Shown: positions 1 to 64,000, counted from the stretch's first letter. The stretch: 64,000 bases of DNA from a virus (IMGVR_UViG_3300021256_002164:1-64000); one strand, 5' to 3'. Made by a program: numbers and translations. The notes: generated from the letters alone by a model not told the origin.

Positions 1-1
1 A

Positions 2-133
2 CGTGATGAATTACTTCGGCAAAATATAGAAATGAAAAAAGAATTAGACTATATTAAGAATACAACAGAAAAACAAATGTATATTAATGATTTGAATAAT
101 TTATATAAACAACTTGAAAAAGACTTTAACTAA
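2..133 (+). CDS. 3' end of an upstream ORF (C-terminal fragment), hypothetical
   Basis: Open frame from the window edge to TAA at 131..133; Lys/Glu-rich helical tail. Start lies outside the window. Confidence 0.35.
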   Translation, partial: RDELLRQNIEMKKELDYIKNTTEKQMYINDLNNLYKQLEKDFN

Positions 134-164
134 TAATTAATTTTTAACTTTTAATTTTATAATT

Positions 165-983
165 ATGAAGAAATTTACATTTATCTTTGCATTGATTTTG
201 AGTGTTTGTTTTTTGACTTCTTGCCATAGTGTTTCACCTAAGGCTGGTGAAGAAGCTGTTCTTACATATACACCTTGGTTCTTCGGACATGGCGGTGTAG
301 ATCATCAGGCAGTCCCAACAGGTCTTACTTGGTGTGTATTTAGTACTCATGCAACAATCTTTCCAATTGTACCGGTAAAGAATCAAGTAGACATGAATGA
401 TTTGTTTAGTGATGACAATACACCATTGGACTTTCACACAGTTATTAGGACACAGATTATTCAAGGTAAATCACCTATCCTATTGGAAAACTATGGTGAG
501 AATTGGTTTGATGCTAACTTGTACAACTATTATTGTAATCTTATCCGAGACCAAATTTCACAGCATTCGCCATTTGATTTGATGAGTAATCGAGAAGTAT
601 TGAATGAAATTGATGAGAAGGTAAAGGTATCAATGCAAAAGTATATTGCAAAACTATCTGAAGATAAGGAATTTCCGGTTAAGATTATTGCGGTTACTAT
701 TGGTAAAGCTACACCTAATGCAGAACAACTTGCAGAAATGAATAAGACAGCAAGGGCGGTTCAAGCAAGACAAACACAAGAACGTGAGGTTGAAGTTCAG
801 GTTGCTCGTGAAAAAGCAGAACGCCAACGTGCTATGGCAGATAAAGCATACCGTGAGGAACTTGGCTTGAATACACAAGACTTCATTAATCTTAAGTGGA
901 TTGAAACTATTGCTGCTAAGGAAGGTGCAAATATTGATGTAATGGTTGGTCCTGCAACATCAATGTGGAATATTAGACGATAA
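165..983 (+). CDS. SPFH/band-7 (prohibitin/HflK-like) domain lipoprotein
   Basis: Lipoprotein signal peptide with lipobox (…FLTSC). C-terminal Glu/Arg/Gln-rich helical segment (QTQEREVEVQVAREKAERQRAMAD) typical of SPFH-domain proteins. GC content clearly higher than the rest of the window. Confidence 0.55.
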   Translation: MKKFTFIFALILSVCFLTSCHSVSPKAGEEAVLTYTPWFFGHGGVDHQAVPTGLTWCVFSTHATIFPIVPVKNQVDMNDLFSDDNTPLDFHTVIRTQIIQGKSPILLENYGENWFDANLYNYYCNLIRDQISQHSPFDLMSNREVLNEIDEKVKVSMQKYIAKLSEDKEFPVKIIAVTIGKATPNAEQLAEMNKTARAVQARQTQEREVEVQVAREKAERQRAMADKAYREELGLNTQDFINLKWIETIAAKEGANIDVMVGPATSMWNIRR

Positions 984-1007
984 ACATATATAAAATATTT
1001 AATAATA

Positions 1008-1040
1008 AAGGTGGAACTTTAAAGTTCCACCTTTTATATT
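1008..1040. terminator. Rho-independent terminator hairpin (probably bidirectional)
   Basis: Perfect hairpin aaggtggaacttt/aaagttccacctt followed by a T-run; sits between the convergent genes 165..983 (+) and 1061..1804 (-). Confidence 0.7.
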
Positions 1041-1060
1041 TATCATCTTGTTATTATAAT

Positions 1061-1804
1061 TTATATTGCACATTCGCAGTCACCCATATCTTTTCGTTTA
1101 TTTAGTATTTCACAAACTCTACAATATTTATATATATCTTTTACTGTATATATATCTGTATAGACTGAATTGTTTGGGAAATATTTTATTTTACCTGTCC
1201 AGAAATGTGCTGATGGATCATCATATTCCATACACGAAAATGCAAAATCTGACTTAATTGCATAAATAGCTGCATCTACCATTTTGACACGTTGATATTC
1301 ACTTGATAATAAGTGAGCATCTTTGTTATTTTGATTAAGTGCTTCATCAACAAAGAAATGAGAACGATTTGATATTTCAGTATAAGAAGCAATAACATCA
1401 TATTTATCATCTATATTACGAATTGTTTCAGCTATTAAATCTTTAGAACGAAATAACTGATTTACATTTAAAATAATAATCCAATCAGGATGATAATTAT
1501 GTTCAACACCATAACGATAAGTTGCAAAATATTCAAGATACTTATAATCTTTCTGACTACCACAAGGATAATGTATTATATTAGTAAATCCTAATTCCTT
1601 TGCAAATTCTAAAAGCTCTTTATTATCAGATATAATATAAGTTTGTGAGAACAAATCTTGCTCTTGAATAAATATATATGCGAATTTTAATGACTCTTTA
1701 TGTTTTATAATATTTTCTTCAGTATTTCCTCTAACAGTTATAAAAATAGGTATATTGGATATCATAACTATTTTAGGAATTGGTATCTTATTTTTACTCA
1801 TCAT
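1061..1804 (-). CDS. hypothetical protein; weak resemblance to a nucleotide-sugar nucleotidyltransferase fold
   Basis: 247-aa ORF; only weak motif-level similarity (…IIILNVNQLF…). Function not supported beyond that. Confidence 0.4.
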   Translation of the reverse strand: MMSKNKIPIPKIVMISNIPIFITVRGNTEENIIKHKESLKFAYIFIQEQDLFSQTYIISDNKELLEFAKELGFTNIIHYPCGSQKDYKYLEYFATYRYGVEHNYHPDWIIILNVNQLFRSKDLIAETIRNIDDKYDVIASYTEISNRSHFFVDEALNQNNKDAHLLSSEYQRVKMVDAAIYAIKSDFAFSCMEYDDPSAHFWTGKIKYFPNNSVYTDIYTVKDIYKYCRVCEILNKRKDMGDCECAI

Positions 1805-2591
1805 ATTTATAGCGTAAATTAATTAGCTGTGTAATTTCTGCTGCTTGAACATGCAGTTTATTGAAATTAATATTCTCTTCTTGAATTATATGGTCATACT
1901 CTAGAACAATTACTGCTATCAATATATTATTCTTATCATATAATCCTTTGAATATAAGAGATTTTGTAGTATTTTTAACAATATAATAATAAAGAGATGG
2001 ATTTTTATTTCCAAATGTATCTAAATCATTATATAATATGCAATGATTACTTGAATTACGAACATCTTTAAATACTTGGGCTATCGCAGCAAATGCAACA
2101 TCATTCAATGAACCAAGGAATGGAACATAAGTAGGATATATCTTTCTATCATACCATTCATACTTACATGTAAACTTAACAAATGGTGTTCCACTTAAGT
2201 TTTCGTTATGGTTATGGAATTCAAGTATATATGTTCTTTGAGCATTATGAACTTCATTAATAACAGTTACATAGTCATTAATATCAACAGCTAAATCTTC
2301 CTTTTCTTCAACCATTTTATTATGGCGCACTTGCTCATTTTTCTTTTCATTAATAAAATATTGTAATAATTGTTTATCTTGTTCAATAATTGTAGCTGTT
2401 AATTGCTTATTTTGTTCAGATATTTGATATGTCAATTTCTCTCCAATACGTTCGAGGCCTGTAGACATATTATCTGTTAATTTCTGCCCATAATATTTAA
2501 TTATAAAAAATAGAATCATACCAATTAACACAACAAATACGCCAGTTAATCCGTAAGATTCAAATATTGTACCAAATGTTTCCACACGCAA
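1794..2591 (-). CDS. membrane-anchored hypothetical protein
   Basis: N-terminal hydrophobic helix (GVFVVLIGMILFFII) followed by a coiled-coil region; overlaps the downstream gene (ATGA-type overlap). Confidence 0.5.
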   Translation of the reverse strand: MRVETFGTIFESYGLTGVFVVLIGMILFFIIKYYGQKLTDNMSTGLERIGEKLTYQISEQNKQLTATIIEQDKQLLQYFINEKKNEQVRHNKMVEEKEDLAVDINDYVTVINEVHNAQRTYILEFHNHNENLSGTPFVKFTCKYEWYDRKIYPTYVPFLGSLNDVAFAAIAQVFKDVRNSSNHCILYNDLDTFGNKNPSLYYYIVKNTTKSLIFKGLYDKNNILIAVIVLEYDHIIQEENINFNKLHVQAAEITQLINLRYKYDE

Positions 2592-2787
2592 ATTCTTTAA
2601 TTAATATTTATAGTATTTTATTATATGAAATTAATCATAAATAGTTTCTATATTTATATATAATAATAATAATTCAAATGTCTAATTTTATTAATTTGTG
2701 ACCTCTTGAGTAAAAAATTAATATATGTCAATTTAACTTAAACCCTTTATATTACTATATTATATAATAAAAAATATCAATAAATTT

Positions 2788-3609
2788 ATGTTTGAAAAAG
2801 TAAATCCAAGTCATCCAGACAAAATTGCAGATAGAATTGCTGGAGCTATTGTAGATGTAGCATATAAGCAGTGTTCAAACCCTATAATTGCGGTAGAAGT
2901 ATTAATTGGCCATGGTGAATGTAATATTATAATTGAAAGCAATATAGATATTAATAATACAATAATTGAAAATATCGTATATAGGATTTGCGAAGATGAT
3001 ACTATAATTGTTGATATTCATAAAGTTCCACAAGATGAGCACCTAGCAGATAATCAAAATAATAGTCCAAAATGTGGAGATAATGGAATATTCAAAGGTA
3101 CTATTATAACTCGTGAGCAACAATTCTTAACTAATCTTGTTGGAAAAATTTATCAAACATATCCTTATGATGGTAAATATATAATTGATAATAGTAAGAT
3201 AATTGGTTGCCAATCACACATTAAAAATGATGAATTATATAATTACTTAAATTGTAATGGGTATAATCCTATAGTAAATCCTCTTGGCGAATGGACTGGC
3301 GGAATTAATGTTGATTGTGGAGCAACTAATCGTAAACTTGGATCAGATATGGGTGACTCAGTAACAGGAGGTGGTCTCCATGGTAAAGATTTATCTAAAG
3401 CAGATGTTTCAGTTAATATTTATTGTTTCTTAAAAGCACAAGGTAGTTTTGATAATTCAGATTGTCAATTAAGTTGTGCTATTGGTGATGAAACTATTGA
3501 TGGATTACCATATTCTGCAATTATGAATATTGCTTATGATTATATTAAGAGTATTGGTGGTTTTGAAAAGTTTGCTGAATGGGGATTAATACGTCCAAAT
3601 AATTATTAA
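2788..3609 (+). CDS. metK-like: truncated/minimal S-adenosylmethionine synthetase (MetK-like)
   Basis: N-terminus SHPDKIADRIAGAIVDV matches the MetK GHPDKIADQISDAVLDA motif. Also CGDNGIFKG ~ GAGDQGLMFG, GG..DCGATNRK ~ GGPMGDCGLTGRK, GGGLHGKDLSKADVS ~ GGGAFSGKDPSKVDRS. Only 273 aa versus about 384 for bacterial MetK. Confidence 0.65.
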   Translation: MFEKVNPSHPDKIADRIAGAIVDVAYKQCSNPIIAVEVLIGHGECNIIIESNIDINNTIIENIVYRICEDDTIIVDIHKVPQDEHLADNQNNSPKCGDNGIFKGTIITREQQFLTNLVGKIYQTYPYDGKYIIDNSKIIGCQSHIKNDELYNYLNCNGYNPIVNPLGEWTGGINVDCGATNRKLGSDMGDSVTGGGLHGKDLSKADVSVNIYCFLKAQGSFDNSDCQLSCAIGDETIDGLPYSAIMNIAYDYIKSIGGFEKFAEWGLIRPNNY

Positions 3610-3629
3610 TAAAATTTAAAATTATATAT

Positions 3630-4745
3630 ATGTTAAACGAAGAAAAAGTATATCAAATTTTAGAAAGGTGGAATGATGAAAGTGACCATTATCTTGGTTC
3701 ACTATTTGGAGCAATATATCATAAATGTCCTGAATGTTATTATTTTCAGTTTAATGATAATCAAGAAATATTTTATGATAAGTATATAAATAAACGAACA
3801 GTTAATAAGGTATCATTAGTTTCATCTCATTGCTTAGATGATAGAAATTTATTATTATCATTTATTAATAAGCCTGATGATTATATGATTATAAATTACT
3901 CACCTACAGAGTATTTAATTCTTGGAAAAAAACAAGATATATTATTGACAATTATTATTAATGATAGTGGAGATAAATCACTTTCTGTATATCAAACTGT
4001 TTATGTTGATAGAAATGTAGAACATAATTTTTTAGATGAATTAAAACCATTCTTTGAATATTCTCAAAGGCATATTGATATTGATTTTGGTATTGCTGCA
4101 GTAGATGCTAGTGGTAGTATATATACTAATTATTATGATTATTATACAGTAGATGTAGATATTAATAAAAATTATAATGATGATATTCCATATGATAAGA
4201 TGATTAATATTCTTAAAGATGATAGTAAGTCGTCATTAATGCTATTTTATGGTGATCCAGGAACCGGAAAATCTACAATAATAAAACATTTTATAGGAAG
4301 ATTACCTGCAAAAGAATTTGTTTTTGTTGATGGTGCACTCTTAGCAAATGTACAGCAAGATAGATTAATGTCTTATTTCTTAGAAAATCAAGATACAGTA
4401 TTTATTTTTGAAGATTGTGAAAAAATATTACTAAGTAGAGATCATAATTATAATCCAACAATGTCAATACTTCTTAATTTAACTGATGGTATTATTAGTG
4501 ATGTTTTGAATATTAAAATTATTTGTACATTTAATACTTCTTTGTCAAATATTGATAAGGCACTATTACGAAAGGGACGTTTGACAATGAAATATGAATT
4601 CAAAAAGTTAAATAAAGAAAAAGCACAGAAACTATTACCTAATGAAACAATTACGCAGGATATGTCTTTAGCAGATATTTATAATTATTATGAAGAAAAC
4701 GATTTTAGTAAGAAACAACAAAATAAAATAGGGTTCAGTGTTTAA
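3630..4745 (+). CDS. AAA+ ATPase with an N-terminal domain of unknown function
   Basis: Walker A GDPGTGKST, Walker B VFIFEDCE, sensor-1-like ICTFNT, Arg-finger region LLRKGRL. N-terminal ~200 aa unassigned (CPECYYF). Confidence 0.7.
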   Translation: MLNEEKVYQILERWNDESDHYLGSLFGAIYHKCPECYYFQFNDNQEIFYDKYINKRTVNKVSLVSSHCLDDRNLLLSFINKPDDYMIINYSPTEYLILGKKQDILLTIIINDSGDKSLSVYQTVYVDRNVEHNFLDELKPFFEYSQRHIDIDFGIAAVDASGSIYTNYYDYYTVDVDINKNYNDDIPYDKMINILKDDSKSSLMLFYGDPGTGKSTIIKHFIGRLPAKEFVFVDGALLANVQQDRLMSYFLENQDTVFIFEDCEKILLSRDHNYNPTMSILLNLTDGIISDVLNIKIICTFNTSLSNIDKALLRKGRLTMKYEFKKLNKEKAQKLLPNETITQDMSLADIYNYYEENDFSKKQQNKIGFSV

Positions 4746-4778
4746 ATTATTATAGTTGTTAAAAAATATATTTGTAGG

Positions 4779-4854
4779 GTTCTGGAACTTAATATGTGAA
4801 TACGCCATAGTAATATATAGAAGCAAAAACATATAATAAAGTTCCAGAACTTTT
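4779..4854. terminator. Long inverted repeat (gttctggaactt … aagttccagaac) followed by a T-run; bidirectional terminator-like
   Basis: 12-bp perfect arms enclosing a ~48-nt loop that contains the 20-mer taatatatagaagcaaaaac; TTTTATT follows. Lies between convergent genes. Confidence 0.45.
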
Positions 4855-4855
4855 A

Positions 4856-5086
4856 TTATATAAATTCATATTGTAAATTTTTCATATTACAACCAATAGT
4901 TAATTTTTTATGGTTTGATATATTCTTAGTGTCTAATATTATTTCATTATTACTTAAATATATATTATATACATATACTTTAACATCAAAATTTGGGAAG
5001 AATTCACAATCAGATATAAAATGAATTTTTCTATGATTAAACTGTTCACAAATATCTATATATGACAATTTTGATACTAATTTCAT
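4856..5086 (-). CDS. hypothetical small protein
   Basis: 76-aa ORF, AT-rich, no recognisable motifs. Confidence 0.3.
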   Translation of the reverse strand: MKLVSKLSYIDICEQFNHRKIHFISDCEFFPNFDVKVYVYNIYLSNNEIILDTKNISNHKKLTIGCNMKNLQYEFI

Positions 5087-5126
5087 TTATATAAGTTATT
5101 TTTATATATATTTAATAATATGTTTA

Positions 5127-5612
5127 ATGAAAGCATTCAATACATATATACAAGAAAAATTTATTCTAAATAAGAATACAAAAGTTCAAACATATATAAA
5201 GGATTGCAGTCAAGGTGATATTGTATATTTATTAAAACTCCATATTGATAGTGGATATATGAAAGAAGATACAGGTAAAGTTATAGAAAATACATGTAAA
5301 ACTATCAATAATGTATCTGTAAAAGATTCTATTAAATGTATAGTACAAATAAGTAAATATAAAAAAATGCAATATATATTTACAAATGGTATAAACTTTG
5401 ATGATAAATCATATATTGCTGTTCAAGAATGGAATGATATATTATATATTATTTCAAGAAATGAAGACTATATAAAAATTATTAAAGATAATACTGATAA
5501 AATATGTAAAGAACTTTGGAAAATAAATGATAATTTATATAATAAGGATGCAGATCAAAAAGAAAAAGATTTAGCATGTTTAAATTATTTTAAAACAAAC
5601 TTTAAATTATAA
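5127..5612 (+). CDS. hypothetical protein; N-terminal motif shared with the DUF285-repeat paralogs at 24–27 kb
   Basis: N-terminus MKAFNTYIQEKFILNKNTK resembles MKNLNQYIQEKFEINKNTK of the three DUF285 genes, but the repeat body is absent. Confidence 0.45.
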   Translation: MKAFNTYIQEKFILNKNTKVQTYIKDCSQGDIVYLLKLHIDSGYMKEDTGKVIENTCKTINNVSVKDSIKCIVQISKYKKMQYIFTNGINFDDKSYIAVQEWNDILYIISRNEDYIKIIKDNTDKICKELWKINDNLYNKDADQKEKDLACLNYFKTNFKL

Positions 5613-5661
5613 AATAGATATAACTATATTAAAATATATAAAATTTGTTCTTTGAAACTTT

Positions 5662-5989
5662 GGGGCTATTTTGGATTTGATTGGATATGTGACTTTAAGA
5701 ATCATGCAGGAGTGTTGAATCCTTAAATTTGACAAAACAATAAATGACGATAATTTTGAATATCGTATGGCTGCCTAACCTTTAGAAGGTTGATAAATAT
5801 CTTTAGGGCATATGCCGGCGCAGTGAGAACCTTTATTAAGGTCGTAGCAACAGAAGCCTCACAAACTACTTCAAACCATAATAATGTTAATCAGGTGAAA
5901 CATAAGTGAACTACATATATTTATAAAAGCATGTAATAAGTTCTTTTAGAAGTGTATTTAAGACGTGGGTTCGAGTCCCACTAGCTCCA
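5662..5989 (+). ncRNA. ssrA: tmRNA (SsrA)
   Basis: 5' end GGGGCTATTTTGGATTTGATTGG resembles the canonical GGGGCUGAUUCUGGAUUCGAC. 3' tRNA-like domain has T-arm GTGGG-TTCGAGT-CCCAC. Acceptor strand TAGCTCC pairs with 5' GGGGCTA, followed by discriminator A. Internal tag ORF …GAC GAT AAT TTT GAA TAT CGT ATG GCT GCC TAA (…DDNFEYRMAA*) ends at 5778. A terminator hairpin follows at 6010..6038. Confidence 0.7.
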
Positions 5990-6009
5990 CAAAATAATTA
6001 AATAATATA

Positions 6010-6038
6010 GAAGTAATATCTATTGCTTCTTTTTTTTG
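6010..6038 (+). terminator. Rho-independent terminator after the tmRNA
   Basis: Hairpin gaagtaata-tc-tattgcttc followed by TTTTTTTTT. Confidence 0.6.
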
Positions 6039-6204
6039 TATTGTTCTTTGAGCAATGCCACAGATTCTAAATCAAAATATAAGATTGGGATCTTGAGTAG
6101 AAATACTCAACATACTAAAAATATATGAGAAATAGAGGCTATGACAAAGCTAAATTTAAATCGTAATTTCAAATCTATGTTACAGTCTTTATACTGTAAT
6201 TAGG

Positions 6205-6858
6205 ATGCGAAAAATTTTATTAATTTTATGTTGTATATTATTTATAAGTAATATACATGGACAACAAATAGCACGTGCAGATGCTATTCTCTCTCTTGAA
6301 ACAATTCTTAATTCTTCTTGGCATAAATCAATGATAAATCCAGCAGAGGATGTGTATGATGATATATGGGATCATACTCATATTAATTGTTATTCAACAT
6401 TAAAAATGGAAAAGAATACATTAATTGATTTACAAGATTTTCATATGCCAATAAATAAAAATGAAATTGTAGTAACTTCTCAATATGGATATAGAAAACA
6501 ATTTAAAAGAAATCACTATGGAATTGACTTAAAAGTTCATACCGGAGATACTATATATTCAACATTTTCAGGAAAAATAAGAATTGTAAAATATGAGCCA
6601 AAAGGATATGGGAAAGTTATTGTTATACGGCATTTTAATGGCCTGGAAACAATTTACGGACATTTATCTAAACAATTAGTAAAAGAAAATGAATATGTTT
6701 ATGCAGGTCAACCTATTGGATTAGGTGGTTCTACAGGTCGTTCAACTGGCCAGCATCTTCATTTAGAAACTAAATATGGAAATGCTCATATTAATCCACA
6801 GAAGATATTTAATTTTAAATATCAAGATATCACAGATGATAAATATTTATATAAATAA
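6205..6858 (+). CDS. M23 family metallopeptidase (lysostaphin-like), secreted
   Basis: Signal peptide. M23 motifs HYGIDL (HxxxD) and GSTGRSTGQHLHLE (HxH). Candidate cell-wall hydrolase or lysin. Confidence 0.8.
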   Translation: MRKILLILCCILFISNIHGQQIARADAILSLETILNSSWHKSMINPAEDVYDDIWDHTHINCYSTLKMEKNTLIDLQDFHMPINKNEIVVTSQYGYRKQFKRNHYGIDLKVHTGDTIYSTFSGKIRIVKYEPKGYGKVIVIRHFNGLETIYGHLSKQLVKENEYVYAGQPIGLGGSTGRSTGQHLHLETKYGNAHINPQKIFNFKYQDITDDKYLYK

Positions 6859-6860
6859 AA

Positions 6861-6886
6861 ATTGGACTCTATAGAGTCCAATTTTT
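6861..6886. terminator. Bidirectional rho-independent terminator
   Basis: Hairpin ttggactc-tata-gagtccaa followed by TTTTTT, between convergent genes. Confidence 0.7.
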
Positions 6887-7359
6887 TAATTAAAGAATTT
6901 TTCAGTTATTATAATAAATTTCATATTATTCTTTTCTGCAAAAGCTTTAGCTGCATTCCATTTATCTACATTTATTACCCATTGTTCTTTTAACCATTCA
7001 GAATCTGCTGAACTTGGTTTAATTGTTTGATCATACGGTTTTATTTCTACTATTGTACGTTCTCCTTTATAATTTTCAATAATATAATCAGGATAATAAT
7101 GTGATTCTTTATCTTTCAATCTACTAAAATATGGTATAGATATTGGTTCTGATGCCCATTTAGTTATTTTTGGATTATTTTCACAAAACTGTATAAATTG
7201 TAATTCTAATCCAGAACGATATATAATGGGCTCATCTTTAACACTACCAAATAATTTTTTACATTGATTTATTGGTATATATCCTTGATGATACCTAGAT
7301 TTTTTACGAGGCTTAAGTTTTTTTATTTGATTATTCTCTAAAACTTTTGGATCTATCAT
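6886..7359 (-). CDS. hypothetical protein with a PD-(D/E)xK-like nuclease signature
   Basis: YYPDYIIENYKGERTIVEIKPY resembles a D…(E/D)xK restriction-endonuclease-fold core. Weak. Confidence 0.35.
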   Translation of the reverse strand: MIDPKVLENNQIKKLKPRKKSRYHQGYIPINQCKKLFGSVKDEPIIYRSGLELQFIQFCENNPKITKWASEPISIPYFSRLKDKESHYYPDYIIENYKGERTIVEIKPYDQTIKPSSADSEWLKEQWVINVDKWNAAKAFAEKNNMKFIIITEKFFN

Positions 7360-7386
7360 ACCAAATATAATAATTTATATATTAAA

Positions 7387-7415
7387 AATAAAAAAATCCT
7401 ATCTTTCGATAGGAT
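7387..7415 (-). terminator. Rho-independent terminator at the end of the minus-strand tail-fibre operon
   Basis: Hairpin atcctatc-tttc-gataggat; on the minus strand it is followed by a T-run. Confidence 0.6.
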
Positions 7416-7440
7416 TTTAATATAAATATATTAATTATTT

Positions 7441-8694
7441 TTATGAACCTGCACCAACAATTTCCCAAGTAATAACATTATTAAGATTATTAGTTAAATC
7501 ATCTAATTTAGTATTTAATAATGATTGATTAATAACATAATTTTCATTATGGTCCCCATATGAAGTTACTGTTACTAATCCTGTTGTTCCTGTAACTGTT
7601 TGATTATATTTACTATCAACTGCAGATTGCAATGCAGAAATAGCACTTGCATTAGCAGCAATACCACTTGCATTAACTACAATACCTGTATAATTATTTA
7701 TAATCTTAGCATTAAGACCAGTATATACACCAGTAATTGCATTTGCTACACTAGTATTAGCATTTGCGATTTTAGCTGAATTTCCTGAAATATTATCTGC
7801 TAAATGCTTTAATGATGTTTGTAAAGGTACTATTAAACTATCTGTACCTTCATTTAAATTAGACTGAATACCTTTATAATTAGTTACACCTGTAAAATTA
7901 TTTCTAAGTTGTAATGTTGTTAATGCATCAAGTAATGTATTTAAGTATTCACCCTCTGCGCCAGTTACACCATAAAGTTCATCTTTAATATGTTGAATTT
8001 GCGTTAATACAGTACTTAATCCAGATTCACCATTAGATAAAGTATCAATAGCTGAAGTTAAACTCTCTAATTTTTGAGTTAATGCGTCTTGATGAATAGT
8101 ATAAGTTTCTTTATATGTACCAGAAGTAGATAATGTTAAATATCCTGTTGCTTTATCTAATTCAACAGTTTGATTATGTAATGCTGAAATAGCACTTGCA
8201 TTAGCTGCAATACCACTAGCATTAGCAACAATACCTGTATGATTTGTTGCAATTCTACCTTGAATACCAGTTAATTCAGTACCTAAATTAGTTTCAAGAG
8301 AATTTTTATAAGTATCAAATCTGCTATTAATACCACTAATTCCATTCCATAATTGATTATGTGTTTCATTACCAGTTGCAACAATACCGCTTAGACCTTC
8401 CCATAATGCAGAAATTCCGCTTGCATTAACAGCAATTGCAGTTTCATGACTTGCTAATTCTGCTACAACAGCTTCTAATGATTGTGGATTAGAACCAGTT
8501 GCGCCAATAACGTTAATTAATCTATCATACTCTGCTTTAGTTAATGTATGAAAATCATATGCTGCGCCACCAGCATAAATAATTTGAGCGCCGTGGTCAA
8601 AAGTTATTGTATGTCCTTCAGTAATAGTTGCTAAACCAGTTTTCGCAGCATTAACTATAATATTTAATTGATCTGGATATCCTAAATTTGCCAT
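7441..8694 (-). CDS. tail fibre protein (internally duplicated Ala/Ser/Gly-rich repeats)
   Basis: Repeated segments NASGIAANASAISAL(H/Q); Gly/Thr/Ser/Asn-rich β-structure-like composition; sits in a block of fibre genes. Confidence 0.6.
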   Translation of the reverse strand: MANLGYPDQLNIIVNAAKTGLATITEGHTITFDHGAQIIYAGGAAYDFHTLTKAEYDRLINVIGATGSNPQSLEAVVAELASHETAIAVNASGISALWEGLSGIVATGNETHNQLWNGISGINSRFDTYKNSLETNLGTELTGIQGRIATNHTGIVANASGIAANASAISALHNQTVELDKATGYLTLSTSGTYKETYTIHQDALTQKLESLTSAIDTLSNGESGLSTVLTQIQHIKDELYGVTGAEGEYLNTLLDALTTLQLRNNFTGVTNYKGIQSNLNEGTDSLIVPLQTSLKHLADNISGNSAKIANANTSVANAITGVYTGLNAKIINNYTGIVVNASGIAANASAISALQSAVDSKYNQTVTGTTGLVTVTSYGDHNENYVINQSLLNTKLDDLTNNLNNVITWEIVGAGS

Positions 8695-8740
8695 ATTTTT
8701 AAATATATATTATAAATTTATTATTTTATTATTTTAATTT

Positions 8741-10255
8741 TTATTCACCTATACCAGTTGCACCAGAAATAAGTACCCAACTAATTGATTCTTTATCTAA
8801 TTTTTGTTCATATAAATTAGAAATATCTTCTGCAATTGTACTTATTCCTGATTGTGTTGTTCTAATATCTTCTCCAGTTAATACTAATGCACCTGTTGTA
8901 CCAATAATATTAGATAATCTATTAATAATATTGCTTAATGATGTTTGTACATTAGTAATATCTGTTTTATTTTGTTCAATTTGCGCTAAGTTAGCATTAT
9001 CAATTTGGTCTGCAAGTCCAGCTAATGTTCCAGATAAATTATTAGTTATTTGTAAAATTTGCTCTTCTGTTAAATATTGGGACATTTTAAATGCTTGACG
9101 ACCAAGTTTTTCCCAATGATAATCAGCAGCTAATGGTTGAGGAGGAACTTGGTTATCATATTTACCTGCATTACGATTAATATAGATATACTCAGTATAC
9201 ATATCTCTAGATGTTGATATATCTTCAACATCAGTTCCTGCTTCTATTTCATCACTATCAGATGGAACTAAATAAATAGTTGTTTTACTAATATCATTAA
9301 CTGCAATATCAGGTTCTCCATTATTATTTGCAGATACAACTTGAATATCAAATTTAGGTATAATATCGATACTTGCAGCTAATTGTTGAGTTGTATTATT
9401 TAATGTATTAATAACATTAACTACACTACCAGTAATTCCAGTTCCCCAAGTAACTGATGATAATCCAGTAGCACCCATCAATTCAACTAGTGCACTAAAG
9501 TCATGTTGAGATGCTTTTAATAATATTTGTTCATCTAAACGTTGAATTGCAGTTTTAACAGTACCTAAATCTAAATCTTCAATTAATGAATTAACACCTG
9601 TTAAGGTCATATAATTATTTTCTGTTAAATAACCTTGAACTCCTGTTAAAGTTGTATAATTATTATTTGACAAATAACCTTGAACACCAGTTAATGTCAT
9701 ATAATTATTTTCAGTTAAATAGTTTTCAATATTATCATTAAGAACATTATCTAAATGTTGATTAACGATTTCTACTATTGCATCAGACATTGAACCAGTA
9801 CTACCAGTAGGACTTAACAATGTAATTTCTTGTTCTATCATATTTAATCTAGATAGAACAGAAGAAGCACCATCAGCTAATTCTGTAGCGCCAATTAATG
9901 TTTGTAAATTACTAATACCTGTAGCAGCACCTGCAATATTTTGTGTATTTTGTTGTACTAATGCAGCTAAATTTTGCAAAGGAGGTTCTAAACCATTAAG
10001 TTCATCTTCAATTGCTGATAATCTTGTTGTTATACCAGTCCAATCTTCTCCGCTAACTCCATAATATATACCTCTTGCATATATTTTATTAATGAGAGAT
10101 AAGAATATAATGACACCAGCTTCATTAGCTATTGAACGATAGCTTGAACCGTCTTCTGTTAATGAAGTAAATGTTACACTAAATGTAGGATCAGAGATTT
10201 CAACAAAGATTTTATTTTGAATTAAACTCCTAAATTGTTCTGTACTCATTGACAT
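8741..10255 (-). CDS. tail fibre protein with 3× tandem 14-aa repeat
   Basis: YLTENNYMTLTGVQGYLSNNNYTTLTGVQGYLTENNYMTLTGV; fibre-like composition. Confidence 0.55.
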   Translation of the reverse strand: MSMSTEQFRSLIQNKIFVEISDPTFSVTFTSLTEDGSSYRSIANEAGVIIFLSLINKIYARGIYYGVSGEDWTGITTRLSAIEDELNGLEPPLQNLAALVQQNTQNIAGAATGISNLQTLIGATELADGASSVLSRLNMIEQEITLLSPTGSTGSMSDAIVEIVNQHLDNVLNDNIENYLTENNYMTLTGVQGYLSNNNYTTLTGVQGYLTENNYMTLTGVNSLIEDLDLGTVKTAIQRLDEQILLKASQHDFSALVELMGATGLSSVTWGTGITGSVVNVINTLNNTTQQLAASIDIIPKFDIQVVSANNNGEPDIAVNDISKTTIYLVPSDSDEIEAGTDVEDISTSRDMYTEYIYINRNAGKYDNQVPPQPLAADYHWEKLGRQAFKMSQYLTEEQILQITNNLSGTLAGLADQIDNANLAQIEQNKTDITNVQTSLSNIINRLSNIIGTTGALVLTGEDIRTTQSGISTIAEDISNLYEQKLDKESISWVLISGATGIGE

Positions 10256-10326
10256 ATATTAATATGAAAATATAAATTTATATTTATTAAAAATAATATT
10301 ATTGTAATCTTTAAATTATAGTTTAT

Positions 10327-11505
10327 TTATTCAACAGTTACCCAATACTCATTCGTTTCTTTATCAATAATAGATATAACATTATCTGCAGAAATACAAA
10401 TACCAGTACCAGCAGTATAAATATTTCCATTAGTTATTTTATTAATCCAGTCTTCTTGTGTTCCTGTATATCCAAATTCTTGGGCAATTTCAAATGCTGA
10501 TTTTCCTGATACACCAGTAGCACCTTGAATACCTTGTTCACCATTTAATGATACTAACCAGTCAGTTTCATTATCAATTTGACCACCGAAATCTTTATAT
10601 ATTTCAAATGCAGATTTTCCTGATATACCAGTTGCACCTTGTAATGTATTTAGCCATTCTGTAGTAGTTCCAGTAAATCCTGCTTCAATAGCTACTTCAT
10701 ATGCTGATTTACCTTCAGGTCCTTGTAATGTTCCTGCAGGTTTCCATTTATCATCTATAGAAGTATATTCATCATTATATACATAGAATTTTCCACCTAC
10801 ATTATATGCATCACCTAAAGAATTAATAGTATCAATAGTTGCTTCTTTTAATTCTTCAAGAGTATCATAATATCCAATAATATTAATTGATGCACCAGGA
10901 TCACCTTTCTCGCCTTGGTCACCTTTATCACCTTTAAGAGATTCTAGCCATTCTCTTTCTGTTCTAGTAAATCCATAATCTTGTGCAATTTGAAATGCAG
11001 ATTTTCCGTCAAGTCCATTAGTACCTTTTAATGATTCTAACCATTCAGGTTTTTCCATATAAGGATATCCTTGAGATTGTTGGTATTCAACATATACATC
11101 ATATGGAGTTTTTGCATAAGTTAAAAATTGGTTTTGTACCCATGAAATAGTTGCTAAATCATCATAACCACGTAATTGAGAAATACGAGTAGGAATTTCT
11201 GATTTATCAGCTTTATTTTGTAATTGACTATATATTAATTCTATTTGTGATAATAATTCTCCTGTAGAATTAATATAAGTATCTAATTGTGGTAAATATG
11301 CATTATTCCAGTCAATATCAACAGCATTAATAAAAGATGTATTTATATTTTCATCTATACTTAATTGTTTTGTAACAATATCATATTTATGATTACGTGT
11401 AACTAAATCAGATTTAGTTCTTTTAGTTATAAATCCATCAATAGTTTCATCAGTATTAACGGTAAACTGGATATTATTTAAAATTAAATTGTAATTATCT
11501 GCCAT
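10327..11505 (-). CDS. tail fibre protein with phage-tail-fibre repeats (Phage_fiber_2-like)
   Basis: Repeats GKSAFEIAQ.(F/Y)G(F/Y)TGT..EWL.SLKG…G.QG match the known 'phage tail fibre repeat' consensus (G.SAYE.A...GF.GTE.EWL.SLKG). Confidence 0.7.
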   Translation of the reverse strand: MADNYNLILNNIQFTVNTDETIDGFITKRTKSDLVTRNHKYDIVTKQLSIDENINTSFINAVDIDWNNAYLPQLDTYINSTGELLSQIELIYSQLQNKADKSEIPTRISQLRGYDDLATISWVQNQFLTYAKTPYDVYVEYQQSQGYPYMEKPEWLESLKGTNGLDGKSAFQIAQDYGFTRTEREWLESLKGDKGDQGEKGDPGASINIIGYYDTLEELKEATIDTINSLGDAYNVGGKFYVYNDEYTSIDDKWKPAGTLQGPEGKSAYEVAIEAGFTGTTTEWLNTLQGATGISGKSAFEIYKDFGGQIDNETDWLVSLNGEQGIQGATGVSGKSAFEIAQEFGYTGTQEDWINKITNGNIYTAGTGICISADNVISIIDKETNEYWVTVE

Positions 11506-11531
11506 ATTTATTTAAATATTATTTACATATT

Positions 11532-13304
11532 TTAATAATTAAGTACTATCGCACTATTAATTGTTTCACTACTAATATAAATAATCATGTACTCAATATT
11601 TTTAATTAGTTGTGTAGGAACATTTGTAGATTTAGTTTCTAATACTATATTTGGTTCTATAACACCATCAATATTTATTGGGAAATTTCCTACAGTAACT
11701 GGTTTACTATTAATTATTATATTATTATTATCAATAGTTATATATTGACTAGGTATAATCATATATAATCCACTATCTATATCAATATTTTCAAATTTAT
11801 TATTAAGAATATTAAATACATTATATTGCGTATTTTGAACCATTGGACATTGACCAATTAGTTTACTATTAGCAATAAAGTCTATACAATTATCAGTAAA
11901 TTGATTATTCTCAATAATCTTATTTATATTTGAACCATCAGTAAACCATAAGTAATTATAATATTCAGGTTTAACTACATTAAATGTTAATCTTGCCGAA
12001 GTATTATCTTCATTAACAGCTGTATGATTATTATATGTAACTGTAATTTTTCCTGTAGTAGTTGTATTTCCAGCTGTTACTATATAATTATTTAATGTTC
12101 CACCAGAAATATTAAATACTGCTTTATTAGTTACATTCTCGGGAGCAGAACCATCATTATAATAAACAGTAACAGTTCCTTTATTAATTACAAATTGTTC
12201 TCCTGATATATATCTATCTTTAACTGTAGGAATACTATATCCTGTCCAAACAACTTTATCTATAACATCTACAGGACTTATACCACTATGTCTAATATCT
12301 AATACATCTTCTTCTAATTTATCAATACGACTATCTCCAAGTAATCCATTTTCATTAGTCATAAGTTCATTTTTAATTTTAGTTAGCTCATTACTCATAT
12401 ATTCAGATGATTCAGCAGATTCACCAAATAATGCTTGTATAGAATTAAACATTTCATTAACATAATTATTAAATGTACTAGTAATTTGTAATAATTTTCT
12501 ATCTAATTCTGTTTTAGATATATATTCTGTAGAATCAAATTCATTTATTTTTTGAGTATTATCAGATACTTGTTGTTGAATAATATCAAGACTATTAGAT
12601 AAAAGTGTTACATTATTAGATAATTCAGATAATGCTTCTTCACTTTCTATATCATGTGCTAGTACATCATTTTTTAATTCAGTAATACTATTATTATAAT
12701 TATTAATTTCTTGCTGTAAAATATTATAAGAATCCCTTAAATCATTTTTACTAACATAAGTTTCTTCTAAATTTAATAATCTTGTATTTTGCTCTTCATT
12801 AACTTGAGATAATTGAGAAATAGTATTAGATATATCTTGAATATTATTTGTTAATTCTTGATTTATATTATTTTGCGTTGTTTCAGATTCAGATAAATGA
12901 TCTTGAATATTTTTGATAATATTTTGATAGTTTTCTATTGTTCTATGTATAGGAGCTAAATATGTATTTTTTAGTTGTGTTCTTGTTATCAAATCAGATA
13001 AACCTAACTCTTCTAATTGCTCTCCATATGCAGCAAGAATATTGTTTATTTCTTCAATAGTATCTGCATTTTTTAAATCAGAAATAATATCATCTTTAAT
13101 ATGTTGTGAAAAATATTCTAATAATGATTGTACTGTTTGTTTATAATTTCGTCCAGGTTCTCCATTACCTGGAGCAGGATATGCTAATAATAAATATGAA
13201 TTATTTAATATTTGAGTATCTTCATTACTAATTTCTGTTAAATCTGATATTCTTGAAAGTTGTTCTCTATTTGATTGTATAATTAAATCTTCTGTAGCAG
13301 CCAT
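11532..13304 (-). CDS. tail fibre / fibre-proximal protein with long N-terminal coiled coil
   Basis: ~330 aa of heptad-like Asn/Glu/Leu-rich coiled coil, then a β-rich Asn/Thr-rich C-terminal domain; first gene of the minus-strand fibre block. Confidence 0.5.
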   Translation of the reverse strand: MAATEDLIIQSNREQLSRISDLTEISNEDTQILNNSYLLLAYPAPGNGEPGRNYKQTVQSLLEYFSQHIKDDIISDLKNADTIEEINNILAAYGEQLEELGLSDLITRTQLKNTYLAPIHRTIENYQNIIKNIQDHLSESETTQNNINQELTNNIQDISNTISQLSQVNEEQNTRLLNLEETYVSKNDLRDSYNILQQEINNYNNSITELKNDVLAHDIESEEALSELSNNVTLLSNSLDIIQQQVSDNTQKINEFDSTEYISKTELDRKLLQITSTFNNYVNEMFNSIQALFGESAESSEYMSNELTKIKNELMTNENGLLGDSRIDKLEEDVLDIRHSGISPVDVIDKVVWTGYSIPTVKDRYISGEQFVINKGTVTVYYNDGSAPENVTNKAVFNISGGTLNNYIVTAGNTTTTGKITVTYNNHTAVNEDNTSARLTFNVVKPEYYNYLWFTDGSNINKIIENNQFTDNCIDFIANSKLIGQCPMVQNTQYNVFNILNNKFENIDIDSGLYMIIPSQYITIDNNNIIINSKPVTVGNFPINIDGVIEPNIVLETKSTNVPTQLIKNIEYMIIYISSETINSAIVLNY

Positions 13305-13443
13305 ATTAAATTATATAATATTATACATTTATATTTAATAATAATTTTATATACTATCTTATATTTTAAAATTATCTATTATTATTAGCCTATTTTATAT
13401 ATGAATAATTTTATATGTTTAAATATATTTCTAGTTAAAATGA

Positions 13444-13602
13444 TATGGAAACTAATCAACAATTAACACATAAAGATAAAGTTAAAGTCGTTAAAGAAAA
13501 GTTTAGTAAATTTACTAATTATTTATCTGATGCAAAAAATGTAGAAGAAATATTACCAAACAAAATAGATAATGAACAAGCTACAGAAATAAGTAATGAA
13601 TA
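13444..13602 (+). CDS. small hypothetical ORF (52 aa)
   Basis: ATG…TAA open frame (METNQQLTHKDK…); below the ORF-track length cutoff; speculative. Confidence 0.2.
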
Positions 13603-13623
13603 AATATATGTTTAATTTTTATA

Positions 13624-13899
13624 ATGGAATCTTTATTATGCGATAGAATTAAAATGTTAAAAGTAATTGATAATATTGAAGATGAGCTTCGATATATTAA
13701 AAATGAATTGAAAAAAGTATCTATTTTAGAAGAAGTTACTAATGTTAATGATGTAACTCAAGATACTAAGCATCCAGAGAAAGAAGAAATTATTCTAAAT
13801 AAAAAAGAAAAAGTTAAAGCTAATAAATTTGATTCAACTTTAGATACTGGATATACAGATTATTATGATATGAATAGTAGACCAGAATTTCACATTTAA
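13624..13899 (+). CDS. hypothetical protein
   Basis: 91-aa ORF upstream of the polymerase; no motifs. Confidence 0.35.
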   Translation: MESLLCDRIKMLKVIDNIEDELRYIKNELKKVSILEEVTNVNDVTQDTKHPEKEEIILNKKEKVKANKFDSTLDTGYTDYYDMNSRPEFHI

Positions 13900-13988
13900 T
13901 TTTATAAATATTTAACAGTTTAATTAGTAATAAAATCTCTTGATGAGATATGTTATATATAGTAATAACATTTAAGAATTTTTAGATT

Positions 13989-16328
13989 ATGATATTAGAT
14001 AGAACATGGAGTAAAAAAGAACAAAAATTAACAGTTTCTTATATTGATAAATTAGGTAATAGACAATTTTATCAAAAGTATTTACATCATATTAAAAGCT
14101 ATGAGTATAATCCTAATGGCGATTTAGAAACTTGGGATGAAAAGAAATGTAGTAAAATTTTTAAAGATACCACAGATTATACGCCAAATGAATTTGAAAT
14201 ATTAGAGTATTTATATGAATTGCCCGAAGATTTAAATAAGGCTATGCATGCTCAATATTTTCCAAAGGTATATTCATTTGATATTGAAACTGAAGTTAGT
14301 GATGAATTTCCTGATCCTGAAATTGCTGCTCAAAAAGTAACTGCGATATCATTAGTTGGTCCTGATTTATCATGTATTGTATATGGACTTCACCAATTGA
14401 ATGAAGCACAAATTGAATTATTTAGAAAGAGATATATAGATTGGCTTCATGCTAATGAATTTGCAACAGCATTAATTAATAAGAATAATTGGAAGCCTAA
14501 AGTATTATATCAATATTTTCCTACTGAAGAAGAAATGCTTGAGCATTTTTTCACAGTGATTATTCCAAAAATCAGTTGTTTATCTGGATGGAATAGTTAC
14601 GGATTCGATATGTTATATTTGACTCATCGAATTGAAAGATTATTTGGTAAGAAGATTGCTATGAATATGATTTATAAAGCATCTCCAACAGGTGAAATTA
14701 AAAAGTATTCATGGGAAGATATGAATGGTGATAAGAAATTTTTCTGGGGTCCTGCTCATTCAGTTATTATTGACTATATGCTGGTAGTAAAACAATATGA
14801 TTATACATTAAGACCTTATGAAAGCTATTCATTGGATTGGGTAGGAAGTCATGCTGTCAATGCTCATAAAATTAAATATGAAGGAACATTGCAGCAATTA
14901 TATGAAAGAGATCCTGAATGGTATTATTTCTATAATGCTGTTGATAGTTTGATTACTGAATTAATTCATTATAAGCTTAAGTCTCTTGAATCGCCTTGTG
15001 CAACATCAGCAGTAACATTAGTATCATTATTAAGTGCATTTGGACAAGTTGCATTAGGAACAGCAAATGTATTTGAAGAATTTTATGAGCAAAATAAGAA
15101 AGTAGTATGGGATTATGATGCTATTGAACGTACAAAAATTCCATATGAAGGTGCATTTTGTGGATGTGTTCCTGGTCGTTATGAATTTACAGTTTGTGAT
15201 GATTTTGCTTCACTTTATCCGTCTCAAGTTCGTACATGTAATATATCATTTGAAAATCTTATCCAAGCTAAAGATGGACCAGATAGTTTTGGAAGATATA
15301 TACCAAGAAATTGGACTCCTGAAGAACTAGAAGAATTCAAGAAAGACCCAAACTATTTTGTTACTGTTATGGGTAATGTATATAAGAATGATAAAGACTA
15401 TGCATTCAGACGTATTCAAGCAAAGTTAAAGAGAAATAGAGATAAATATAAATATACAGGACAACGTGTAGAATCAGAAGCATTAGTATATATTGATGAT
15501 ATACTTTCAGGAAAACAATCAAATATTGTATTTGATGATGATGTAAATAAGCTCTTAACTGAAAAGTTTGCATTCTTAGGTGAAAATCCTCAACAATATA
15601 TTAAGAATATGTCTAAGCAAGAATTAGAATTATTTAGAGTTGATGTTGAAGATTTACGACATGAACATTGGCTTCTTGAGAATGCTATGAAAACATCAGG
15701 TAATGGATTATATGGCTGTTGTGCAAATAGATTTTTCTATTTCTATAATATGGCTTTAGCAGGTGATATTACTGGTGAGTGCCGTAATCTTACAAAGACA
15801 ATGTGGAATAATCTTGAATATTTCTTCCATGAAACTTTATGGGAAAGAAAAGACTTATGGAAAGAATTTGACTTTGAACTTGATGAAAGTATGCATGATT
15901 GGTATAGAGAACAACCTATCTCTATATATTCCGATACTGATAGCTTGGCAAAAAAATCATTATTATTAATTAAAGATACTAAAAATATTAAAAATAAAAT
16001 AACTATTGAAGATTTATTTAATCAATCTTTAGATAAAAATGGTTTATCAGATATAACACAGAATAATCAAGAAATAGTTAAGTGTGATCAACAATGTTTA
16101 AATTGGACTAAGGAAAATGGATTACAATATGTACCTATTAAATATATTATGAGACATAAAGTATCTAAAGAACAATTTAAAATTAAAACAAAATCGGGTA
16201 AAGAAATTATAGTTACAGGAGATCATTCTTGTATAGTTTTTAGAAATGGAAAACAATTAACTATTAAAGCTAGAGATATAAATAAATCTACTGATAAGAT
16301 TTTATCAATAATTAATAATGAAGAATAA
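13989..16328 (+). CDS. family-B DNA polymerase, N-terminal cistron (exonuclease plus motifs A, B, C) ending in an N-terminal split-intein fragment
   Basis: Exo I FDIETE, Exo II YGFDMLYL, Exo III YYFYNAVD. Motif A DFASLYPS, motif B KTSGNGLYG, motif C YSDTD|S. After DTD comes a ~128-aa Hint N-terminal half (SLAKK…TGDHSCIVF = intein block B), then stop. Confidence 0.85.
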   Translation: MILDRTWSKKEQKLTVSYIDKLGNRQFYQKYLHHIKSYEYNPNGDLETWDEKKCSKIFKDTTDYTPNEFEILEYLYELPEDLNKAMHAQYFPKVYSFDIETEVSDEFPDPEIAAQKVTAISLVGPDLSCIVYGLHQLNEAQIELFRKRYIDWLHANEFATALINKNNWKPKVLYQYFPTEEEMLEHFFTVIIPKISCLSGWNSYGFDMLYLTHRIERLFGKKIAMNMIYKASPTGEIKKYSWEDMNGDKKFFWGPAHSVIIDYMLVVKQYDYTLRPYESYSLDWVGSHAVNAHKIKYEGTLQQLYERDPEWYYFYNAVDSLITELIHYKLKSLESPCATSAVTLVSLLSAFGQVALGTANVFEEFYEQNKKVVWDYDAIERTKIPYEGAFCGCVPGRYEFTVCDDFASLYPSQVRTCNISFENLIQAKDGPDSFGRYIPRNWTPEELEEFKKDPNYFVTVMGNVYKNDKDYAFRRIQAKLKRNRDKYKYTGQRVESEALVYIDDILSGKQSNIVFDDDVNKLLTEKFAFLGENPQQYIKNMSKQELELFRVDVEDLRHEHWLLENAMKTSGNGLYGCCANRFFYFYNMALAGDITGECRNLTKTMWNNLEYFFHETLWERKDLWKEFDFELDESMHDWYREQPISIYSDTDSLAKKSLLLIKDTKNIKNKITIEDLFNQSLDKNGLSDITQNNQEIVKCDQQCLNWTKENGLQYVPIKYIMRHKVSKEQFKIKTKSGKEIIVTGDHSCIVFRNGKQLTIKARDINKSTDKILSIINNEE
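15942..16325 (+). mobile_element. N-terminal intein fragment (IntN-like, ~128 aa) inserted at PolB motif C
   Basis: Begins with Ser directly after YSDTD; contains the block-B-like VTGDHSCIV; terminates at a stop codon with no endonuclease domain in frame. Confidence 0.65.
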
Positions 16329-17565
16329 CGAATTTTATCATACTAGTATAGACATTAAAGAATATCCCTTTGATATAATATCTTTAGAAGAAGTTAATCA
16401 AGAACTAATACAATTAGTTAAAAAATTTAATTCTTCTAAAGATATTAATGAGAAAAAAGAATTATCTAAACAAATACCTATTGAATTTCCTAAATGTCGA
16501 TTTTGCGGAAATATTATTATAAATTCAAATTTTTTAATAAATTTAAAACAAAAAAATAAAACAATACAATTAATATTACCATCAGTTTATTACCGTGAAA
16601 TAGATGGAAAAAAATATTATTTAAGTTGTTGTGAAAATTGTTTATTAGAACATTTTAAAGATAATCCGCCTAAAGCACCTAAATATTATTTTATGAAAGC
16701 AAATATTTATGGTCAATATTGTTTTGGATATTCTGATGAAGAATATAAAAAAATATGTTCAATGACAGTTGGTGTAACATATAATTCAATGATTAATAAA
16801 TGGGGTAAAGAATTAGGAGAGAAAAAATGGAAAGAATATCGTGATAAACATTCAAAAATAGCGTCTAAACAATATTTTATTGATAAATATGGTAAAGAAG
16901 AAGGATTAAAAATCTATCATGATTCGAGAGCAATAACTAAAAAGGGAATGATAAAGAAATATGGTAAAGAACTTGGTTTAGAAAAATGGAAAGAATATTG
17001 TGATAAACAAAAAATAACTAAATCATTTGATTATATGATTAATAAATTTGGATATGATAAAGCAATTCAAATTAATAAATCTAAAGCATTAACATTAGAT
17101 AATTTTATTAGAAAATATGGAGAAGAATTAGGCAATAAAAAATATATAGAATTTACAAAAAGGCATATTAATTTTTATTCTAATATTTCTCAAAAATTAT
17201 TTAATGAATTAGATAAATATTTATCAGAAAAATATACAACATATTATGCAACTAAAAATTATGAATATCCTATTAAATTATTAGATAAATATGTTTGTTT
17301 AGATTATTATATTAAAGAATTAAATATATGTATTGAATTTAATGGAAGTATATTTCATGGAGAACCTCGATTATATAAAGATAATGATAAATGTAATCCA
17401 TTTATTAATTTAACTGCTAAAGAAATTAGAGATAATGATCAAAAAAGATATAATTTACTAAAAGAATTATATAATATTAATACATATATTATTTGGGAAT
17501 TAGATTATAATAAAAATTTTAATATACAAGACTATATTATAAAAGTATTAAAAATTAATATATAA
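16318..17565 (+). mobile_element. free-standing homing-endonuclease-like gene inside the fractured polymerase
   Basis: Separate frame, overlaps the upstream stop by 11 nt. N-terminal Cys4 zinc ribbon (CRFCGN…CCENC). Four ~30-aa repeats (KYGKELGLEKWKEYCDKQ…). C-terminal Vsr/PD-(D/E)xK-like nuclease core LDYYIKELNICIEFNGSIFHGEP. Confidence 0.6.
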
Positions 17566-17570
17566 TAATT

Positions 17571-18539
17571 ATGTTAGAATATCAATTTGAAGAAATAGAA
17601 AGTATTGAACAACTAGACAATTTTAATGATGAATATGTTTATGATATAGAAGTAGATGATAATTCTCATACTTTTATAGCAAATGATATATTAGTTCATA
17701 ATTCGGTTTATACAACTTATGGTACATTATTCCGTTGTATGACACCAAAATATCAAGAAAAGTATAAAGATAAGAAAACAAAAGTAGATTGGATATTGAA
17801 TTTTAATAAGAAATTTGTAGATAAGCAAAATAACCAATGGTGTGAAGAAATGTATAATCCTCGTCATGGCAAGAATGTTCATGAGTTTGAATTAGAGACT
17901 GTTTCATATTCACAAATTTGCTTAAAGAAAAAGAAATATCTTAAAGGTTATGCGTTTGTTAAAGGTAAGTTTTACGATAAGCCAAAAGTAAGTGGAACAG
18001 GTATTGAACTTATTAAATCAACTACACCAGCATTATGTAGAGAGATTCTTTCAGACTTAATGAATAGTCTTATGTTTGAATATGATGAAGACCATAAGAA
18101 AGAATATATTCTTGAGTTTAATATGAAATTAGCTAATTATAGGAAACAATTCTATTCTGCTCCATTTGAAGATATATCTCAATCTATAGGTGTTGGTAAT
18201 TATAAAAAGTATGTTATTGATGACGAAGATGATTTACTATTAGGAAAACAATGTCCAGTATCAGTTCAAGCTATAGCACGATATAATTATTTAGCACATA
18301 AGAATGGACAAGATAATCTTAAGCAATATTCAGGTAAGATTAAATATTATAATGTTAAGATAGGTAATACAGATGGATATTTTGGTTTTCCTGCTGGCGA
18401 GCTTCCTGAATGGGCACCACCTATGAATAAAGAAATGCAATGGAGAAAAACAATTATAGACCCAATTAATCGTTTCTTGGAAGTTATGGAGATTCCATTG
18501 GTAAATGCTGGAACAGCTCAGCAATTAACATTATTTTAA
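17571..18539 (+). CDS. family-B DNA polymerase, C-terminal cistron beginning with a C-terminal split-intein fragment
   Basis: First 44 aa MLEYQ…VYDIEVDDNSHTFIANDILVHN are intein blocks F/G ending HN, then S+VYTTYG restores the motif-C context (YSDTD-SVY). Downstream KKKY (KKRY motif) and a thumb region. Confidence 0.85.
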   Translation: MLEYQFEEIESIEQLDNFNDEYVYDIEVDDNSHTFIANDILVHNSVYTTYGTLFRCMTPKYQEKYKDKKTKVDWILNFNKKFVDKQNNQWCEEMYNPRHGKNVHEFELETVSYSQICLKKKKYLKGYAFVKGKFYDKPKVSGTGIELIKSTTPALCREILSDLMNSLMFEYDEDHKKEYILEFNMKLANYRKQFYSAPFEDISQSIGVGNYKKYVIDDEDDLLLGKQCPVSVQAIARYNYLAHKNGQDNLKQYSGKIKYYNVKIGNTDGYFGFPAGELPEWAPPMNKEMQWRKTIIDPINRFLEVMEIPLVNAGTAQQLTLF

Positions 18540-18595
18540 ATTATTATTAAATACATGGTAACTTTGTTATAAATATTATATATATGGAAGCATAA

Positions 18596-18856
18596 TTGAT
18601 AATAAATATATTCAAATTACCAGTTATGAGCATAATTTTATTTCTATGTTTTATAGGTTTATTGTATGCTTTATATAAAATTACGAAAAATATAGATAAA
18701 GAAATACATGATAATTATATAAAGATACAAGACCAAATAAAACAATTAAATGATGAGTATGTAAATGGTAAATATGATTTTGAAACGTATAAAGAAAAAA
18801 AGAACGCATTATTTAAATCATATCATATACCTCTTAATTATAAAGAAGACCTTTAA
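18596..18856 (+). CDS. small membrane protein
   Basis: N-terminal TM helix (LPVMSIILFLCFIGLLYALY); followed by a terminator. Confidence 0.45.
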   Translation: MIINIFKLPVMSIILFLCFIGLLYALYKITKNIDKEIHDNYIKIQDQIKQLNDEYVNGKYDFETYKEKKNALFKSYHIPLNYKEDL

Positions 18857-18870
18857 AGGTCTTCTTTTTT
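18843..18870 (+). terminator. Rho-independent terminator
   Basis: aagaagaccttt-aaa-ggtcttctt hairpin followed by TTTTTT. Confidence 0.75.
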
Positions 18871-18939
18871 GATATAAATATATGAATAATTTATTAGTAT
18901 AGACTATATTTAATATATAATTTAAATAATATTAATGAT

Positions 18940-19647
18940 ATGATAGATTGGAGTAAATATTTTGACCATATTTTTTGTATTCACTATTTAGCTAATGACC
19001 GAATTAATAGACATCATCAATTAATTAATGAATTATCCAGAGTTGGAATATATCAATCTGGAATTTTTTCATTTATATATGATGAAGATTCGGTAATTAC
19101 TAATGATATAATGGAAAATGCAAGAAATAAATATTTTATTGGATTAGATAAATATGGGAAACGAGTAACAATAAATCATTATAAAGCATTTAATATTGCA
19201 AAGATATGTGGATATAAGAATATATTAGTGCTTGAAGATGATGTATGTTTTTTGAAAGACTTAGATGAATTAGAAAAATATATTCAAGAAACAAGTGTAT
19301 TGAATACTGATTTAATTATGTATGATTATATTACTTATAAGAATATATATACAAATACTGAATTAAATTGCTTTGCTACTTGTTATCAATTAAAGAATGA
19401 CGGTATTGATAAGATGATTAAGAATCTTGAACATATTCATATGTATATTATTGACTTATATTTTTCTACTACTAATCATTATAATTTCTATGCTAAAGAT
19501 TATGAACAACCGATAGTATATCCTCATGTCTTAAGTATTAGTAAATGTCCTAAACGATTAGCATTACAAAGAAATAACCCAGCATATAAGAATTGTCATA
19601 TAGATATAAATTATGATGAATATGAAAATTTTTTTGATAAAAACTAA
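18940..19647 (+). CDS. glycosyltransferase family 25-like protein (LPS/LOS-type)
   Basis: MIDWSKYFDHIF… and ILVLEDDVCFLKD (LEDD motif), as in GT25 enzymes; paralog of 36963..37646. Confidence 0.55.
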   Translation: MIDWSKYFDHIFCIHYLANDRINRHHQLINELSRVGIYQSGIFSFIYDEDSVITNDIMENARNKYFIGLDKYGKRVTINHYKAFNIAKICGYKNILVLEDDVCFLKDLDELEKYIQETSVLNTDLIMYDYITYKNIYTNTELNCFATCYQLKNDGIDKMIKNLEHIHMYIIDLYFSTTNHYNFYAKDYEQPIVYPHVLSISKCPKRLALQRNNPAYKNCHIDINYDEYENFFDKN

Positions 19648-19762
19648 AAATTTTTGTATATAATTTAAAATTTTTTGAAAAAAAGTATTATATTTATATA
19701 GTAATTTATAGAAATATAGGTTACTGAGCTACTATAAAAATATTAACATAAATAATTAAATT

Positions 19763-21709
19763 ATGAGCAACAAAGTTTTTGGTATCGATTTGGGTACCGG
19801 TAATTCATGTGTAGCTGTTATTGAAAATGGAAAGGCTACAGTTATTGCAAATGCTGAAGGTAATCGTACAACTCCTTCAGTAGTTTTTATTAAGGGTGAT
19901 GAACGTAAAGTTGGAGGTTCAGCTAAACGTGGTATGATTATGAACCCTAAGAATACAGTATCTTTCATTAAGCGTTTTATGGGTGCTGAATGGCAAGATG
20001 CAGATGTACAAAAGATGTTGACTATGGTAACTTATGAAGTAGTTAACAAAAATAATAAGCCGTATATTAAGATTGATGGTAAAGAATATTCTGCTGAGGA
20101 AATCTCTTCATATATTCTTGCTGACCTCGCAAAGGTTGCATCAGAATATTATGGTGAAGATGTAAAGAAGGTTGTTATTACTGTTCCTGCATGGTTCAAT
20201 GATGTTCAACGTAAGGCAACACAACTTGCTGGCGAACTTGCTGGACTTGAAGTTCTCCGTATTATCAATGAGCCTACCGCAGCTATTCTTGCAGCTGGTA
20301 TGGATAAAGAAGATAAGGAACGTCTTGTACTTGTAAATGACCTTGGTTGTGGTACTGAAGATGTATCTATTTGCGAAGTTTCACAAGGAATCGTTGAAGT
20401 TCTTGCATCTGATGGTGATGTATTCCTTGGCGGTCAAAACTATGATAATGAAATTGTAAATTGGTTGGCCGATGAATTTATGAAGGACCATGCTGGTGTT
20501 GATTTACGAAAGGATCCTATGGCATATGCACGTTTGGTTGAAGCTGCAGAAAAAGCAAAATGTGAATTGTCAACCGCAACACAAGCTGAAATCAATCTTC
20601 CTTATATTACTGTTATTGATAGTGTTCCTCAAATGTTGGTAACCACATTGACTCGTGCTAAATTTGAATCACTTACAAAGCAATATACAGATAAGGTAAT
20701 TGAAATTGCAAAACGTGCTCTTGAAAAGGCAGGTAAGACTTCTGCAGATATTACAGATATTCTTCTTGTTGGTGGTTCTTCACGTATGCCACAAGTACAA
20801 GAAGCACTTAAGAATGCATTTGGTGATAAACTTAATAAGCAATCTAATTTTGATGAAGCAGTTGCACTTGGTGCAGCAACTCAAGCTAAAGCAATTGCAA
20901 ATCCTGAAGAAGGTGATACATTGCTTCTTGATGTAACTCCTATTTCACTTGGTATTGAAGTTAATGGCAATATGTTTGGTAAGCTTGTAGATGCTAATAC
21001 AACTATTCCATGTAAGAAATCACAAATCTTTACAACAGCGGTAGATAATCAACCTGCAGTATCAATCGTAGTTCTTCAAGGTGAACGTCCTATGAGTAAG
21101 GATAATAAGCAAATTGGTATATTCAACCTTGATGGTATTGCTCCTGCCCCTCGTGGAATTCCTCAAATTGAAGTAACATTTGATATTGATGCTAATGGTA
21201 CTTTGACAGTAACTGCTGTTGATAAGGGTACTAATAAGGAACAGCATATTACTATTTCAGATTCTAATACTCTATCACAAGATGAAATTGATAGAATTAA
21301 GAAGGAAGCTGAAGAACATAAAGCTGAAGATGATAAGAAGAAAGCTGAGTTTGAAAAGAAGAATGAAGCTGAAGGATATATCTATTCAGTTGAAAAATCT
21401 TTGAATGATGAACAATTTAAAGATAAGTTTACTGAAGATGAAAAGAAGCAACTTGAAGACCTTGTAAAGGAAGCTAAGGAAGCAATCGATTCTAAAGATG
21501 ATGAAAAGATGTTTTCTAAGAAAGAAGAACTTGAAAAGGTATATGCTCCTATCATTACACGTATCTATCAAGAATCAATGCCTAAGGACCAACAAGGTAA
21601 TCCCCAAGTAGATCCTAATATGTTCAAAAATATGTTTGGTAGTGGTAATTTTGCTACAGGTGCAGATTTTGATCCATCAAAGTTTACACAAGCAAAACCG
21701 AATAATTAA
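19763..21709 (+). CDS. dnaK: Hsp70/DnaK-family chaperone (divergent)
   Basis: IDLGTGNS (cf. IDLGTTNS), [10 protein letters not shown] (cf. DLGGGTFDVS), VGGSSRMP (cf. VGGSTRIP), [14 protein letters not shown], charged C-terminal lid. GC content higher than flanks. Confidence 0.85.
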
Positions 21710-21771
21710 TATATAAAACTCTCAATGGGATTCTCATTTGAGAGTCCCTATATAAATATATTCAAAAATAA

Positions 21772-22215
21772 TTGGAGGTAATTATTATGACAAACGCTTT
21801 AGATTTTTTCAATTTTGGTAAATCGTCTATTTTCGACAATTGGTTCGACAATTTTGGTATGATTCCAACAAACTTTACCAATTCCCCAAAGGTTAATGTA
21901 AAGGAAACTGATAAAGCTTATGAAATAGAAATTGCCAATCCTGGTTTCTCTAAAGATGAAACAAAAATTGAGGTTAAGAATGGTATTATTACTGTTTCAA
22001 TGACTTCTGAAAGTAAAGAAGGTGAAGGAACAGAAGATAAGTATCATGTTAAACAATGGAGTAAATCATCTTATGAGGAATCTTGGAATCTTCCAGAAAA
22101 TGTAATTGATGACCAAATCTCAGCAAAGAATGTTGATGGGGTTCTTACAATTACATTACCTAAACGAGAGGAAGATACTAAGAAAGAAGAACCAAGGACC
22201 ATTACTATTGAATGA
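21772..22215 (+). CDS. small heat-shock protein (Hsp20/α-crystallin family)
   Basis: α-Crystallin domain ending …AKNVDGVLTITLPK. A GGAGGT ribosome-binding site precedes the ATG. Confidence 0.8.
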   Translation: MEVIIMTNALDFFNFGKSSIFDNWFDNFGMIPTNFTNSPKVNVKETDKAYEIEIANPGFSKDETKIEVKNGIITVSMTSESKEGEGTEDKYHVKQWSKSSYEESWNLPENVIDDQISAKNVDGVLTITLPKREEDTKKEEPRTITIE

Positions 22216-22218
22216 TAT

Positions 22219-22262
22219 TTATTTTGGGTGGGACTTAAAAATCTCACCCAAATTTTTCTATT
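22219..22262 (+). terminator. Rho-independent terminator after the sHsp gene
   Basis: tttgggtg…cacccaaa hairpin followed by a TTTTTCTATTTT run. Confidence 0.6.
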
Positions 22263-22290
22263 TTATTATATTAAATATATTTGAAGTATT

Positions 22291-22926
22291 ATGACAGAAT
22301 TAAGCTTAATTGCACAAAATTATTTAACAGATAAAGGTTGTACATATTTTAATTCTCATTGTTATACTGAAATTTATAATTCTTATTTTCAAAAACTTAA
22401 GAATAAAAATAGAAAAGTATATATTTTAGAAATTGGAGTACAAGCAGGATATGATTTATTAATGATGAATGATTATTTTGAAGGCAATTGTGAAATATAT
22501 GGTTTTGATATTAATATAAATACTTTAGAAGTTGAATTACCTGATAATATTCATATATTTGAATTAAATGCTGCAAGTATACCAGAGTTAAATAAATTTT
22601 ATTCAAACTTAATACATTGGTCAGTAAATAAAATGCCTCAATTTGATATTATTATTGATGACGGTTCCCATGAGTCACAAGATATATTAACATCTTTATA
22701 TTTTTTCTATCTTATGTTATCTTATGATGGTATATATATTATAGAAGATTTACATGCAGAATCAGCAAAAGAAGCATTAAATTATTTAACATTTAATGAG
22801 TCAAATAATATTAATATGGATGATGTAACAAAAAATATACAAAGTAAAACTATACATTATATTTGTAATTCCTATTGTATAGACTATGATAGTTCTATAT
22901 GTGCAGTTTTAACATTTAAAAAATAA
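22291..22926 (+). CDS. class I SAM-dependent methyltransferase
   Basis: Motif I-like VYILEIGVQAG and motif IV-like IIIDDGSH (TylF/FkbM-like O-MTase architecture). Confidence 0.55.
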   Translation: MTELSLIAQNYLTDKGCTYFNSHCYTEIYNSYFQKLKNKNRKVYILEIGVQAGYDLLMMNDYFEGNCEIYGFDININTLEVELPDNIHIFELNAASIPELNKFYSNLIHWSVNKMPQFDIIIDDGSHESQDILTSLYFFYLMLSYDGIYIIEDLHAESAKEALNYLTFNESNNINMDDVTKNIQSKTIHYICNSYCIDYDSSICAVLTFKK

Positions 22927-22929
22927 GTT

Positions 22930-24018
22930 ATGGCAAATAATAAAGATTTATACGAAATATTAGGTTTATCACGTAATGCATCTGATAATGATATTAAGAA
23001 AGCATATAAGAAGCTTGCTTTAAAATATCATCCTGATCGTCAAGGTGGAAAATCAGATAAAGAAAAGAAAGAAGCTGAAGAAAAATTTAAGGAAGTATCA
23101 TGGGCTTATGATATATTAAGCAATCCTGAAAAGAAACAGCGATATGATCAGTTTGGTATTACTGATGACCAGCAACAAATGAGTGGCGGATTTGATCCTT
23201 CAGAAATATTCAAACATTTTATGGGAGGATTTGATAGTATGTTTGATGATGACGATTCTCCTTTTGGAACATTTTTTAATAGAAGAAGTTCTCGTCAACC
23301 CAGAGGACCTCAGCCAGGACAGTCAATAAGAATGCAAATTCCAGTTAGTATAGAAGAAATCTGTAATGGTGTTCATAGAGATATTGAATATAATATACAA
23401 GCAAAATGCTCAAGTTGTCATGGAACTGGTGGTGATGGAGTTGAAACTTGTCAATATTGTCATGGAACTGGTATGATTACAGAAACTCAACGAATGGGAT
23501 TTAGTATTATTCAAAATTCTCATCCATGTCATTATTGTGGAGGAACTGGTAAAACTATTAAATATAAATGTTCAAAATGTAATGGTACTGGATTTGAAAC
23601 TAAAACAGTTAAAGTACATGTTGATATTAATCCTGGATTTGAAAATGGATATCAACAAATGTTTAATGGAAAGGGATATGAATCTAAAGATGGTGGGCAA
23701 AATGGTGATTTACTATTAGATTTTATTTATCAATATGATACTTCTAAATATTCAATTCAAGGAAATAATATATATGAAATAATTGAAATTCCATATTATG
23801 ATTGTATACTTGGTTGTAAAAATAAAGAAGTAACATTACCAAATAATGATAAAATAAAAATCAATATTCCAGAATATTCAAAAGATAATACATTAGTTCA
23901 AACAAATAAGAGATTTGGAAGAATGGGATATATATATGTTATAAAAGTAAAAATGCCAACATATATAAGAGATAAAGAAAAAGAACTATTAGAGAAAATT
24001 AAAAAGGAGAACCATTAA
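22930..24018 (+). CDS. dnaJ: DnaJ (Hsp40) co-chaperone
   Basis: J-domain DLYEILGLSRNASDNDIKKAYKKLALKYHPDRQ; four CxxCxGxG zinc-finger repeats (CSSCHGTG, CQYCHGTG, CHYCGGTG, CSKCNGTG); C-terminal β domains. Confidence 0.85.
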   Translation: MANNKDLYEILGLSRNASDNDIKKAYKKLALKYHPDRQGGKSDKEKKEAEEKFKEVSWAYDILSNPEKKQRYDQFGITDDQQQMSGGFDPSEIFKHFMGGFDSMFDDDDSPFGTFFNRRSSRQPRGPQPGQSIRMQIPVSIEEICNGVHRDIEYNIQAKCSSCHGTGGDGVETCQYCHGTGMITETQRMGFSIIQNSHPCHYCGGTGKTIKYKCSKCNGTGFETKTVKVHVDINPGFENGYQQMFNGKGYESKDGGQNGDLLLDFIYQYDTSKYSIQGNNIYEIIEIPYYDCILGCKNKEVTLPNNDKIKINIPEYSKDNTLVQTNKRFGRMGYIYVIKVKMPTYIRDKEKELLEKIKKENH

Positions 24019-24043
24019 GATTCTCCTTTATTTTTTTAATCAA
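23998..24043. terminator. Bidirectional terminator hairpin
   Basis: aggagaa…tctcct hairpin followed by TTTATTTTTTT, between convergent dnaJ and the first DUF285 gene. Confidence 0.6.
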
Positions 24044-25196
24044 CAATACCTCCACCATAAAACTCATCAAATGTTTTACCTCTCCAGAGCATTTTTACTG
24101 GGTCAATAAAAAATGTTCCATACTTATAATCATTTCCTTTTAAAATACATGGATATTTTACTGATAAATCTCCAGTAGTTTTATCTACTTCTTTATAATA
24201 TTTTTTAAGTAGACTCATTTCATCAGTTGTAAGTGCACCACCTTTATCATTATTTAATTTATTATTTAATGCTATTAATTTAGATTTATCTGATGTAGGA
24301 ATATTTTTTATTCTATTTCTTGCTTCTTTAGATATTTCTCCAAAATACCATACAGGCGGATTTTTTTCTAATGGTGAACCAGTAAATATATTTTTCATAT
24401 TTGTAACACGGTTTACATTCCAATTATCAAGATTTCCGTTAAACTTAGAATTGTAAAACATATAAGACATTTCAGTAACTCTACTTACATTCCATTTTGA
24501 TATATTTCCTTTAAATTTTTTATTACTACTAAACATTGAGCTTATATTTGTAACACGACTTACATCCCAATTTGATATATCACCATTAAGTCCACTAAAT
24601 TTACAATTATAAAACATTTCATGAATATCTGTAACATGACTTACATCCCATTTTGATAAATCTCCGTCATAAACAGATTGTGTAAACATAGAGCGCATAT
24701 TTGTAACATGGCTTACGTCCCAATTTGATATGTCACCATTTTTTCCTGTAAATGCACTTCCAAAAAACATTAATTCAGTACTTTCTATACTACTTAATTT
24801 CCATTTTGATAAATCTCCGTCATATAATGAATCAAAGAACATACGAGTTACATCTTTAACATTTGATACATCCCAATTTCCTAAATCACCGTTTTCACCA
24901 GTATATTTACTATCACAAAACATTCTTGACATATCTTCAACATTGCTTACATCCCATTTTGATATATCACCATTAAATTTTCTTAAATATAAATGTTTAC
25001 CATTAAATAAGCTAGACATATCTGTTATCTGACTAACATCAATATCATTTAAATTTGCATTAAGACCTCTTTCAGTAATAAGAGTTTTAAGTAATTTATC
25101 TAATTCTTTTCTTGTTTTCGGAAAATATTTATATTTAGTTACAGTATCATTATTTAATTCAAATTTTTCTTGTATATATTGATTTAAATTTTTCAT
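24036..25196 (-). CDS. DUF285-type repeat protein (Mycoplasma-type 'WDVSNVT.M..MF' repeats), full length
   Basis: ≥9 tandem ~24-aa repeats (GDISNWDVS.VT.M..MF); conserved N-terminus MKNLNQYIQEKFE; extended C-terminal domain. Confidence 0.7.
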   Translation of the reverse strand: MKNLNQYIQEKFELNNDTVTKYKYFPKTRKELDKLLKTLITERGLNANLNDIDVSQITDMSSLFNGKHLYLRKFNGDISKWDVSNVEDMSRMFCDSKYTGENGDLGNWDVSNVKDVTRMFFDSLYDGDLSKWKLSSIESTELMFFGSAFTGKNGDISNWDVSHVTNMRSMFTQSVYDGDLSKWDVSHVTDIHEMFYNCKFSGLNGDISNWDVSRVTNISSMFSSNKKFKGNISKWNVSRVTEMSYMFYNSKFNGNLDNWNVNRVTNMKNIFTGSPLEKNPPVWYFGEISKEARNRIKNIPTSDKSKLIALNNKLNNDKGGALTTDEMSLLKKYYKEVDKTTGDLSVKYPCILKGNDYKYGTFFIDPVKMLWRGKTFDEFYGGGIVD

Positions 25197-25271
25197 ATTT
25201 ATATTTATATTATTTTTTATGCTTATTTTATTGTTTATTTTAATTCTATTTCTTGCTGATTTAGATATTTC

Positions 25272-26114
25272 TCAAAAATACCATATTGGAGGATTTTTTT
25301 CTAATGATGAACCAACAAACATATTTTTCTTATATTTTACTTTCTCTACATTCCAATTTTCTAATCCTTTACCTGTAAATAATGAACATCCATAAAACAT
25401 ACAAAGCATATCTGTAACTTTAGATACATTCCATTTGCTTAAATCACAATTAAATTTTTTGCAATTACCAAACATATTACACATAGTTTCAACATTAGAA
25501 ACATCCCAATTACTTAAATCACAATTCAAATTTGTACAATCTTTAAATGTAGATTCCATAGTTTCAACATTAGATACTTCCCAATTTTCTAATCCTTTAC
25601 CTGTAAATAATGAACATCCTTCAAATATACCACTCATATCTTTAACTTTAGATACTTTCCAATTTTCTAATCCTTTACCGGTAAATGATGAACAATGATA
25701 AAACATATGCCACATATCTTCAATATTAGATACATCCCAATTACTTAAATCACTATTAAAATTTTTACAACCACCAAACATATGTCTTATATCTTTAACA
25801 TTACTAATATCCCATTTATTTAAATCACAATTAAAATATGTACAATTAGTAAACATATTTCTCATAGTTGTAACATTAGATACATCCCATAATGATATAT
25901 CAATATTATGTGGATCTAACTCTTGAAACAATGATTCCATATCTGTTATATTACTAACATCTATATCATTTAAATCAATATCCTTATCTTTAGCTAATCG
26001 TTCTTCTAATATTTTTCGAAGCTCCTCTGTTGTCTTAGGAGAATATTTATAAGTTCTTTTTGTATTCTTATTTATTTCAAATTTTTCTTGTATATATTGA
26101 TTTAAATTTTTCAT
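25272..26114 (-). CDS. DUF285-type repeat protein, paralog 2 (C-terminally truncated by an in-frame TGA)
   Basis: Same N-terminus and repeats. Ends …PPIWYF*, whereas paralog 1 reads …PPVWYFGEISKEARNRI. Sequence after the TGA still encodes EISKSARNRI. Confidence 0.65.
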   Translation of the reverse strand: MKNLNQYIQEKFEINKNTKRTYKYSPKTTEELRKILEERLAKDKDIDLNDIDVSNITDMESLFQELDPHNIDISLWDVSNVTTMRNMFTNCTYFNCDLNKWDISNVKDIRHMFGGCKNFNSDLSNWDVSNIEDMWHMFYHCSSFTGKGLENWKVSKVKDMSGIFEGCSLFTGKGLENWEVSNVETMESTFKDCTNLNCDLSNWDVSNVETMCNMFGNCKKFNCDLSKWNVSKVTDMLCMFYGCSLFTGKGLENWNVEKVKYKKNMFVGSSLEKNPPIWYF

Positions 26115-26164
26115 TTTTATATTAATTATTTTATTTTTTAATTTTTAAAACAAATAAATATAAA

Positions 26165-26854
26165 TTAATTTTTATACCAAGCAGGAATATGTTTTAATGA
26201 TGAGCAGTTGACAAACATTTGAGCTGGGAATTTTGCTAGTTTAGACACATCCCATTTACTTAAATCACAATTAAAACTTTTACAATCATAGAACATATAG
26301 CCCATATATTCAACTTTAGACACTTTCCATTTACTCAAATCAGAATTAAATTGTTGACAGCCATGAAACATAGCCTCCGTATTTACACACGAAGATAAAT
26401 CCCAATGGCTTAAATCTGCATTAAATTCTTCACAATCATAGAACAAGTAACTCATATATTTAACGTTAGATACATCCCAATCGCTTAAATCAGAATTAAA
26501 TATATCACATCTGTTAAACATACCATTCATATCTGTAACATTAGAAACGTTCCATTCACTCAAATCAGAATTAAAATTCATACAATTGGAAAACATATAT
26601 TCCATATTTTCAACATTAGAAACATCCCATTGCGATATATCTATATTATGAGGATCCAAACCTTTAAATAACTCATTCATATATGTTATTTTAGATACAT
26701 CAATATCATTCAAATTGGCATTTTTATCTTTCTTTAGCCGTTGTTCTATTATTTCTCGTAATTCTTCTGTTGTCTTAGGAGAATATTTATAAGTTCTTTT
26801 TGTATTCTTATTTATTTCAAATTTTTCTTGTATATATTGATTTAAATTTTTCAT
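26165..26854 (-). CDS. DUF285-type repeat protein, paralog 3
   Basis: First ~40 codons and the upstream region are near-identical to paralog 2 at the nucleotide level; same repeat family. Confidence 0.65.
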   Translation of the reverse strand: MKNLNQYIQEKFEINKNTKRTYKYSPKTTEELREIIEQRLKKDKNANLNDIDVSKITYMNELFKGLDPHNIDISQWDVSNVENMEYMFSNCMNFNSDLSEWNVSNVTDMNGMFNRCDIFNSDLSDWDVSNVKYMSYLFYDCEEFNADLSHWDLSSCVNTEAMFHGCQQFNSDLSKWKVSKVEYMGYMFYDCKSFNCDLSKWDVSKLAKFPAQMFVNCSSLKHIPAWYKN

Positions 26855-26997
26855 ATATATATTTATATTATTTTTTATACTTATTTTATTGTTTATTTTG
26901 ATTCTAATGGCTTTAAATTTAATTTAAATATATTTACTTATTTTTAATATTTAAATTCAATACGGGCAAAATAATGAGTTTTTAAAGCTATTTATTC

Positions 26998-27327
26998 TTA
27001 TTTATTATATTTATTCTTATTAGATTTATTTGCAATTAATTGTTTAACTATTTCTTTTAGTTGATATATATAATCTAATTCAAGTTTATGCTTAAGTTCA
27101 ATATCATCTAATAAAAAATTAATCATAGCTTTATATGTTTCTTTAAATATAGAAGTCTTTTCAATATAATCTTCAATATTATTTACATTATGGTCATTAA
27201 TACAATTAACAACAATATTAATAAATTCTTGTTGTTCATCTTCTTTATTAGTAAACCATGTATCTAAAAGCCATAATAAATTATCTGAATCTAATGACTC
27301 TAATATATATTGAGATAATTTTTTCAT
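26998..27327 (-). CDS. small helical partner protein of the adjacent nucleotidyltransferase (putative toxin–antitoxin-like cognate)
   Basis: 109 aa; start overlaps the upstream gene's stop (ATGA). No clear HEPN Rx4-6H motif seen. Confidence 0.4.
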   Translation of the reverse strand: MKKLSQYILESLDSDNLLWLLDTWFTNKEDEQQEFINIVVNCINDHNVNNIEDYIEKTSIFKETYKAMINFLLDDIELKHKLELDYIYQLKEIVKQLIANKSNKNKYNK

Positions 27328-27671
27328 TTTACTAATTCAGGCTTAATATCTATATAAATTTTTTGATAAGTTAACTGATCAATATATTCATCTTTATGTA
27401 AAATATTATATAAGTTTTCTTTTGGAATATTTCCTTTATAATATAATACAATATCTAAATCTGAATCTTTATGTGGGTTTTCATTAATACGAGAACCACA
27501 AAGTTCTAATTCTACTATTTCAATATTATTTAAATCTTGCTTATATATAATATCTTCTATTTGATATTGCGTATAATCTATAATATCTTCTACAGTAGTT
27601 TGACCCATCCCATATACATGATGGTTATTTAATGAAGATTCATATATATTATCAAGTATATCAATATCCAT
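27324..27671 (-). CDS. minimal nucleotidyltransferase (MNT; Pol-β superfamily)
   Basis: LCGSRINENPHKDSDLDIVL matches the hG[GS]x9-13Dh[DE]h NTase motif; 115 aa, as in MNT antitoxins. Confidence 0.6.
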   Translation of the reverse strand: MDIDILDNIYESSLNNHHVYGMGQTTVEDIIDYTQYQIEDIIYKQDLNNIEIVELELCGSRINENPHKDSDLDIVLYYKGNIPKENLYNILHKDEYIDQLTYQKIYIDIKPELVK

Positions 27672-27700
27672 AATTTTATCTTCTATATATATTTAAAAAT

Positions 27701-27731
27701 AAAAAATCCTAACCAATTATGATTAGGATTT
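27701..27731 (-). terminator. Rho-independent terminator downstream of the collagen-like fibre gene
   Basis: aatcctaa…ttaggatt hairpin; T-run on the minus strand. Confidence 0.6.
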
Positions 27732-27751
27732 TAATAGTATAAATTTATTTA

Positions 27752-30700
27752 TTACTTATTTTCTAATATTTGTATTCTATCTTCTAATTCTTTAATCTTT
27801 TTAAATACAGCGCCAACAATTTTACTTAATGCTGAATTATAGTTTACAGAATATAAATTAGTATCAAGATTCAAATCTACTGCTTCAGGAATTATATCTT
27901 GTAAATATTGTGCAATAAATCCATTAGTATTCCTATTATTACCTTTCCAATCAAAATTATATACTATATCATTTTGATTAAATAATTTATTAATAAATTC
28001 TTCTGAAATAGGATTAATATTTTCTTTTAATGATATATCTGAATTTGCAAATAATTCTCCACTTTTAGCATATGCAGTAGAAACAAATATTTGGTTTTTA
28101 TAACCTGCAGAATTACCACTAAAACCTGCAATATATACATTATTTGATCCAGGACTTGCTGCATAAATTTTCAATGCACCAGTATTTCCACCTACACCAG
28201 TTGAACCAATATATACATCACCATTTGGTCCTTGTGCACCTGTTACAGCATTTCCTGCAATAGGTCCTTTTGCACCAGTAAAACCTTGAATAGCAGTACC
28301 TGCTGTACCAGTTCTACCTTGAACACCTCGGTTGTCATCACCTTTAGGACCTTGCGCTCCTGTTGTACCTTGAGTTCCTGGTTTAGTACCTTGTGAACCA
28401 GTTACACCTTGTATAGTTGCACCAGGTTTACCTTGACGTCCTATGTCACCTTGATTGTTTGAACCTTGAGGACCTTGCGCTCCTGTTTTACCTTGAGTTC
28501 CTGGTTTAGTACCTTGTGAACCAGTTACACCTTGTATAGTTGCACCAGGTTTACCTTGACGTCCTATGTCACCTTGATTGTTTGAACCTTGAGGACCTTG
28601 TGCACCAGTTTTACCTTGAGCTGATGGTTTAGTACCTTGTAAACCAGTTACACCTTGTGGACTTATACCTAATGCACCATCGCGTCCTTTATATCCTTGG
28701 TTATAAGAACCTGTAGGACCTTGAGCACCAGTTTTACCTTGAGCTGATGGTTTAGTACCTTGTGAACCAGTTACACCTTGTGGGCTTATACCTAATGCAC
28801 CATCACGTCCAGTATATCCTTGGTTATAAGAACCAGTAGGACCTTGTGCACCAGTTTTACCTTGAGCTGATGGTTTAGTACCAACAGTACCAGTTGTACC
28901 TTGTATACTTAATCCATTCGCGCCATTACGTCCAGTATATCCTTGGTTATAAGAACCTGTAGGACCTTGAGCACCTGTTGTACCTTGAGCTGATGGTTTA
29001 GTACCAGTAGTACCAGTTGCACCTTGTATACTTAAACCATTTGCACCTTTACGTCCAGCATATCCTTGGTTATTCGAACCTGTAGGACCTTGAGCACCTG
29101 TTGTACCTTGAGCTGATGGTTTAGTACCAACAGCACCAGTTATACCTTGTGGACTCAAACCATTCGCACCTTTGCGTCCATCATATCCTTGGTTATAAGA
29201 ACCTGTGGGACCTTGTGCACCTGTTGTACCTTGAGTTGATGGTTTAGTGCCAATACCACCAGTTACACCTTGTGGACTCAAACCTTTTGCACCAGTTCTA
29301 CCTTGTATACCAGGCCAATCACTACCAGTTACACCTTGTGCACCAGTTGAACCTTGAATACCTCTTGGCCCAATATCACCTTGTCTACCTTGAGTATTAT
29401 TTATAATACCTTGTGTTCCTTGACGTCCTTGAATACCTGTATATCCAGTAGGACCTTGTTTACCTTGAACACCAGTTCTACCTTGAACGCCTTGTTTACC
29501 ATCAATACCTTGTCTACCTTGAGTTGTATTTTCTATACCTTGTGGACCTTCTCGACCTTGAGCACCAGTAAGACCTCTAGAGCCTTGTGCTCCTTGTGTA
29601 CCCGTTGGACCTTGAATACCTCGTTTAGTACCATCAATACCTTGTCTACCTTGAGTTGTATTTTCTATACCTTGTGGACCTTCTCGACCTTGAGCACCAG
29701 TAAGACCTCTAGAGCCTTGTGCTCCTTGTGTACCCGTTGGACCTTGAATACCCATTGTACTAGATTTAATACCTGTTCTACCTTGCGTTGTATTTTCTAC
29801 ACCTTGAGGTCCTTCTCGTCCTTGTGTACCAGTATATCCAGTAGGACCTTGAATACCTTGCGCACCAGTTCTACCTTGAATACCTTGCTTAGACGCAGTA
29901 AGACCAGTTCTGCCCTGTATTATATTTTCTACACCTTGAGCACCTTCTCGTCCTTGTGTGCCAGTATATCCAACAGGTCCTTGGGCACCTTGTGTACCAG
30001 TAGGACCTTGAATACCTCTTGTACTAGATTTAATACCTGTTCTACCTTGCGTTGTATTTTCTACACCTTGTGGACCTTCTCGTCCTTGTGTACCAGTAAA
30101 ACCAATAGGTCCTTGAATACCTTGAGCTCCTGTTGTACCTTGAATACCTTGCTTAGAAGATGTAAGACCAGTTCTTCCTTGTGTTGTATTTTCTATACCT
30201 TGTGGACCTTCTCGACCTTGTATACCAGTAAAACCAATTGGACCTTGAATACCTTGAGCTCCTGTTCTTCCTTGAATACCTTGCTTAGAAGATGTAAGAC
30301 CAGTTCTACCTTGTATTATATTTTCTACACCTTGCGCACCTTCACGTCCTTGTGTACCAGTATATCCAGTAGGACCTTGAATACCTTGAGCTCCTGTTCT
30401 TCCTTGAATACCTTGCTTAGAAGATGTAAGACCAGTTCTACCTTGCGTTGTATTTTCTATACCTTGTGGTCCTTCTCGTCCTTGTGTACCGGTATATCCA
30501 GTAGGACCTTGAATACCTTGAGCTCCTGTTCTTCCTTGAATACCTTGCTTAGAAGATGTAAGACCAGTTCTACCTTGAATTGTATTTTCTACACCTTGAG
30601 GGCCTTCACGTCCTTGTATACCAGTATATCCAATAGGACCTTGAATACCTTGAGCTCCTGTTCTTCCTTGAATACCTTGCTTAGAAGATGTAAGACCAGT

Positions 30701-31726
30701 TCTACCTTGAATTGTATTTTCTACGCCTTGCGGGCCTTCTCGACCTTGTGTACCAGTAAAACCAATTGGACCTTGAATACCTTGAGCACCCGTTGTACCT
30801 TGAATACCTTGCTTAGAAGATGTAAGGCCAGTTCTGCCTTGAGTTGTATTTTCTACACCTTGCGCACCTTCTCGTCCCTGTGTACCAGTAAAACCAATTG
30901 GACCTTGAATACCTTGAGCTCCTGTTGTACCTTGAATACCTTGCTTAGAAGATGTAAGACCAGTTCTTCCTTGTGTTGTATTTTCTACACCTTGCGGACC
31001 TTCTCGTCCTTGTGTACCAGTAAAACCAATTGGACCTTGAATACCTTGTGCACCTGTTGTACCTTGAATACCTTGTTTAGAAGATGTAAGACCAGTTCTT
31101 CCTTGTGTTGTATTTTCTACACCTTGTGCTCCTTCTCGTCCTTGCGTACCAGTATATCCTGTGGGGCCTTGAATACCTTGAGCACCAGTTCTACCTTGAA
31201 TACCTTGTTTTGATGATGTAAGACCAGTTCTGCCCTGAGTTGTATTTTCTACACCCTGCGCTCCTTCTCGTCCTTGTATACCAGTATGACCTGTTGTACC
31301 TTGTGCTCCTTGTGCTCCAGTTACACCTTGCATACCAATCATACCAATTATACCAGTTCTACCTTGAGCGCCCATAATTCCTCGTACACCAGTTAATCCA
31401 TAATTTCCTCTTAACGGATATCTAGGAACCCATTGAGAACCATTATATGAATATAAATATTCATTATTCTCTTCAACATTTATGAAAATATCTCCTTCTT
31501 GAATATCTTCTGTTGGTTGAGTAGTACCCCAATAACATTTTGATCCTCTCTGTAATGTTGTTTGAATTTTATCAAGTATGTCTTTTTTATTAAAAAATTC
31601 TATACCTTGAGAATAAATAATTCTATTGTCATCAGCAGTTTCAAATAAAATATGATAACTATTTTTATTTTCTGCTACAGCATTTCTAGAAAGTCCTAAT
31701 CTAATATTTTGCTTAATAATACCCAT
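27752..31726 (-). CDS. collagen-like tail fibre protein with C-terminal intramolecular-chaperone (peptidase S74) domain
   Basis: ~100-aa N-terminal head, then ~1070 aa of G-X-Y triplets in ~44-aa tandem units (QGREGAQGVENTTQGRTGLTSSKQGIQGRTGAQGIQGPTGYTGT). C-terminus SDISLKENINPISEEF…GFIAQYLQDIIPEAV…LEDRIQILENK matches the S74 auto-chaperone consensus. Confidence 0.8.
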   Translation of the reverse strand: MGIIKQNIRLGLSRNAVAENKNSYHILFETADDNRIIYSQGIEFFNKKDILDKIQTTLQRGSKCYWGTTQPTEDIQEGDIFINVEENNEYLYSYNGSQWVPRYPLRGNYGLTGVRGIMGAQGRTGIIGMIGMQGVTGAQGAQGTTGHTGIQGREGAQGVENTTQGRTGLTSSKQGIQGRTGAQGIQGPTGYTGTQGREGAQGVENTTQGRTGLTSSKQGIQGTTGAQGIQGPIGFTGTQGREGPQGVENTTQGRTGLTSSKQGIQGTTGAQGIQGPIGFTGTQGREGAQGVENTTQGRTGLTSSKQGIQGTTGAQGIQGPIGFTGTQGREGPQGVENTIQGRTGLTSSKQGIQGRTGAQGIQGPIGYTGIQGREGPQGVENTIQGRTGLTSSKQGIQGRTGAQGIQGPTGYTGTQGREGPQGIENTTQGRTGLTSSKQGIQGRTGAQGIQGPTGYTGTQGREGAQGVENIIQGRTGLTSSKQGIQGRTGAQGIQGPIGFTGIQGREGPQGIENTTQGRTGLTSSKQGIQGTTGAQGIQGPIGFTGTQGREGPQGVENTTQGRTGIKSSTRGIQGPTGTQGAQGPVGYTGTQGREGAQGVENIIQGRTGLTASKQGIQGRTGAQGIQGPTGYTGTQGREGPQGVENTTQGRTGIKSSTMGIQGPTGTQGAQGSRGLTGAQGREGPQGIENTTQGRQGIDGTKRGIQGPTGTQGAQGSRGLTGAQGREGPQGIENTTQGRQGIDGKQGVQGRTGVQGKQGPTGYTGIQGRQGTQGIINNTQGRQGDIGPRGIQGSTGAQGVTGSDWPGIQGRTGAKGLSPQGVTGGIGTKPSTQGTTGAQGPTGSYNQGYDGRKGANGLSPQGITGAVGTKPSAQGTTGAQGPTGSNNQGYAGRKGANGLSIQGATGTTGTKPSAQGTTGAQGPTGSYNQGYTGRNGANGLSIQGTTGTVGTKPSAQGKTGAQGPTGSYNQGYTGRDGALGISPQGVTGSQGTKPSAQGKTGAQGPTGSYNQGYKGRDGALGISPQGVTGLQGTKPSAQGKTGAQGPQGSNNQGDIGRQGKPGATIQGVTGSQGTKPGTQGKTGAQGPQGSNNQGDIGRQGKPGATIQGVTGSQGTKPGTQGTTGAQGPKGDDNRGVQGRTGTAGTAIQGFTGAKGPIAGNAVTGAQGPNGDVYIGSTGVGGNTGALKIYAASPGSNNVYIAGFSGNSAGYKNQIFVSTAYAKSGELFANSDISLKENINPISEEFINKLFNQNDIVYNFDWKGNNRNTNGFIAQYLQDIIPEAVDLNLDTNLYSVNYNSALSKIVGAVFKKIKELEDRIQILENK

Positions 31727-31777
31727 TATTATTTATTCAATAAATATGCTAATATTTTTTATAATATTTAATTAAAA

Positions 31778-31815
31778 ATAAAAAAAACATATGACTTACG
31801 CCATATGTTTATATA
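31778..31815 (-). terminator. Rho-independent terminator
   Basis: aacatatg-acttacgc-catatgtt hairpin; poly-T on the minus strand (aaaaaaaa on plus). Confidence 0.6.
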
Positions 31816-31834
31816 AATTAATATTTAAAATAAA

Positions 31835-32635
31835 TTATAGATTAATAAAATGAGATTCTTTTAATTTATCTGATTTTTCCTCAGATTTTTCTTTTTTATT
31901 TTCAACTAAATCATTCACAAAATCTATTTTTTCAACAGCATCATGAATTTCAGGATCAACCTTGTTTTCTTCATTATATATTTTATCAACGTCTTCTTTT
32001 GAATTTACTACAATTGGTTGTTTAGGACCTATTTCATTATCTATCTTACCAATTTCTGTTTCTTGTAAATTTTTAATTTTTTCATTTAATTTTTCATTTT
32101 GTTCTCTAAGACCTTGATTTTCCATTTGAAGAATTGAATAATCACCTAAAATACTTGGTTGATTTTCTTGTTTATTTTCTTCTTCATTATCTGTTAAATA
32201 ATTTGTAATCATTGAAGTTAAAAGCAATGCACAAACAGGAAGAATAGCACCAACTATATATGTAATAATTACTGTTGTTTGTGCATCTGGTAAATCTGTC
32301 CATATAAATATTGGCTCTTTAAAATACCGAAGGTTTTCAACTGAATTTGTAATTAAATATTTATATGAACTAAATACATTACCAATAACTTGAACTAATG
32401 TAAACATAGTCATTAATACCCATGGCATTACTCTTGACCTATCTTTCTGAGAAGTTAATAAGCTAAATAATACTGCCGCTTGTCCAACTTCAAATGCGAA
32501 AGCTAATATAATACTCATCCATGAATTATTAGCTAATCCAAAAAATGCGCATGCATGCCAAAAACTTGAAAATGCAACTATTAAATATAATATTGCAAAT
32601 AATCCGATATAAATTCCTTTCTTTGTAAATTTCAT
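31835..32635 (-). CDS. integral membrane protein with C-terminal coiled-coil/acidic tail
   Basis: 4–5 predicted TM helices in the N-terminal 150 aa; Glu/Lys-rich coiled coil at the C-terminus. Confidence 0.5.
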   Translation of the reverse strand: MKFTKKGIYIGLFAILYLIVAFSSFWHACAFFGLANNSWMSIILAFAFEVGQAAVLFSLLTSQKDRSRVMPWVLMTMFTLVQVIGNVFSSYKYLITNSVENLRYFKEPIFIWTDLPDAQTTVIITYIVGAILPVCALLLTSMITNYLTDNEEENKQENQPSILGDYSILQMENQGLREQNEKLNEKIKNLQETEIGKIDNEIGPKQPIVVNSKEDVDKIYNEENKVDPEIHDAVEKIDFVNDLVENKKEKSEEKSDKLKESHFINL

Positions 32636-32704
32636 AATGTTAAAAAATAAAGTCCTATTTTTAAAAATAGAACTTTATAATATTTTTATTTATACTTTTA
32701 ATAA

Positions 32705-33868
32705 CTATATTTTAATATGATATGTTTCATAAACTGATTTGCTATTTCTTTCTTGGTCATTTAAACATTCTTGCATTAATGCATATACTTCTTGTAATAG
32801 TTTAAATGTTACTTTATCTTTTTGCAAATAGTTATTAACTTTTGTACAATAATAAGTAATAGATGAATTACTTACATTATATGTTGCTGCGAGTTCTTTA
32901 TTCTTAAGTTTCTCTTTTCCATTAATACCATAGAATCCACACCAGATATTAAATATTTGTTCACCAAATTCTTTCTTAATTCTAGCATAAATTTCTCCCC
33001 AAACTTTATCTAAATCTGCTTTATCTAAAGAAGAGTCAGAATATTCTTGTGAGTCAATAAAGTCAAATACTGTCTTATTACCATCTTCACTATTATTAAT
33101 ACCAACTTTTAAATCGCCAGATACTGTATTAGATTTGGTGTTTTGACCATTTTTCTTTCTCTCTTTATTTAATTGAGATTTAGCAATACGAACTGTACGA
33201 GATTCATGAGCAATTGCATCTAGAATTGTAAATCTAATAATATATGCTGCCCATTGAAGAAAAGATTGAGATGATATATTTTTAGCATCAATATTATCAT
33301 CTTTAATATTTGACTTTTTACCATATGTATTCATTGCATATGTTAATCCATCAAATGCTACGCTCAATAAGTCTTCATAATTTAAATTGCTTTTTCCATA
33401 ATATTGTTTACAAATTTTATGTACAAGTGGAGTATATTTAATAGCAATATTATTTCTAGATTTATCATCTTTAAAATCCATAACAATTAAATCAAGATGA
33501 CAAGTTTTATTGATAATACTATTAAATTGTTCTTTTGTTTGGAATACTGGGATTTCTAAAACTCTATTTTCTTTAACAACTTTTTCAAGTTTATTATAAA
33601 GTTCTGCAAAATCAGACTTATCTGGATAACCTGCATTAAAAAATCCAGCAAGTACGTTTTCTTCATTTGCTGTATCTAAATCAGTAAGATACGAATTATT
33701 ATTAACAATTAAATAATCAATAATATCTTTTGATTCAGGCATTATATATTTATCTGTAATAGCTAAATATTTTTTCAATTGTTCGACTGTTAAATAATTC
33801 AAAGAATTAGGTTGTACTTTAATTGTCAAAGTATTCTTTTTAGGATTTGTTAAAGAAATTTTTTTCAT
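32705..33868 (-). CDS. sigma-70 family RNA polymerase sigma factor
   Basis: Region-2-like YEDLLSVAFDGLTYAMNTY and FLQWAAYIIRFTILDAIAHESRTVRI (cf. TYATWWIRQAI…SRTIRIP); region-4 HTH-like KELAATYNVSNSSITYYCTKVNNYL. Confidence 0.6.
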   Translation of the reverse strand: MKKISLTNPKKNTLTIKVQPNSLNYLTVEQLKKYLAITDKYIMPESKDIIDYLIVNNNSYLTDLDTANEENVLAGFFNAGYPDKSDFAELYNKLEKVVKENRVLEIPVFQTKEQFNSIINKTCHLDLIVMDFKDDKSRNNIAIKYTPLVHKICKQYYGKSNLNYEDLLSVAFDGLTYAMNTYGKKSNIKDDNIDAKNISSQSFLQWAAYIIRFTILDAIAHESRTVRIAKSQLNKERKKNGQNTKSNTVSGDLKVGINNSEDGNKTVFDFIDSQEYSDSSLDKADLDKVWGEIYARIKKEFGEQIFNIWCGFYGINGKEKLKNKELAATYNVSNSSITYYCTKVNNYLQKDKVTFKLLQEVYALMQECLNDQERNSKSVYETYHIKI

Positions 33869-33949
33869 AAAATTAAATAATTATACTAATTAAATCTATT
33901 TTATTAAAAATAATATTATCTCATAAATATAATCATTTTAATATAGGAT

Positions 33950-34483
33950 ATGAAGTTCATAAATTCAATATTAAGTAAATTATTTTCTGCTACTTTAACA
34001 TATAAAATAGGAATGTTATTATATTCATTATATATATTTGCTAGAGATTATGAATATGTATCACCTATAATTTATAGCGATGGATTTTTAAAGATTATTA
34101 AGTCATATTTACATGTAGATTTACAAAAAGATTGGATAGGTCGTTTATATGGAATTATAAATCCAACTATTGATATTGATGGAAAATTTAATGTAAGTAA
34201 TATGATTATAGAAATTGATGGAGATTTGACAAATAATAATGAGCAAGTTTTAAATTGGATTTATAAACAATTGCATTTAGTTCAAGATTTATTTAATTTC
34301 CATAATTTGTATAACTATATTAATTTAGATATCACGCATATTGGTCCAGTTAATGGAGACAATTATTTACTTGTTTTAGATATTGCATCTAGACAATTAC
34401 TTAGTAGATATTTTAAACAAACAATAATTCAATTATTTATTTACGGAATAATTATTGGATTAATATTTTTAATTATTTTATAA
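33950..34483 (+). CDS. hypothetical tail-anchored membrane protein
   Basis: C-terminal TM helix IIQLFIYGIIIGLIFLIIL. Confidence 0.4.
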   Translation: MKFINSILSKLFSATLTYKIGMLLYSLYIFARDYEYVSPIIYSDGFLKIIKSYLHVDLQKDWIGRLYGIINPTIDIDGKFNVSNMIIEIDGDLTNNNEQVLNWIYKQLHLVQDLFNFHNLYNYINLDITHIGPVNGDNYLLVLDIASRQLLSRYFKQTIIQLFIYGIIIGLIFLIIL

Positions 34484-34505
34484 ATATATTACTTTTTATG
34501 TATAC

Positions 34506-35021
34506 ATGAAAGATCTTAAAGAAAAGCAAAAAGAATTAGAAAAGTTTTCTAAGTCACTAAAGGAAAAAACATTAGAAGAATTAGAAAAGATTGAACAAGA
34601 AATTATTGCCGAAGCAGATAAGAACGGTGAAGAACTTGGAAAGATTGAATTTGATATGCCTTCAGAGAATTATGAAGAAGTAGCTGCCGGAGTTCAATAC
34701 TTTTTAAATAAGCAATCAGTTCAATGGCAATATACATTAGGAATGGTAAGTATGTATGATTTTTGGGATCCTGAAAATCGTTCTGAAAAGATTCCATATC
34801 CGCATCTTGACTCTATTCTTCGTACATTAGGTGGACTTCAGTTTACTGGATATAAAGAATGGGCAATGGTTGTTGCTATTAATAAATTCTTTGAGCCCTT
34901 ACAGAAAGCTTATGTTGATGCTACTGAATTAACATATGATATTGCTGCAAAACATGATGTTGTAATGAAAGCAATTGAGTTAGCTACTCCAGTAAATTCT
35001 TCAAAAGAAAAAGAATCCTAA
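34506..35021 (+). CDS. hypothetical protein
   Basis: Acidic coiled-coil N-terminus; no motif identified. Confidence 0.4.
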   Translation: MKDLKEKQKELEKFSKSLKEKTLEELEKIEQEIIAEADKNGEELGKIEFDMPSENYEEVAAGVQYFLNKQSVQWQYTLGMVSMYDFWDPENRSEKIPYPHLDSILRTLGGLQFTGYKEWAMVVAINKFFEPLQKAYVDATELTYDIAAKHDVVMKAIELATPVNSSKEKES

Positions 35022-35100
35022 TTATTAAATCTATTTATAAGGAGGATATAAGAAATTATATTCTCCTTTTTATTTAATTAATGTATAATATATAAAGTCT

Positions 35101-35844
35101 ATGAAAAAATCTCAATGTATTGTTTTAATACCAATTTATCAAGAAGAATTAAATCAATATGAAAAAATGTCAATATATAATACTATTGATAAATTTGATG
35201 GAATATATGATATTTATTACTTAATAGGAAATAATTTTGATATAAATAAGTTTTTTGAAAAAAATAATATTGAAACAAGATACCAAACTAATTATTATAT
35301 ATTTTCGCATATTGAGTTTAATAGTATTTCAGCATATAATACTTTATTGTTATCTCAAAATTTTTATGAGACATTTATAGATAAATATAATTATATATTA
35401 ATTGTTCAAACTGACGCATATGTTTTCGATCAGTTTAAACTTCAAAATTATATTAATAAAGGGTATAATTTTATTGGTGCACCTATTATATTTCCAAATA
35501 CATTAAATAGATTTTCTGTTTTTAAACGAGGTATATATTATAATGGAGGATTATCATTAAGAAATATTAAGTTTTGTTTAGACTCATTACAAGATAAAGA
35601 ATATATTAATTATTTATATTCATATGGATATGTAGATGAAGATATGGTTTTCTCATCATTTGTTCAAGAGTTATATCCATCACCTACATATTTAGAAGCA
35701 TTACAATTTTCAATAGATAATCAAATAGAACTATATGCACCCATATTAGATTTTAAACAACCATTTGGAATTCATCATTTTTTCAATAATGATGATAACC
35801 AGTTTAATAAATTAGAATATATTAAAGATTTAAAATGGATATAA
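35101..35844 (+). CDS. hypothetical protein, possible GT-A-like glycosyltransferase
   Basis: ILIVQTDAYVFDQ (DxD-like) context; weak. Confidence 0.35.
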   Translation: MKKSQCIVLIPIYQEELNQYEKMSIYNTIDKFDGIYDIYYLIGNNFDINKFFEKNNIETRYQTNYYIFSHIEFNSISAYNTLLLSQNFYETFIDKYNYILIVQTDAYVFDQFKLQNYINKGYNFIGAPIIFPNTLNRFSVFKRGIYYNGGLSLRNIKFCLDSLQDKEYINYLYSYGYVDEDMVFSSFVQELYPSPTYLEALQFSIDNQIELYAPILDFKQPFGIHHFFNNDDNQFNKLEYIKDLKWI

Positions 35845-36770
35845 AAACCCAAATACCTAAGACCATAGTATATTATTTCTATATAGATTCTAATGAATTC
35901 TATGAAGTATATAAATTACACTTAGAATGTCTTAAAGTATATAAAGATATTGTCAATAAATATATTATTATTCTAGCTATTAATGACCTTAATGATAATA
36001 TATTAATAGATATTTGGAAAACTAGAATACAAGAATATCTTAATAGTGATAACATAGAATTTCATATTGAGCAAAATTTTCCACAATATAGAGAAGGCAT
36101 ATATTATTTTAAGTATATAATATCAAATCTTCAAAATTATGATGGATTGGTATTATTTGGTCATGGTAAACGTGATTTCTTAGATAATAAGAATAATATA
36201 TATGAATGGATTACATCTTGTCATTATATATTATCTCATGATATTAATTATATTGAAGAAAAACTCATATATGATAAATATTTATTTTTTGGACCTCATA
36301 AATCACAATATTTAATATATCCAAATGTAACTATATACCAAGGTGCATTTTATTGGCTAAATCCTAAAAAAATATATAATACAAATAAAGAAAGTATAGA
36401 TAGATTTATTGACCATATTAATTATTTTTTGAATTTTGTAAATAATTTATCAAATATTGATAATTTTACGATTGAGCAAAGTAAAGTAATATTAATGCTT
36501 GCAGAAAATAATTTTATTCTTAATATAAATAGTGAATATATGGCAGATTATTATCAAAATGAAATTATTCATGTAATGTTAATTGAAACATTTAATAATA
36601 GTACAATGTATTTTCAAGCTTATAGTAAAAATGAGTTCTATACTGAGTCATTTTTAAATATATGTGATAAATTCTATAATCTTGATTTTTTTGATAAAGA
36701 TGATTATTTAAACTATCATAATACTATATTAAATAATATTAATGGCAAGAAAGAAGAAAATACAAATTGA
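35835..36770 (+). CDS. hypothetical protein
   Basis: 311-aa ORF overlapping its neighbours; no motif. Confidence 0.4.
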   Translation: MDIKTQIPKTIVYYFYIDSNEFYEVYKLHLECLKVYKDIVNKYIIILAINDLNDNILIDIWKTRIQEYLNSDNIEFHIEQNFPQYREGIYYFKYIISNLQNYDGLVLFGHGKRDFLDNKNNIYEWITSCHYILSHDINYIEEKLIYDKYLFFGPHKSQYLIYPNVTIYQGAFYWLNPKKIYNTNKESIDRFIDHINYFLNFVNNLSNIDNFTIEQSKVILMLAENNFILNINSEYMADYYQNEIIHVMLIETFNNSTMYFQAYSKNEFYTESFLNICDKFYNLDFFDKDDYLNYHNTILNNINGKKEENTN

Positions 36771-36960
36771 ACCCATATCTAAATTAGGATTTAATGATAA
36801 ATTACATATTTGCTATAATTGTTTATTCAGACATAAAGATACAGGATATTGTCCAATGTATAATGAATATTATAACTATAACCATAAATGTATAACTGAT
36901 AAAGTATTTAGATATAAATTTGAATTAATAGATAAAGGATATAAAAATCCAGAAATATAA
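36742..36960 (+). CDS. small zinc-ribbon protein
   Basis: CYNC…C..Y…HKC cysteine pattern; 72 aa. Confidence 0.35.
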   Translation: MARKKKIQIEPISKLGFNDKLHICYNCLFRHKDTGYCPMYNEYYNYNHKCITDKVFRYKFELIDKGYKNPEI

Positions 36961-36962
36961 TT

Positions 36963-37646
36963 ATGATAGATTGGAATAAGTATTTTGAACACATATTTAT
37001 ATTATCTCGTTGTTCTAATTTCAAACAAAGAGAATTACTTGAAGCTGAATTAAAACGAGTAGGTATAACTAATTATACATTTTGGTATAATATTGATAGT
37101 AATTTAATAGATACTACTCATTTTGTTCCAGAAATGTCTATATCTCAGTGTAGAGCAACATATGGACATTATTCAATTATTAAAATATGCTATGAATTAA
37201 ATTATAATAATGTATTGATTTTAGAAGATGATATTCGATTTTTAAAAGATATAGATAGTATTCAAAATGGTTTAGATGAATTTTTAAATAGTAATTCTGA
37301 TTTTTATTTATTTGATTGGATAACATTAGATAATGTAGTAAATTATTATTTGCTTGATGCATATTATCTTAATCGTAGAGGAATGGAATATTTAATTTAT
37401 TGTATTGAAAATTATCCATTTCATGTTGATTCATATAGTTATCCTACTGTATTAAATAATGATAATAGAGATATAAATAGAATATTTTATGTATATGGTA
37501 AACCATATAATTTTTATATATCTAAAGAATTGAATATACAATTAAATGCAGCAAATAACCGAATATGTGTACAAAATAATCCTACTGTATTTAACCCTAA
37601 TACTAATCCTAATTATAATTTATATAATATTGATAAGAATATATGA
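36963..37646 (+). CDS. glycosyltransferase family 25-like protein (paralog of 18940..19647)
   Basis: MIDWNKYFEHIF… and VLILEDDIRFLKD. Confidence 0.55.
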   Translation: MIDWNKYFEHIFILSRCSNFKQRELLEAELKRVGITNYTFWYNIDSNLIDTTHFVPEMSISQCRATYGHYSIIKICYELNYNNVLILEDDIRFLKDIDSIQNGLDEFLNSNSDFYLFDWITLDNVVNYYLLDAYYLNRRGMEYLIYCIENYPFHVDSYSYPTVLNNDNRDINRIFYVYGKPYNFYISKELNIQLNAANNRICVQNNPTVFNPNTNPNYNLYNIDKNI

Positions 37647-39424
37647 TACATTTTGTATTTTCAAAACAAGACACAAGATATTTATTTCTTAAGTTTGATA
37701 CTAAAGATGATGAAAAGAATCTACATAAATTACAAGCACATATGAATTTAGTAGATCCAATTTGCCATCTACCAACATATACAGGAATTCCATTTACACA
37801 AGATTTTCTTTTTGAATATAAACAAGCAACAGGACAAAAAATATTCTATTGTTCTATAGGATTATGGAAAGTCATATTTGATTTCTTTAAAGAAAATAAT
37901 ATTGAATTTGATGGATTATTAGACCATCAAGAATTTTTTAAGTTACCAATAAAACATACATTTGAAGAATTTAAAGCAATTGTTGATTCTTGGGGATTAA
38001 AGTTGCCACCTCGTCCATACCAATATGAAGCAGCATATAAAATATTACAATGGTATAGTTCAGTTAGCCAATTAGCAACCAGAGCAGGAAAAACATTAAT
38101 AGCTTATATGGTATTTAGATATTCTATGGAGTATTTAGGTGTTAAGAATATATTAATGATTGTTCCTTCTATAGACTTAGTAAAACAAGCATATAATGAT
38201 TTTAATGAATATGCTGAATTTTTTAAGACTGAATGCGTATGGTCAGGTGGTAAATTATTAGAATCATCAAATTTGACAGTAGGTACTTTTCAATCATTAA
38301 TCAAGTTTATCGAAAAACCAAAGAAAGGAAAAATAAATAAAAAGTATAATCCTTCGTTTTTCGATAAGTTTGATTGTGTATTTGTAGATGAAACACATAG
38401 AGCAGCTGCCGATCAAATTAAGACAATTATTAGTCAGCCATTCATGAAAAAAGTTAAAATCAAATTTGGAATGACTGGAACATTACCTAAGCCTAAGACT
38501 ATTGAACATTATTGTATTCATTCTTTATTAGGTGCAAAGATACAGCAAATCAAGCCTAAAGAGTTAATGGATAGTGGATATATATCTCCTGTAGAAATTA
38601 AACAAGTAAGATTATTCTATCAAAATGAAGAAAAGCAAAAAGATATATTTATTAAATGTGCTGAGTATGCTATTTCTGAATTTGTAATGAAGCAAAATGA
38701 GAAAGGAAAAAAAGTTAAAATACCATTAGATAATCCAGAAAATCAAATACAATATGTTAAAACTTTACCTTATATGGTAGCCCAAATTAAATCAAAACTT
38801 TTCTTAAATGATAATTCAATAGGACATTATCAAAAAGCTCAATGGGATTATATTACTTATCTTCGTAAACATATTGCTGCAGATACTGCTACTAATTCAT
38901 TATTTGTTGAACGTATGATGACTCATTTCTTTAATGAGAGAATTGAATATCTATGTGAAAAAATATTACCTAATTGTGTAAATAATACTTTAATACTTGG
39001 ACACCATACCGAGTATCTTAAAAAATTATTTAATATATTAACTGAGAGGTTTCCTAATAAGCATATTGATATTATTACAGGTTCAGTAAGTGCTAAGAAA
39101 CGAGATAAAATAAAACAAATGCTTAAAGATAATGATGATTGTATCTTAATAGGTTCTTATGGATGCATGTCGACAGGTATTACTTTGAATAACCTTTGCT
39201 ATGGAGTATTATTTGAATCATTTAAATCTAATGTAGTAAATATGCAATCAATTGGTAGAGGATTAGGATTAAGTGATATTAAGAATAAATATATATTATA
39301 TGATATTATTGATTGTTTTAATCCTACTATAACACCAAAGAAAATATATTTACAAGGATTAGCAAAAATAAAGATATATGATGAAGAGCAATATCCTTAT
39401 AAAATTATTAATGTAAATATTTAA
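37643..39424 (+). CDS. superfamily-2 DExH helicase/translocase
   Basis: Motif I ATRAGKT, motif II VFVDETHR, motif III-like GMTGTL, C-terminal RecA2 motifs (LILGHH…, QSIGRGLG). Confidence 0.65.
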   Translation: MIHFVFSKQDTRYLFLKFDTKDDEKNLHKLQAHMNLVDPICHLPTYTGIPFTQDFLFEYKQATGQKIFYCSIGLWKVIFDFFKENNIEFDGLLDHQEFFKLPIKHTFEEFKAIVDSWGLKLPPRPYQYEAAYKILQWYSSVSQLATRAGKTLIAYMVFRYSMEYLGVKNILMIVPSIDLVKQAYNDFNEYAEFFKTECVWSGGKLLESSNLTVGTFQSLIKFIEKPKKGKINKKYNPSFFDKFDCVFVDETHRAAADQIKTIISQPFMKKVKIKFGMTGTLPKPKTIEHYCIHSLLGAKIQQIKPKELMDSGYISPVEIKQVRLFYQNEEKQKDIFIKCAEYAISEFVMKQNEKGKKVKIPLDNPENQIQYVKTLPYMVAQIKSKLFLNDNSIGHYQKAQWDYITYLRKHIAADTATNSLFVERMMTHFFNERIEYLCEKILPNCVNNTLILGHHTEYLKKLFNILTERFPNKHIDIITGSVSAKKRDKIKQMLKDNDDCILIGSYGCMSTGITLNNLCYGVLFESFKSNVVNMQSIGRGLGLSDIKNKYILYDIIDCFNPTITPKKIYLQGLAKIKIYDEEQYPYKIINVNI

Positions 39425-39473
39425 ATATTATATAAATTTTATCTATATTAGAATTGTACTGATTATAATATAT

Positions 39474-40061
39474 ATGAGTAAACCAATAAAAAATATACTT
39501 TGTTATTCTCATTATGATTTTGATAATATAATGAGAAAGAATAATTGGATTGATTTTCCTGGTGAAGGAATATCTTGTATATCTATATGTTCTCCAAATG
39601 AAGGTGACTTAGCTGAACATTGGTTTAAATATGATGTAAATACTTTTAAAGTTCATGGAAAACATGTCTTTAATCTTGATATTGATGATTGCGGTCCTTA
39701 TTGGTTTGGGTCATCTGAAAATTTTTGTTATGATAAATCTCTTGAATTATATTTAAATAAGAAAATTCAAAAGTCAAACAATTATTTTAATTATGAGAAT
39801 TTGCACATATTAAATTATGAGGAAGCATTTAGATTAGTAAATTGGATTGATTTTGAAATTACTCATAATCATACATTTTATATTCATTGTGCAGTTGGTG
39901 TAAGTCGTAGTCAGGGTGTTGTAAGATATATTCTTGATACTTATGGTAATGAATTTGATATTAAAACAAATCCAGATAATCCATGTATTGTACCTAATGC
40001 CCATATAGTAATGATGTTAAAGAGAGCATATCGTCAATTATTCTATAATGATATATATTAA
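39474..40061 (+). CDS. dual-specificity / protein-tyrosine phosphatase
   Basis: Cx5R signature HCAVGVSRSQG. Confidence 0.65.
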   Translation: MSKPIKNILCYSHYDFDNIMRKNNWIDFPGEGISCISICSPNEGDLAEHWFKYDVNTFKVHGKHVFNLDIDDCGPYWFGSSENFCYDKSLELYLNKKIQKSNNYFNYENLHILNYEEAFRLVNWIDFEITHNHTFYIHCAVGVSRSQGVVRYILDTYGNEFDIKTNPDNPCIVPNAHIVMMLKRAYRQLFYNDIY

Positions 40062-40311
40062 TTTAAAATTTATGAAGAAAATTATATTGACAATTATTTT
40101 TTCAATACTTTTAATTAACTGTAATAATTTTAGATGTGATCAAAAAACAGGTATTATAATTAAAAAAGATACGATATTACGGTATGACCCGGTTGTTCAT
40201 ATGCTTACAGATATATATAAATATCAAATTAATATTAATGATACAATAGTTAGTATAGAAACTGATGCAATTTATAATACTGGTGATACATTAACATTTT
40301 ATATTTATTAA
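40048..40311 (+). CDS. small secreted protein
   Basis: N-terminal signal-like hydrophobic segment; 87 aa. Confidence 0.35.
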   Translation: MIYINLKFMKKIILTIIFSILLINCNNFRCDQKTGIIIKKDTILRYDPVVHMLTDIYKYQININDTIVSIETDAIYNTGDTLTFYIY

Positions 40312-40332
40312 ATTTATATTATAAGTTAAATT

Positions 40333-40647
40333 ATGGATTTTAATACATATCAAGAAAATGCAAGACTATTTGCAAATTATCATAAAGAGCTCGGTCCATA
40401 TAGTGTAATATTGGATATGATAAATAATATAGGTATTCTTGGTGGAAAACTATATACTGTGCTTGAGCAAAGTAATGGAACATTTACTCCAGATGATAAA
40501 GCAAGAGTATCTATATCATTAGGTGATATAATGAATAATATTGCAAATATTGCTGCTGATTTAGGTTTGACATTAGATAATATTGTTTCTCTAAATCTAC
40601 GAAAAATGGAATTGTCAAAAAGTAAAGAGCAAAAACAAACTAATTAA
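40333..40647 (+). CDS. MazG-like nucleotide pyrophosphohydrolase
   Basis: All-α MazG core KELGPYSV…(E/D)-rich helix…LGDIMNNIANIAADLGLTLDNIV. Confidence 0.55.
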   Translation: MDFNTYQENARLFANYHKELGPYSVILDMINNIGILGGKLYTVLEQSNGTFTPDDKARVSISLGDIMNNIANIAADLGLTLDNIVSLNLRKMELSKSKEQKQTN

Positions 40648-41005
40648 TATCTTGAATAATTTTACTTGGCAATTCATTAGCACGTTTACCTTCGCAAGAT
40701 AAGAATGAACGGAATGTATCTAAGTATTCTTGTTGCGTCATTTTGAATATAAGGTCGTTAAATCCTAAAGAAATGGTTTTATATGTATCATAGATAAACG
40801 TGGTCCCAGAAGCCAATTTTGGAACAAATAACATATAATATTTATCTGTTTGATATGTGATTTGATTTGTATATTTATTTTTTTCTAAATTTACAACTTG
40901 AAAAATATTATATAAGTAAGCTTCTTTAGTTTCTTGTTTTAAATATAAAAAATTATTTGATAATTCATCAAGATTATCATATATAGATTTATCTAATTTA
41001 GTCAT
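40640..41005 (-). CDS. hypothetical protein
   Basis: 121-aa ORF. Confidence 0.4.
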   Translation of the reverse strand: MTKLDKSIYDNLDELSNNFLYLKQETKEAYLYNIFQVVNLEKNKYTNQITYQTDKYYMLFVPKLASGTTFIYDTYKTISLGFNDLIFKMTQQEYLDTFRSFLSCEGKRANELPSKIIQDIN

Positions 41006-41089
41006 AATTAATTAAAATATTTATAAAAATTAAGGGCATCTTTTTAATAATAAAAAGTGCCCTTATTAATTTATATTATACTTTAACTA

Positions 41090-41764
41090 TTATCCATTAG
41101 TAGTACCAGTTGCAAGAGTATCATACCAATAGTCTGAACGGAATGTACATTGTAATGTTAATGCTTCATTAGAAGTATAATCTAATGTATCAAGATTAGT
41201 AACACCTGTAAGCATTACATCTCTAAATATAACACTACGCCATACATCACCATTACGGTTACCTTGTGCAATTGTCATATGTGCTGCACAATAGTCTGAC
41301 TTAATTGAACGAGTACCATCGGCAAGGTCATAAGAAATATTTTCCCAAGCTCTGAATAAACGTAATACAAAGTTATCTGTTACATTACGTAAGTTAAGGT
41401 TGAATGTAATAGTTAAATCAGCATATGTACCACTATCCATTACGGGATTAAGATAAGATACATCTACACCATAGAACTTTTGAGTACCAGCCGTTGTTGT
41501 CTTTTGAAGAGCATCAAGACCAGAAACATTAGTAACTTGCTGTTGTAAGATAGCTAAATCTTGAATAAATTCTGGTTGAATCATTTGAGGGATAGAGAAT
41601 GATACTTCATAAATAGAATTATGTACAGGATCCCATTTATTAATACCAGATTTAATTGATCTAATATGAGGCAAATTATCTGTAATCGCTGCTTCAGGAC
41701 TTTGTAAATCTCCTTGTTTATATAATATAGTTTGGCCGGTTTTTCTTTGATTTTCAAATGCCAT
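41090..41764 (-). CDS. tail tube protein (gp19-like)
   Basis: Immediately downstream of the sheath gene. C-terminus …LTLQCTFRSDYWYD resembles the T4 gp19 C-terminus …QTFEVTLALDYWE. Confidence 0.55.
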   Translation of the reverse strand: MAFENQRKTGQTILYKQGDLQSPEAAITDNLPHIRSIKSGINKWDPVHNSIYEVSFSIPQMIQPEFIQDLAILQQQVTNVSGLDALQKTTTAGTQKFYGVDVSYLNPVMDSGTYADLTITFNLNLRNVTDNFVLRLFRAWENISYDLADGTRSIKSDYCAAHMTIAQGNRNGDVWRSVIFRDVMLTGVTNLDTLDYTSNEALTLQCTFRSDYWYDTLATGTTNG

Positions 41765-41878
41765 ATGTTTATATTATAGATATTTTTTTTATTTCCTTTA
41801 ATTAATAATAATTTAATACTATGAACTTTTAGTATTTGGCAGCCTGACTTACGTCAAGCTACCAAATTTATATATTAT

Positions 41879-44800
41879 TTAAGAACCTTTAATTGTAGAC
41901 ATCATTTGTCCAGTTCTGTAAAGTGTAAGTTCATGTACCATCTTACCACAACCCATACCAGGTTCGATATGAGTAGAGAGAACAGCCATTTCATTATCGA
42001 TAATTTCAGGAGTATTATTAGATTCATCCATGATATTAAGATAAGCTTGAAGACCTCCATTACTCATGATACGTGCGCAGATATCATTAGCACGAGCTAA
42101 GATTGCTTCACGAGTACGTGAATTATTGAATTCCCATTGATAAGCTTGAAGAACTTTTTCAACCTCATCTTGTAAGTAGATAACAAGTTCACGAACATGT
42201 ACTTTAGAAAGAGCAGATAATGGAATTTGCTTAGCTGTTTGGTTAGCATTAATGAATGTACCGAAGTTTGGACGATATACCATACAGTTAACACCAAATG
42301 GTTCAATAATTTGTAATTCATCCACTGAATACTTATAATCAGGACCAACCATACCACTTGCATATACACGACCATAGTTAGGACCAGCAACGATATAGTA
42401 AGGTTGACGTGTCATATATTTCTCAATGAATAAGTTAGAAACTAAACCAGCAGATGGAATAATATTATCAATATATCCATCAGAGAATTTCAATGGAGTA
42501 TAGAATGCAATGAATGAAGCACCTTCGCCATCATCAGGTAATGAGAATGATACAGAAGAAGCTTTCTTACGGTTACATCCCTTAACTACATATTGAACGT
42601 CAAATACATTCTTACTATCTGTAAATGATGCATAAGGACATTTTGTAAATGTTTGAACTGATGGGAAGTTAGCAATACAGAATGCACTTTGTTTTTGTTT
42701 ACATAAGTAAGAAAGTTCCTTCTTAATACTTGAATCTGGGAATGAAGCAAATGTATCAATTACATAGCGATAATCAATTTCAGACTTATTAAGAAGAGCA
42801 GTACGTAAGCCTTTATATTCAGAAAGAACTGAAAGAATTTGTTTTTGCCATTGTTCTTTAGCCCACATACCAACGCCATCTGGACGAGTCATTTCATAAA
42901 CATAACCTTCAAGATATAATGGTTTCATAGTACCAATTTCTTGGTTAAGTGGAGCATCCATACGAACAAGATATTTATTATCAACTGGACGCATTAAATC
43001 TTCATCTGCAGGCCAAATCATTGGTTTACCAGTTAATACAACATAGTGGAAATAGAAATCGCCAACTTTATGAACTAATTCAGGATGATTTACAGCGTCA
43101 ATTTCACCGTTAGCTATCTTTTCTTGTTCTTCTTTAATATCATCTTCAGTATAATACTTAGTACCTGTTTCTTGTACATAAACTGCATCACAGAAGTAAT
43201 CTTGTTCATCTTCTAATTCACCATCTTGGTCATAGTCAACAATCATATCTTCTGCAAGTAAGCAATCACCAGGTTTAAGAATTGATAATAATGAACGATC
43301 ATAATAGTTAGTTGTATATAACATTTCTTGATAAACCATTGGGATAATTTGTTGTTCACCCCATTGCCAAGGTTCACCAGTACCATATTCAACATCATCT
43401 GCATAGTCAATAAATGAAATAGATGTTCCATAAACTGAATCACCATCAGCTACTGTTTGATTAGTATATTTACTTTCTGTTACAAATTGAACATCTAAGA
43501 ATGATACACGAAGATCTTCATTAATATCAGTATAAAGATATTTATTAGTTGCATCTGGTTTTTCAAGGTTATTAATAGATGTAATAACTTTTTCAGGACC
43601 ACAAACACGGCAGCTATGACCATAAGGAATCAATTCTTCATGTGAACCATCTTCAGGCTCAATATATGCACTTTCATATGACCATGAAGTACCCATACCA
43701 TTCTTAAGTGCATAAACTTGAATTGCTTCTCCAGTTTCATCATCAGTCTTTGTTTCGCTATCAACCATGAATTTCTTACCTTCAATATCATGGTCAAATA
43801 CTACACCAAATTTTTCTGCAGCAATATCTGATGCATCACGTAATTGACCATCAGAATTTTGACCGAATTCAACACCATCAAAATTAACAGTTACAGTTTC
43901 ACCTGTAGCAACTTGACGTAATTCGATTTCAGTTTTAGTAACTGCAGAAACATATAATGTACCACTGATTGAACGTTTACTCTTTGCTATGAATGGAACA
44001 ATACCTTGTTCTTCATATGCACCTGTTTTAGTATTGAATACAGATTTTGTAGCATTAGTATGAATAGCTAACTTATCTGCAATAACAGGAGCATTTAAGT
44101 TACCAAGAACAGAAGTAGTAGCTGTACCATTATAAATATCATCAAGAGTTAAATGTGTATTATAAACTTTCTTATCTTCTGCACCTTCTTTTGTAGGAAT
44201 TTGAAGACGACCAGATAAATCAATAACTGTACCTTCATATTCATAAAGAAGATCAGTATTGAATGACATCATCATATTATGGATATCAATATCTGAATTA
44301 AATAAAATATCTAATGCAGCATATGAATTATTCTTATTCTTAAATTCAGGAATTAAGCAACCAATATAATGACCTACAGGATGAGATGTCATATCATTAT
44401 ATAACATATCAAGTGTATCAACAGGATCTCCAAATGCATCATAAACCTTTTCACGAAGACGAAGCTCTAATGTTGGATGTCCATTTTCATCCAAGTTATT
44501 AATATTCTTTTCAACAATGAAATAGTTTTTTAATGTATCAGAAGCTAGAACTTGTTTAGCAGTAAATTGTCCACGGAAGACATAGATTTCTGCAAAGAAG
44601 TCGCTAATAAGATTATTACGATACTTTTCTAAGAATTCAGGCATTTCGCCAGGATTATCAGAATACCAGTCTTGAACAGTAATATTATATTGAGAAACTT
44701 TTAAGCCAGAAGCTTTACGAATAAATACAGAACAAGATGTTTTCTTAGTATCAGTAATTGCGATATTAATATATTCATCCATTGTTTTTCCATAAATATC

Positions 44801-45235
44801 ACGTAAACCATTAAGCTTATCTGCTTCTAAAGTCCAGAAACGAGTTGTATCGTAAATATCTTCAACTTTAAGTTCTACTTGATCAATTGGATCTAATGTT
44901 GGATTAAATTGAGAAGAAATTGTTGCACCACCGACTGTTTCATTATTGAATTTCTTCAAGTTTAAAACAAGACAAGGTGAAACTTGAAGCATTTGAATCG
45001 CTAAGCGATGGAAAAATACTCCACGTTTTTCTAATTTCTTATTAATACCTCCAAACATTGATACAAAAGTCTGTGGGTCTTTAATATATACAGGAGTATT
45101 AAAAGGACCTTGTTCAGAATAACCAACAACGAGTCTTAATAATTCTGTATCATAATTTACAATAGTTGATTTATCAAAAACAACACGATAAATTCCCGCA
45201 GCTTTAAAATTTTGTAAATGAACTGGAATTGACAT
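41879..45235 (-). CDS. contractile tail sheath protein (gp18-like, enlarged)
   Basis: N-terminus AAGIYRVVFDKS…GPFNTPVYIKDPQTFVSMFG parallels T4 gp18 SPGIELKETTVQS…GPAFQIKQVTNEVDLVNTFG. C-terminus …EMAVLSTHIEPG…ELTLYRT parallels …EFVATFYIQPARSINYITLNFVAT. Confidence 0.7.
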   Translation of the reverse strand: MSIPVHLQNFKAAGIYRVVFDKSTIVNYDTELLRLVVGYSEQGPFNTPVYIKDPQTFVSMFGGINKKLEKRGVFFHRLAIQMLQVSPCLVLNLKKFNNETVGGATISSQFNPTLDPIDQVELKVEDIYDTTRFWTLEADKLNGLRDIYGKTMDEYINIAITDTKKTSCSVFIRKASGLKVSQYNITVQDWYSDNPGEMPEFLEKYRNNLISDFFAEIYVFRGQFTAKQVLASDTLKNYFIVEKNINNLDENGHPTLELRLREKVYDAFGDPVDTLDMLYNDMTSHPVGHYIGCLIPEFKNKNNSYAALDILFNSDIDIHNMMMSFNTDLLYEYEGTVIDLSGRLQIPTKEGAEDKKVYNTHLTLDDIYNGTATTSVLGNLNAPVIADKLAIHTNATKSVFNTKTGAYEEQGIVPFIAKSKRSISGTLYVSAVTKTEIELRQVATGETVTVNFDGVEFGQNSDGQLRDASDIAAEKFGVVFDHDIEGKKFMVDSETKTDDETGEAIQVYALKNGMGTSWSYESAYIEPEDGSHEELIPYGHSCRVCGPEKVITSINNLEKPDATNKYLYTDINEDLRVSFLDVQFVTESKYTNQTVADGDSVYGTSISFIDYADDVEYGTGEPWQWGEQQIIPMVYQEMLYTTNYYDRSLLSILKPGDCLLAEDMIVDYDQDGELEDEQDYFCDAVYVQETGTKYYTEDDIKEEQEKIANGEIDAVNHPELVHKVGDFYFHYVVLTGKPMIWPADEDLMRPVDNKYLVRMDAPLNQEIGTMKPLYLEGYVYEMTRPDGVGMWAKEQWQKQILSVLSEYKGLRTALLNKSEIDYRYVIDTFASFPDSSIKKELSYLCKQKQSAFCIANFPSVQTFTKCPYASFTDSKNVFDVQYVVKGCNRKKASSVSFSLPDDGEGASFIAFYTPLKFSDGYIDNIIPSAGLVSNLFIEKYMTRQPYYIVAGPNYGRVYASGMVGPDYKYSVDELQIIEPFGVNCMVYRPNFGTFINANQTAKQIPLSALSKVHVRELVIYLQDEVEKVLQAYQWEFNNSRTREAILARANDICARIMSNGGLQAYLNIMDESNNTPEIIDNEMAVLSTHIEPGMGCGKMVHELTLYRTGQMMSTIKGS

Positions 45236-45358
45236 ATTATGCGAATTTTAATATATTTTTATTATTGTTTTTATATAGTTTATTTATATATAATTTATAT
45301 GATAACTTATATAAAAATAATATTTTTTAAATCTAAAAGTTAAATTATATAAAAATTA

Positions 45359-45408
45359 AACAATATATTTAAAATAAAAGAGAGGAACCGAAATTCCTCT
45401 CTTCGATT
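45359..45408 (-). terminator. Rho-independent terminator downstream of the major capsid gene
   Basis: agagaggaa-ccgaaa-ttcctctct hairpin, then a T-run on the minus strand. The palindrome GGATATTTAAATATCC and the 20-mer taatatatagaagcaaaaac lie between the stop codon and the hairpin. Confidence 0.65.
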
Positions 45409-45464
45409 TTGGATATTTAAATATCCGCAATCTAATATATAGAAGCAAAAACGCTTGAATATTA

Positions 45465-47264
45465 TTAGATAATACCAAATTCTGAATGTACAGCAAATGT
45501 GAAGTACATAGATTCGGGGAAGAATCCAAGTTCAGCAAGTGCGAAGCGGCTGTTAAGAAGCATCTTAGGAGCCATTGTACCTTCAGCTGTGATTTGTACT
45601 TGGTCAGCAAGAATGTAAGGTAAGAATACCAAACCAGGGCTGTTAGCATCACCTTTACGACCTACGCAAATACGTGTGTCTTCCCAATCCATATAAGGAT
45701 CAACATAAACCTTCAAGCCAGCAACAGTACCACCCATGTAAAGGTCTTTAGAACCATCTTGTGCCATACCGTTAACCATAGGAGCTACAACATAACCAGA
45801 AACATCTTGGAGAGCAGCAGCAACTTGACCGTTAGTAACAATCCATGTAGGACGGCCACGACGACCAACATTTTGAATAACTGTAGCAGCAGCTAAGATA
45901 CGAGACATGATACGACGTTGACGAGTATGAAGATTTTCAGCACTTGTAAGTACTTCAGCATTTTCAATACCATCCCAAGTTTCAAGATGATCAACACCAT
46001 GGATATCTTTGAATTCTTTGATACCAAACTCTGAAAGAGCATGAGTAGCATTACCTTTACCCATCCAAAGGTTCAAATCAACATTTTGATAAGCTTTTTG
46101 TTGAGCTGCATTAGTAACACCAAGAGCAAAGATTCTTTCAAGGATACGTTGGTTAATGTGTTGAGTGATTTCATTTTGCATTTGTTCCATAATCTTACCA
46201 ACAGCATCAACACCATAAAGTGGAAGGTCTTGAAGTTGTTGACGAGTTACAGTACCAGTAACTTCATATGAACCCATTTGGATCCAACGTGAGAATAAAC
46301 GAAGACCGATTGTATTACCTGTACCAGTTTCGTTTTCAGCACGTGTCATTGTACGGTTAAAGTTCTTAGGATCAGAAGCTTTAACATTGAAGTTAGCAAA
46401 ACCATCAGCAAGGTCTACAGAAGTTTGAACGAAGTCAGCTTCAACTGTTTGAGCAGGAACATAATCAGCTTCACCTTCTGTACCTTGAGCAGCTTCTAAT
46501 GTAATTTCAGCACCACCAAGTGTTACTGTTGTAGCACTAGCAACAGCTTCACGAACAGAAGTGTCTTCATCACCACAATCTACAACTTCAACTAATGGGC
46601 AGCCATCCATACGACCCCATCCAATGAATAAACCATTAAGGTCACCAATAGTAACTGTATCGCCTTTCTTAGGTTTCTTAGTTGCATCAGCTTTAGCTTC
46701 TTTGATTTGTGCTAATGTAAGACCCTTAATCTTAACATAGATAGGTTTATTTTCATTACCTTCGCCTTTACCGTCAAATACAGTTTCATTTACACGGCCA
46801 AGTTTACCACCAGCATATGGGAAGTCCATATAAGAAAGCATATGCCAAGGACCTTTAGAAGGAATAACAGGAACAAGTTCTAAACCAATAGTAAGAAGAG
46901 CGATATTAAGAGCCATTGGAAGAGTACTCATAGGAATATCACCACTACCTACACTTTGTTGATAGAAGCTAGCTGTACCACCTACAGGAACTTGACCTTG
47001 GTCAAAACCAGGAGTATTAACTACACCAGGAGCATAAGGATTACCCATACCAGTTGTATTAAGAGGAGTAGCATAAATAGGACCTACAGCAGCAGGGTTA
47101 TTATTTAACACATTTCCTGCATTAACACCAAGTTGAGATTCATAGATTTCATGAACACTTGCGTATTGTGAAATCCAGTCTAATTTATCTTGATCATCAA
47201 CTTTAAAATTTTCAGTTAACATTTGACGCCACATATTTGCGCCATTTTGTTCAGTAATTAACAT
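45465..47264 (-). CDS. major capsid protein (T4 gp23-like, HK97 fold)
   Basis: PTWIVTNGQVAAALQDVSG ~ T4 GNFIIASRNVVNVLASVDTG; DLYMGGTVAGLKVYVDPYM ~ SVFAGVLGGKYRVYIDQYA. About 600 aa, as for gp23 precursors. A strong terminator follows. Confidence 0.8.
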   Translation of the reverse strand: MLITEQNGANMWRQMLTENFKVDDQDKLDWISQYASVHEIYESQLGVNAGNVLNNNPAAVGPIYATPLNTTGMGNPYAPGVVNTPGFDQGQVPVGGTASFYQQSVGSGDIPMSTLPMALNIALLTIGLELVPVIPSKGPWHMLSYMDFPYAGGKLGRVNETVFDGKGEGNENKPIYVKIKGLTLAQIKEAKADATKKPKKGDTVTIGDLNGLFIGWGRMDGCPLVEVVDCGDEDTSVREAVASATTVTLGGAEITLEAAQGTEGEADYVPAQTVEADFVQTSVDLADGFANFNVKASDPKNFNRTMTRAENETGTGNTIGLRLFSRWIQMGSYEVTGTVTRQQLQDLPLYGVDAVGKIMEQMQNEITQHINQRILERIFALGVTNAAQQKAYQNVDLNLWMGKGNATHALSEFGIKEFKDIHGVDHLETWDGIENAEVLTSAENLHTRQRRIMSRILAAATVIQNVGRRGRPTWIVTNGQVAAALQDVSGYVVAPMVNGMAQDGSKDLYMGGTVAGLKVYVDPYMDWEDTRICVGRKGDANSPGLVFLPYILADQVQITAEGTMAPKMLLNSRFALAELGFFPESMYFTFAVHSEFGII

Positions 47265-47366
47265 ATTTTATTAATTAATCAAAATTTATTTATTATGGTT
47301 GTTTTATATTTTTTAAATAATATTCTTATTTAATAATAAAAATTTAACAAAAGTTTTTATCAGTAT

Positions 47367-49124
47367 TTATTTTTGCTTACGTAAATACATCATTCTGTTT
47401 ATAATAGATTGATGATAATCATTTACTGGGCTATTTACTTGACTTTCTTTAACTGCAGTAGCAGTATCTTTCTTTGAAAAATCTACATTACTCCAGAATG
47501 ATTCAAGTACACCATCTTTTGTAAAATCATACATACGAGATGAACGAACAATTTCATCTTTACGTTCTTCTGAAAGCATTTCCCATGAAGGTTTAAATTC
47601 AGAAGGCATATTTTCTACAGCAAATACATTCTTATATTTACTTACTTCAACATTTTCTTTAACAATATTTTCTAAATCTTTATTTCCATTATCAGAAATA
47701 GTTTCAAGAAGAGTATCAATTTCTTCTAAGCGACCAGCTTTTTGTGATTCTAAAATATTATTAACTTTCTCATTAATAGTATTCATTTGTTCTTCAGCAA
47801 ATTCTTCAGTAATCCAAGAATCAACTACAGGAGCAAATTCTTCAGTAATCCAATTTTGAACTTCAGGTGAATATTCTTCTGTAATCCAATTTTGAACTTC
47901 AGGAGCAAATTCTTCACATATCCAACCTTGAACTTCAGGAGCAAATTCTTCACATACCCAATTTTGAACTTCAGGAGCAAATTCTTCAGTAATCCAACCT
48001 TGAACTTCAGGAGCAAATTCTTCGCATACCCAATTTTGAACTTCAGGAGCAAATTCTTCACATACCCAATTTTGAACTTCAGGAGCAAATTCTTCTGTAA
48101 TCCATTGTTGAACACCATTACTAATTAATTCAACAGCTTCATTAATTTTGTTTTCAATTGTAGAATTAATATCAGAATCATTAAGACGTTCAACTACAAT
48201 ATTATTTACATTATCCATAATTTGTGAATTGAAACTTTCTGCAAATTCATTAGTAATCCATTCTTGAATAGCATCATAATTAACATGAGGAACTTCTTCT
48301 AAAGATTCTTGAGCGATATGAAGTTGAGCTTCAAGAGAAGTAACTTTATCACTAAGCTTATCAATAGCTTCTTTTAAATCTTTCATATCAATTTTATCAG
48401 TATTATTTTTGTTATCTTTATTTTCTTTTTTATTATCATCATTATCTTTATCCTCTTCCTTTTTATCTTCCTCTTTTTTGTCTTCTTTCTTATCATCTTT
48501 TTTCTTATCGTCATCATCAGATAAAAGATCATCATCTAAAGAATCATCATCACCTTCGATAATTGCATACATAACATTACCATCATCTAAAGATTCATTA
48601 AGACATTCGAGAGTTTGATTTGATTTTAAAGATAATTTAGCTTGACTAAAACCTGGTGTACCAACCAAGTCATAAGTTTTAATAGTAGATAAAGTTACTC
48701 TACCTTCATTTGTAATAGTACCAGCGCCACGAGAAGAAATATAAAGTGGTAATCCACCTTCAACAATTGCTTGTGCAATTTGTCCTTTAGGTGTATTTAA
48801 TAAAACAATTGTACCAGTAATTGTTCCATCTTCATTCATTTGAATACTTTCAATTTTGTGAGATACATTTTCTAGATTAATATTCATAGAATTAGGATGT
48901 TCTAATTCACCAGGACAACCACTTTCTTTAATAACCTGTTGTAATGATTCAACCATTTGTTTATAGTTTTCTCTATCATAAACACGGTTATTCTGATTTT
49001 TTATACCACATACTCCAAATATTCCTTCAAGACGCATTAAACCATCACTTGTACTTTCTTTAATTGTTAGATCTGAAACTTTTCCCAATGTTTCATAAAC
49101 TAAGCAATGTTTTTTATTTGTCAT
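47367..49124 (-). CDS. prohead protease (T4 gp21-like) fused to a repeat-rich scaffold/core domain
   Basis: N-terminus GLMRLEGIFGVCGIKNQNNRVYDRENY ~ gp21 GLYIEGIF…VNRNKRLYPKRI. Then a poly-D/K/E linker and 9× tandem 12-aa repeats WITEEFAPEVQN (36-nt period, 47825..48130). Confidence 0.7.
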   Translation of the reverse strand: MTNKKHCLVYETLGKVSDLTIKESTSDGLMRLEGIFGVCGIKNQNNRVYDRENYKQMVESLQQVIKESGCPGELEHPNSMNINLENVSHKIESIQMNEDGTITGTIVLLNTPKGQIAQAIVEGGLPLYISSRGAGTITNEGRVTLSTIKTYDLVGTPGFSQAKLSLKSNQTLECLNESLDDGNVMYAIIEGDDDSLDDDLLSDDDDKKKDDKKEDKKEEDKKEEDKDNDDNKKENKDNKNNTDKIDMKDLKEAIDKLSDKVTSLEAQLHIAQESLEEVPHVNYDAIQEWITNEFAESFNSQIMDNVNNIVVERLNDSDINSTIENKINEAVELISNGVQQWITEEFAPEVQNWVCEEFAPEVQNWVCEEFAPEVQGWITEEFAPEVQNWVCEEFAPEVQGWICEEFAPEVQNWITEEYSPEVQNWITEEFAPVVDSWITEEFAEEQMNTINEKVNNILESQKAGRLEEIDTLLETISDNGNKDLENIVKENVEVSKYKNVFAVENMPSEFKPSWEMLSEERKDEIVRSSRMYDFTKDGVLESFWSNVDFSKKDTATAVKESQVNSPVNDYHQSIINRMMYLRKQK

Positions 49125-49228
49125 AAATTAATATTTGTACAAATATATTTATTATGTATATATAACTTATTAAAAATAATATTTTTCTAAAATAATATTT
49201 ATTTTTTATTTATTTTTTACTTTTTATA

Positions 49229-52200
49229 TTATGAATTTGCTGTAATACCTATAATTTTATAAACTGTTGTTCCTTCTTCATATTGTAACTGACAAGTATA
49301 TGTATTATAAAGTATATCATTAGTGCTATTTGCTTTAACTAATACTTTTGTAGTATCTTCATTTAGTATATCTAAATTATTATAAATATAAATTGTACTT
49401 GATGTTATTGATGAACCTTCTTGAGGACGTGCAGGATTAGACACTTCCCAAGAATTAAATAATAATAAGTAATTATAATAAATCATATAAGTATACTCTA
49501 ATAATGCATTTTTAATAACTTGTGATTTATCTACATCATTTAAAGTACTAAATTCTGAAGTATTATAATAAAGATATGTATAATAATTTCCAATATTAAT
49601 ATAATTATTAATATATCCTACATTATCTGGGTCTTCTTCATAACTAATAGAGATATTATATAATTGTATATAATCTTCATATGTATTTTCATTAATATTC
49701 TCTTCTAATACATCTGGTATTAATGTATCTATATAATTTAGATAAATATTTACATGACCTTTAATAGTATATAAATATTTATATTTATTTATATTAGTTA
49801 TCGTACTAAATCGTTTTCCTACAAATGTTGTAGGATATGATTCTGTTGTTATAGTATGTAAATAAAGTATACTTGGATAAATAATATTTTTAGAACATGG
49901 AATAGTATCTTTTTGACTACTTTGTAATGGATTTATAATTTCTCTATTAAAGTTAACTAAATATCGAGGATTTAATTCTCCAGTAAAATAATTATTAGTA
50001 CCTAATACAGTTCCTTTTTCTAATAAATATCCATAATATATTTCGGACATTTCCATATTTAATAAATATCCATTATTACTTAATTGTCTAAATGTAATAA
50101 CATCAGTAGTATTATATTTTAATCCTTCTGAATATTGTAAATATCCATTAGTTGTATTTTCTGCTTCATTAAAGTTAAAGCAAATATTAAAATATAAAGA
50201 TAATTCAGGAGTTTCTAATTGTTCATTAACTAAAATCTTATATGATACATCATTTTGAATAACGTATTTAGATATTATCAAACTATCTGGATGGAAATTA
50301 ACATTAAAGTTATTAATTATAACATTTGTATTATCACCTGTAAATGTTAAATCATTGAATAAGTAAATTCTATCATTAGGTGAGCTTGATACTGTTACAT
50401 ATATTCCAAATATATCTAGTGCATTTATTTTTCCTGTAATATTTAAGAAATTCTTTGGGAATAACGAATAAATATTATAAGAACTGTTTTGACTTAAATT
50501 AGATATTTTATCATTTTTCTGTTGATTAGTAAATGATGTAATTAATTGAGGTAATATTTTACAATTATTAAATATATAATTAAGATTTGTTAATGATGCA
50601 CTTAAGTCAGTAAATAAGCTTTCAGGAATATAGCCTTCAAAATCAGAATTAATAAATAAATATGAAATATTAGTTAATGGTGTATTATACTTAAAGAAAT
50701 TTACTGGAATAATAGGATATCCATATATTATAGTATTTTCTGTACTTATACTATCTGGACTATAATCATAATTCTTTATATCTATACCTGATTCAGTAAT
50801 AGAGAAAATAGTACTCTTCTTATAAATTTGACGTTTATAATTACTATTTTTGTATGTTTTATTATTACCTATAATTTTACTACTATCAAACATATGGCTA
50901 ATAGAAGTTAAATTAGTAAATCCTTCTAATAGATTCTCAGGTAATGGATAAGAGTATTTACCATTAAATGTTGTTCCACTAAATATATATAATAATGAAA
51001 CTAATTTATTAAATGGTGATAATGTATTATTAGATATTCTAATACCACATTCTTTATATATATTATTTTCTAGATATACACCTGTACATTCAGAGAATAA
51101 ATAATCAACAGTATTAATATTATTAATGTGACCAATAGTTGGTTGAGGAATTGTAATTAATGTATCTTCATCTGAATCTGATTTAAATTTAAATACTGTT
51201 CTATTAAATAAGTATTTTAAGTTTTCTGACCTAGATAAATATAAATTATACCAGAATGATGTCCAATTAGCTTGAGCAGATTCATCAATATTATAATCAC
51301 AACTTTTATAGAAATTAAATAAATTATTAATAACACTATATCTTGCTAAATAATTTTGAATTACCTTTTGATATTGTCTATTCATATCAACAAATTTAGT
51401 AATATCAACTAATTCATTAATATCTAAAGCATTATATAATGACATATTTTTTATATCTATTGTTATTCCTATAAATGCATTATCTAATAATAAATTATCA
51501 GCAATATTAGTTAAGCCAATATTATTAAATCCCTTTGAAAATGATGCTCTACTTGGACAATTATATTTATTTCTATCATATTGACATAAGTTATTAAAAC
51601 AGTTAATAATTGTATCTACATTAGATTGTTTTTCTGTAAATAAATTATTAATATTAGTTATTAAATTAACAAAATTTAATCCACATAACTTAGTAATATA
51701 AGTTTGGGCATTCTCATCATCACTATATAATAAATTATGAACATTTACTTCGTTTAAAACACCTAAATTATTATATGCTAATAAAATATTATTATAGGAT
51801 ATATATGGAACATTATCATCATCATTACCAGTTATATCATATAAAAATCCAGTTATTTGGTTTTTAATATTCTTAATACAATCTTCATGAATATAGAATA
51901 AGTGTCTTCCAAATATATTTAAAATATTTAATTCATGATTAAATGTACCATTAAATAAATTATTATCAAATACAGTTATTTGAGTATTCCAGAATATATT
52001 TTTACAATTTTGTAAATTCGAATAATTACTTAAAGATACGAAATTTTCAACTAATCTATCATTACTTGTATATGTTTGCTGACTAGTATAAGAATAATTG
52101 ATACTTGCTTGACGAGCAAACATTTTCTCCATAGATATAATATTTTCTGGGTTAACAATACAAGTTTGAGGATTTGTAAGTATATCATATACATCAGAAT

Positions 52201-55200
52201 ATGTCAATGCAGAAAATCCACTATGTGCTTCAGTTGATGAATTTCCTATTTCAAACATTGAAATTAATGAAGTATTTTCATTAGGTATTTTAAATCTATA
52301 ATTAACTGTATTTGCATCATAATTAAATTTAGAATTATAGAATGTATGGCAAGAAACATCGGTAACATTTGCTGGTAATGATGAACGATTATCTACAATA
52401 CATAAATAGTGATTACCTGAATTTGATGTCTCTTCATTAAATCTAATTGTACTTAAATTTGTATTTGCAAAACAGTAAGGTAATAATGTTACTTCTTCTT
52501 TATCTGGTAAAATAACTGAATCAATATATTCTGTTGAGTTAACTGATAATTCTTCTAAATTTTTTAATAATGATAAATCAAGAATTATATCATTATTTGA
52601 AGTTTTAGAACTTGAACGTCCATTAAAAGTAAAGTTTAAATTACTCTTATTTTCGCGAATATAATTACAGCAATTTATAATTTTTAATGATTTAATATAA
52701 TATTGTGTTTCTGAACTAGTATCTTCTGCAATGATAATATTTAATAAGTTTGGACAATTATTTATTTCAATTGATTCGAAACCTGATAATGTTAAGTTTG
52801 TTAATGCAGTATCATTCATGATTTTGATTTTTGCATGATCAAATTGAGTATTAGAAATTGTCATACGTTTAATTCTTGTATTATCAATAACAATATTATC
52901 ACTCCACATTGATGTTAAAGTTAAACTATTTAGTGATGTATTATTTAAATTACAAGATTTAAGGTTAGGACAGTTATTAATACTCATATCTGAATTTTCA
53001 GGGTCACCAACAATACCACTAACATTAATATGAGTTACATTTAAATTATTTACAATTAAATTACAATGAGAATTATGTAAATCAATTGTACGTAAATTTG
53101 GATATTTATCTTCATTTTGACTATTACTTAAATTAATAGTACAAGATACATTTTCAGAATTAATTTGAATAATTCTTACAGAAGGTATTGATTGTAAACT
53201 TAAATTTGTAAGATTACCTTGTGTGATAATAATATCTTCAAGATATGGTGCATTTAATGTTAATTGCTTATTAGATGGAATTAATGTATTAAATGTTTCT
53301 ACATGAGTCCAACCAATAGAACCACCAAATTTACAAGTTATTTCACCTTTACCTGAAGGTTGTTTCCAGTTATATAATTTATTTGAATCTATACAAATAA
53401 ATTGACTAAAGTCAGTTTGGTGCTTAAATAACATAGGACTATAATCTAATGTACGCATATAAATTGTACCTATAGAATTACCTCCCCAAGTACCATCACT
53501 ACTAATATCTGAACTAGCAAATATAGAACGTAATAAATAAATATCTGTATTTGATGCAGAAGCAATAGTATCACCGACAACAGAAGAAAATGATGGGTCA
53601 TAAAGTAATATACCATTATCATATACATCTTCCCATTGTTTTGTAGTTAAATTATATTTTTGAATATTGTTATTACTTCTAATTTCTGTAATATTAAAAT
53701 ATGCGTCAAGAATATGGAATCTCTTATTTAACCAGTCTTCTAATGAATATAATCCTCTACCATGGAAAGGAACTAAATTTAATTGATCAAATCCTTCACT
53801 TGTTTTTTGTAAATATTTATATCTATAGTTTGCATTAAAAAATATTCTACTAATATTATTTAAGTTTTTACCAAAATAATTATTAATAAAGTATTTTGCA
53901 TTTCTTAATTCGCTACTTGAATTACCTCTAAGTTGATACCAGAAATAATTTGGATTAGTTTTATATCTATCATAATTATTTACTGTATATAATATTTTTG
54001 CATATTTAGCAATTGCAAATAAATATGAACTAGGAATATCATATCCATCAGGAACATTAATATTTTCATATCTATCATTTACAGAAATTTTACCTATAAT
54101 ATCTTTATCAGGATAAAAGTCTCTATAAATAACATTTGAATTATTACCAAATCTATCTGTAGCATTTTTCCAATAATCACTAAATGCAAATGGACTTACA
54201 TATCCACCTAAGTTATTTCTTCCAAACGACGTATCCATATCATAGAAAGCAATATAGAATGGTCCTGATTCTCTGAATGATTTAATATTTAAGTTTTTAC
54301 AAACAGAGTCGACTAATCCAAATGCCATACAAATAGTATAATATTCTACTAAGCTTGTATAATCTAATAAATAAAACCACTTCGAAAATAATTCATCAGT
54401 ATGATGATATTCAATAGGATCTACATTACCTTCACTATTTGTTGTTATTCCAATAAGTCCAGAAAAAATAGGTTTCCAATCAATATCACCACCAGTAATA
54501 TTATCATGTAATTGTTGTTGATAAAGATTTGTTGCATCTTCATTTAAATAAAAGTTAGATTGGAATCTATCAAATTGATATTTATAGTTTGGAACAAAAT
54601 TTGTTGATTCTGTATCATGGTGTTTTCCATTTTCATCAATATAATATGAACTATATCCTTCATCATAGCCATAATTATCTTCAGGACTAGTTGACATATT
54701 TTTTTCTAATTTACTAAAAATAAGTCCACCTACAGTTGCAACTTCTCTAACAAATGTACGTATCTTTTGTTTAGATAATCTTAAATCAGCATTTTTTGGA
54801 TAGAAGTCTCCAAACATACCTTCATTATGATCAGAATCTTCAAATAAGATTGTTTCTCCAAATTGAGAAAAATCAAAATATGTATTACCACCCTGTATTT
54901 CTGCAATACTTAAATCATCAATAGGTTGGTATCTTTCATTATCAACTAAATATACACCAAAACCATTATGTAAAGGTTTGTTCTGTTCATCGGTATCAAA
55001 TAAATTAATCGGATTACCATCAATATCTGTTAAGTTATTTAATATATTACCAACAGGATAATAACCTAAATTTAAATATGAATCTCTACCTAAATTACAG
55101 TTATATATACCCATATAGTAATATGTTGTAACGTCATTTCCTTCTGAATCAGTATTTGTTAATCCAAAAATAGTTATAATTGGAAATCCTGTTAAACAAT

Positions 55201-57850
55201 TCTTAATATATGGCTTATATCTTTCTACATTTTCATGTACTTCTCTTGAATCAGTAAATGCTGTTGTGTTTTTATTAATAAATAAACCTGCTGAAGTATT
55301 ATTAGCGTGTGTTGAATCTACAGCATCAGCTTTAAATGTAAACATTGCTTCAGGTAAAAATGTCATTGGATCATCAGTTTTAAAATTAGGAGTAAACAAT
55401 GCTACTTTATTTTCATTCATTGCTTCTGCTGGAGGAGCTATAGTTAATGTAAAGTTTTTACTTTTATATTTACCAGTTGAAGAACCTTGTAATCTAAAAT
55501 TAGATACATTTCTATTATATGTATTATATGTTCCATCATCATTAATAATTGTAAATGATGGAATATCAATACCTATTAATTTATCAAACTCGTTCTGACT
55601 GACATTTCTATTTAAAAAGTTTTCAAAAAATTCTTTATCTGTTGTAAATTGATTATTATTCTTAATATTCATATTTAATATTAAGAATGGAATATTATGA
55701 ATTATTGGTATATTATTACTTTGCGTTAAAAAGTTTATTAAATCTGCATCTTTATTATATTGCTTAATTTTAATTACTGATGTGGTAATTTGATTTAAGT
55801 TATTATAAAAATCTACATCTTCAAAATATACAGATAAATCCTTAACTTGCTTAAAATAATTTATTTCTGTATTTGTAACTAATGGATAATCTGGATGATT
55901 AAAATTCTTATTATACTTATAATAGTATTGAACAATATCAACATCTGTAATTTGTGAATAACTTGTCTGACTAGAATTATTTGCAATATATGCTATATCT
56001 AATAAATTAATACCATAGTTACTTTCATAAACAGTAATATCAGTTAATCGAATTGTATTTTGTGTAGTAAAATATGAAGTTAATGCACCTTCAATATATC
56101 CATCAAGATAAACTATAAATTCATAAGCGTATTTTTCATTTTCACTCTTTTCAGTATTTCTAATTAAAATATTTAAAATATGATATTTTGAACCATTTGA
56201 AATATCAAAACTAGTTTCTTTTGGAATAAATATTTCAACTTTCTCTGTTCCGAATATTAATGAATTTTGTTGTAATAGTATACTTGGCGTAGTTTCGCCT
56301 AAGTCAAATGATAATTTCATTAAATTACTATTATGATTATTAACTTCATTATATTGTAATCCTATAGATATTAATAAATCAGAATTTTCTGTTGTAAATG
56401 CATTACTATTTTCATGAAATATATTTATACCATTTTCATCAGTAATAGTATTCATTTGTATATATCCAGTACCACTAAAATTACGATTTAATTGTTTTAA
56501 TGATTCTAAATTAATATTTTCTTCATCGGTATTAATAATATTATTACCAATGAATGCATGTTCTTTTAAAATATTTAAATATCTATCATACCAATTTAAT
56601 TCAGCTGTATCAGTATCAAGATATACATAATAAATATATTCATTAATATCTCTACTATTACTAATAACAAATTTTAACTCGTGCTCAGTAATTTCAGTAA
56701 GGCTATTAGTTAATTGAATAGTAAATTGATGGTTTTGCTGTCTATATATAGTTGTTGCAGCAATCAAATCTATATATTTGTTATTATCTTTTTTCTGAAT
56801 ACGTAAAGTTAAAGAAGATGAAACATTATCATATGCAGTTATATTAAATACAATATTCTTAGAATTAAATTTATAAGTTAATTCTGAATTTTTATCTTTT
56901 TGTGTTCTATAAATTATTGCATCTTGTAATCTTGGCGTAACTTTTAAATATAATCCTTCAGGAATTAATGTAAATATAAATGTAAATTCTTCTGTTACAG
57001 GATTTCCATCATATGTATAACTTAATTTTCCTGAAATATTATATGTTCCTACTATATCATTAATATTTTCTTCTGTAACATTACCTAATCCAATAATTTG
57101 AAATAAATCTATATATGAATATGCATTATTTGTTTCTGTATTAATACCAGTATTTGATAATATAATATCATTAATAGTATAATCTGCTAGCCCAGTCATA
57201 TATGTATTAATTTTAACATTTTGGGCTTCTACATAAATATTATGAGTTAATTTTAATTTTAATCCATTAGTAATATTTTTTAGATATAATGTTGTATTAG
57301 ACATTCCTAAATCTTTATCTGAATTATCTACTAATGAATAAGTTAATTCATGTGCAGAAATAATATAATTAAATGATATAAGCTTAGGTTCATCTGTATC
57401 ATTATTTGTAATTTTAATTAAAAAATTACCATTAGCAACAATTCTAGTATTAATTATATATTCATTATTTTCAGCAGATATAGTTTTTGTACCTATTTTA
57501 ATTTTATTTTGCTGAACTTCAATAGAATATGAAGAATCTCCTGGTCTACCTATTGAAAGTCTTAATTGGTATGTATTATTATCTGTTTTGTTTAATAATA
57601 TGGGCTTACTATTACTAGTTACTAATTGGCCATCTAATGTACAAATAATGGACCATGAAGATGAACTAGATCCACCTCCACCACCATTTCCTTTAGAACC
57701 AGTACCCCCATATTTATACAGCCATTTAACATATGCTTTTAATTTATCAATATCTCCACCAAATTGATTTAAAATATCTACAACATCTTCAGAATTAGTA
57801 TATTGTTTTAATATTGCTAATTCTTCTTCACTAAACTTAATTTTACTCAT
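49229..57850 (-). CDS. giant (2873 aa) putative virion structural protein (fibre/baseplate-associated?)
   Basis: Single uninterrupted ORF; N-terminal helical segment, then a G5S5 linker (GTGSKGNGGGGGSSSSS); Asn/Tyr/Thr/Ser-rich β-type composition throughout; lies in the structural block. Confidence 0.45.
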   Translation of the reverse strand: MSKIKFSEEELAILKQYTNSEDVVDILNQFGGDIDKLKAYVKWLYKYGGTGSKGNGGGGGSSSSSWSIICTLDGQLVTSNSKPILLNKTDNNTYQLRLSIGRPGDSSYSIEVQQNKIKIGTKTISAENNEYIINTRIVANGNFLIKITNNDTDEPKLISFNYIISAHELTYSLVDNSDKDLGMSNTTLYLKNITNGLKLKLTHNIYVEAQNVKINTYMTGLADYTINDIILSNTGINTETNNAYSYIDLFQIIGLGNVTEENINDIVGTYNISGKLSYTYDGNPVTEEFTFIFTLIPEGLYLKVTPRLQDAIIYRTQKDKNSELTYKFNSKNIVFNITAYDNVSSSLTLRIQKKDNNKYIDLIAATTIYRQQNHQFTIQLTNSLTEITEHELKFVISNSRDINEYIYYVYLDTDTAELNWYDRYLNILKEHAFIGNNIINTDEENINLESLKQLNRNFSGTGYIQMNTITDENGINIFHENSNAFTTENSDLLISIGLQYNEVNNHNSNLMKLSFDLGETTPSILLQQNSLIFGTEKVEIFIPKETSFDISNGSKYHILNILIRNTEKSENEKYAYEFIVYLDGYIEGALTSYFTTQNTIRLTDITVYESNYGINLLDIAYIANNSSQTSYSQITDVDIVQYYYKYNKNFNHPDYPLVTNTEINYFKQVKDLSVYFEDVDFYNNLNQITTSVIKIKQYNKDADLINFLTQSNNIPIIHNIPFLILNMNIKNNNQFTTDKEFFENFLNRNVSQNEFDKLIGIDIPSFTIINDDGTYNTYNRNVSNFRLQGSSTGKYKSKNFTLTIAPPAEAMNENKVALFTPNFKTDDPMTFLPEAMFTFKADAVDSTHANNTSAGLFINKNTTAFTDSREVHENVERYKPYIKNCLTGFPIITIFGLTNTDSEGNDVTTYYYMGIYNCNLGRDSYLNLGYYPVGNILNNLTDIDGNPINLFDTDEQNKPLHNGFGVYLVDNERYQPIDDLSIAEIQGGNTYFDFSQFGETILFEDSDHNEGMFGDFYPKNADLRLSKQKIRTFVREVATVGGLIFSKLEKNMSTSPEDNYGYDEGYSSYYIDENGKHHDTESTNFVPNYKYQFDRFQSNFYLNEDATNLYQQQLHDNITGGDIDWKPIFSGLIGITTNSEGNVDPIEYHHTDELFSKWFYLLDYTSLVEYYTICMAFGLVDSVCKNLNIKSFRESGPFYIAFYDMDTSFGRNNLGGYVSPFAFSDYWKNATDRFGNNSNVIYRDFYPDKDIIGKISVNDRYENINVPDGYDIPSSYLFAIAKYAKILYTVNNYDRYKTNPNYFWYQLRGNSSSELRNAKYFINNYFGKNLNNISRIFFNANYRYKYLQKTSEGFDQLNLVPFHGRGLYSLEDWLNKRFHILDAYFNITEIRSNNNIQKYNLTTKQWEDVYDNGILLYDPSFSSVVGDTIASASNTDIYLLRSIFASSDISSDGTWGGNSIGTIYMRTLDYSPMLFKHQTDFSQFICIDSNKLYNWKQPSGKGEITCKFGGSIGWTHVETFNTLIPSNKQLTLNAPYLEDIIITQGNLTNLSLQSIPSVRIIQINSENVSCTINLSNSQNEDKYPNLRTIDLHNSHCNLIVNNLNVTHINVSGIVGDPENSDMSINNCPNLKSCNLNNTSLNSLTLTSMWSDNIVIDNTRIKRMTISNTQFDHAKIKIMNDTALTNLTLSGFESIEINNCPNLLNIIIAEDTSSETQYYIKSLKIINCCNYIRENKSNLNFTFNGRSSSKTSNNDIILDLSLLKNLEELSVNSTEYIDSVILPDKEEVTLLPYCFANTNLSTIRFNEETSNSGNHYLCIVDNRSSLPANVTDVSCHTFYNSKFNYDANTVNYRFKIPNENTSLISMFEIGNSSTEAHSGFSALTYSDVYDILTNPQTCIVNPENIISMEKMFARQASINYSYTSQQTYTSNDRLVENFVSLSNYSNLQNCKNIFWNTQITVFDNNLFNGTFNHELNILNIFGRHLFYIHEDCIKNIKNQITGFLYDITGNDDDNVPYISYNNILLAYNNLGVLNEVNVHNLLYSDDENAQTYITKLCGLNFVNLITNINNLFTEKQSNVDTIINCFNNLCQYDRNKYNCPSRASFSKGFNNIGLTNIADNLLLDNAFIGITIDIKNMSLYNALDINELVDITKFVDMNRQYQKVIQNYLARYSVINNLFNFYKSCDYNIDESAQANWTSFWYNLYLSRSENLKYLFNRTVFKFKSDSDEDTLITIPQPTIGHINNINTVDYLFSECTGVYLENNIYKECGIRISNNTLSPFNKLVSLLYIFSGTTFNGKYSYPLPENLLEGFTNLTSISHMFDSSKIIGNNKTYKNSNYKRQIYKKSTIFSITESGIDIKNYDYSPDSISTENTIIYGYPIIPVNFFKYNTPLTNISYLFINSDFEGYIPESLFTDLSASLTNLNYIFNNCKILPQLITSFTNQQKNDKISNLSQNSSYNIYSLFPKNFLNITGKINALDIFGIYVTVSSSPNDRIYLFNDLTFTGDNTNVIINNFNVNFHPDSLIISKYVIQNDVSYKILVNEQLETPELSLYFNICFNFNEAENTTNGYLQYSEGLKYNTTDVITFRQLSNNGYLLNMEMSEIYYGYLLEKGTVLGTNNYFTGELNPRYLVNFNREIINPLQSSQKDTIPCSKNIIYPSILYLHTITTESYPTTFVGKRFSTITNINKYKYLYTIKGHVNIYLNYIDTLIPDVLEENINENTYEDYIQLYNISISYEEDPDNVGYINNYINIGNYYTYLYYNTSEFSTLNDVDKSQVIKNALLEYTYMIYYNYLLLFNSWEVSNPARPQEGSSITSSTIYIYNNLDILNEDTTKVLVKANSTNDILYNTYTCQLQYEEGTTVYKIIGITANS

Positions 57851-57879
57851 AATTTTTTATATACAAATTTAATGATTTT

Positions 57880-57898
57880 CTTATATATAAAAATAAAA
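57880..57898 (-). promoter_or_regulatory. candidate late-promoter motif (cttatatataaaaataaaa) ~30 nt upstream of the 2873-aa gene
   Basis: Near-identical element at 63301..63319 with the same spacing to the 1772-aa gene start; variants at 45304..45328, 49163..49185 and 10283..10300. Confidence 0.3.
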
Positions 57899-57935
57899 TA
57901 GGCCATTTTAAAAATGACCTATTCTTAAAAGTTTT
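57895..57935 (-). terminator. Rho-independent terminator downstream of the 1772-aa gene
   Basis: Near-palindrome aataggccattttt/aaaaatgacctatt; T-rich on the minus strand. Confidence 0.5.
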
Positions 57936-57953
57936 ATAAAGTAATATTTTCTA

Positions 57954-60900
57954 TTAAAACATTTCATTAGTTTTAAATAAGTAAATATCAGTATTTGTTA
58001 ATAAATCTGGATATAATATCTTATTTTGATTATCTGTTACTTTAAATTCAGTTGTATTTTCTTTACAATATGTTAATTTTGTTTTACTTGATGCAACATC
58101 TGTTTGAATAAAGATATTGTTATCATCTTCATCTTTACCTTTATATTTACACCATATTCCATATAAATAATCATTTATTGATGAACAAGACATACATAAA
58201 TATTCAATAACTGCTGTAGATTTGCCAAATTTACTTTGGTTAAATGTCATTTTATTATTTGCAGAAGAAATATTTTGAATTCTTGCAACTTTAACATAAT
58301 AAATATTATTTCCTAAAACATCTATAATACTAAACATTGGTGATTGCTGATCTCCGCTTGCTGTATCTGTAAATGAACCACCTTCAAATTTTGTTGTTGT
58401 TTTTGGAATAATCATAGAGAATTTTTGATCTTCTGATGGTAATTCTTTATTTGAAGTTAATTTATATCCAGTAGCTTGAGACATATCATAAATCACAAAT
58501 GTATTATTATCATCATTTTGACATTCTATAAATGGATAAAAACGATAATCAATAAATTCATCTTCTCCTACTTTACTATACATTCTTGCACTAAGTAAAA
58601 TTGTTATAGAATTATCATTTAATACTTTAATTGTACCTTTATTTGAAGTTATAATATTTAAATTCTTATGTTTTGTTTGTCGTTTAAGAATTGGGAACTT
58701 ACTTAAATTAATTGTAATATTTTGACTTTTACTAATTTCTTGAATATTTTCTCCAGATGAATCAGGTACAAATGCACCAGTTACTATCCATGTTGCAGTA
58801 TCATCTTTTAATGAACTCGGCATATCCATTGCACCATTTAAATATGACCATTTTTTATCTCCTTCATGTGCTTCTGTCCATTCACTATCATAAGTTGTAA
58901 TGTAATTTTCATCTCCTGGATATTTATCATTTTCATCTTTAATCAAATGTGCGGTATTTAATATATTTGCAGCTTCACTTGTTAAAGTATATAAATAGTT
59001 TTCACGAGCAGGATATGTACAAGCATATGTATGTTTATGACCCCCTAAACATAAAGTAATATTTCTATATTCAAATAATCTACTCATCCAATGCATTCCT
59101 TTTCCTGATTCTTTATCTGAAATTTGATTAGTATGAGAACCAATTAATTTACTCTTATCTGATAAACTTCTAAATTTACTATATTCATTAGAACTACTTC
59201 TCCAGCTTAAACATGCATTTGTTATAACGGTAAATGGCATTTCATGGCAAACTGGTAAATATGTTTTATCTGAATCTTCTGTCCAATGATATAATATTTC
59301 ATAAACAGGATAAAATGGTTTAAACTCATCTTGGGCAGAAACTGCACCAGTAAGTGTTGAATTATGTGTGATACACTCACCTTCTTCATAATAGGTATGC
59401 TTATTAGGATTAACCATAGTTGTTGAAATTGCACCATCAAGATTAGCATTAGCCGCATTTGCATCATCTTCAGTGTAATTTGTTTCGGTTTTTGGATTAA
59501 TATCTTTTGTTGAAACTGCACCAGGAAGCTTTGCATTATATTCTATACATTCTTCTTGGGTATAATAAATAAGTATATTTGGATTAATAGTAGATGTTGA
59601 CCAAGCACCTGGAAGTTTTGCATTATAACTATTTGCTTCATCTTCAGTATATTGTTTATACATACTATATACTTGATTACTTGCATTAATTGTAAAACCG
59701 GTATATATATTAATAGTTTTATCATCATTAGTTAAATTAAACCATTCTCTACAATTAGTTTCAGTAATTTCAGAGTTAATAAATAATATACGAGTATACT
59801 TATGAATATCTTCACTATTTTCATCTTGCCCTGAAATATAATCTAAATCTATATAATATAAAGATGGTATATAAATTCCAGGATCTTCATAATAATGTCT
59901 ACAAATAGGAGCATATTTATCTGTAGGTATTTCATAGCAGTTAAATAAATGGAAGAAATAACCATTAGATTTACCAGTATCATCACCAGTACCAAGAGCA
60001 TTTATATTTGTATCACATAAATCATTATTACCAACTATATTATTTTGCTCATAATGTTTAAATAATGAATCACCAGCATTAAAATAATCAAGCCATTCAT
60101 TTACACGAGCACCTGATTGTACGCAGTCACCAGTATTAATAATAATTGGCATAATATGGCTATTTGGTTCATTTTGGTCATCAATAATTTTTTGATTAAC
60201 TACTTGTGCAGCAGCTGTCCATACTTGATATTCAACCCAGTGGAAACCTTGTTGATCAGTTATTTGGTATACTCTTGGTTGATATGTTTTAGGATATATT
60301 GTAAATGAACGTAATTCAGATTTATAATTATTATCAATAAAATTATTACTATCTAATCTAGCTATATAGTATTGATAAGTTTGTGGCTCTGTTACATTAT
60401 TATTGATTTCTATAATACATTTATGAGATGTATAAGGTTCATTATTTCCTGGGAACTTATTATAGATACGAGCATAGACAGTATTATTAATATCTACAGG
60501 GAACTCTTTACGATGTATTGTATCTGTAGATTGAGTATTCTTCTTAGAAATTGTTGTATATGACTCAAATTTATATTCTTTATTAGTTATAGGATCAATA
60601 ATTATAACTGCTTCATTAAATAATCCACTAGATACCCAGTTAAAACATCTTGTAGTATATGGATTAATACCATATGAACATACTATTGCATTTGGTTTAG
60701 TTTTATCTAATTTTGATTTATCTGTAATAACATTTTTATGTTCAAATGATGCTTTAGGAGTATAATCAGCAACAGCCTTAACTAATTTTGTTTTTGGAAA
60801 CTCAATAAATTCTCTATTCAATGATAATAATTGTTGGTCATTATTTGCATTAGCCCATCTACGTCTACTTGAATCTTTTGTAGTCATTGAGTTATATGCT

Positions 60901-63272
60901 TGTTTTGCTGGGTCTAATTCGAATGTAACTTTATATATAGTATTTGATGAAATTGTACTAAATACTCTTGCTTTATAAATATCACTATTTGCTGGTACCC
61001 AGTGGTCTCCACCAGAACCCCAATCACCGCCAATACATTTAGAATCAATTAATGTACTTATTAAAACTAATGGATCAGTACCTCCAGATAATATATATCC
61101 ATCTACATTATTTTTTGCACCTGCAGGAACTGGTTTTGTAAAATTAGTTGCTTGGTCAATAAGAGTTCCATTTCTTAATTTATTATCATATGTTAATGCT
61201 AAGCTAAGTCCACCAGTTGAAGCTATACTTAAGTCTAATAATTCATTTTCAGAAATATACCATTCAATATCATAAGTTTTAACATTTATAAATACATTTG
61301 GATCATCTGGTTCTGCATATTTTTTACAACGAATTAAATATGTACCACCAGCAGGAATATATCCAGTTAATGCCAAATTATAATATTGTACTTGTGATTT
61401 TTGAGTAACAGTTCTATCATCAGTATATGAATAATGTAAATAGCAACCATCTAAATAGAAATCTTCATCAGAAGCATTAAATAATTCAATATATCCATGT
61501 GTACAGCCGTGTATTTTATCTGTTTTAGTAGGAGCATAAATAGCGCCAATTTCAATATGGTCACCATTTAATCCAAGGTCACCTGTAGCAGCAATATTAT
61601 TTTTCTTCAATTTAATTAATGATACAAAACCTCTATCTGAATGATAATCATCTGGTAATAAATCTAACCAAGATGTTCCATCAGGTTTTGTTAAATATTC
61701 TTGCATACTACTAATATTTCGAGTAATAGTTACTGTACCATTTTTCTCAGAAATTGTAGATACATGTTTTTCTTGAATATTAAATTCACCATACGGAGAC
61801 ATAGTAACTTTAAATTCTTTACCAGTATCTCCATTAATAAAGTTAACTGTACCAATATTATTAAGGTTATCATTAATATTAAATTTAGGTGATAATGTGT
61901 ATTCTTTAATATTACTATTATCATATTTAAGAGCTGGGTTAATCTCATTTTCATCTATAAATGTAATATTAATAACACCTTGTTCTTCTAATGCTTTAAG
62001 AATTTCATAATTTTCCATAATATCTTGTTCTCCAGACTGATCACCAGATCCGCCCTTTCCTATATTTATTAAATTTCCGTTAGTATAAATGTATAAATTT
62101 TTATTACTTTCACAAAATACAAGTTCATTATTTTGCAATTCATGTAAATGTGCCTGCAATTTTTCATATGTAGACATTGAACGTATAGTTAATGCAGCAG
62201 TCCTATATTTATAGTCTTCATCATATGTTGGTACTGATGCTTCAACAGTTTTTGTGAAATCTTGATATTTACTATATAAATCAAGTTTATATATATAATC
62301 TTCAGAATCTGTCTTAAATTGAATTTCTGAAATATTATAAATATCATCATTATAAATAGGTGTTTCTGGTGTTTGAGTATTTATTGTTCCATCTGGATTT
62401 ATATAAGCATTTAATAATGACATTCCAGAACCCCATTCAGAGATAGATAGCCAAATAAAGTTTTTACCTATAACTTTATCATTGTCATCTTTTAATTTTC
62501 TACAAACAATTAATAAAATATTATATTTTTCTGGTTTATATTCATATTGTATTAAATTAGCAGGATTAATTGTAATAGTTTTTTCTCCTGATGTTAATAT
62601 AATATCTATATCTTTATTTGTACATGTAATATATGTGTAGATTTTTGCATCAGGTATTTCTTCAAGTATTGTTTTACCTTCTGAACCCTCTCTAACAGTA
62701 AATGTAAGAGGACCTGTATATTTTAATCTATTATTTGTTAATATTGAAAAATTACTAATTGGAGATAATGCATCATATGTTTCCTGTGATAAATCTAATC
62801 CTTCTATAAAAGATAATTCTGTTTCATCAGTTGCCCATAATGGTTCTTCCTCTTCAGTATCAGCTAAGTCTGCAACAGTTTCTGACATTCCAAAAGCATC
62901 TTCATTATAAGAATTAATACCAAATCTAAAACTATTCTTTAATCTTAGCACTTCTGATTGTAATGCTCTAATAGCAGATAGCATTATTCCAATCATCTTA
63001 TTACCACTAATATCTGAATCACCACCAATATTTCCTGAGTTTAATAATTCAATTAAATCATCTGTTCTATTAATAGTAGTTTCTCCAATTTCTGCTCCAC
63101 CCCAATTAATATCTGTCGCATTAATTATAGGTAACGGATATTCTTGTAATTCATTATTTTGAATTTTATACTGTTGTACTCCAATAGCAAAACCTGTAGT
63201 AACTTGTGGCTTAATTAAATTAGTATATTTAACATTTTGTTCTTCATTAGTATATTTAATTCCTTTAGCCAT
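57954..63272 (-). CDS. giant (1772 aa) putative virion protein with an embedded calcineurin-like metallophosphoesterase-type motif set
   Basis: INTGDCVQSGARVNEW (GDxxxxG), IVGNNDLC (GNHD-like), LCLGGHKHTY (GHxH), in the canonical order. Domain spans roughly nt 59000..60200. Confidence 0.45.
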   Translation of the reverse strand: MAKGIKYTNEEQNVKYTNLIKPQVTTGFAIGVQQYKIQNNELQEYPLPIINATDINWGGAEIGETTINRTDDLIELLNSGNIGGDSDISGNKMIGIMLSAIRALQSEVLRLKNSFRFGINSYNEDAFGMSETVADLADTEEEEPLWATDETELSFIEGLDLSQETYDALSPISNFSILTNNRLKYTGPLTFTVREGSEGKTILEEIPDAKIYTYITCTNKDIDIILTSGEKTITINPANLIQYEYKPEKYNILLIVCRKLKDDNDKVIGKNFIWLSISEWGSGMSLLNAYINPDGTINTQTPETPIYNDDIYNISEIQFKTDSEDYIYKLDLYSKYQDFTKTVEASVPTYDEDYKYRTAALTIRSMSTYEKLQAHLHELQNNELVFCESNKNLYIYTNGNLINIGKGGSGDQSGEQDIMENYEILKALEEQGVINITFIDENEINPALKYDNSNIKEYTLSPKFNINDNLNNIGTVNFINGDTGKEFKVTMSPYGEFNIQEKHVSTISEKNGTVTITRNISSMQEYLTKPDGTSWLDLLPDDYHSDRGFVSLIKLKKNNIAATGDLGLNGDHIEIGAIYAPTKTDKIHGCTHGYIELFNASDEDFYLDGCYLHYSYTDDRTVTQKSQVQYYNLALTGYIPAGGTYLIRCKKYAEPDDPNVFINVKTYDIEWYISENELLDLSIASTGGLSLALTYDNKLRNGTLIDQATNFTKPVPAGAKNNVDGYILSGGTDPLVLISTLIDSKCIGGDWGSGGDHWVPANSDIYKARVFSTISSNTIYKVTFELDPAKQAYNSMTTKDSSRRRWANANNDQQLLSLNREFIEFPKTKLVKAVADYTPKASFEHKNVITDKSKLDKTKPNAIVCSYGINPYTTRCFNWVSSGLFNEAVIIIDPITNKEYKFESYTTISKKNTQSTDTIHRKEFPVDINNTVYARIYNKFPGNNEPYTSHKCIIEINNNVTEPQTYQYYIARLDSNNFIDNNYKSELRSFTIYPKTYQPRVYQITDQQGFHWVEYQVWTAAAQVVNQKIIDDQNEPNSHIMPIIINTGDCVQSGARVNEWLDYFNAGDSLFKHYEQNNIVGNNDLCDTNINALGTGDDTGKSNGYFFHLFNCYEIPTDKYAPICRHYYEDPGIYIPSLYYIDLDYISGQDENSEDIHKYTRILFINSEITETNCREWFNLTNDDKTINIYTGFTINASNQVYSMYKQYTEDEANSYNAKLPGAWSTSTINPNILIYYTQEECIEYNAKLPGAVSTKDINPKTETNYTEDDANAANANLDGAISTTMVNPNKHTYYEEGECITHNSTLTGAVSAQDEFKPFYPVYEILYHWTEDSDKTYLPVCHEMPFTVITNACLSWRSSSNEYSKFRSLSDKSKLIGSHTNQISDKESGKGMHWMSRLFEYRNITLCLGGHKHTYACTYPARENYLYTLTSEAANILNTAHLIKDENDKYPGDENYITTYDSEWTEAHEGDKKWSYLNGAMDMPSSLKDDTATWIVTGAFVPDSSGENIQEISKSQNITINLSKFPILKRQTKHKNLNIITSNKGTIKVLNDNSITILLSARMYSKVGEDEFIDYRFYPFIECQNDDNNTFVIYDMSQATGYKLTSNKELPSEDQKFSMIIPKTTTKFEGGSFTDTASGDQQSPMFSIIDVLGNNIYYVKVARIQNISSANNKMTFNQSKFGKSTAVIEYLCMSCSSINDYLYGIWCKYKGKDEDDNNIFIQTDVASSKTKLTYCKENTTEFKVTDNQNKILYPDLLTNTDIYLFKTNEMF

Positions 63273-63300
63273 ATATATAAATGTTAAAATATTAAAATTT

Positions 63301-63319
63301 CTTATATATAAAAATAAAA
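63301..63319 (-). promoter_or_regulatory. candidate late-promoter motif (cttatatataaaaataaaa) ~30 nt upstream of the 1772-aa gene
   Basis: Same sequence and same spacing as at 57880..57898. Confidence 0.3.
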
Positions 63320-63341
63320 AAAGGAACTAATCATAGCTCCT

Positions 63342-63959
63342 TTAACCAACATTTAGCTGTTGTTGTTTTTCTTTATTTTTTCGATTAATTCTTTCTGTCA
63401 TTTCTTTAATAAAGTCTCGAGAACCTTGAACAATCTTTGAACCATCTTCAAGTTCTTCTTTATTCTTTTCAGAAAATGTCTTATCACAATTATCTTGCAT
63501 TTCTTTAAATATATTTTCAAGATTTGCAGTTAATTGATTTAATTGACTTTGCATTTTTAACATAGAATCTTGTAAAGAAGTCAAAGAAGTATATAATGTT
63601 CCTTTTCCTGTATTTGTAGTAATAGACATAATCAATGTATCTTGAGCTTTTTCATTAACTGATAACATTTTAAGCAAACGTCTTATATTATCAATTTCTT
63701 GCTCAATCTTATTCTCAATATATGGGTGCTCTTGAATATATCTTTTATCAAAATAATATGCTGCTAATTTCTCAGCAATAGTTGTAGCTCGTTTTTCTGT
63801 ACGTTCATCTAATTCGTCTAAATCAATAGTCAATACAGGAACTTGTAATGCATCATCAATATCATTTATATCTTCAGGAAGTTCAGAATGTAAAAATAAA
63901 TCATTTAATGTTTCTTTATCATCCTTAGTTCCATATTTATGTTCATACGGTCTGCCCAT
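63342..63959 (-). CDS. hypothetical protein
   Basis: 205-aa ORF with acidic N-terminus and C-terminal coiled coil. Confidence 0.4.
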   Translation of the reverse strand: MGRPYEHKYGTKDDKETLNDLFLHSELPEDINDIDDALQVPVLTIDLDELDERTEKRATTIAEKLAAYYFDKRYIQEHPYIENKIEQEIDNIRRLLKMLSVNEKAQDTLIMSITTNTGKGTLYTSLTSLQDSMLKMQSQLNQLTANLENIFKEMQDNCDKTFSEKNKEELEDGSKIVQGSRDFIKEMTERINRKNKEKQQQLNVG

Positions 63960-64000
63960 AATAATAAATTAAACTATATATAATTAAAAATAATATATTT

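Follow-up and report, generated by a model that had tools for sequence, protein, structure and literature searches.

A predicted DnaK–sHsp–DnaJ chaperone set in an AT-rich clade of huge phages

Organization of the Locus

The four ORFs reported in a preliminary description of this 64-kb stretch of viral DNA (hereafter the window) were all recovered at the stated positions on the + strand, in the order dnaK, sHsp, methyltransferase, dnaJ (19763-24018; Table 1). They form part of a co-directional block (13989-24018) that also holds PolB, with dnaK located approximately 1.2 kb downstream of this intein-bearing gene, while all virion genes in the window lie on the opposite strand. Given that the chaperone genes share their block with PolB and not with the structural genes, the arrangement provides no specific pointer to virion assembly. 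Within the window, the presence of a gp23-type capsid, an S77, gp21-type prohead protease and the PolB supports the earlier view that the locus is phage-borne and not a host flank, and on a 203-kb scaffold phage genes flank the chaperone locus on both sides. The window genes translate in the standard code, and GC3 is uniform across the locus (0.18 in dnaK vs. 0.19 in the capsid gene).

Table 1. Features identified at the chaperone locus, in window coordinates.
Feature	Position	Strand	Evidence
dnaK, 648-aa Hsp70, G12/W145/C197 phage-specific lineage	19763..21709	+	PF00012, NF001413, conserved residues, dN/dS
9-bp hairpin just 3' of the dnaK stop	21727..21748	+	RNAalifold, MFE fold
GGAGG Shine-Dalgarno (SD) of the sHsp gene	21774..21778	+	sole SD among 41 window genes
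sHsp, 142-aa Hsp20/alpha-crystallin	21787..22215	+	PF00011, phrog_432, gene call in L009
Terminator-like hairpin, 11 bp + T-run, after the sHsp gene	22223..22252	+	terminator scan
Putative 211-aa TylF/MycE-like class I O-methyltransferase	22291..22926	+	phrog_21658, PDB 8ia9/3ssm
dnaJ, 362-aa type I Hsp40	22930..24018	+	PF00226 + PF00684 + PF01556
Hairpin at the convergent dnaJ/DUF285-gene ends	24003..24029	.	terminator scan

DnaK

The DnaK matches PF00012 as a full-length Hsp70 (residues 5-603 over profile positions 1-599 of 599; 709 bits) and aligns end-to-end with solved DnaK and mortalin chains. Its architecture is complete, comprising the actin-like ATPase domain, the linker, the beta-sandwich substrate domain and the helical lid. 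The protein passes the NF001413 equivalog (768.5 bits, cut-off 648) and falls below the cut-off of TIGR02350 (758 vs. 822.55 bits). In E. coli numbering, the catalytic residues D8, K70, E171, D194, T199 and D201 are kept, as are T11, the allosteric P143/R151 switch, the G32 loop, the linker VLLLD, the J-domain surface R167/N170/T173 and the substrate pocket F426/V436/I438. When the window was compared with every aligned clade member, identity was found at all tested catalytic and allosteric sites. As previously proposed, the DnaK is divergent, and the alignment shows its catalytic residues to be undisrupted.

The alterations concern non-catalytic neighbors, i.e., T12, Y145, G197, F200 and M404. 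The fixed changes T12G, Y145W, G197C and F200E/L are located near the nucleotide site and M404N in the substrate arch, and they may tune the ATPase cycle or the client range. Since G197C falls in the phosphate-binding loop and F200E displaces a strongly conserved hydrophobic residue, the ATPase may be altered or reduced; position 197 tolerates small residues only (C, A). Two motifs present in the DnaK had been singled out as unusual, and this holds for only one of them. DLGCGTED is rare, with Cys at E. coli position 197 in 1 and Glu at 200 in none of the 150 closest Hsp70 cluster representatives, whereas VGGSSRMP is not (Ser343 in 82/150, Ser344 in 29/150), the E. coli counterpart being VGGQTRMP.

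The DnaK shares 46% identity with E. coli DnaK and 52% with a Bacilli MAG DnaK, compared with 56% between the two bacterial proteins, and the excess divergence concentrates in the nucleotide-binding domain. In an exhaustive protein search, the nearest Hsp70 clusters outside the clade reached at most 53% identity; most are metagenomic proteins without a name, and they point to no donor lineage. One of the nearest-cluster entries is labelled 'Toxocara canis' and is likely chimeric. Of the bacterial species representatives that a genome scan seeded on query 8-mers recovered, none exceeded ~53% identity; the hits were confined to AT-rich Bacilli MAGs at ~50%, and the reliance on shared 8-mers biases this outcome. 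The GC content of dnaK (0.358 vs. ~0.25 in the local background) had been taken as a sign of acquisition. This argument for a foreign origin fails, because the surplus sits in codon position 1 (0.55) and reflects amino-acid composition, whereas GC3 resembles that of the capsid gene.

sHsp and Regulatory Elements

The sHsp matches PF00011 (HSP20; 75 bits, cut-off 20.8) and the Hsp20 family phrog_432, and its C-terminus '...RTITIE' carries the I-x-I anchoring motif as I-T-I. In L002-4 and L006-8, a copy with 67-72% identity separates dnaK from dnaJ. A TTG start at 21772 was rejected in favor of the ATG at 21787, which is preceded by GGAGG 8 nt upstream and yields 142 aa. SD-like motifs were found in only 1/41 window genes (background 0.06), and the sequence GGAGGTAATTATTATG is kept in most of the clade loci listed, including L007 and L012, with AGAGG in L004 and L073. 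An invariant A.U-rich stem holds the SD in its loop.

Of the nine pairs in the hairpin following dnaK, two show compensatory GC->AU changes (RNAalifold, four clade sequences). This hairpin is deleted in the relative L012, and it is a possible attenuator or transcript-stabilizing element. The terminator scan detected four sites vs. 1.5 expected in shuffles. The hairpin at the dnaJ end resembles a terminator when read on the minus strand. Sigma-70 promoter-like sites were about as frequent as expected by chance in such AT-rich DNA (47 seen vs. 44 expected), and no CIRCE heat-shock operator was found within three mismatches.

DnaJ and the Putative Methyltransferase

DnaJ consists of a J domain with HPD, a short G/F region, four CXXCXGXG zinc motifs and the C-terminal client-binding domains. 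H34-P35-D36 and the eight zinc-finger cysteines (C160/163/174/177/200/203/214/217) are invariant from the window via Lak phages to E. coli. The scores lie below the cut-offs of TIGR02349 (283.9 vs. 377.2 bits, equivalog) and NF008035 (237 vs. 338 bits), which makes the protein a divergent type I member by its domains and not an equivalog by score.

The 211-aa ORF between sHsp and dnaJ matches the phage methyltransferase phrog_21658 (E=9e-19). It also matches the demethylmacrocin O-methyltransferase PDB 8ia9 (E=5e-8) and 3ssm (E=1e-6) over residues 3-156. The aligned part takes in 'DIIIDDGSH', and in the TylF/MycE family 'DDGSH' marks the metal- and SAM-site region. No Pfam match was obtained above threshold (Methyltransf_24 was sub-threshold, E=0.003), and a single-sequence AlphaFold model was unusable (pLDDT 37.5). 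The encoded protein resembles sugar O-methyltransferases of the TylF/MycE type. It had been counted as a member of the module, a view that its distribution contradicts. DnaK, sHsp and DnaJ are kept together, while the methyltransferase is confined to the strain of the window (L009-L011) and is absent from all related loci compared, including the relative with a 93% identical DnaK (L012). It is an unrelated, strain-specific insert.

Conservation in the Clade and Probable Hosts

The DnaK clade comprises at least 120 clusters at 90% identity, whose members are 83-97% identical and occur on contigs up to 467 kb. The order DnaK-sHsp-DnaJ is shared by L002-4, L006-8 and L012-13, while in Lak-A2 and L005 DnaK and DnaJ are found with no sHsp between them. 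Purifying selection acts on each chaperone gene, with dN/dS values of 0.07 for dnaK (vs. L012), 0.14 for sHsp and 0.13 for dnaJ. The comparison of loci indicates that the phages of this clade, which are AT-rich and very large, inherit DnaK-sHsp-DnaJ as a block. The hosts of this clade are probably Bacteroidota, as suggested by the SD-less leaders of 40/41 window genes and by the capsid, whose relatives occur, among others, in phages infecting Tenacibaculum, Chryseobacterium, Flavobacterium and Prevotella.

The Search for GrpE

In agreement with the preliminary description, an HMM search of the six-frame translation revealed nothing credible as GrpE in the 64-kb window; with the same HMM, three distant GrpEs used as controls scored 102-196 bits. 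An 86-aa ORF (18596-18856) was rejected, as its likeness to the N-terminal helix covers 38 residues (13 bits) and it lacks all DnaK-contacting parts. Two pattern scans of viral contigs, matched against the contigs with a clade-type DnaK, were positive for Lak and found no GrpE on the 376-435 kb contigs of the window's clade, a weak negative. With E. coli GrpE included in the profile, enterobacterial proteins dominated the hits, and the search was uninformative for this clade. Of the intermediate GrpEs from a search seeded with Lak GrpE, P0400, P0409 and P0401 were discarded as bacterial, with Bacteroidales-like contexts, and P0396 is located on another AT-rich megaphage contig that has only DUF285 repeats in common with the window. 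GrpE is encoded by 15/15 Lak genomes, unlinked to dnaK (126 kb away in Lak-A2), and also by two other huge phages (LR756502 and LR756504).

Proposed Function and Alternatives

We consider it likely that the set represents functional phage-encoded chaperones, predicted to comprise an ATP-driven Hsp70, its cognate type I J-protein and an ATP-independent sHsp holdase. By analogy to the bacterial system, the sHsp would keep unfolded proteins soluble and DnaJ would then take over clients through its zinc-finger and C-terminal domains. Its HPD would set off ATP hydrolysis in DnaK, so that the client would be clamped and subsequently released for folding. Nucleotide exchange would come from GrpE, which may be host-derived or yet unfound in the window's clade and phage-encoded in Lak. 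The benefit would most likely be added folding and anti-aggregation capacity during infection. The need may stem from a very large proteome, including virion proteins of 1,100-2,900 aa, with host chaperones perhaps limiting or shut off. The preliminary description had suggested that the chaperone might serve specifically to fold the giant virion proteins or the collagen-like fiber.

A bolder and rather doubtful version holds that the G12/W145/C197 Hsp70 of this clade and of Lak phages is a virus-specific lineage in which a remodeled nucleotide-binding loop alters the ATPase cycle, and that this Hsp70, working only with its own co-evolved DnaJ and a specially translated sHsp, would constitute with them an insulated, phage-private proteostasis circuit. 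In the window's clade, nucleotide exchange might then be fast enough without GrpE, or the Cys in the phosphate loop might be redox-sensitive. The sHsp figures here as the single SD-led gene in an otherwise SD-less genome.

It is unlikely, in our opinion, that the module instead serves replication or genome handling by remodeling replication or packaging complexes and not general folding. The analogy is with phage lambda, where host DnaK/DnaJ/GrpE free the DnaB helicase from the P protein, and the position of dnaK close to PolB, in the same block and opposite to the virion genes, fits this role. However, the adjacency to PolB is not kept, other genes lying upstream in L012 and in Lak-A2. Moreover, the conserved sHsp partner argues for aggregate handling, and no replication client is identifiable.

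A role in host takeover or counter-defense, in which the phage proteins would titrate or replace host chaperones and thereby disable chaperone-dependent immune sensors or stress regulators, seems improbable. There is precedent in the literature, as the idea has been raised for moraphages with reference to DnaJ-dependent bNACHT25 sensing (PMC12619734), and the RB43 J-protein Rki is cited in the same paper as stabilizing sigma-32. Cross-talk with host partners is plausible, since R167/N170/T173 of DnaK and the HPD are kept, and Y145W together with the nucleotide-loop changes could keep host regulators from acting on the phage pair. Nevertheless, a full type I DnaJ, a full DnaK substrate-binding domain and an sHsp exceed the needs of a decoy, no defense-related genes adjoin the module, and neither CIRCE nor another host heat-shock operator is present.

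A further reading, which we regard as very unlikely, is that G197C, F200E and T12G have ended ATP turnover and left a passive holdase or structural component. The model would be the closterovirus Hsp70 homologue, which turned into a virion part. In the 150 closest Hsp70 cluster representatives, G197C, Y145W and F200E are wholly or almost wholly missing, and the failed TIGR02350 cut-off points the same way. This is countered by the retention of all known catalytic and allosteric residues across lineages only 60% identical, the restriction of position 197 to small residues and the dN/dS of dnaK, as well as by an adjoining cognate DnaJ that co-evolves and has an intact HPD, and by the GrpE retained in Lak phages.

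Finally, the idea of a host chromosomal locus or assembly chimera, for which one might cite several GenBank 'phage' DnaK records that look like bacterial contamination because dnaK adjoins grpE and hscA there, is effectively refuted by the phage genes on both sides in the window and the scaffold, the uniform GC3 and SD-less leaders, the orthologues in 15 complete circular Lak genomes and the ceiling of ~53% identity to bacterial representatives in the 8-mer-seeded scan.

Comparison with Known Systems

The set belongs to a kind already known from Lak megaphages and other huge phages, and it does not overturn current views. It adds a well-sampled and clearly selected case in which the largest phages bring their own folding machinery instead of relying wholly on the host. 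The new elements are a single phage-specific DnaK lineage with fixed changes adjacent to the ATP site, common to Lak and the distant window clade, the conserved DnaK-sHsp-DnaJ order, and a complete DnaK-DnaJ-GrpE set in Lak phages that is not spelled out in the Lak papers. The phage proteins could be tested in vitro by expression, without phage culture.

The closest DnaK relatives (62-63% identity) are those of the Lak megaphages of Prevotella (MK250015-MK250029), all 15 of whose complete and circular genomes encode an ortholog. They have the signature G12/W145/C197/E200/N404 in common with the window, and the DnaK belongs to a phage-specific lineage common to two otherwise distant groups, whose capsid proteins are only 28% identical. 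Lak DnaJ is encoded directly downstream of dnaK and is 41% identical to that of the window; unlike the window, Lak-A2 has no sHsp between the two genes. In Lak-B, dnaK is interrupted within the DLGCGTED motif, between DLGC and GTED, whereas the window gene is intact; searched against Rfam, the insert matched neither group I nor group II introns. Lak phages recode TAG (PMC8297831), whereas the window uses the standard code. This recoding is uninformative as to timing, because the Lak-A2 capsid gene also lacks in-frame TAG in the homologous region. The Lak papers speak only of 'multiple molecular chaperones'.

Compared with the bacterial DnaK-DnaJ-GrpE system and IbpA/B-type sHsps, all three window proteins have the same domain architecture, and the residues needed for catalysis, allostery, J-domain contact and the substrate pocket are retained. 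The differences lie in the 46-52% identity of DnaK with T12G/Y145W/G197C/F200E/M404N fixed, in the gene order dnaK-sHsp-dnaJ without grpE or a CIRCE operator, and in a DnaJ without the ~30 C-terminal residues and a short loop of the E. coli protein.

Moraphages are large uncultured Bacteroidota phages with DnaK, DnaJ and sometimes HSP20, for which the same functional hypotheses have been discussed as for the window set (PMC12619734). Their DnaKs nest in Flavobacteriaceae and were read as recent host-to-phage transfers (PMC12619734). The window DnaK is different, as the nearest Hsp70 clusters outside its clade in the exhaustive protein search are at most 53% identical, the named bacterial DnaKs compared are 46-52% identical, and it bears a phage-specific signature.

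The set had been called unusual for a tailed phage. This applies to cultured phages, for which only DnaJ-domain proteins and Hsp20 have been reported (Iyer et al., 2021, PMC7824862), but not to metagenomic huge phages, given that at least 404 Hsp70 stretches are found in IMG/VR, that every one of the 15 Lak genomes has the ortholog, that PHROGs already contains full-length Hsp70 families, and that the moraphage DnaK/DnaJ/HSP20 genes were described in 2025 (PMC12619734). Among deposited phage genomes, convincing phage-borne DnaK occurs only in uncultured phages of at least 484 kb, in line with a connection to very large proteomes. The RB43 J-domain protein Rki (PMC3486835, as cited in PMC12619734), the DnaJ-domain proteins of jumbo phages and cyanophage Hsp20 (PMC7824862) are, as these sources describe them, phage parts that join the Hsp70/sHsp network. 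Such single-co-chaperone phages supply an accessory part and use the host Hsp70, whereas the window phage encodes the ATPase itself.

Eukaryotic viruses with large or complex virions may likewise have their own Hsp70, as exemplified by mimivirus Hsp70/DnaJ and closterovirus Hsp70h, which belong to other virus realms and were acquired independently. The closterovirus protein serves in the virion and in movement, and its substrate domain has diverged, while the window DnaK retains the canonical DnaK substrate domain.

Integrity and proposed function of the chaperone genes

The window (GC ~25%) encodes DnaK, a small heat shock protein (sHsp), a methyltransferase-like protein and DnaJ on one strand (see table). 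The chaperone set noticed in the preliminary description was confirmed overall, and its interpretation was supported in part. For sHsp, the gene callers on the source scaffold chose the ATG at 21787, preceded by GGAGG 8 nt upstream, and the TTG at 21772, which the ORF finder gave, was rejected as a start. Residues of DnaK were mapped via alignment with E. coli DnaK, whose numbering is used throughout. D8, T11, K70, the P143/R151 switch, R167/N170/T173, E171, D194, G196, G198, T199, D201, the G32 loop, the linker, F426, A429, V436 and I438 are unchanged in the window and in all clade members; the roles assigned to them are those given in the published DnaK literature. DnaJ keeps the HPD motif and 8/8 zinc-binding cysteines. 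Against L012, the closest relative with separate DNA (DnaK 93% identical), dN/dS was 0.07 for dnaK, 0.14 for sHsp and 0.13 for dnaJ. These genes are intact and lie together, and they are both conserved and under selection. Disrupted catalytic residues, the hallmark of a pseudo-chaperone, were looked for and not found; the catalytic and allosteric residues and the DnaJ motifs are conserved and dN/dS is low, and a pseudo-chaperone role is a minor alternative.

We consider it quite probable that these genes form a functional phage-encoded Hsp70 system, which boosts proteostasis during infection. They would run the canonical chaperone cycle, in which sHsp would first hold the client, DnaJ would deliver it and trigger hydrolysis through its HPD motif, and DnaK would clamp and then release it, with nucleotide exchange via a phage or host GrpE. 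That the clients are the giant virion proteins is speculative, the one pointer to them being the correlation with extreme genome size, and the module is placed with the family B DNA polymerase (PolB), apart from the structural genes. A role in replication remodelling is a minor possibility, as is one in host manipulation.

Phage origin of the locus

The locus might have been host chromosomal sequence flanking a prophage. However, the window encodes a gp23-type major capsid protein, an S77 (gp21-type) prohead protease and a collagen-repeat fibre with an S74 chaperone domain, as well as an intein-bearing PolB, a helicase and a sigma-like factor, and it is contained in a 203-kb metagenomic scaffold, scaffold_67 of ENA ERZ28612970. 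GC3 is 0.18 in dnaK and 0.19 in the capsid gene, and SD-less AT-rich leaders are common to 40 of the 41 window genes. At least 120 protein clusters, on contigs of up to 467 kb, are 83-97% identical to the window DnaK, and its nearest deposited relatives are in 15 complete genomes of the Prevotella Lak megaphages, while none of the bacterial species representatives recovered by a scan that started from 8-mers of the query is more than ~53% identical. This makes the locus phage-borne and rules out the prophage-flank alternative.

The standard code reads cleanly, with ORFs of 2,873 and 1,772 aa uninterrupted and TAA, TGA and TAG ending 35, 4 and 2 of the 41 ORFs, respectively. In Lak phages, which share the window's DnaK type, TAG is reported to be recoded as Gln (PMC8297831). 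Identity between the window and Lak is 63% for DnaK, 41% for DnaJ and 28% for the capsid. Among deposited phages, the latter is best matched by an uncultured 462-kb phage and Sphingomonas phage PAU (36% each), followed at about 32% by jumbo phages of Tenacibaculum (PTm1, 32%) and Chryseobacterium; since these all outrank Lak, it would be too simple to call the window phage 'a Lak phage'. The much closer relation of the chaperones would fit either descent of a slowly evolving gene from a remote shared ancestor or its transfer from one phage lineage to another.

Divergence of DnaK

The window DnaK shares 46% identity with E. coli DnaK and 52% with the DnaK of a Bacilli MAG, while these two share 56%; for the ATPase domain the values are 47-51% versus 60%. 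Among 1.84 billion cluster representatives, searched exhaustively, 53% was the highest identity beyond the clade's own cluster (P0121, 62%). Regarding curated cut-offs, DnaK passed NF001413 and failed TIGR02350, and DnaJ fell below its equivalog cut-offs. The second-best representative (P0122; KHN76390.1, 929 aa), annotated as Toxocara canis Hsp70, matches the window DnaK in three stretches at 48% identity and is probably an artefact of that genome assembly, its gene model being chimeric or contaminated.

The motif DLGCGTED, previously described as unusual, proved diagnostic. Among the 150 nearest representatives, C197 and W145 each occur once, G12 four times and E200 never. The combination G12/W145/C197 was present in 15 fetched viral Hsp70 loci (the window clade and Lak, with a few further contigs that are 60-64% identical), whereas 67 others keep the canonical T/Y/G. 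This signature around the nucleotide site is clade-specific and merits a biochemical test. A second motif considered unusual, VGGSSRMP, is not diagnostic (S344 in 29/150; VGGQTRMP in E. coli DnaK). The raised GC of dnaK, taken as a sign of foreign origin, sits in codon position 1 (0.55) because the conserved protein is rich in Gly, Ala, Val, Asp and Glu, and is uninformative on origin.

The dnaK of Lak-B phages is split exactly inside the phosphate-loop motif, between DLGC and GTED, by an insert of ~1.5 kb (about 895-2395 in L174, the locus of Lak-B5, MK250024.1 392943-396951). Given that the two exons lie in different frames and a 367-aa ORF occupies the third, the insert has the look of a homing-endonuclease intron, not of an intein; an Rfam search of the insert gave no group I or II intron.

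Module order and the methyltransferase-like gene

The order DnaK-sHsp-DnaJ was found in L002-L004, L006-L008 and L012-L013, and DnaK-DnaJ without sHsp in Lak-A2 and L005. In comparison with 80 other Hsp70-bearing viral loci, where partners within 5 kb were none (57), DnaJ (15), sHsp (7) or GrpE (6), the full order is limited to window-clade loci. In one relative with the full order, L007 (IMGVR_UViG_3300028591_006041), sHsp and DnaJ are 72% and 46% identical to those of the window, while DnaK has canonical motifs (GGGTHD, PAYF) and only 54-55% identity, which suggests that, in one lineage, DnaK was replaced within a conserved module.

The 211-aa ORF had been counted as a module member, a view that did not hold, as it is confined to the window's own strain (L009-L011). 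It gave nothing above the Pfam threshold, yet matches the phage methyltransferase family phrog_21658 (E=9e-19) and solved TylF/MycE-type sugar O-methyltransferases, including the 'DIIIDDGSH' region. Based on this match, its strain-only occurrence and the nearby glycosyltransferase-like genes, we take it to be a putative gene for glycan modification that entered the module by insertion, rather than a partner of the chaperones.

Expression signals

Three hairpins are the only transcript signals in the module; promoter-like matches showed no excess over chance level and no CIRCE operator was present. sHsp is the sole SD-bearing gene among the 41 in the window, with a perfect GGAGG at 8 nt spacing. 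The sequence GGAGGTAATTATTATG is conserved across the clade (L002-L004, L006-L008, L012 and L072-L073, with AGAGG in L004 and L073), even though synonymous sites in the genes on either side are close to saturated. An invariant 8-bp A.U/G.U stem, ending at the start codon, carries the SD in its loop. This might be a translation signal, thermometer-like or specialised, within an otherwise SD-independent (Bacteroidota-type) system.

Features of the window
Feature	Coordinates	Strand	Description
SPFH/Band-7 protein	165-983		Near tmRNA
AAA ATPase	3630-4745		Near tmRNA
tmRNA	5662-5992		Tag peptide DDNFEYRMAA (ARAGORN); Rfam RF00023, 87 bits
M23 peptidase	6205-6858		Near tmRNA
PolB	13989-18539		Three ORFs
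PolB ORF1	13989-16328		N-extein, intein N-terminal splicing domain
PolB ORF2	16318-17565		Free-standing, 415 aa, other frame; phrog_22677
PolB ORF3	17571-18539		Intein C-terminal end ('...VHNS'), C-extein; frame as ORF1
86-aa ORF	18596-18856		Two genes upstream of dnaK; N-terminal membrane helix, GrpE-like N-terminal-helix stretch
Glycosyltransferase-like	18940-19647		Weak GT25 signal
dnaK	First of four ORFs in 19763-24018	+	648 aa; matches Pfam HSP70 over its full length, 709 bits
Hairpin	After dnaK stop		9 bp; two compensatory pairs
sHsp leader	21750-21789		Holds the SD in the loop of an invariant stem
sHsp	Second ORF, ATG at 21787	+	142 aa; Pfam Hsp20, 75 bits
Hairpin	22223-22252		Strong, with T-run; after sHsp
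Methyltransferase-like	Third ORF	+	211 aa
dnaJ	Fourth ORF	+	362 aa; J, CXXCXGXG zinc-finger and DnaJ C-terminal domains (Pfam)
Hairpin	Convergent end of dnaJ		Third hairpin
DUF285 genes	24036-26854	-	Three in tandem ('Mycoplasma' leucine-rich-repeat-like); N-termini almost identical, 'MKNLNQYIQEKFE...'
Glycosyltransferase-like	35101-35844		DUF5672
Glycosyltransferase-like	36963-37646		GT25
Major capsid protein	45465-47264		gp23-type

Regarding the remaining features, the PolB layout resembles those known as 'fractured genes' or split inteins, in which an endonuclease gene is interposed. A DUF285 gene similar to those of the window adjoins GrpE and an S77 protease in L152, another AT-rich megaphage contig. 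tmRNAs of huge phages have been reported previously (PMC7162821).

GrpE

The absence of GrpE from the 64-kb window, already remarked upon, was borne out by a GrpE HMM, which recovered three distant GrpEs left out of its building at 102-196 bits. Its only match in the window scored 13 bits (E=6e-4 among 215 segments) and spans 38 coiled-coil residues of an 86-aa membrane ORF, similar to the N-terminal helix of GrpE ('YDFETYKEK'); this was rejected as GrpE, being too short, too weak and without the DnaK-binding parts. Two pattern scans, positive on Lak contigs, gave a weak negative for GrpE on window-clade contigs of 376 and 435 kb.

Comparison with known phage chaperones

DnaJ-domain proteins and Hsp20 have been described in cultured jumbo phages as predicted recruiters of host Hsp70 (Iyer et al., 2021; PMC7824862). 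In a 2025 study of 'moraphages', phage DnaK, DnaJ and HSP20 were reported, with most DnaKs placed inside Flavobacteriaceae as recent transfers (PMC12619734). Full-length families matching the window DnaK and DnaJ already exist in PHROGs. In the phage genomes on deposit, a phage-borne DnaK was convincing for uncultured phages of at least 484 kb only (Lak, LR7565xx and LR745206); the remaining matches appear to be bacterial contamination. A true GrpE (PF01025, 141 bits) is encoded at an unlinked site in 15/15 Lak genomes, and likewise in a further two huge phages, with grpE and dnaK 126 kb apart in Lak-A2. Lak phages thus own a complete three-part machine, summed up in the Lak papers merely as 'multiple molecular chaperones'.
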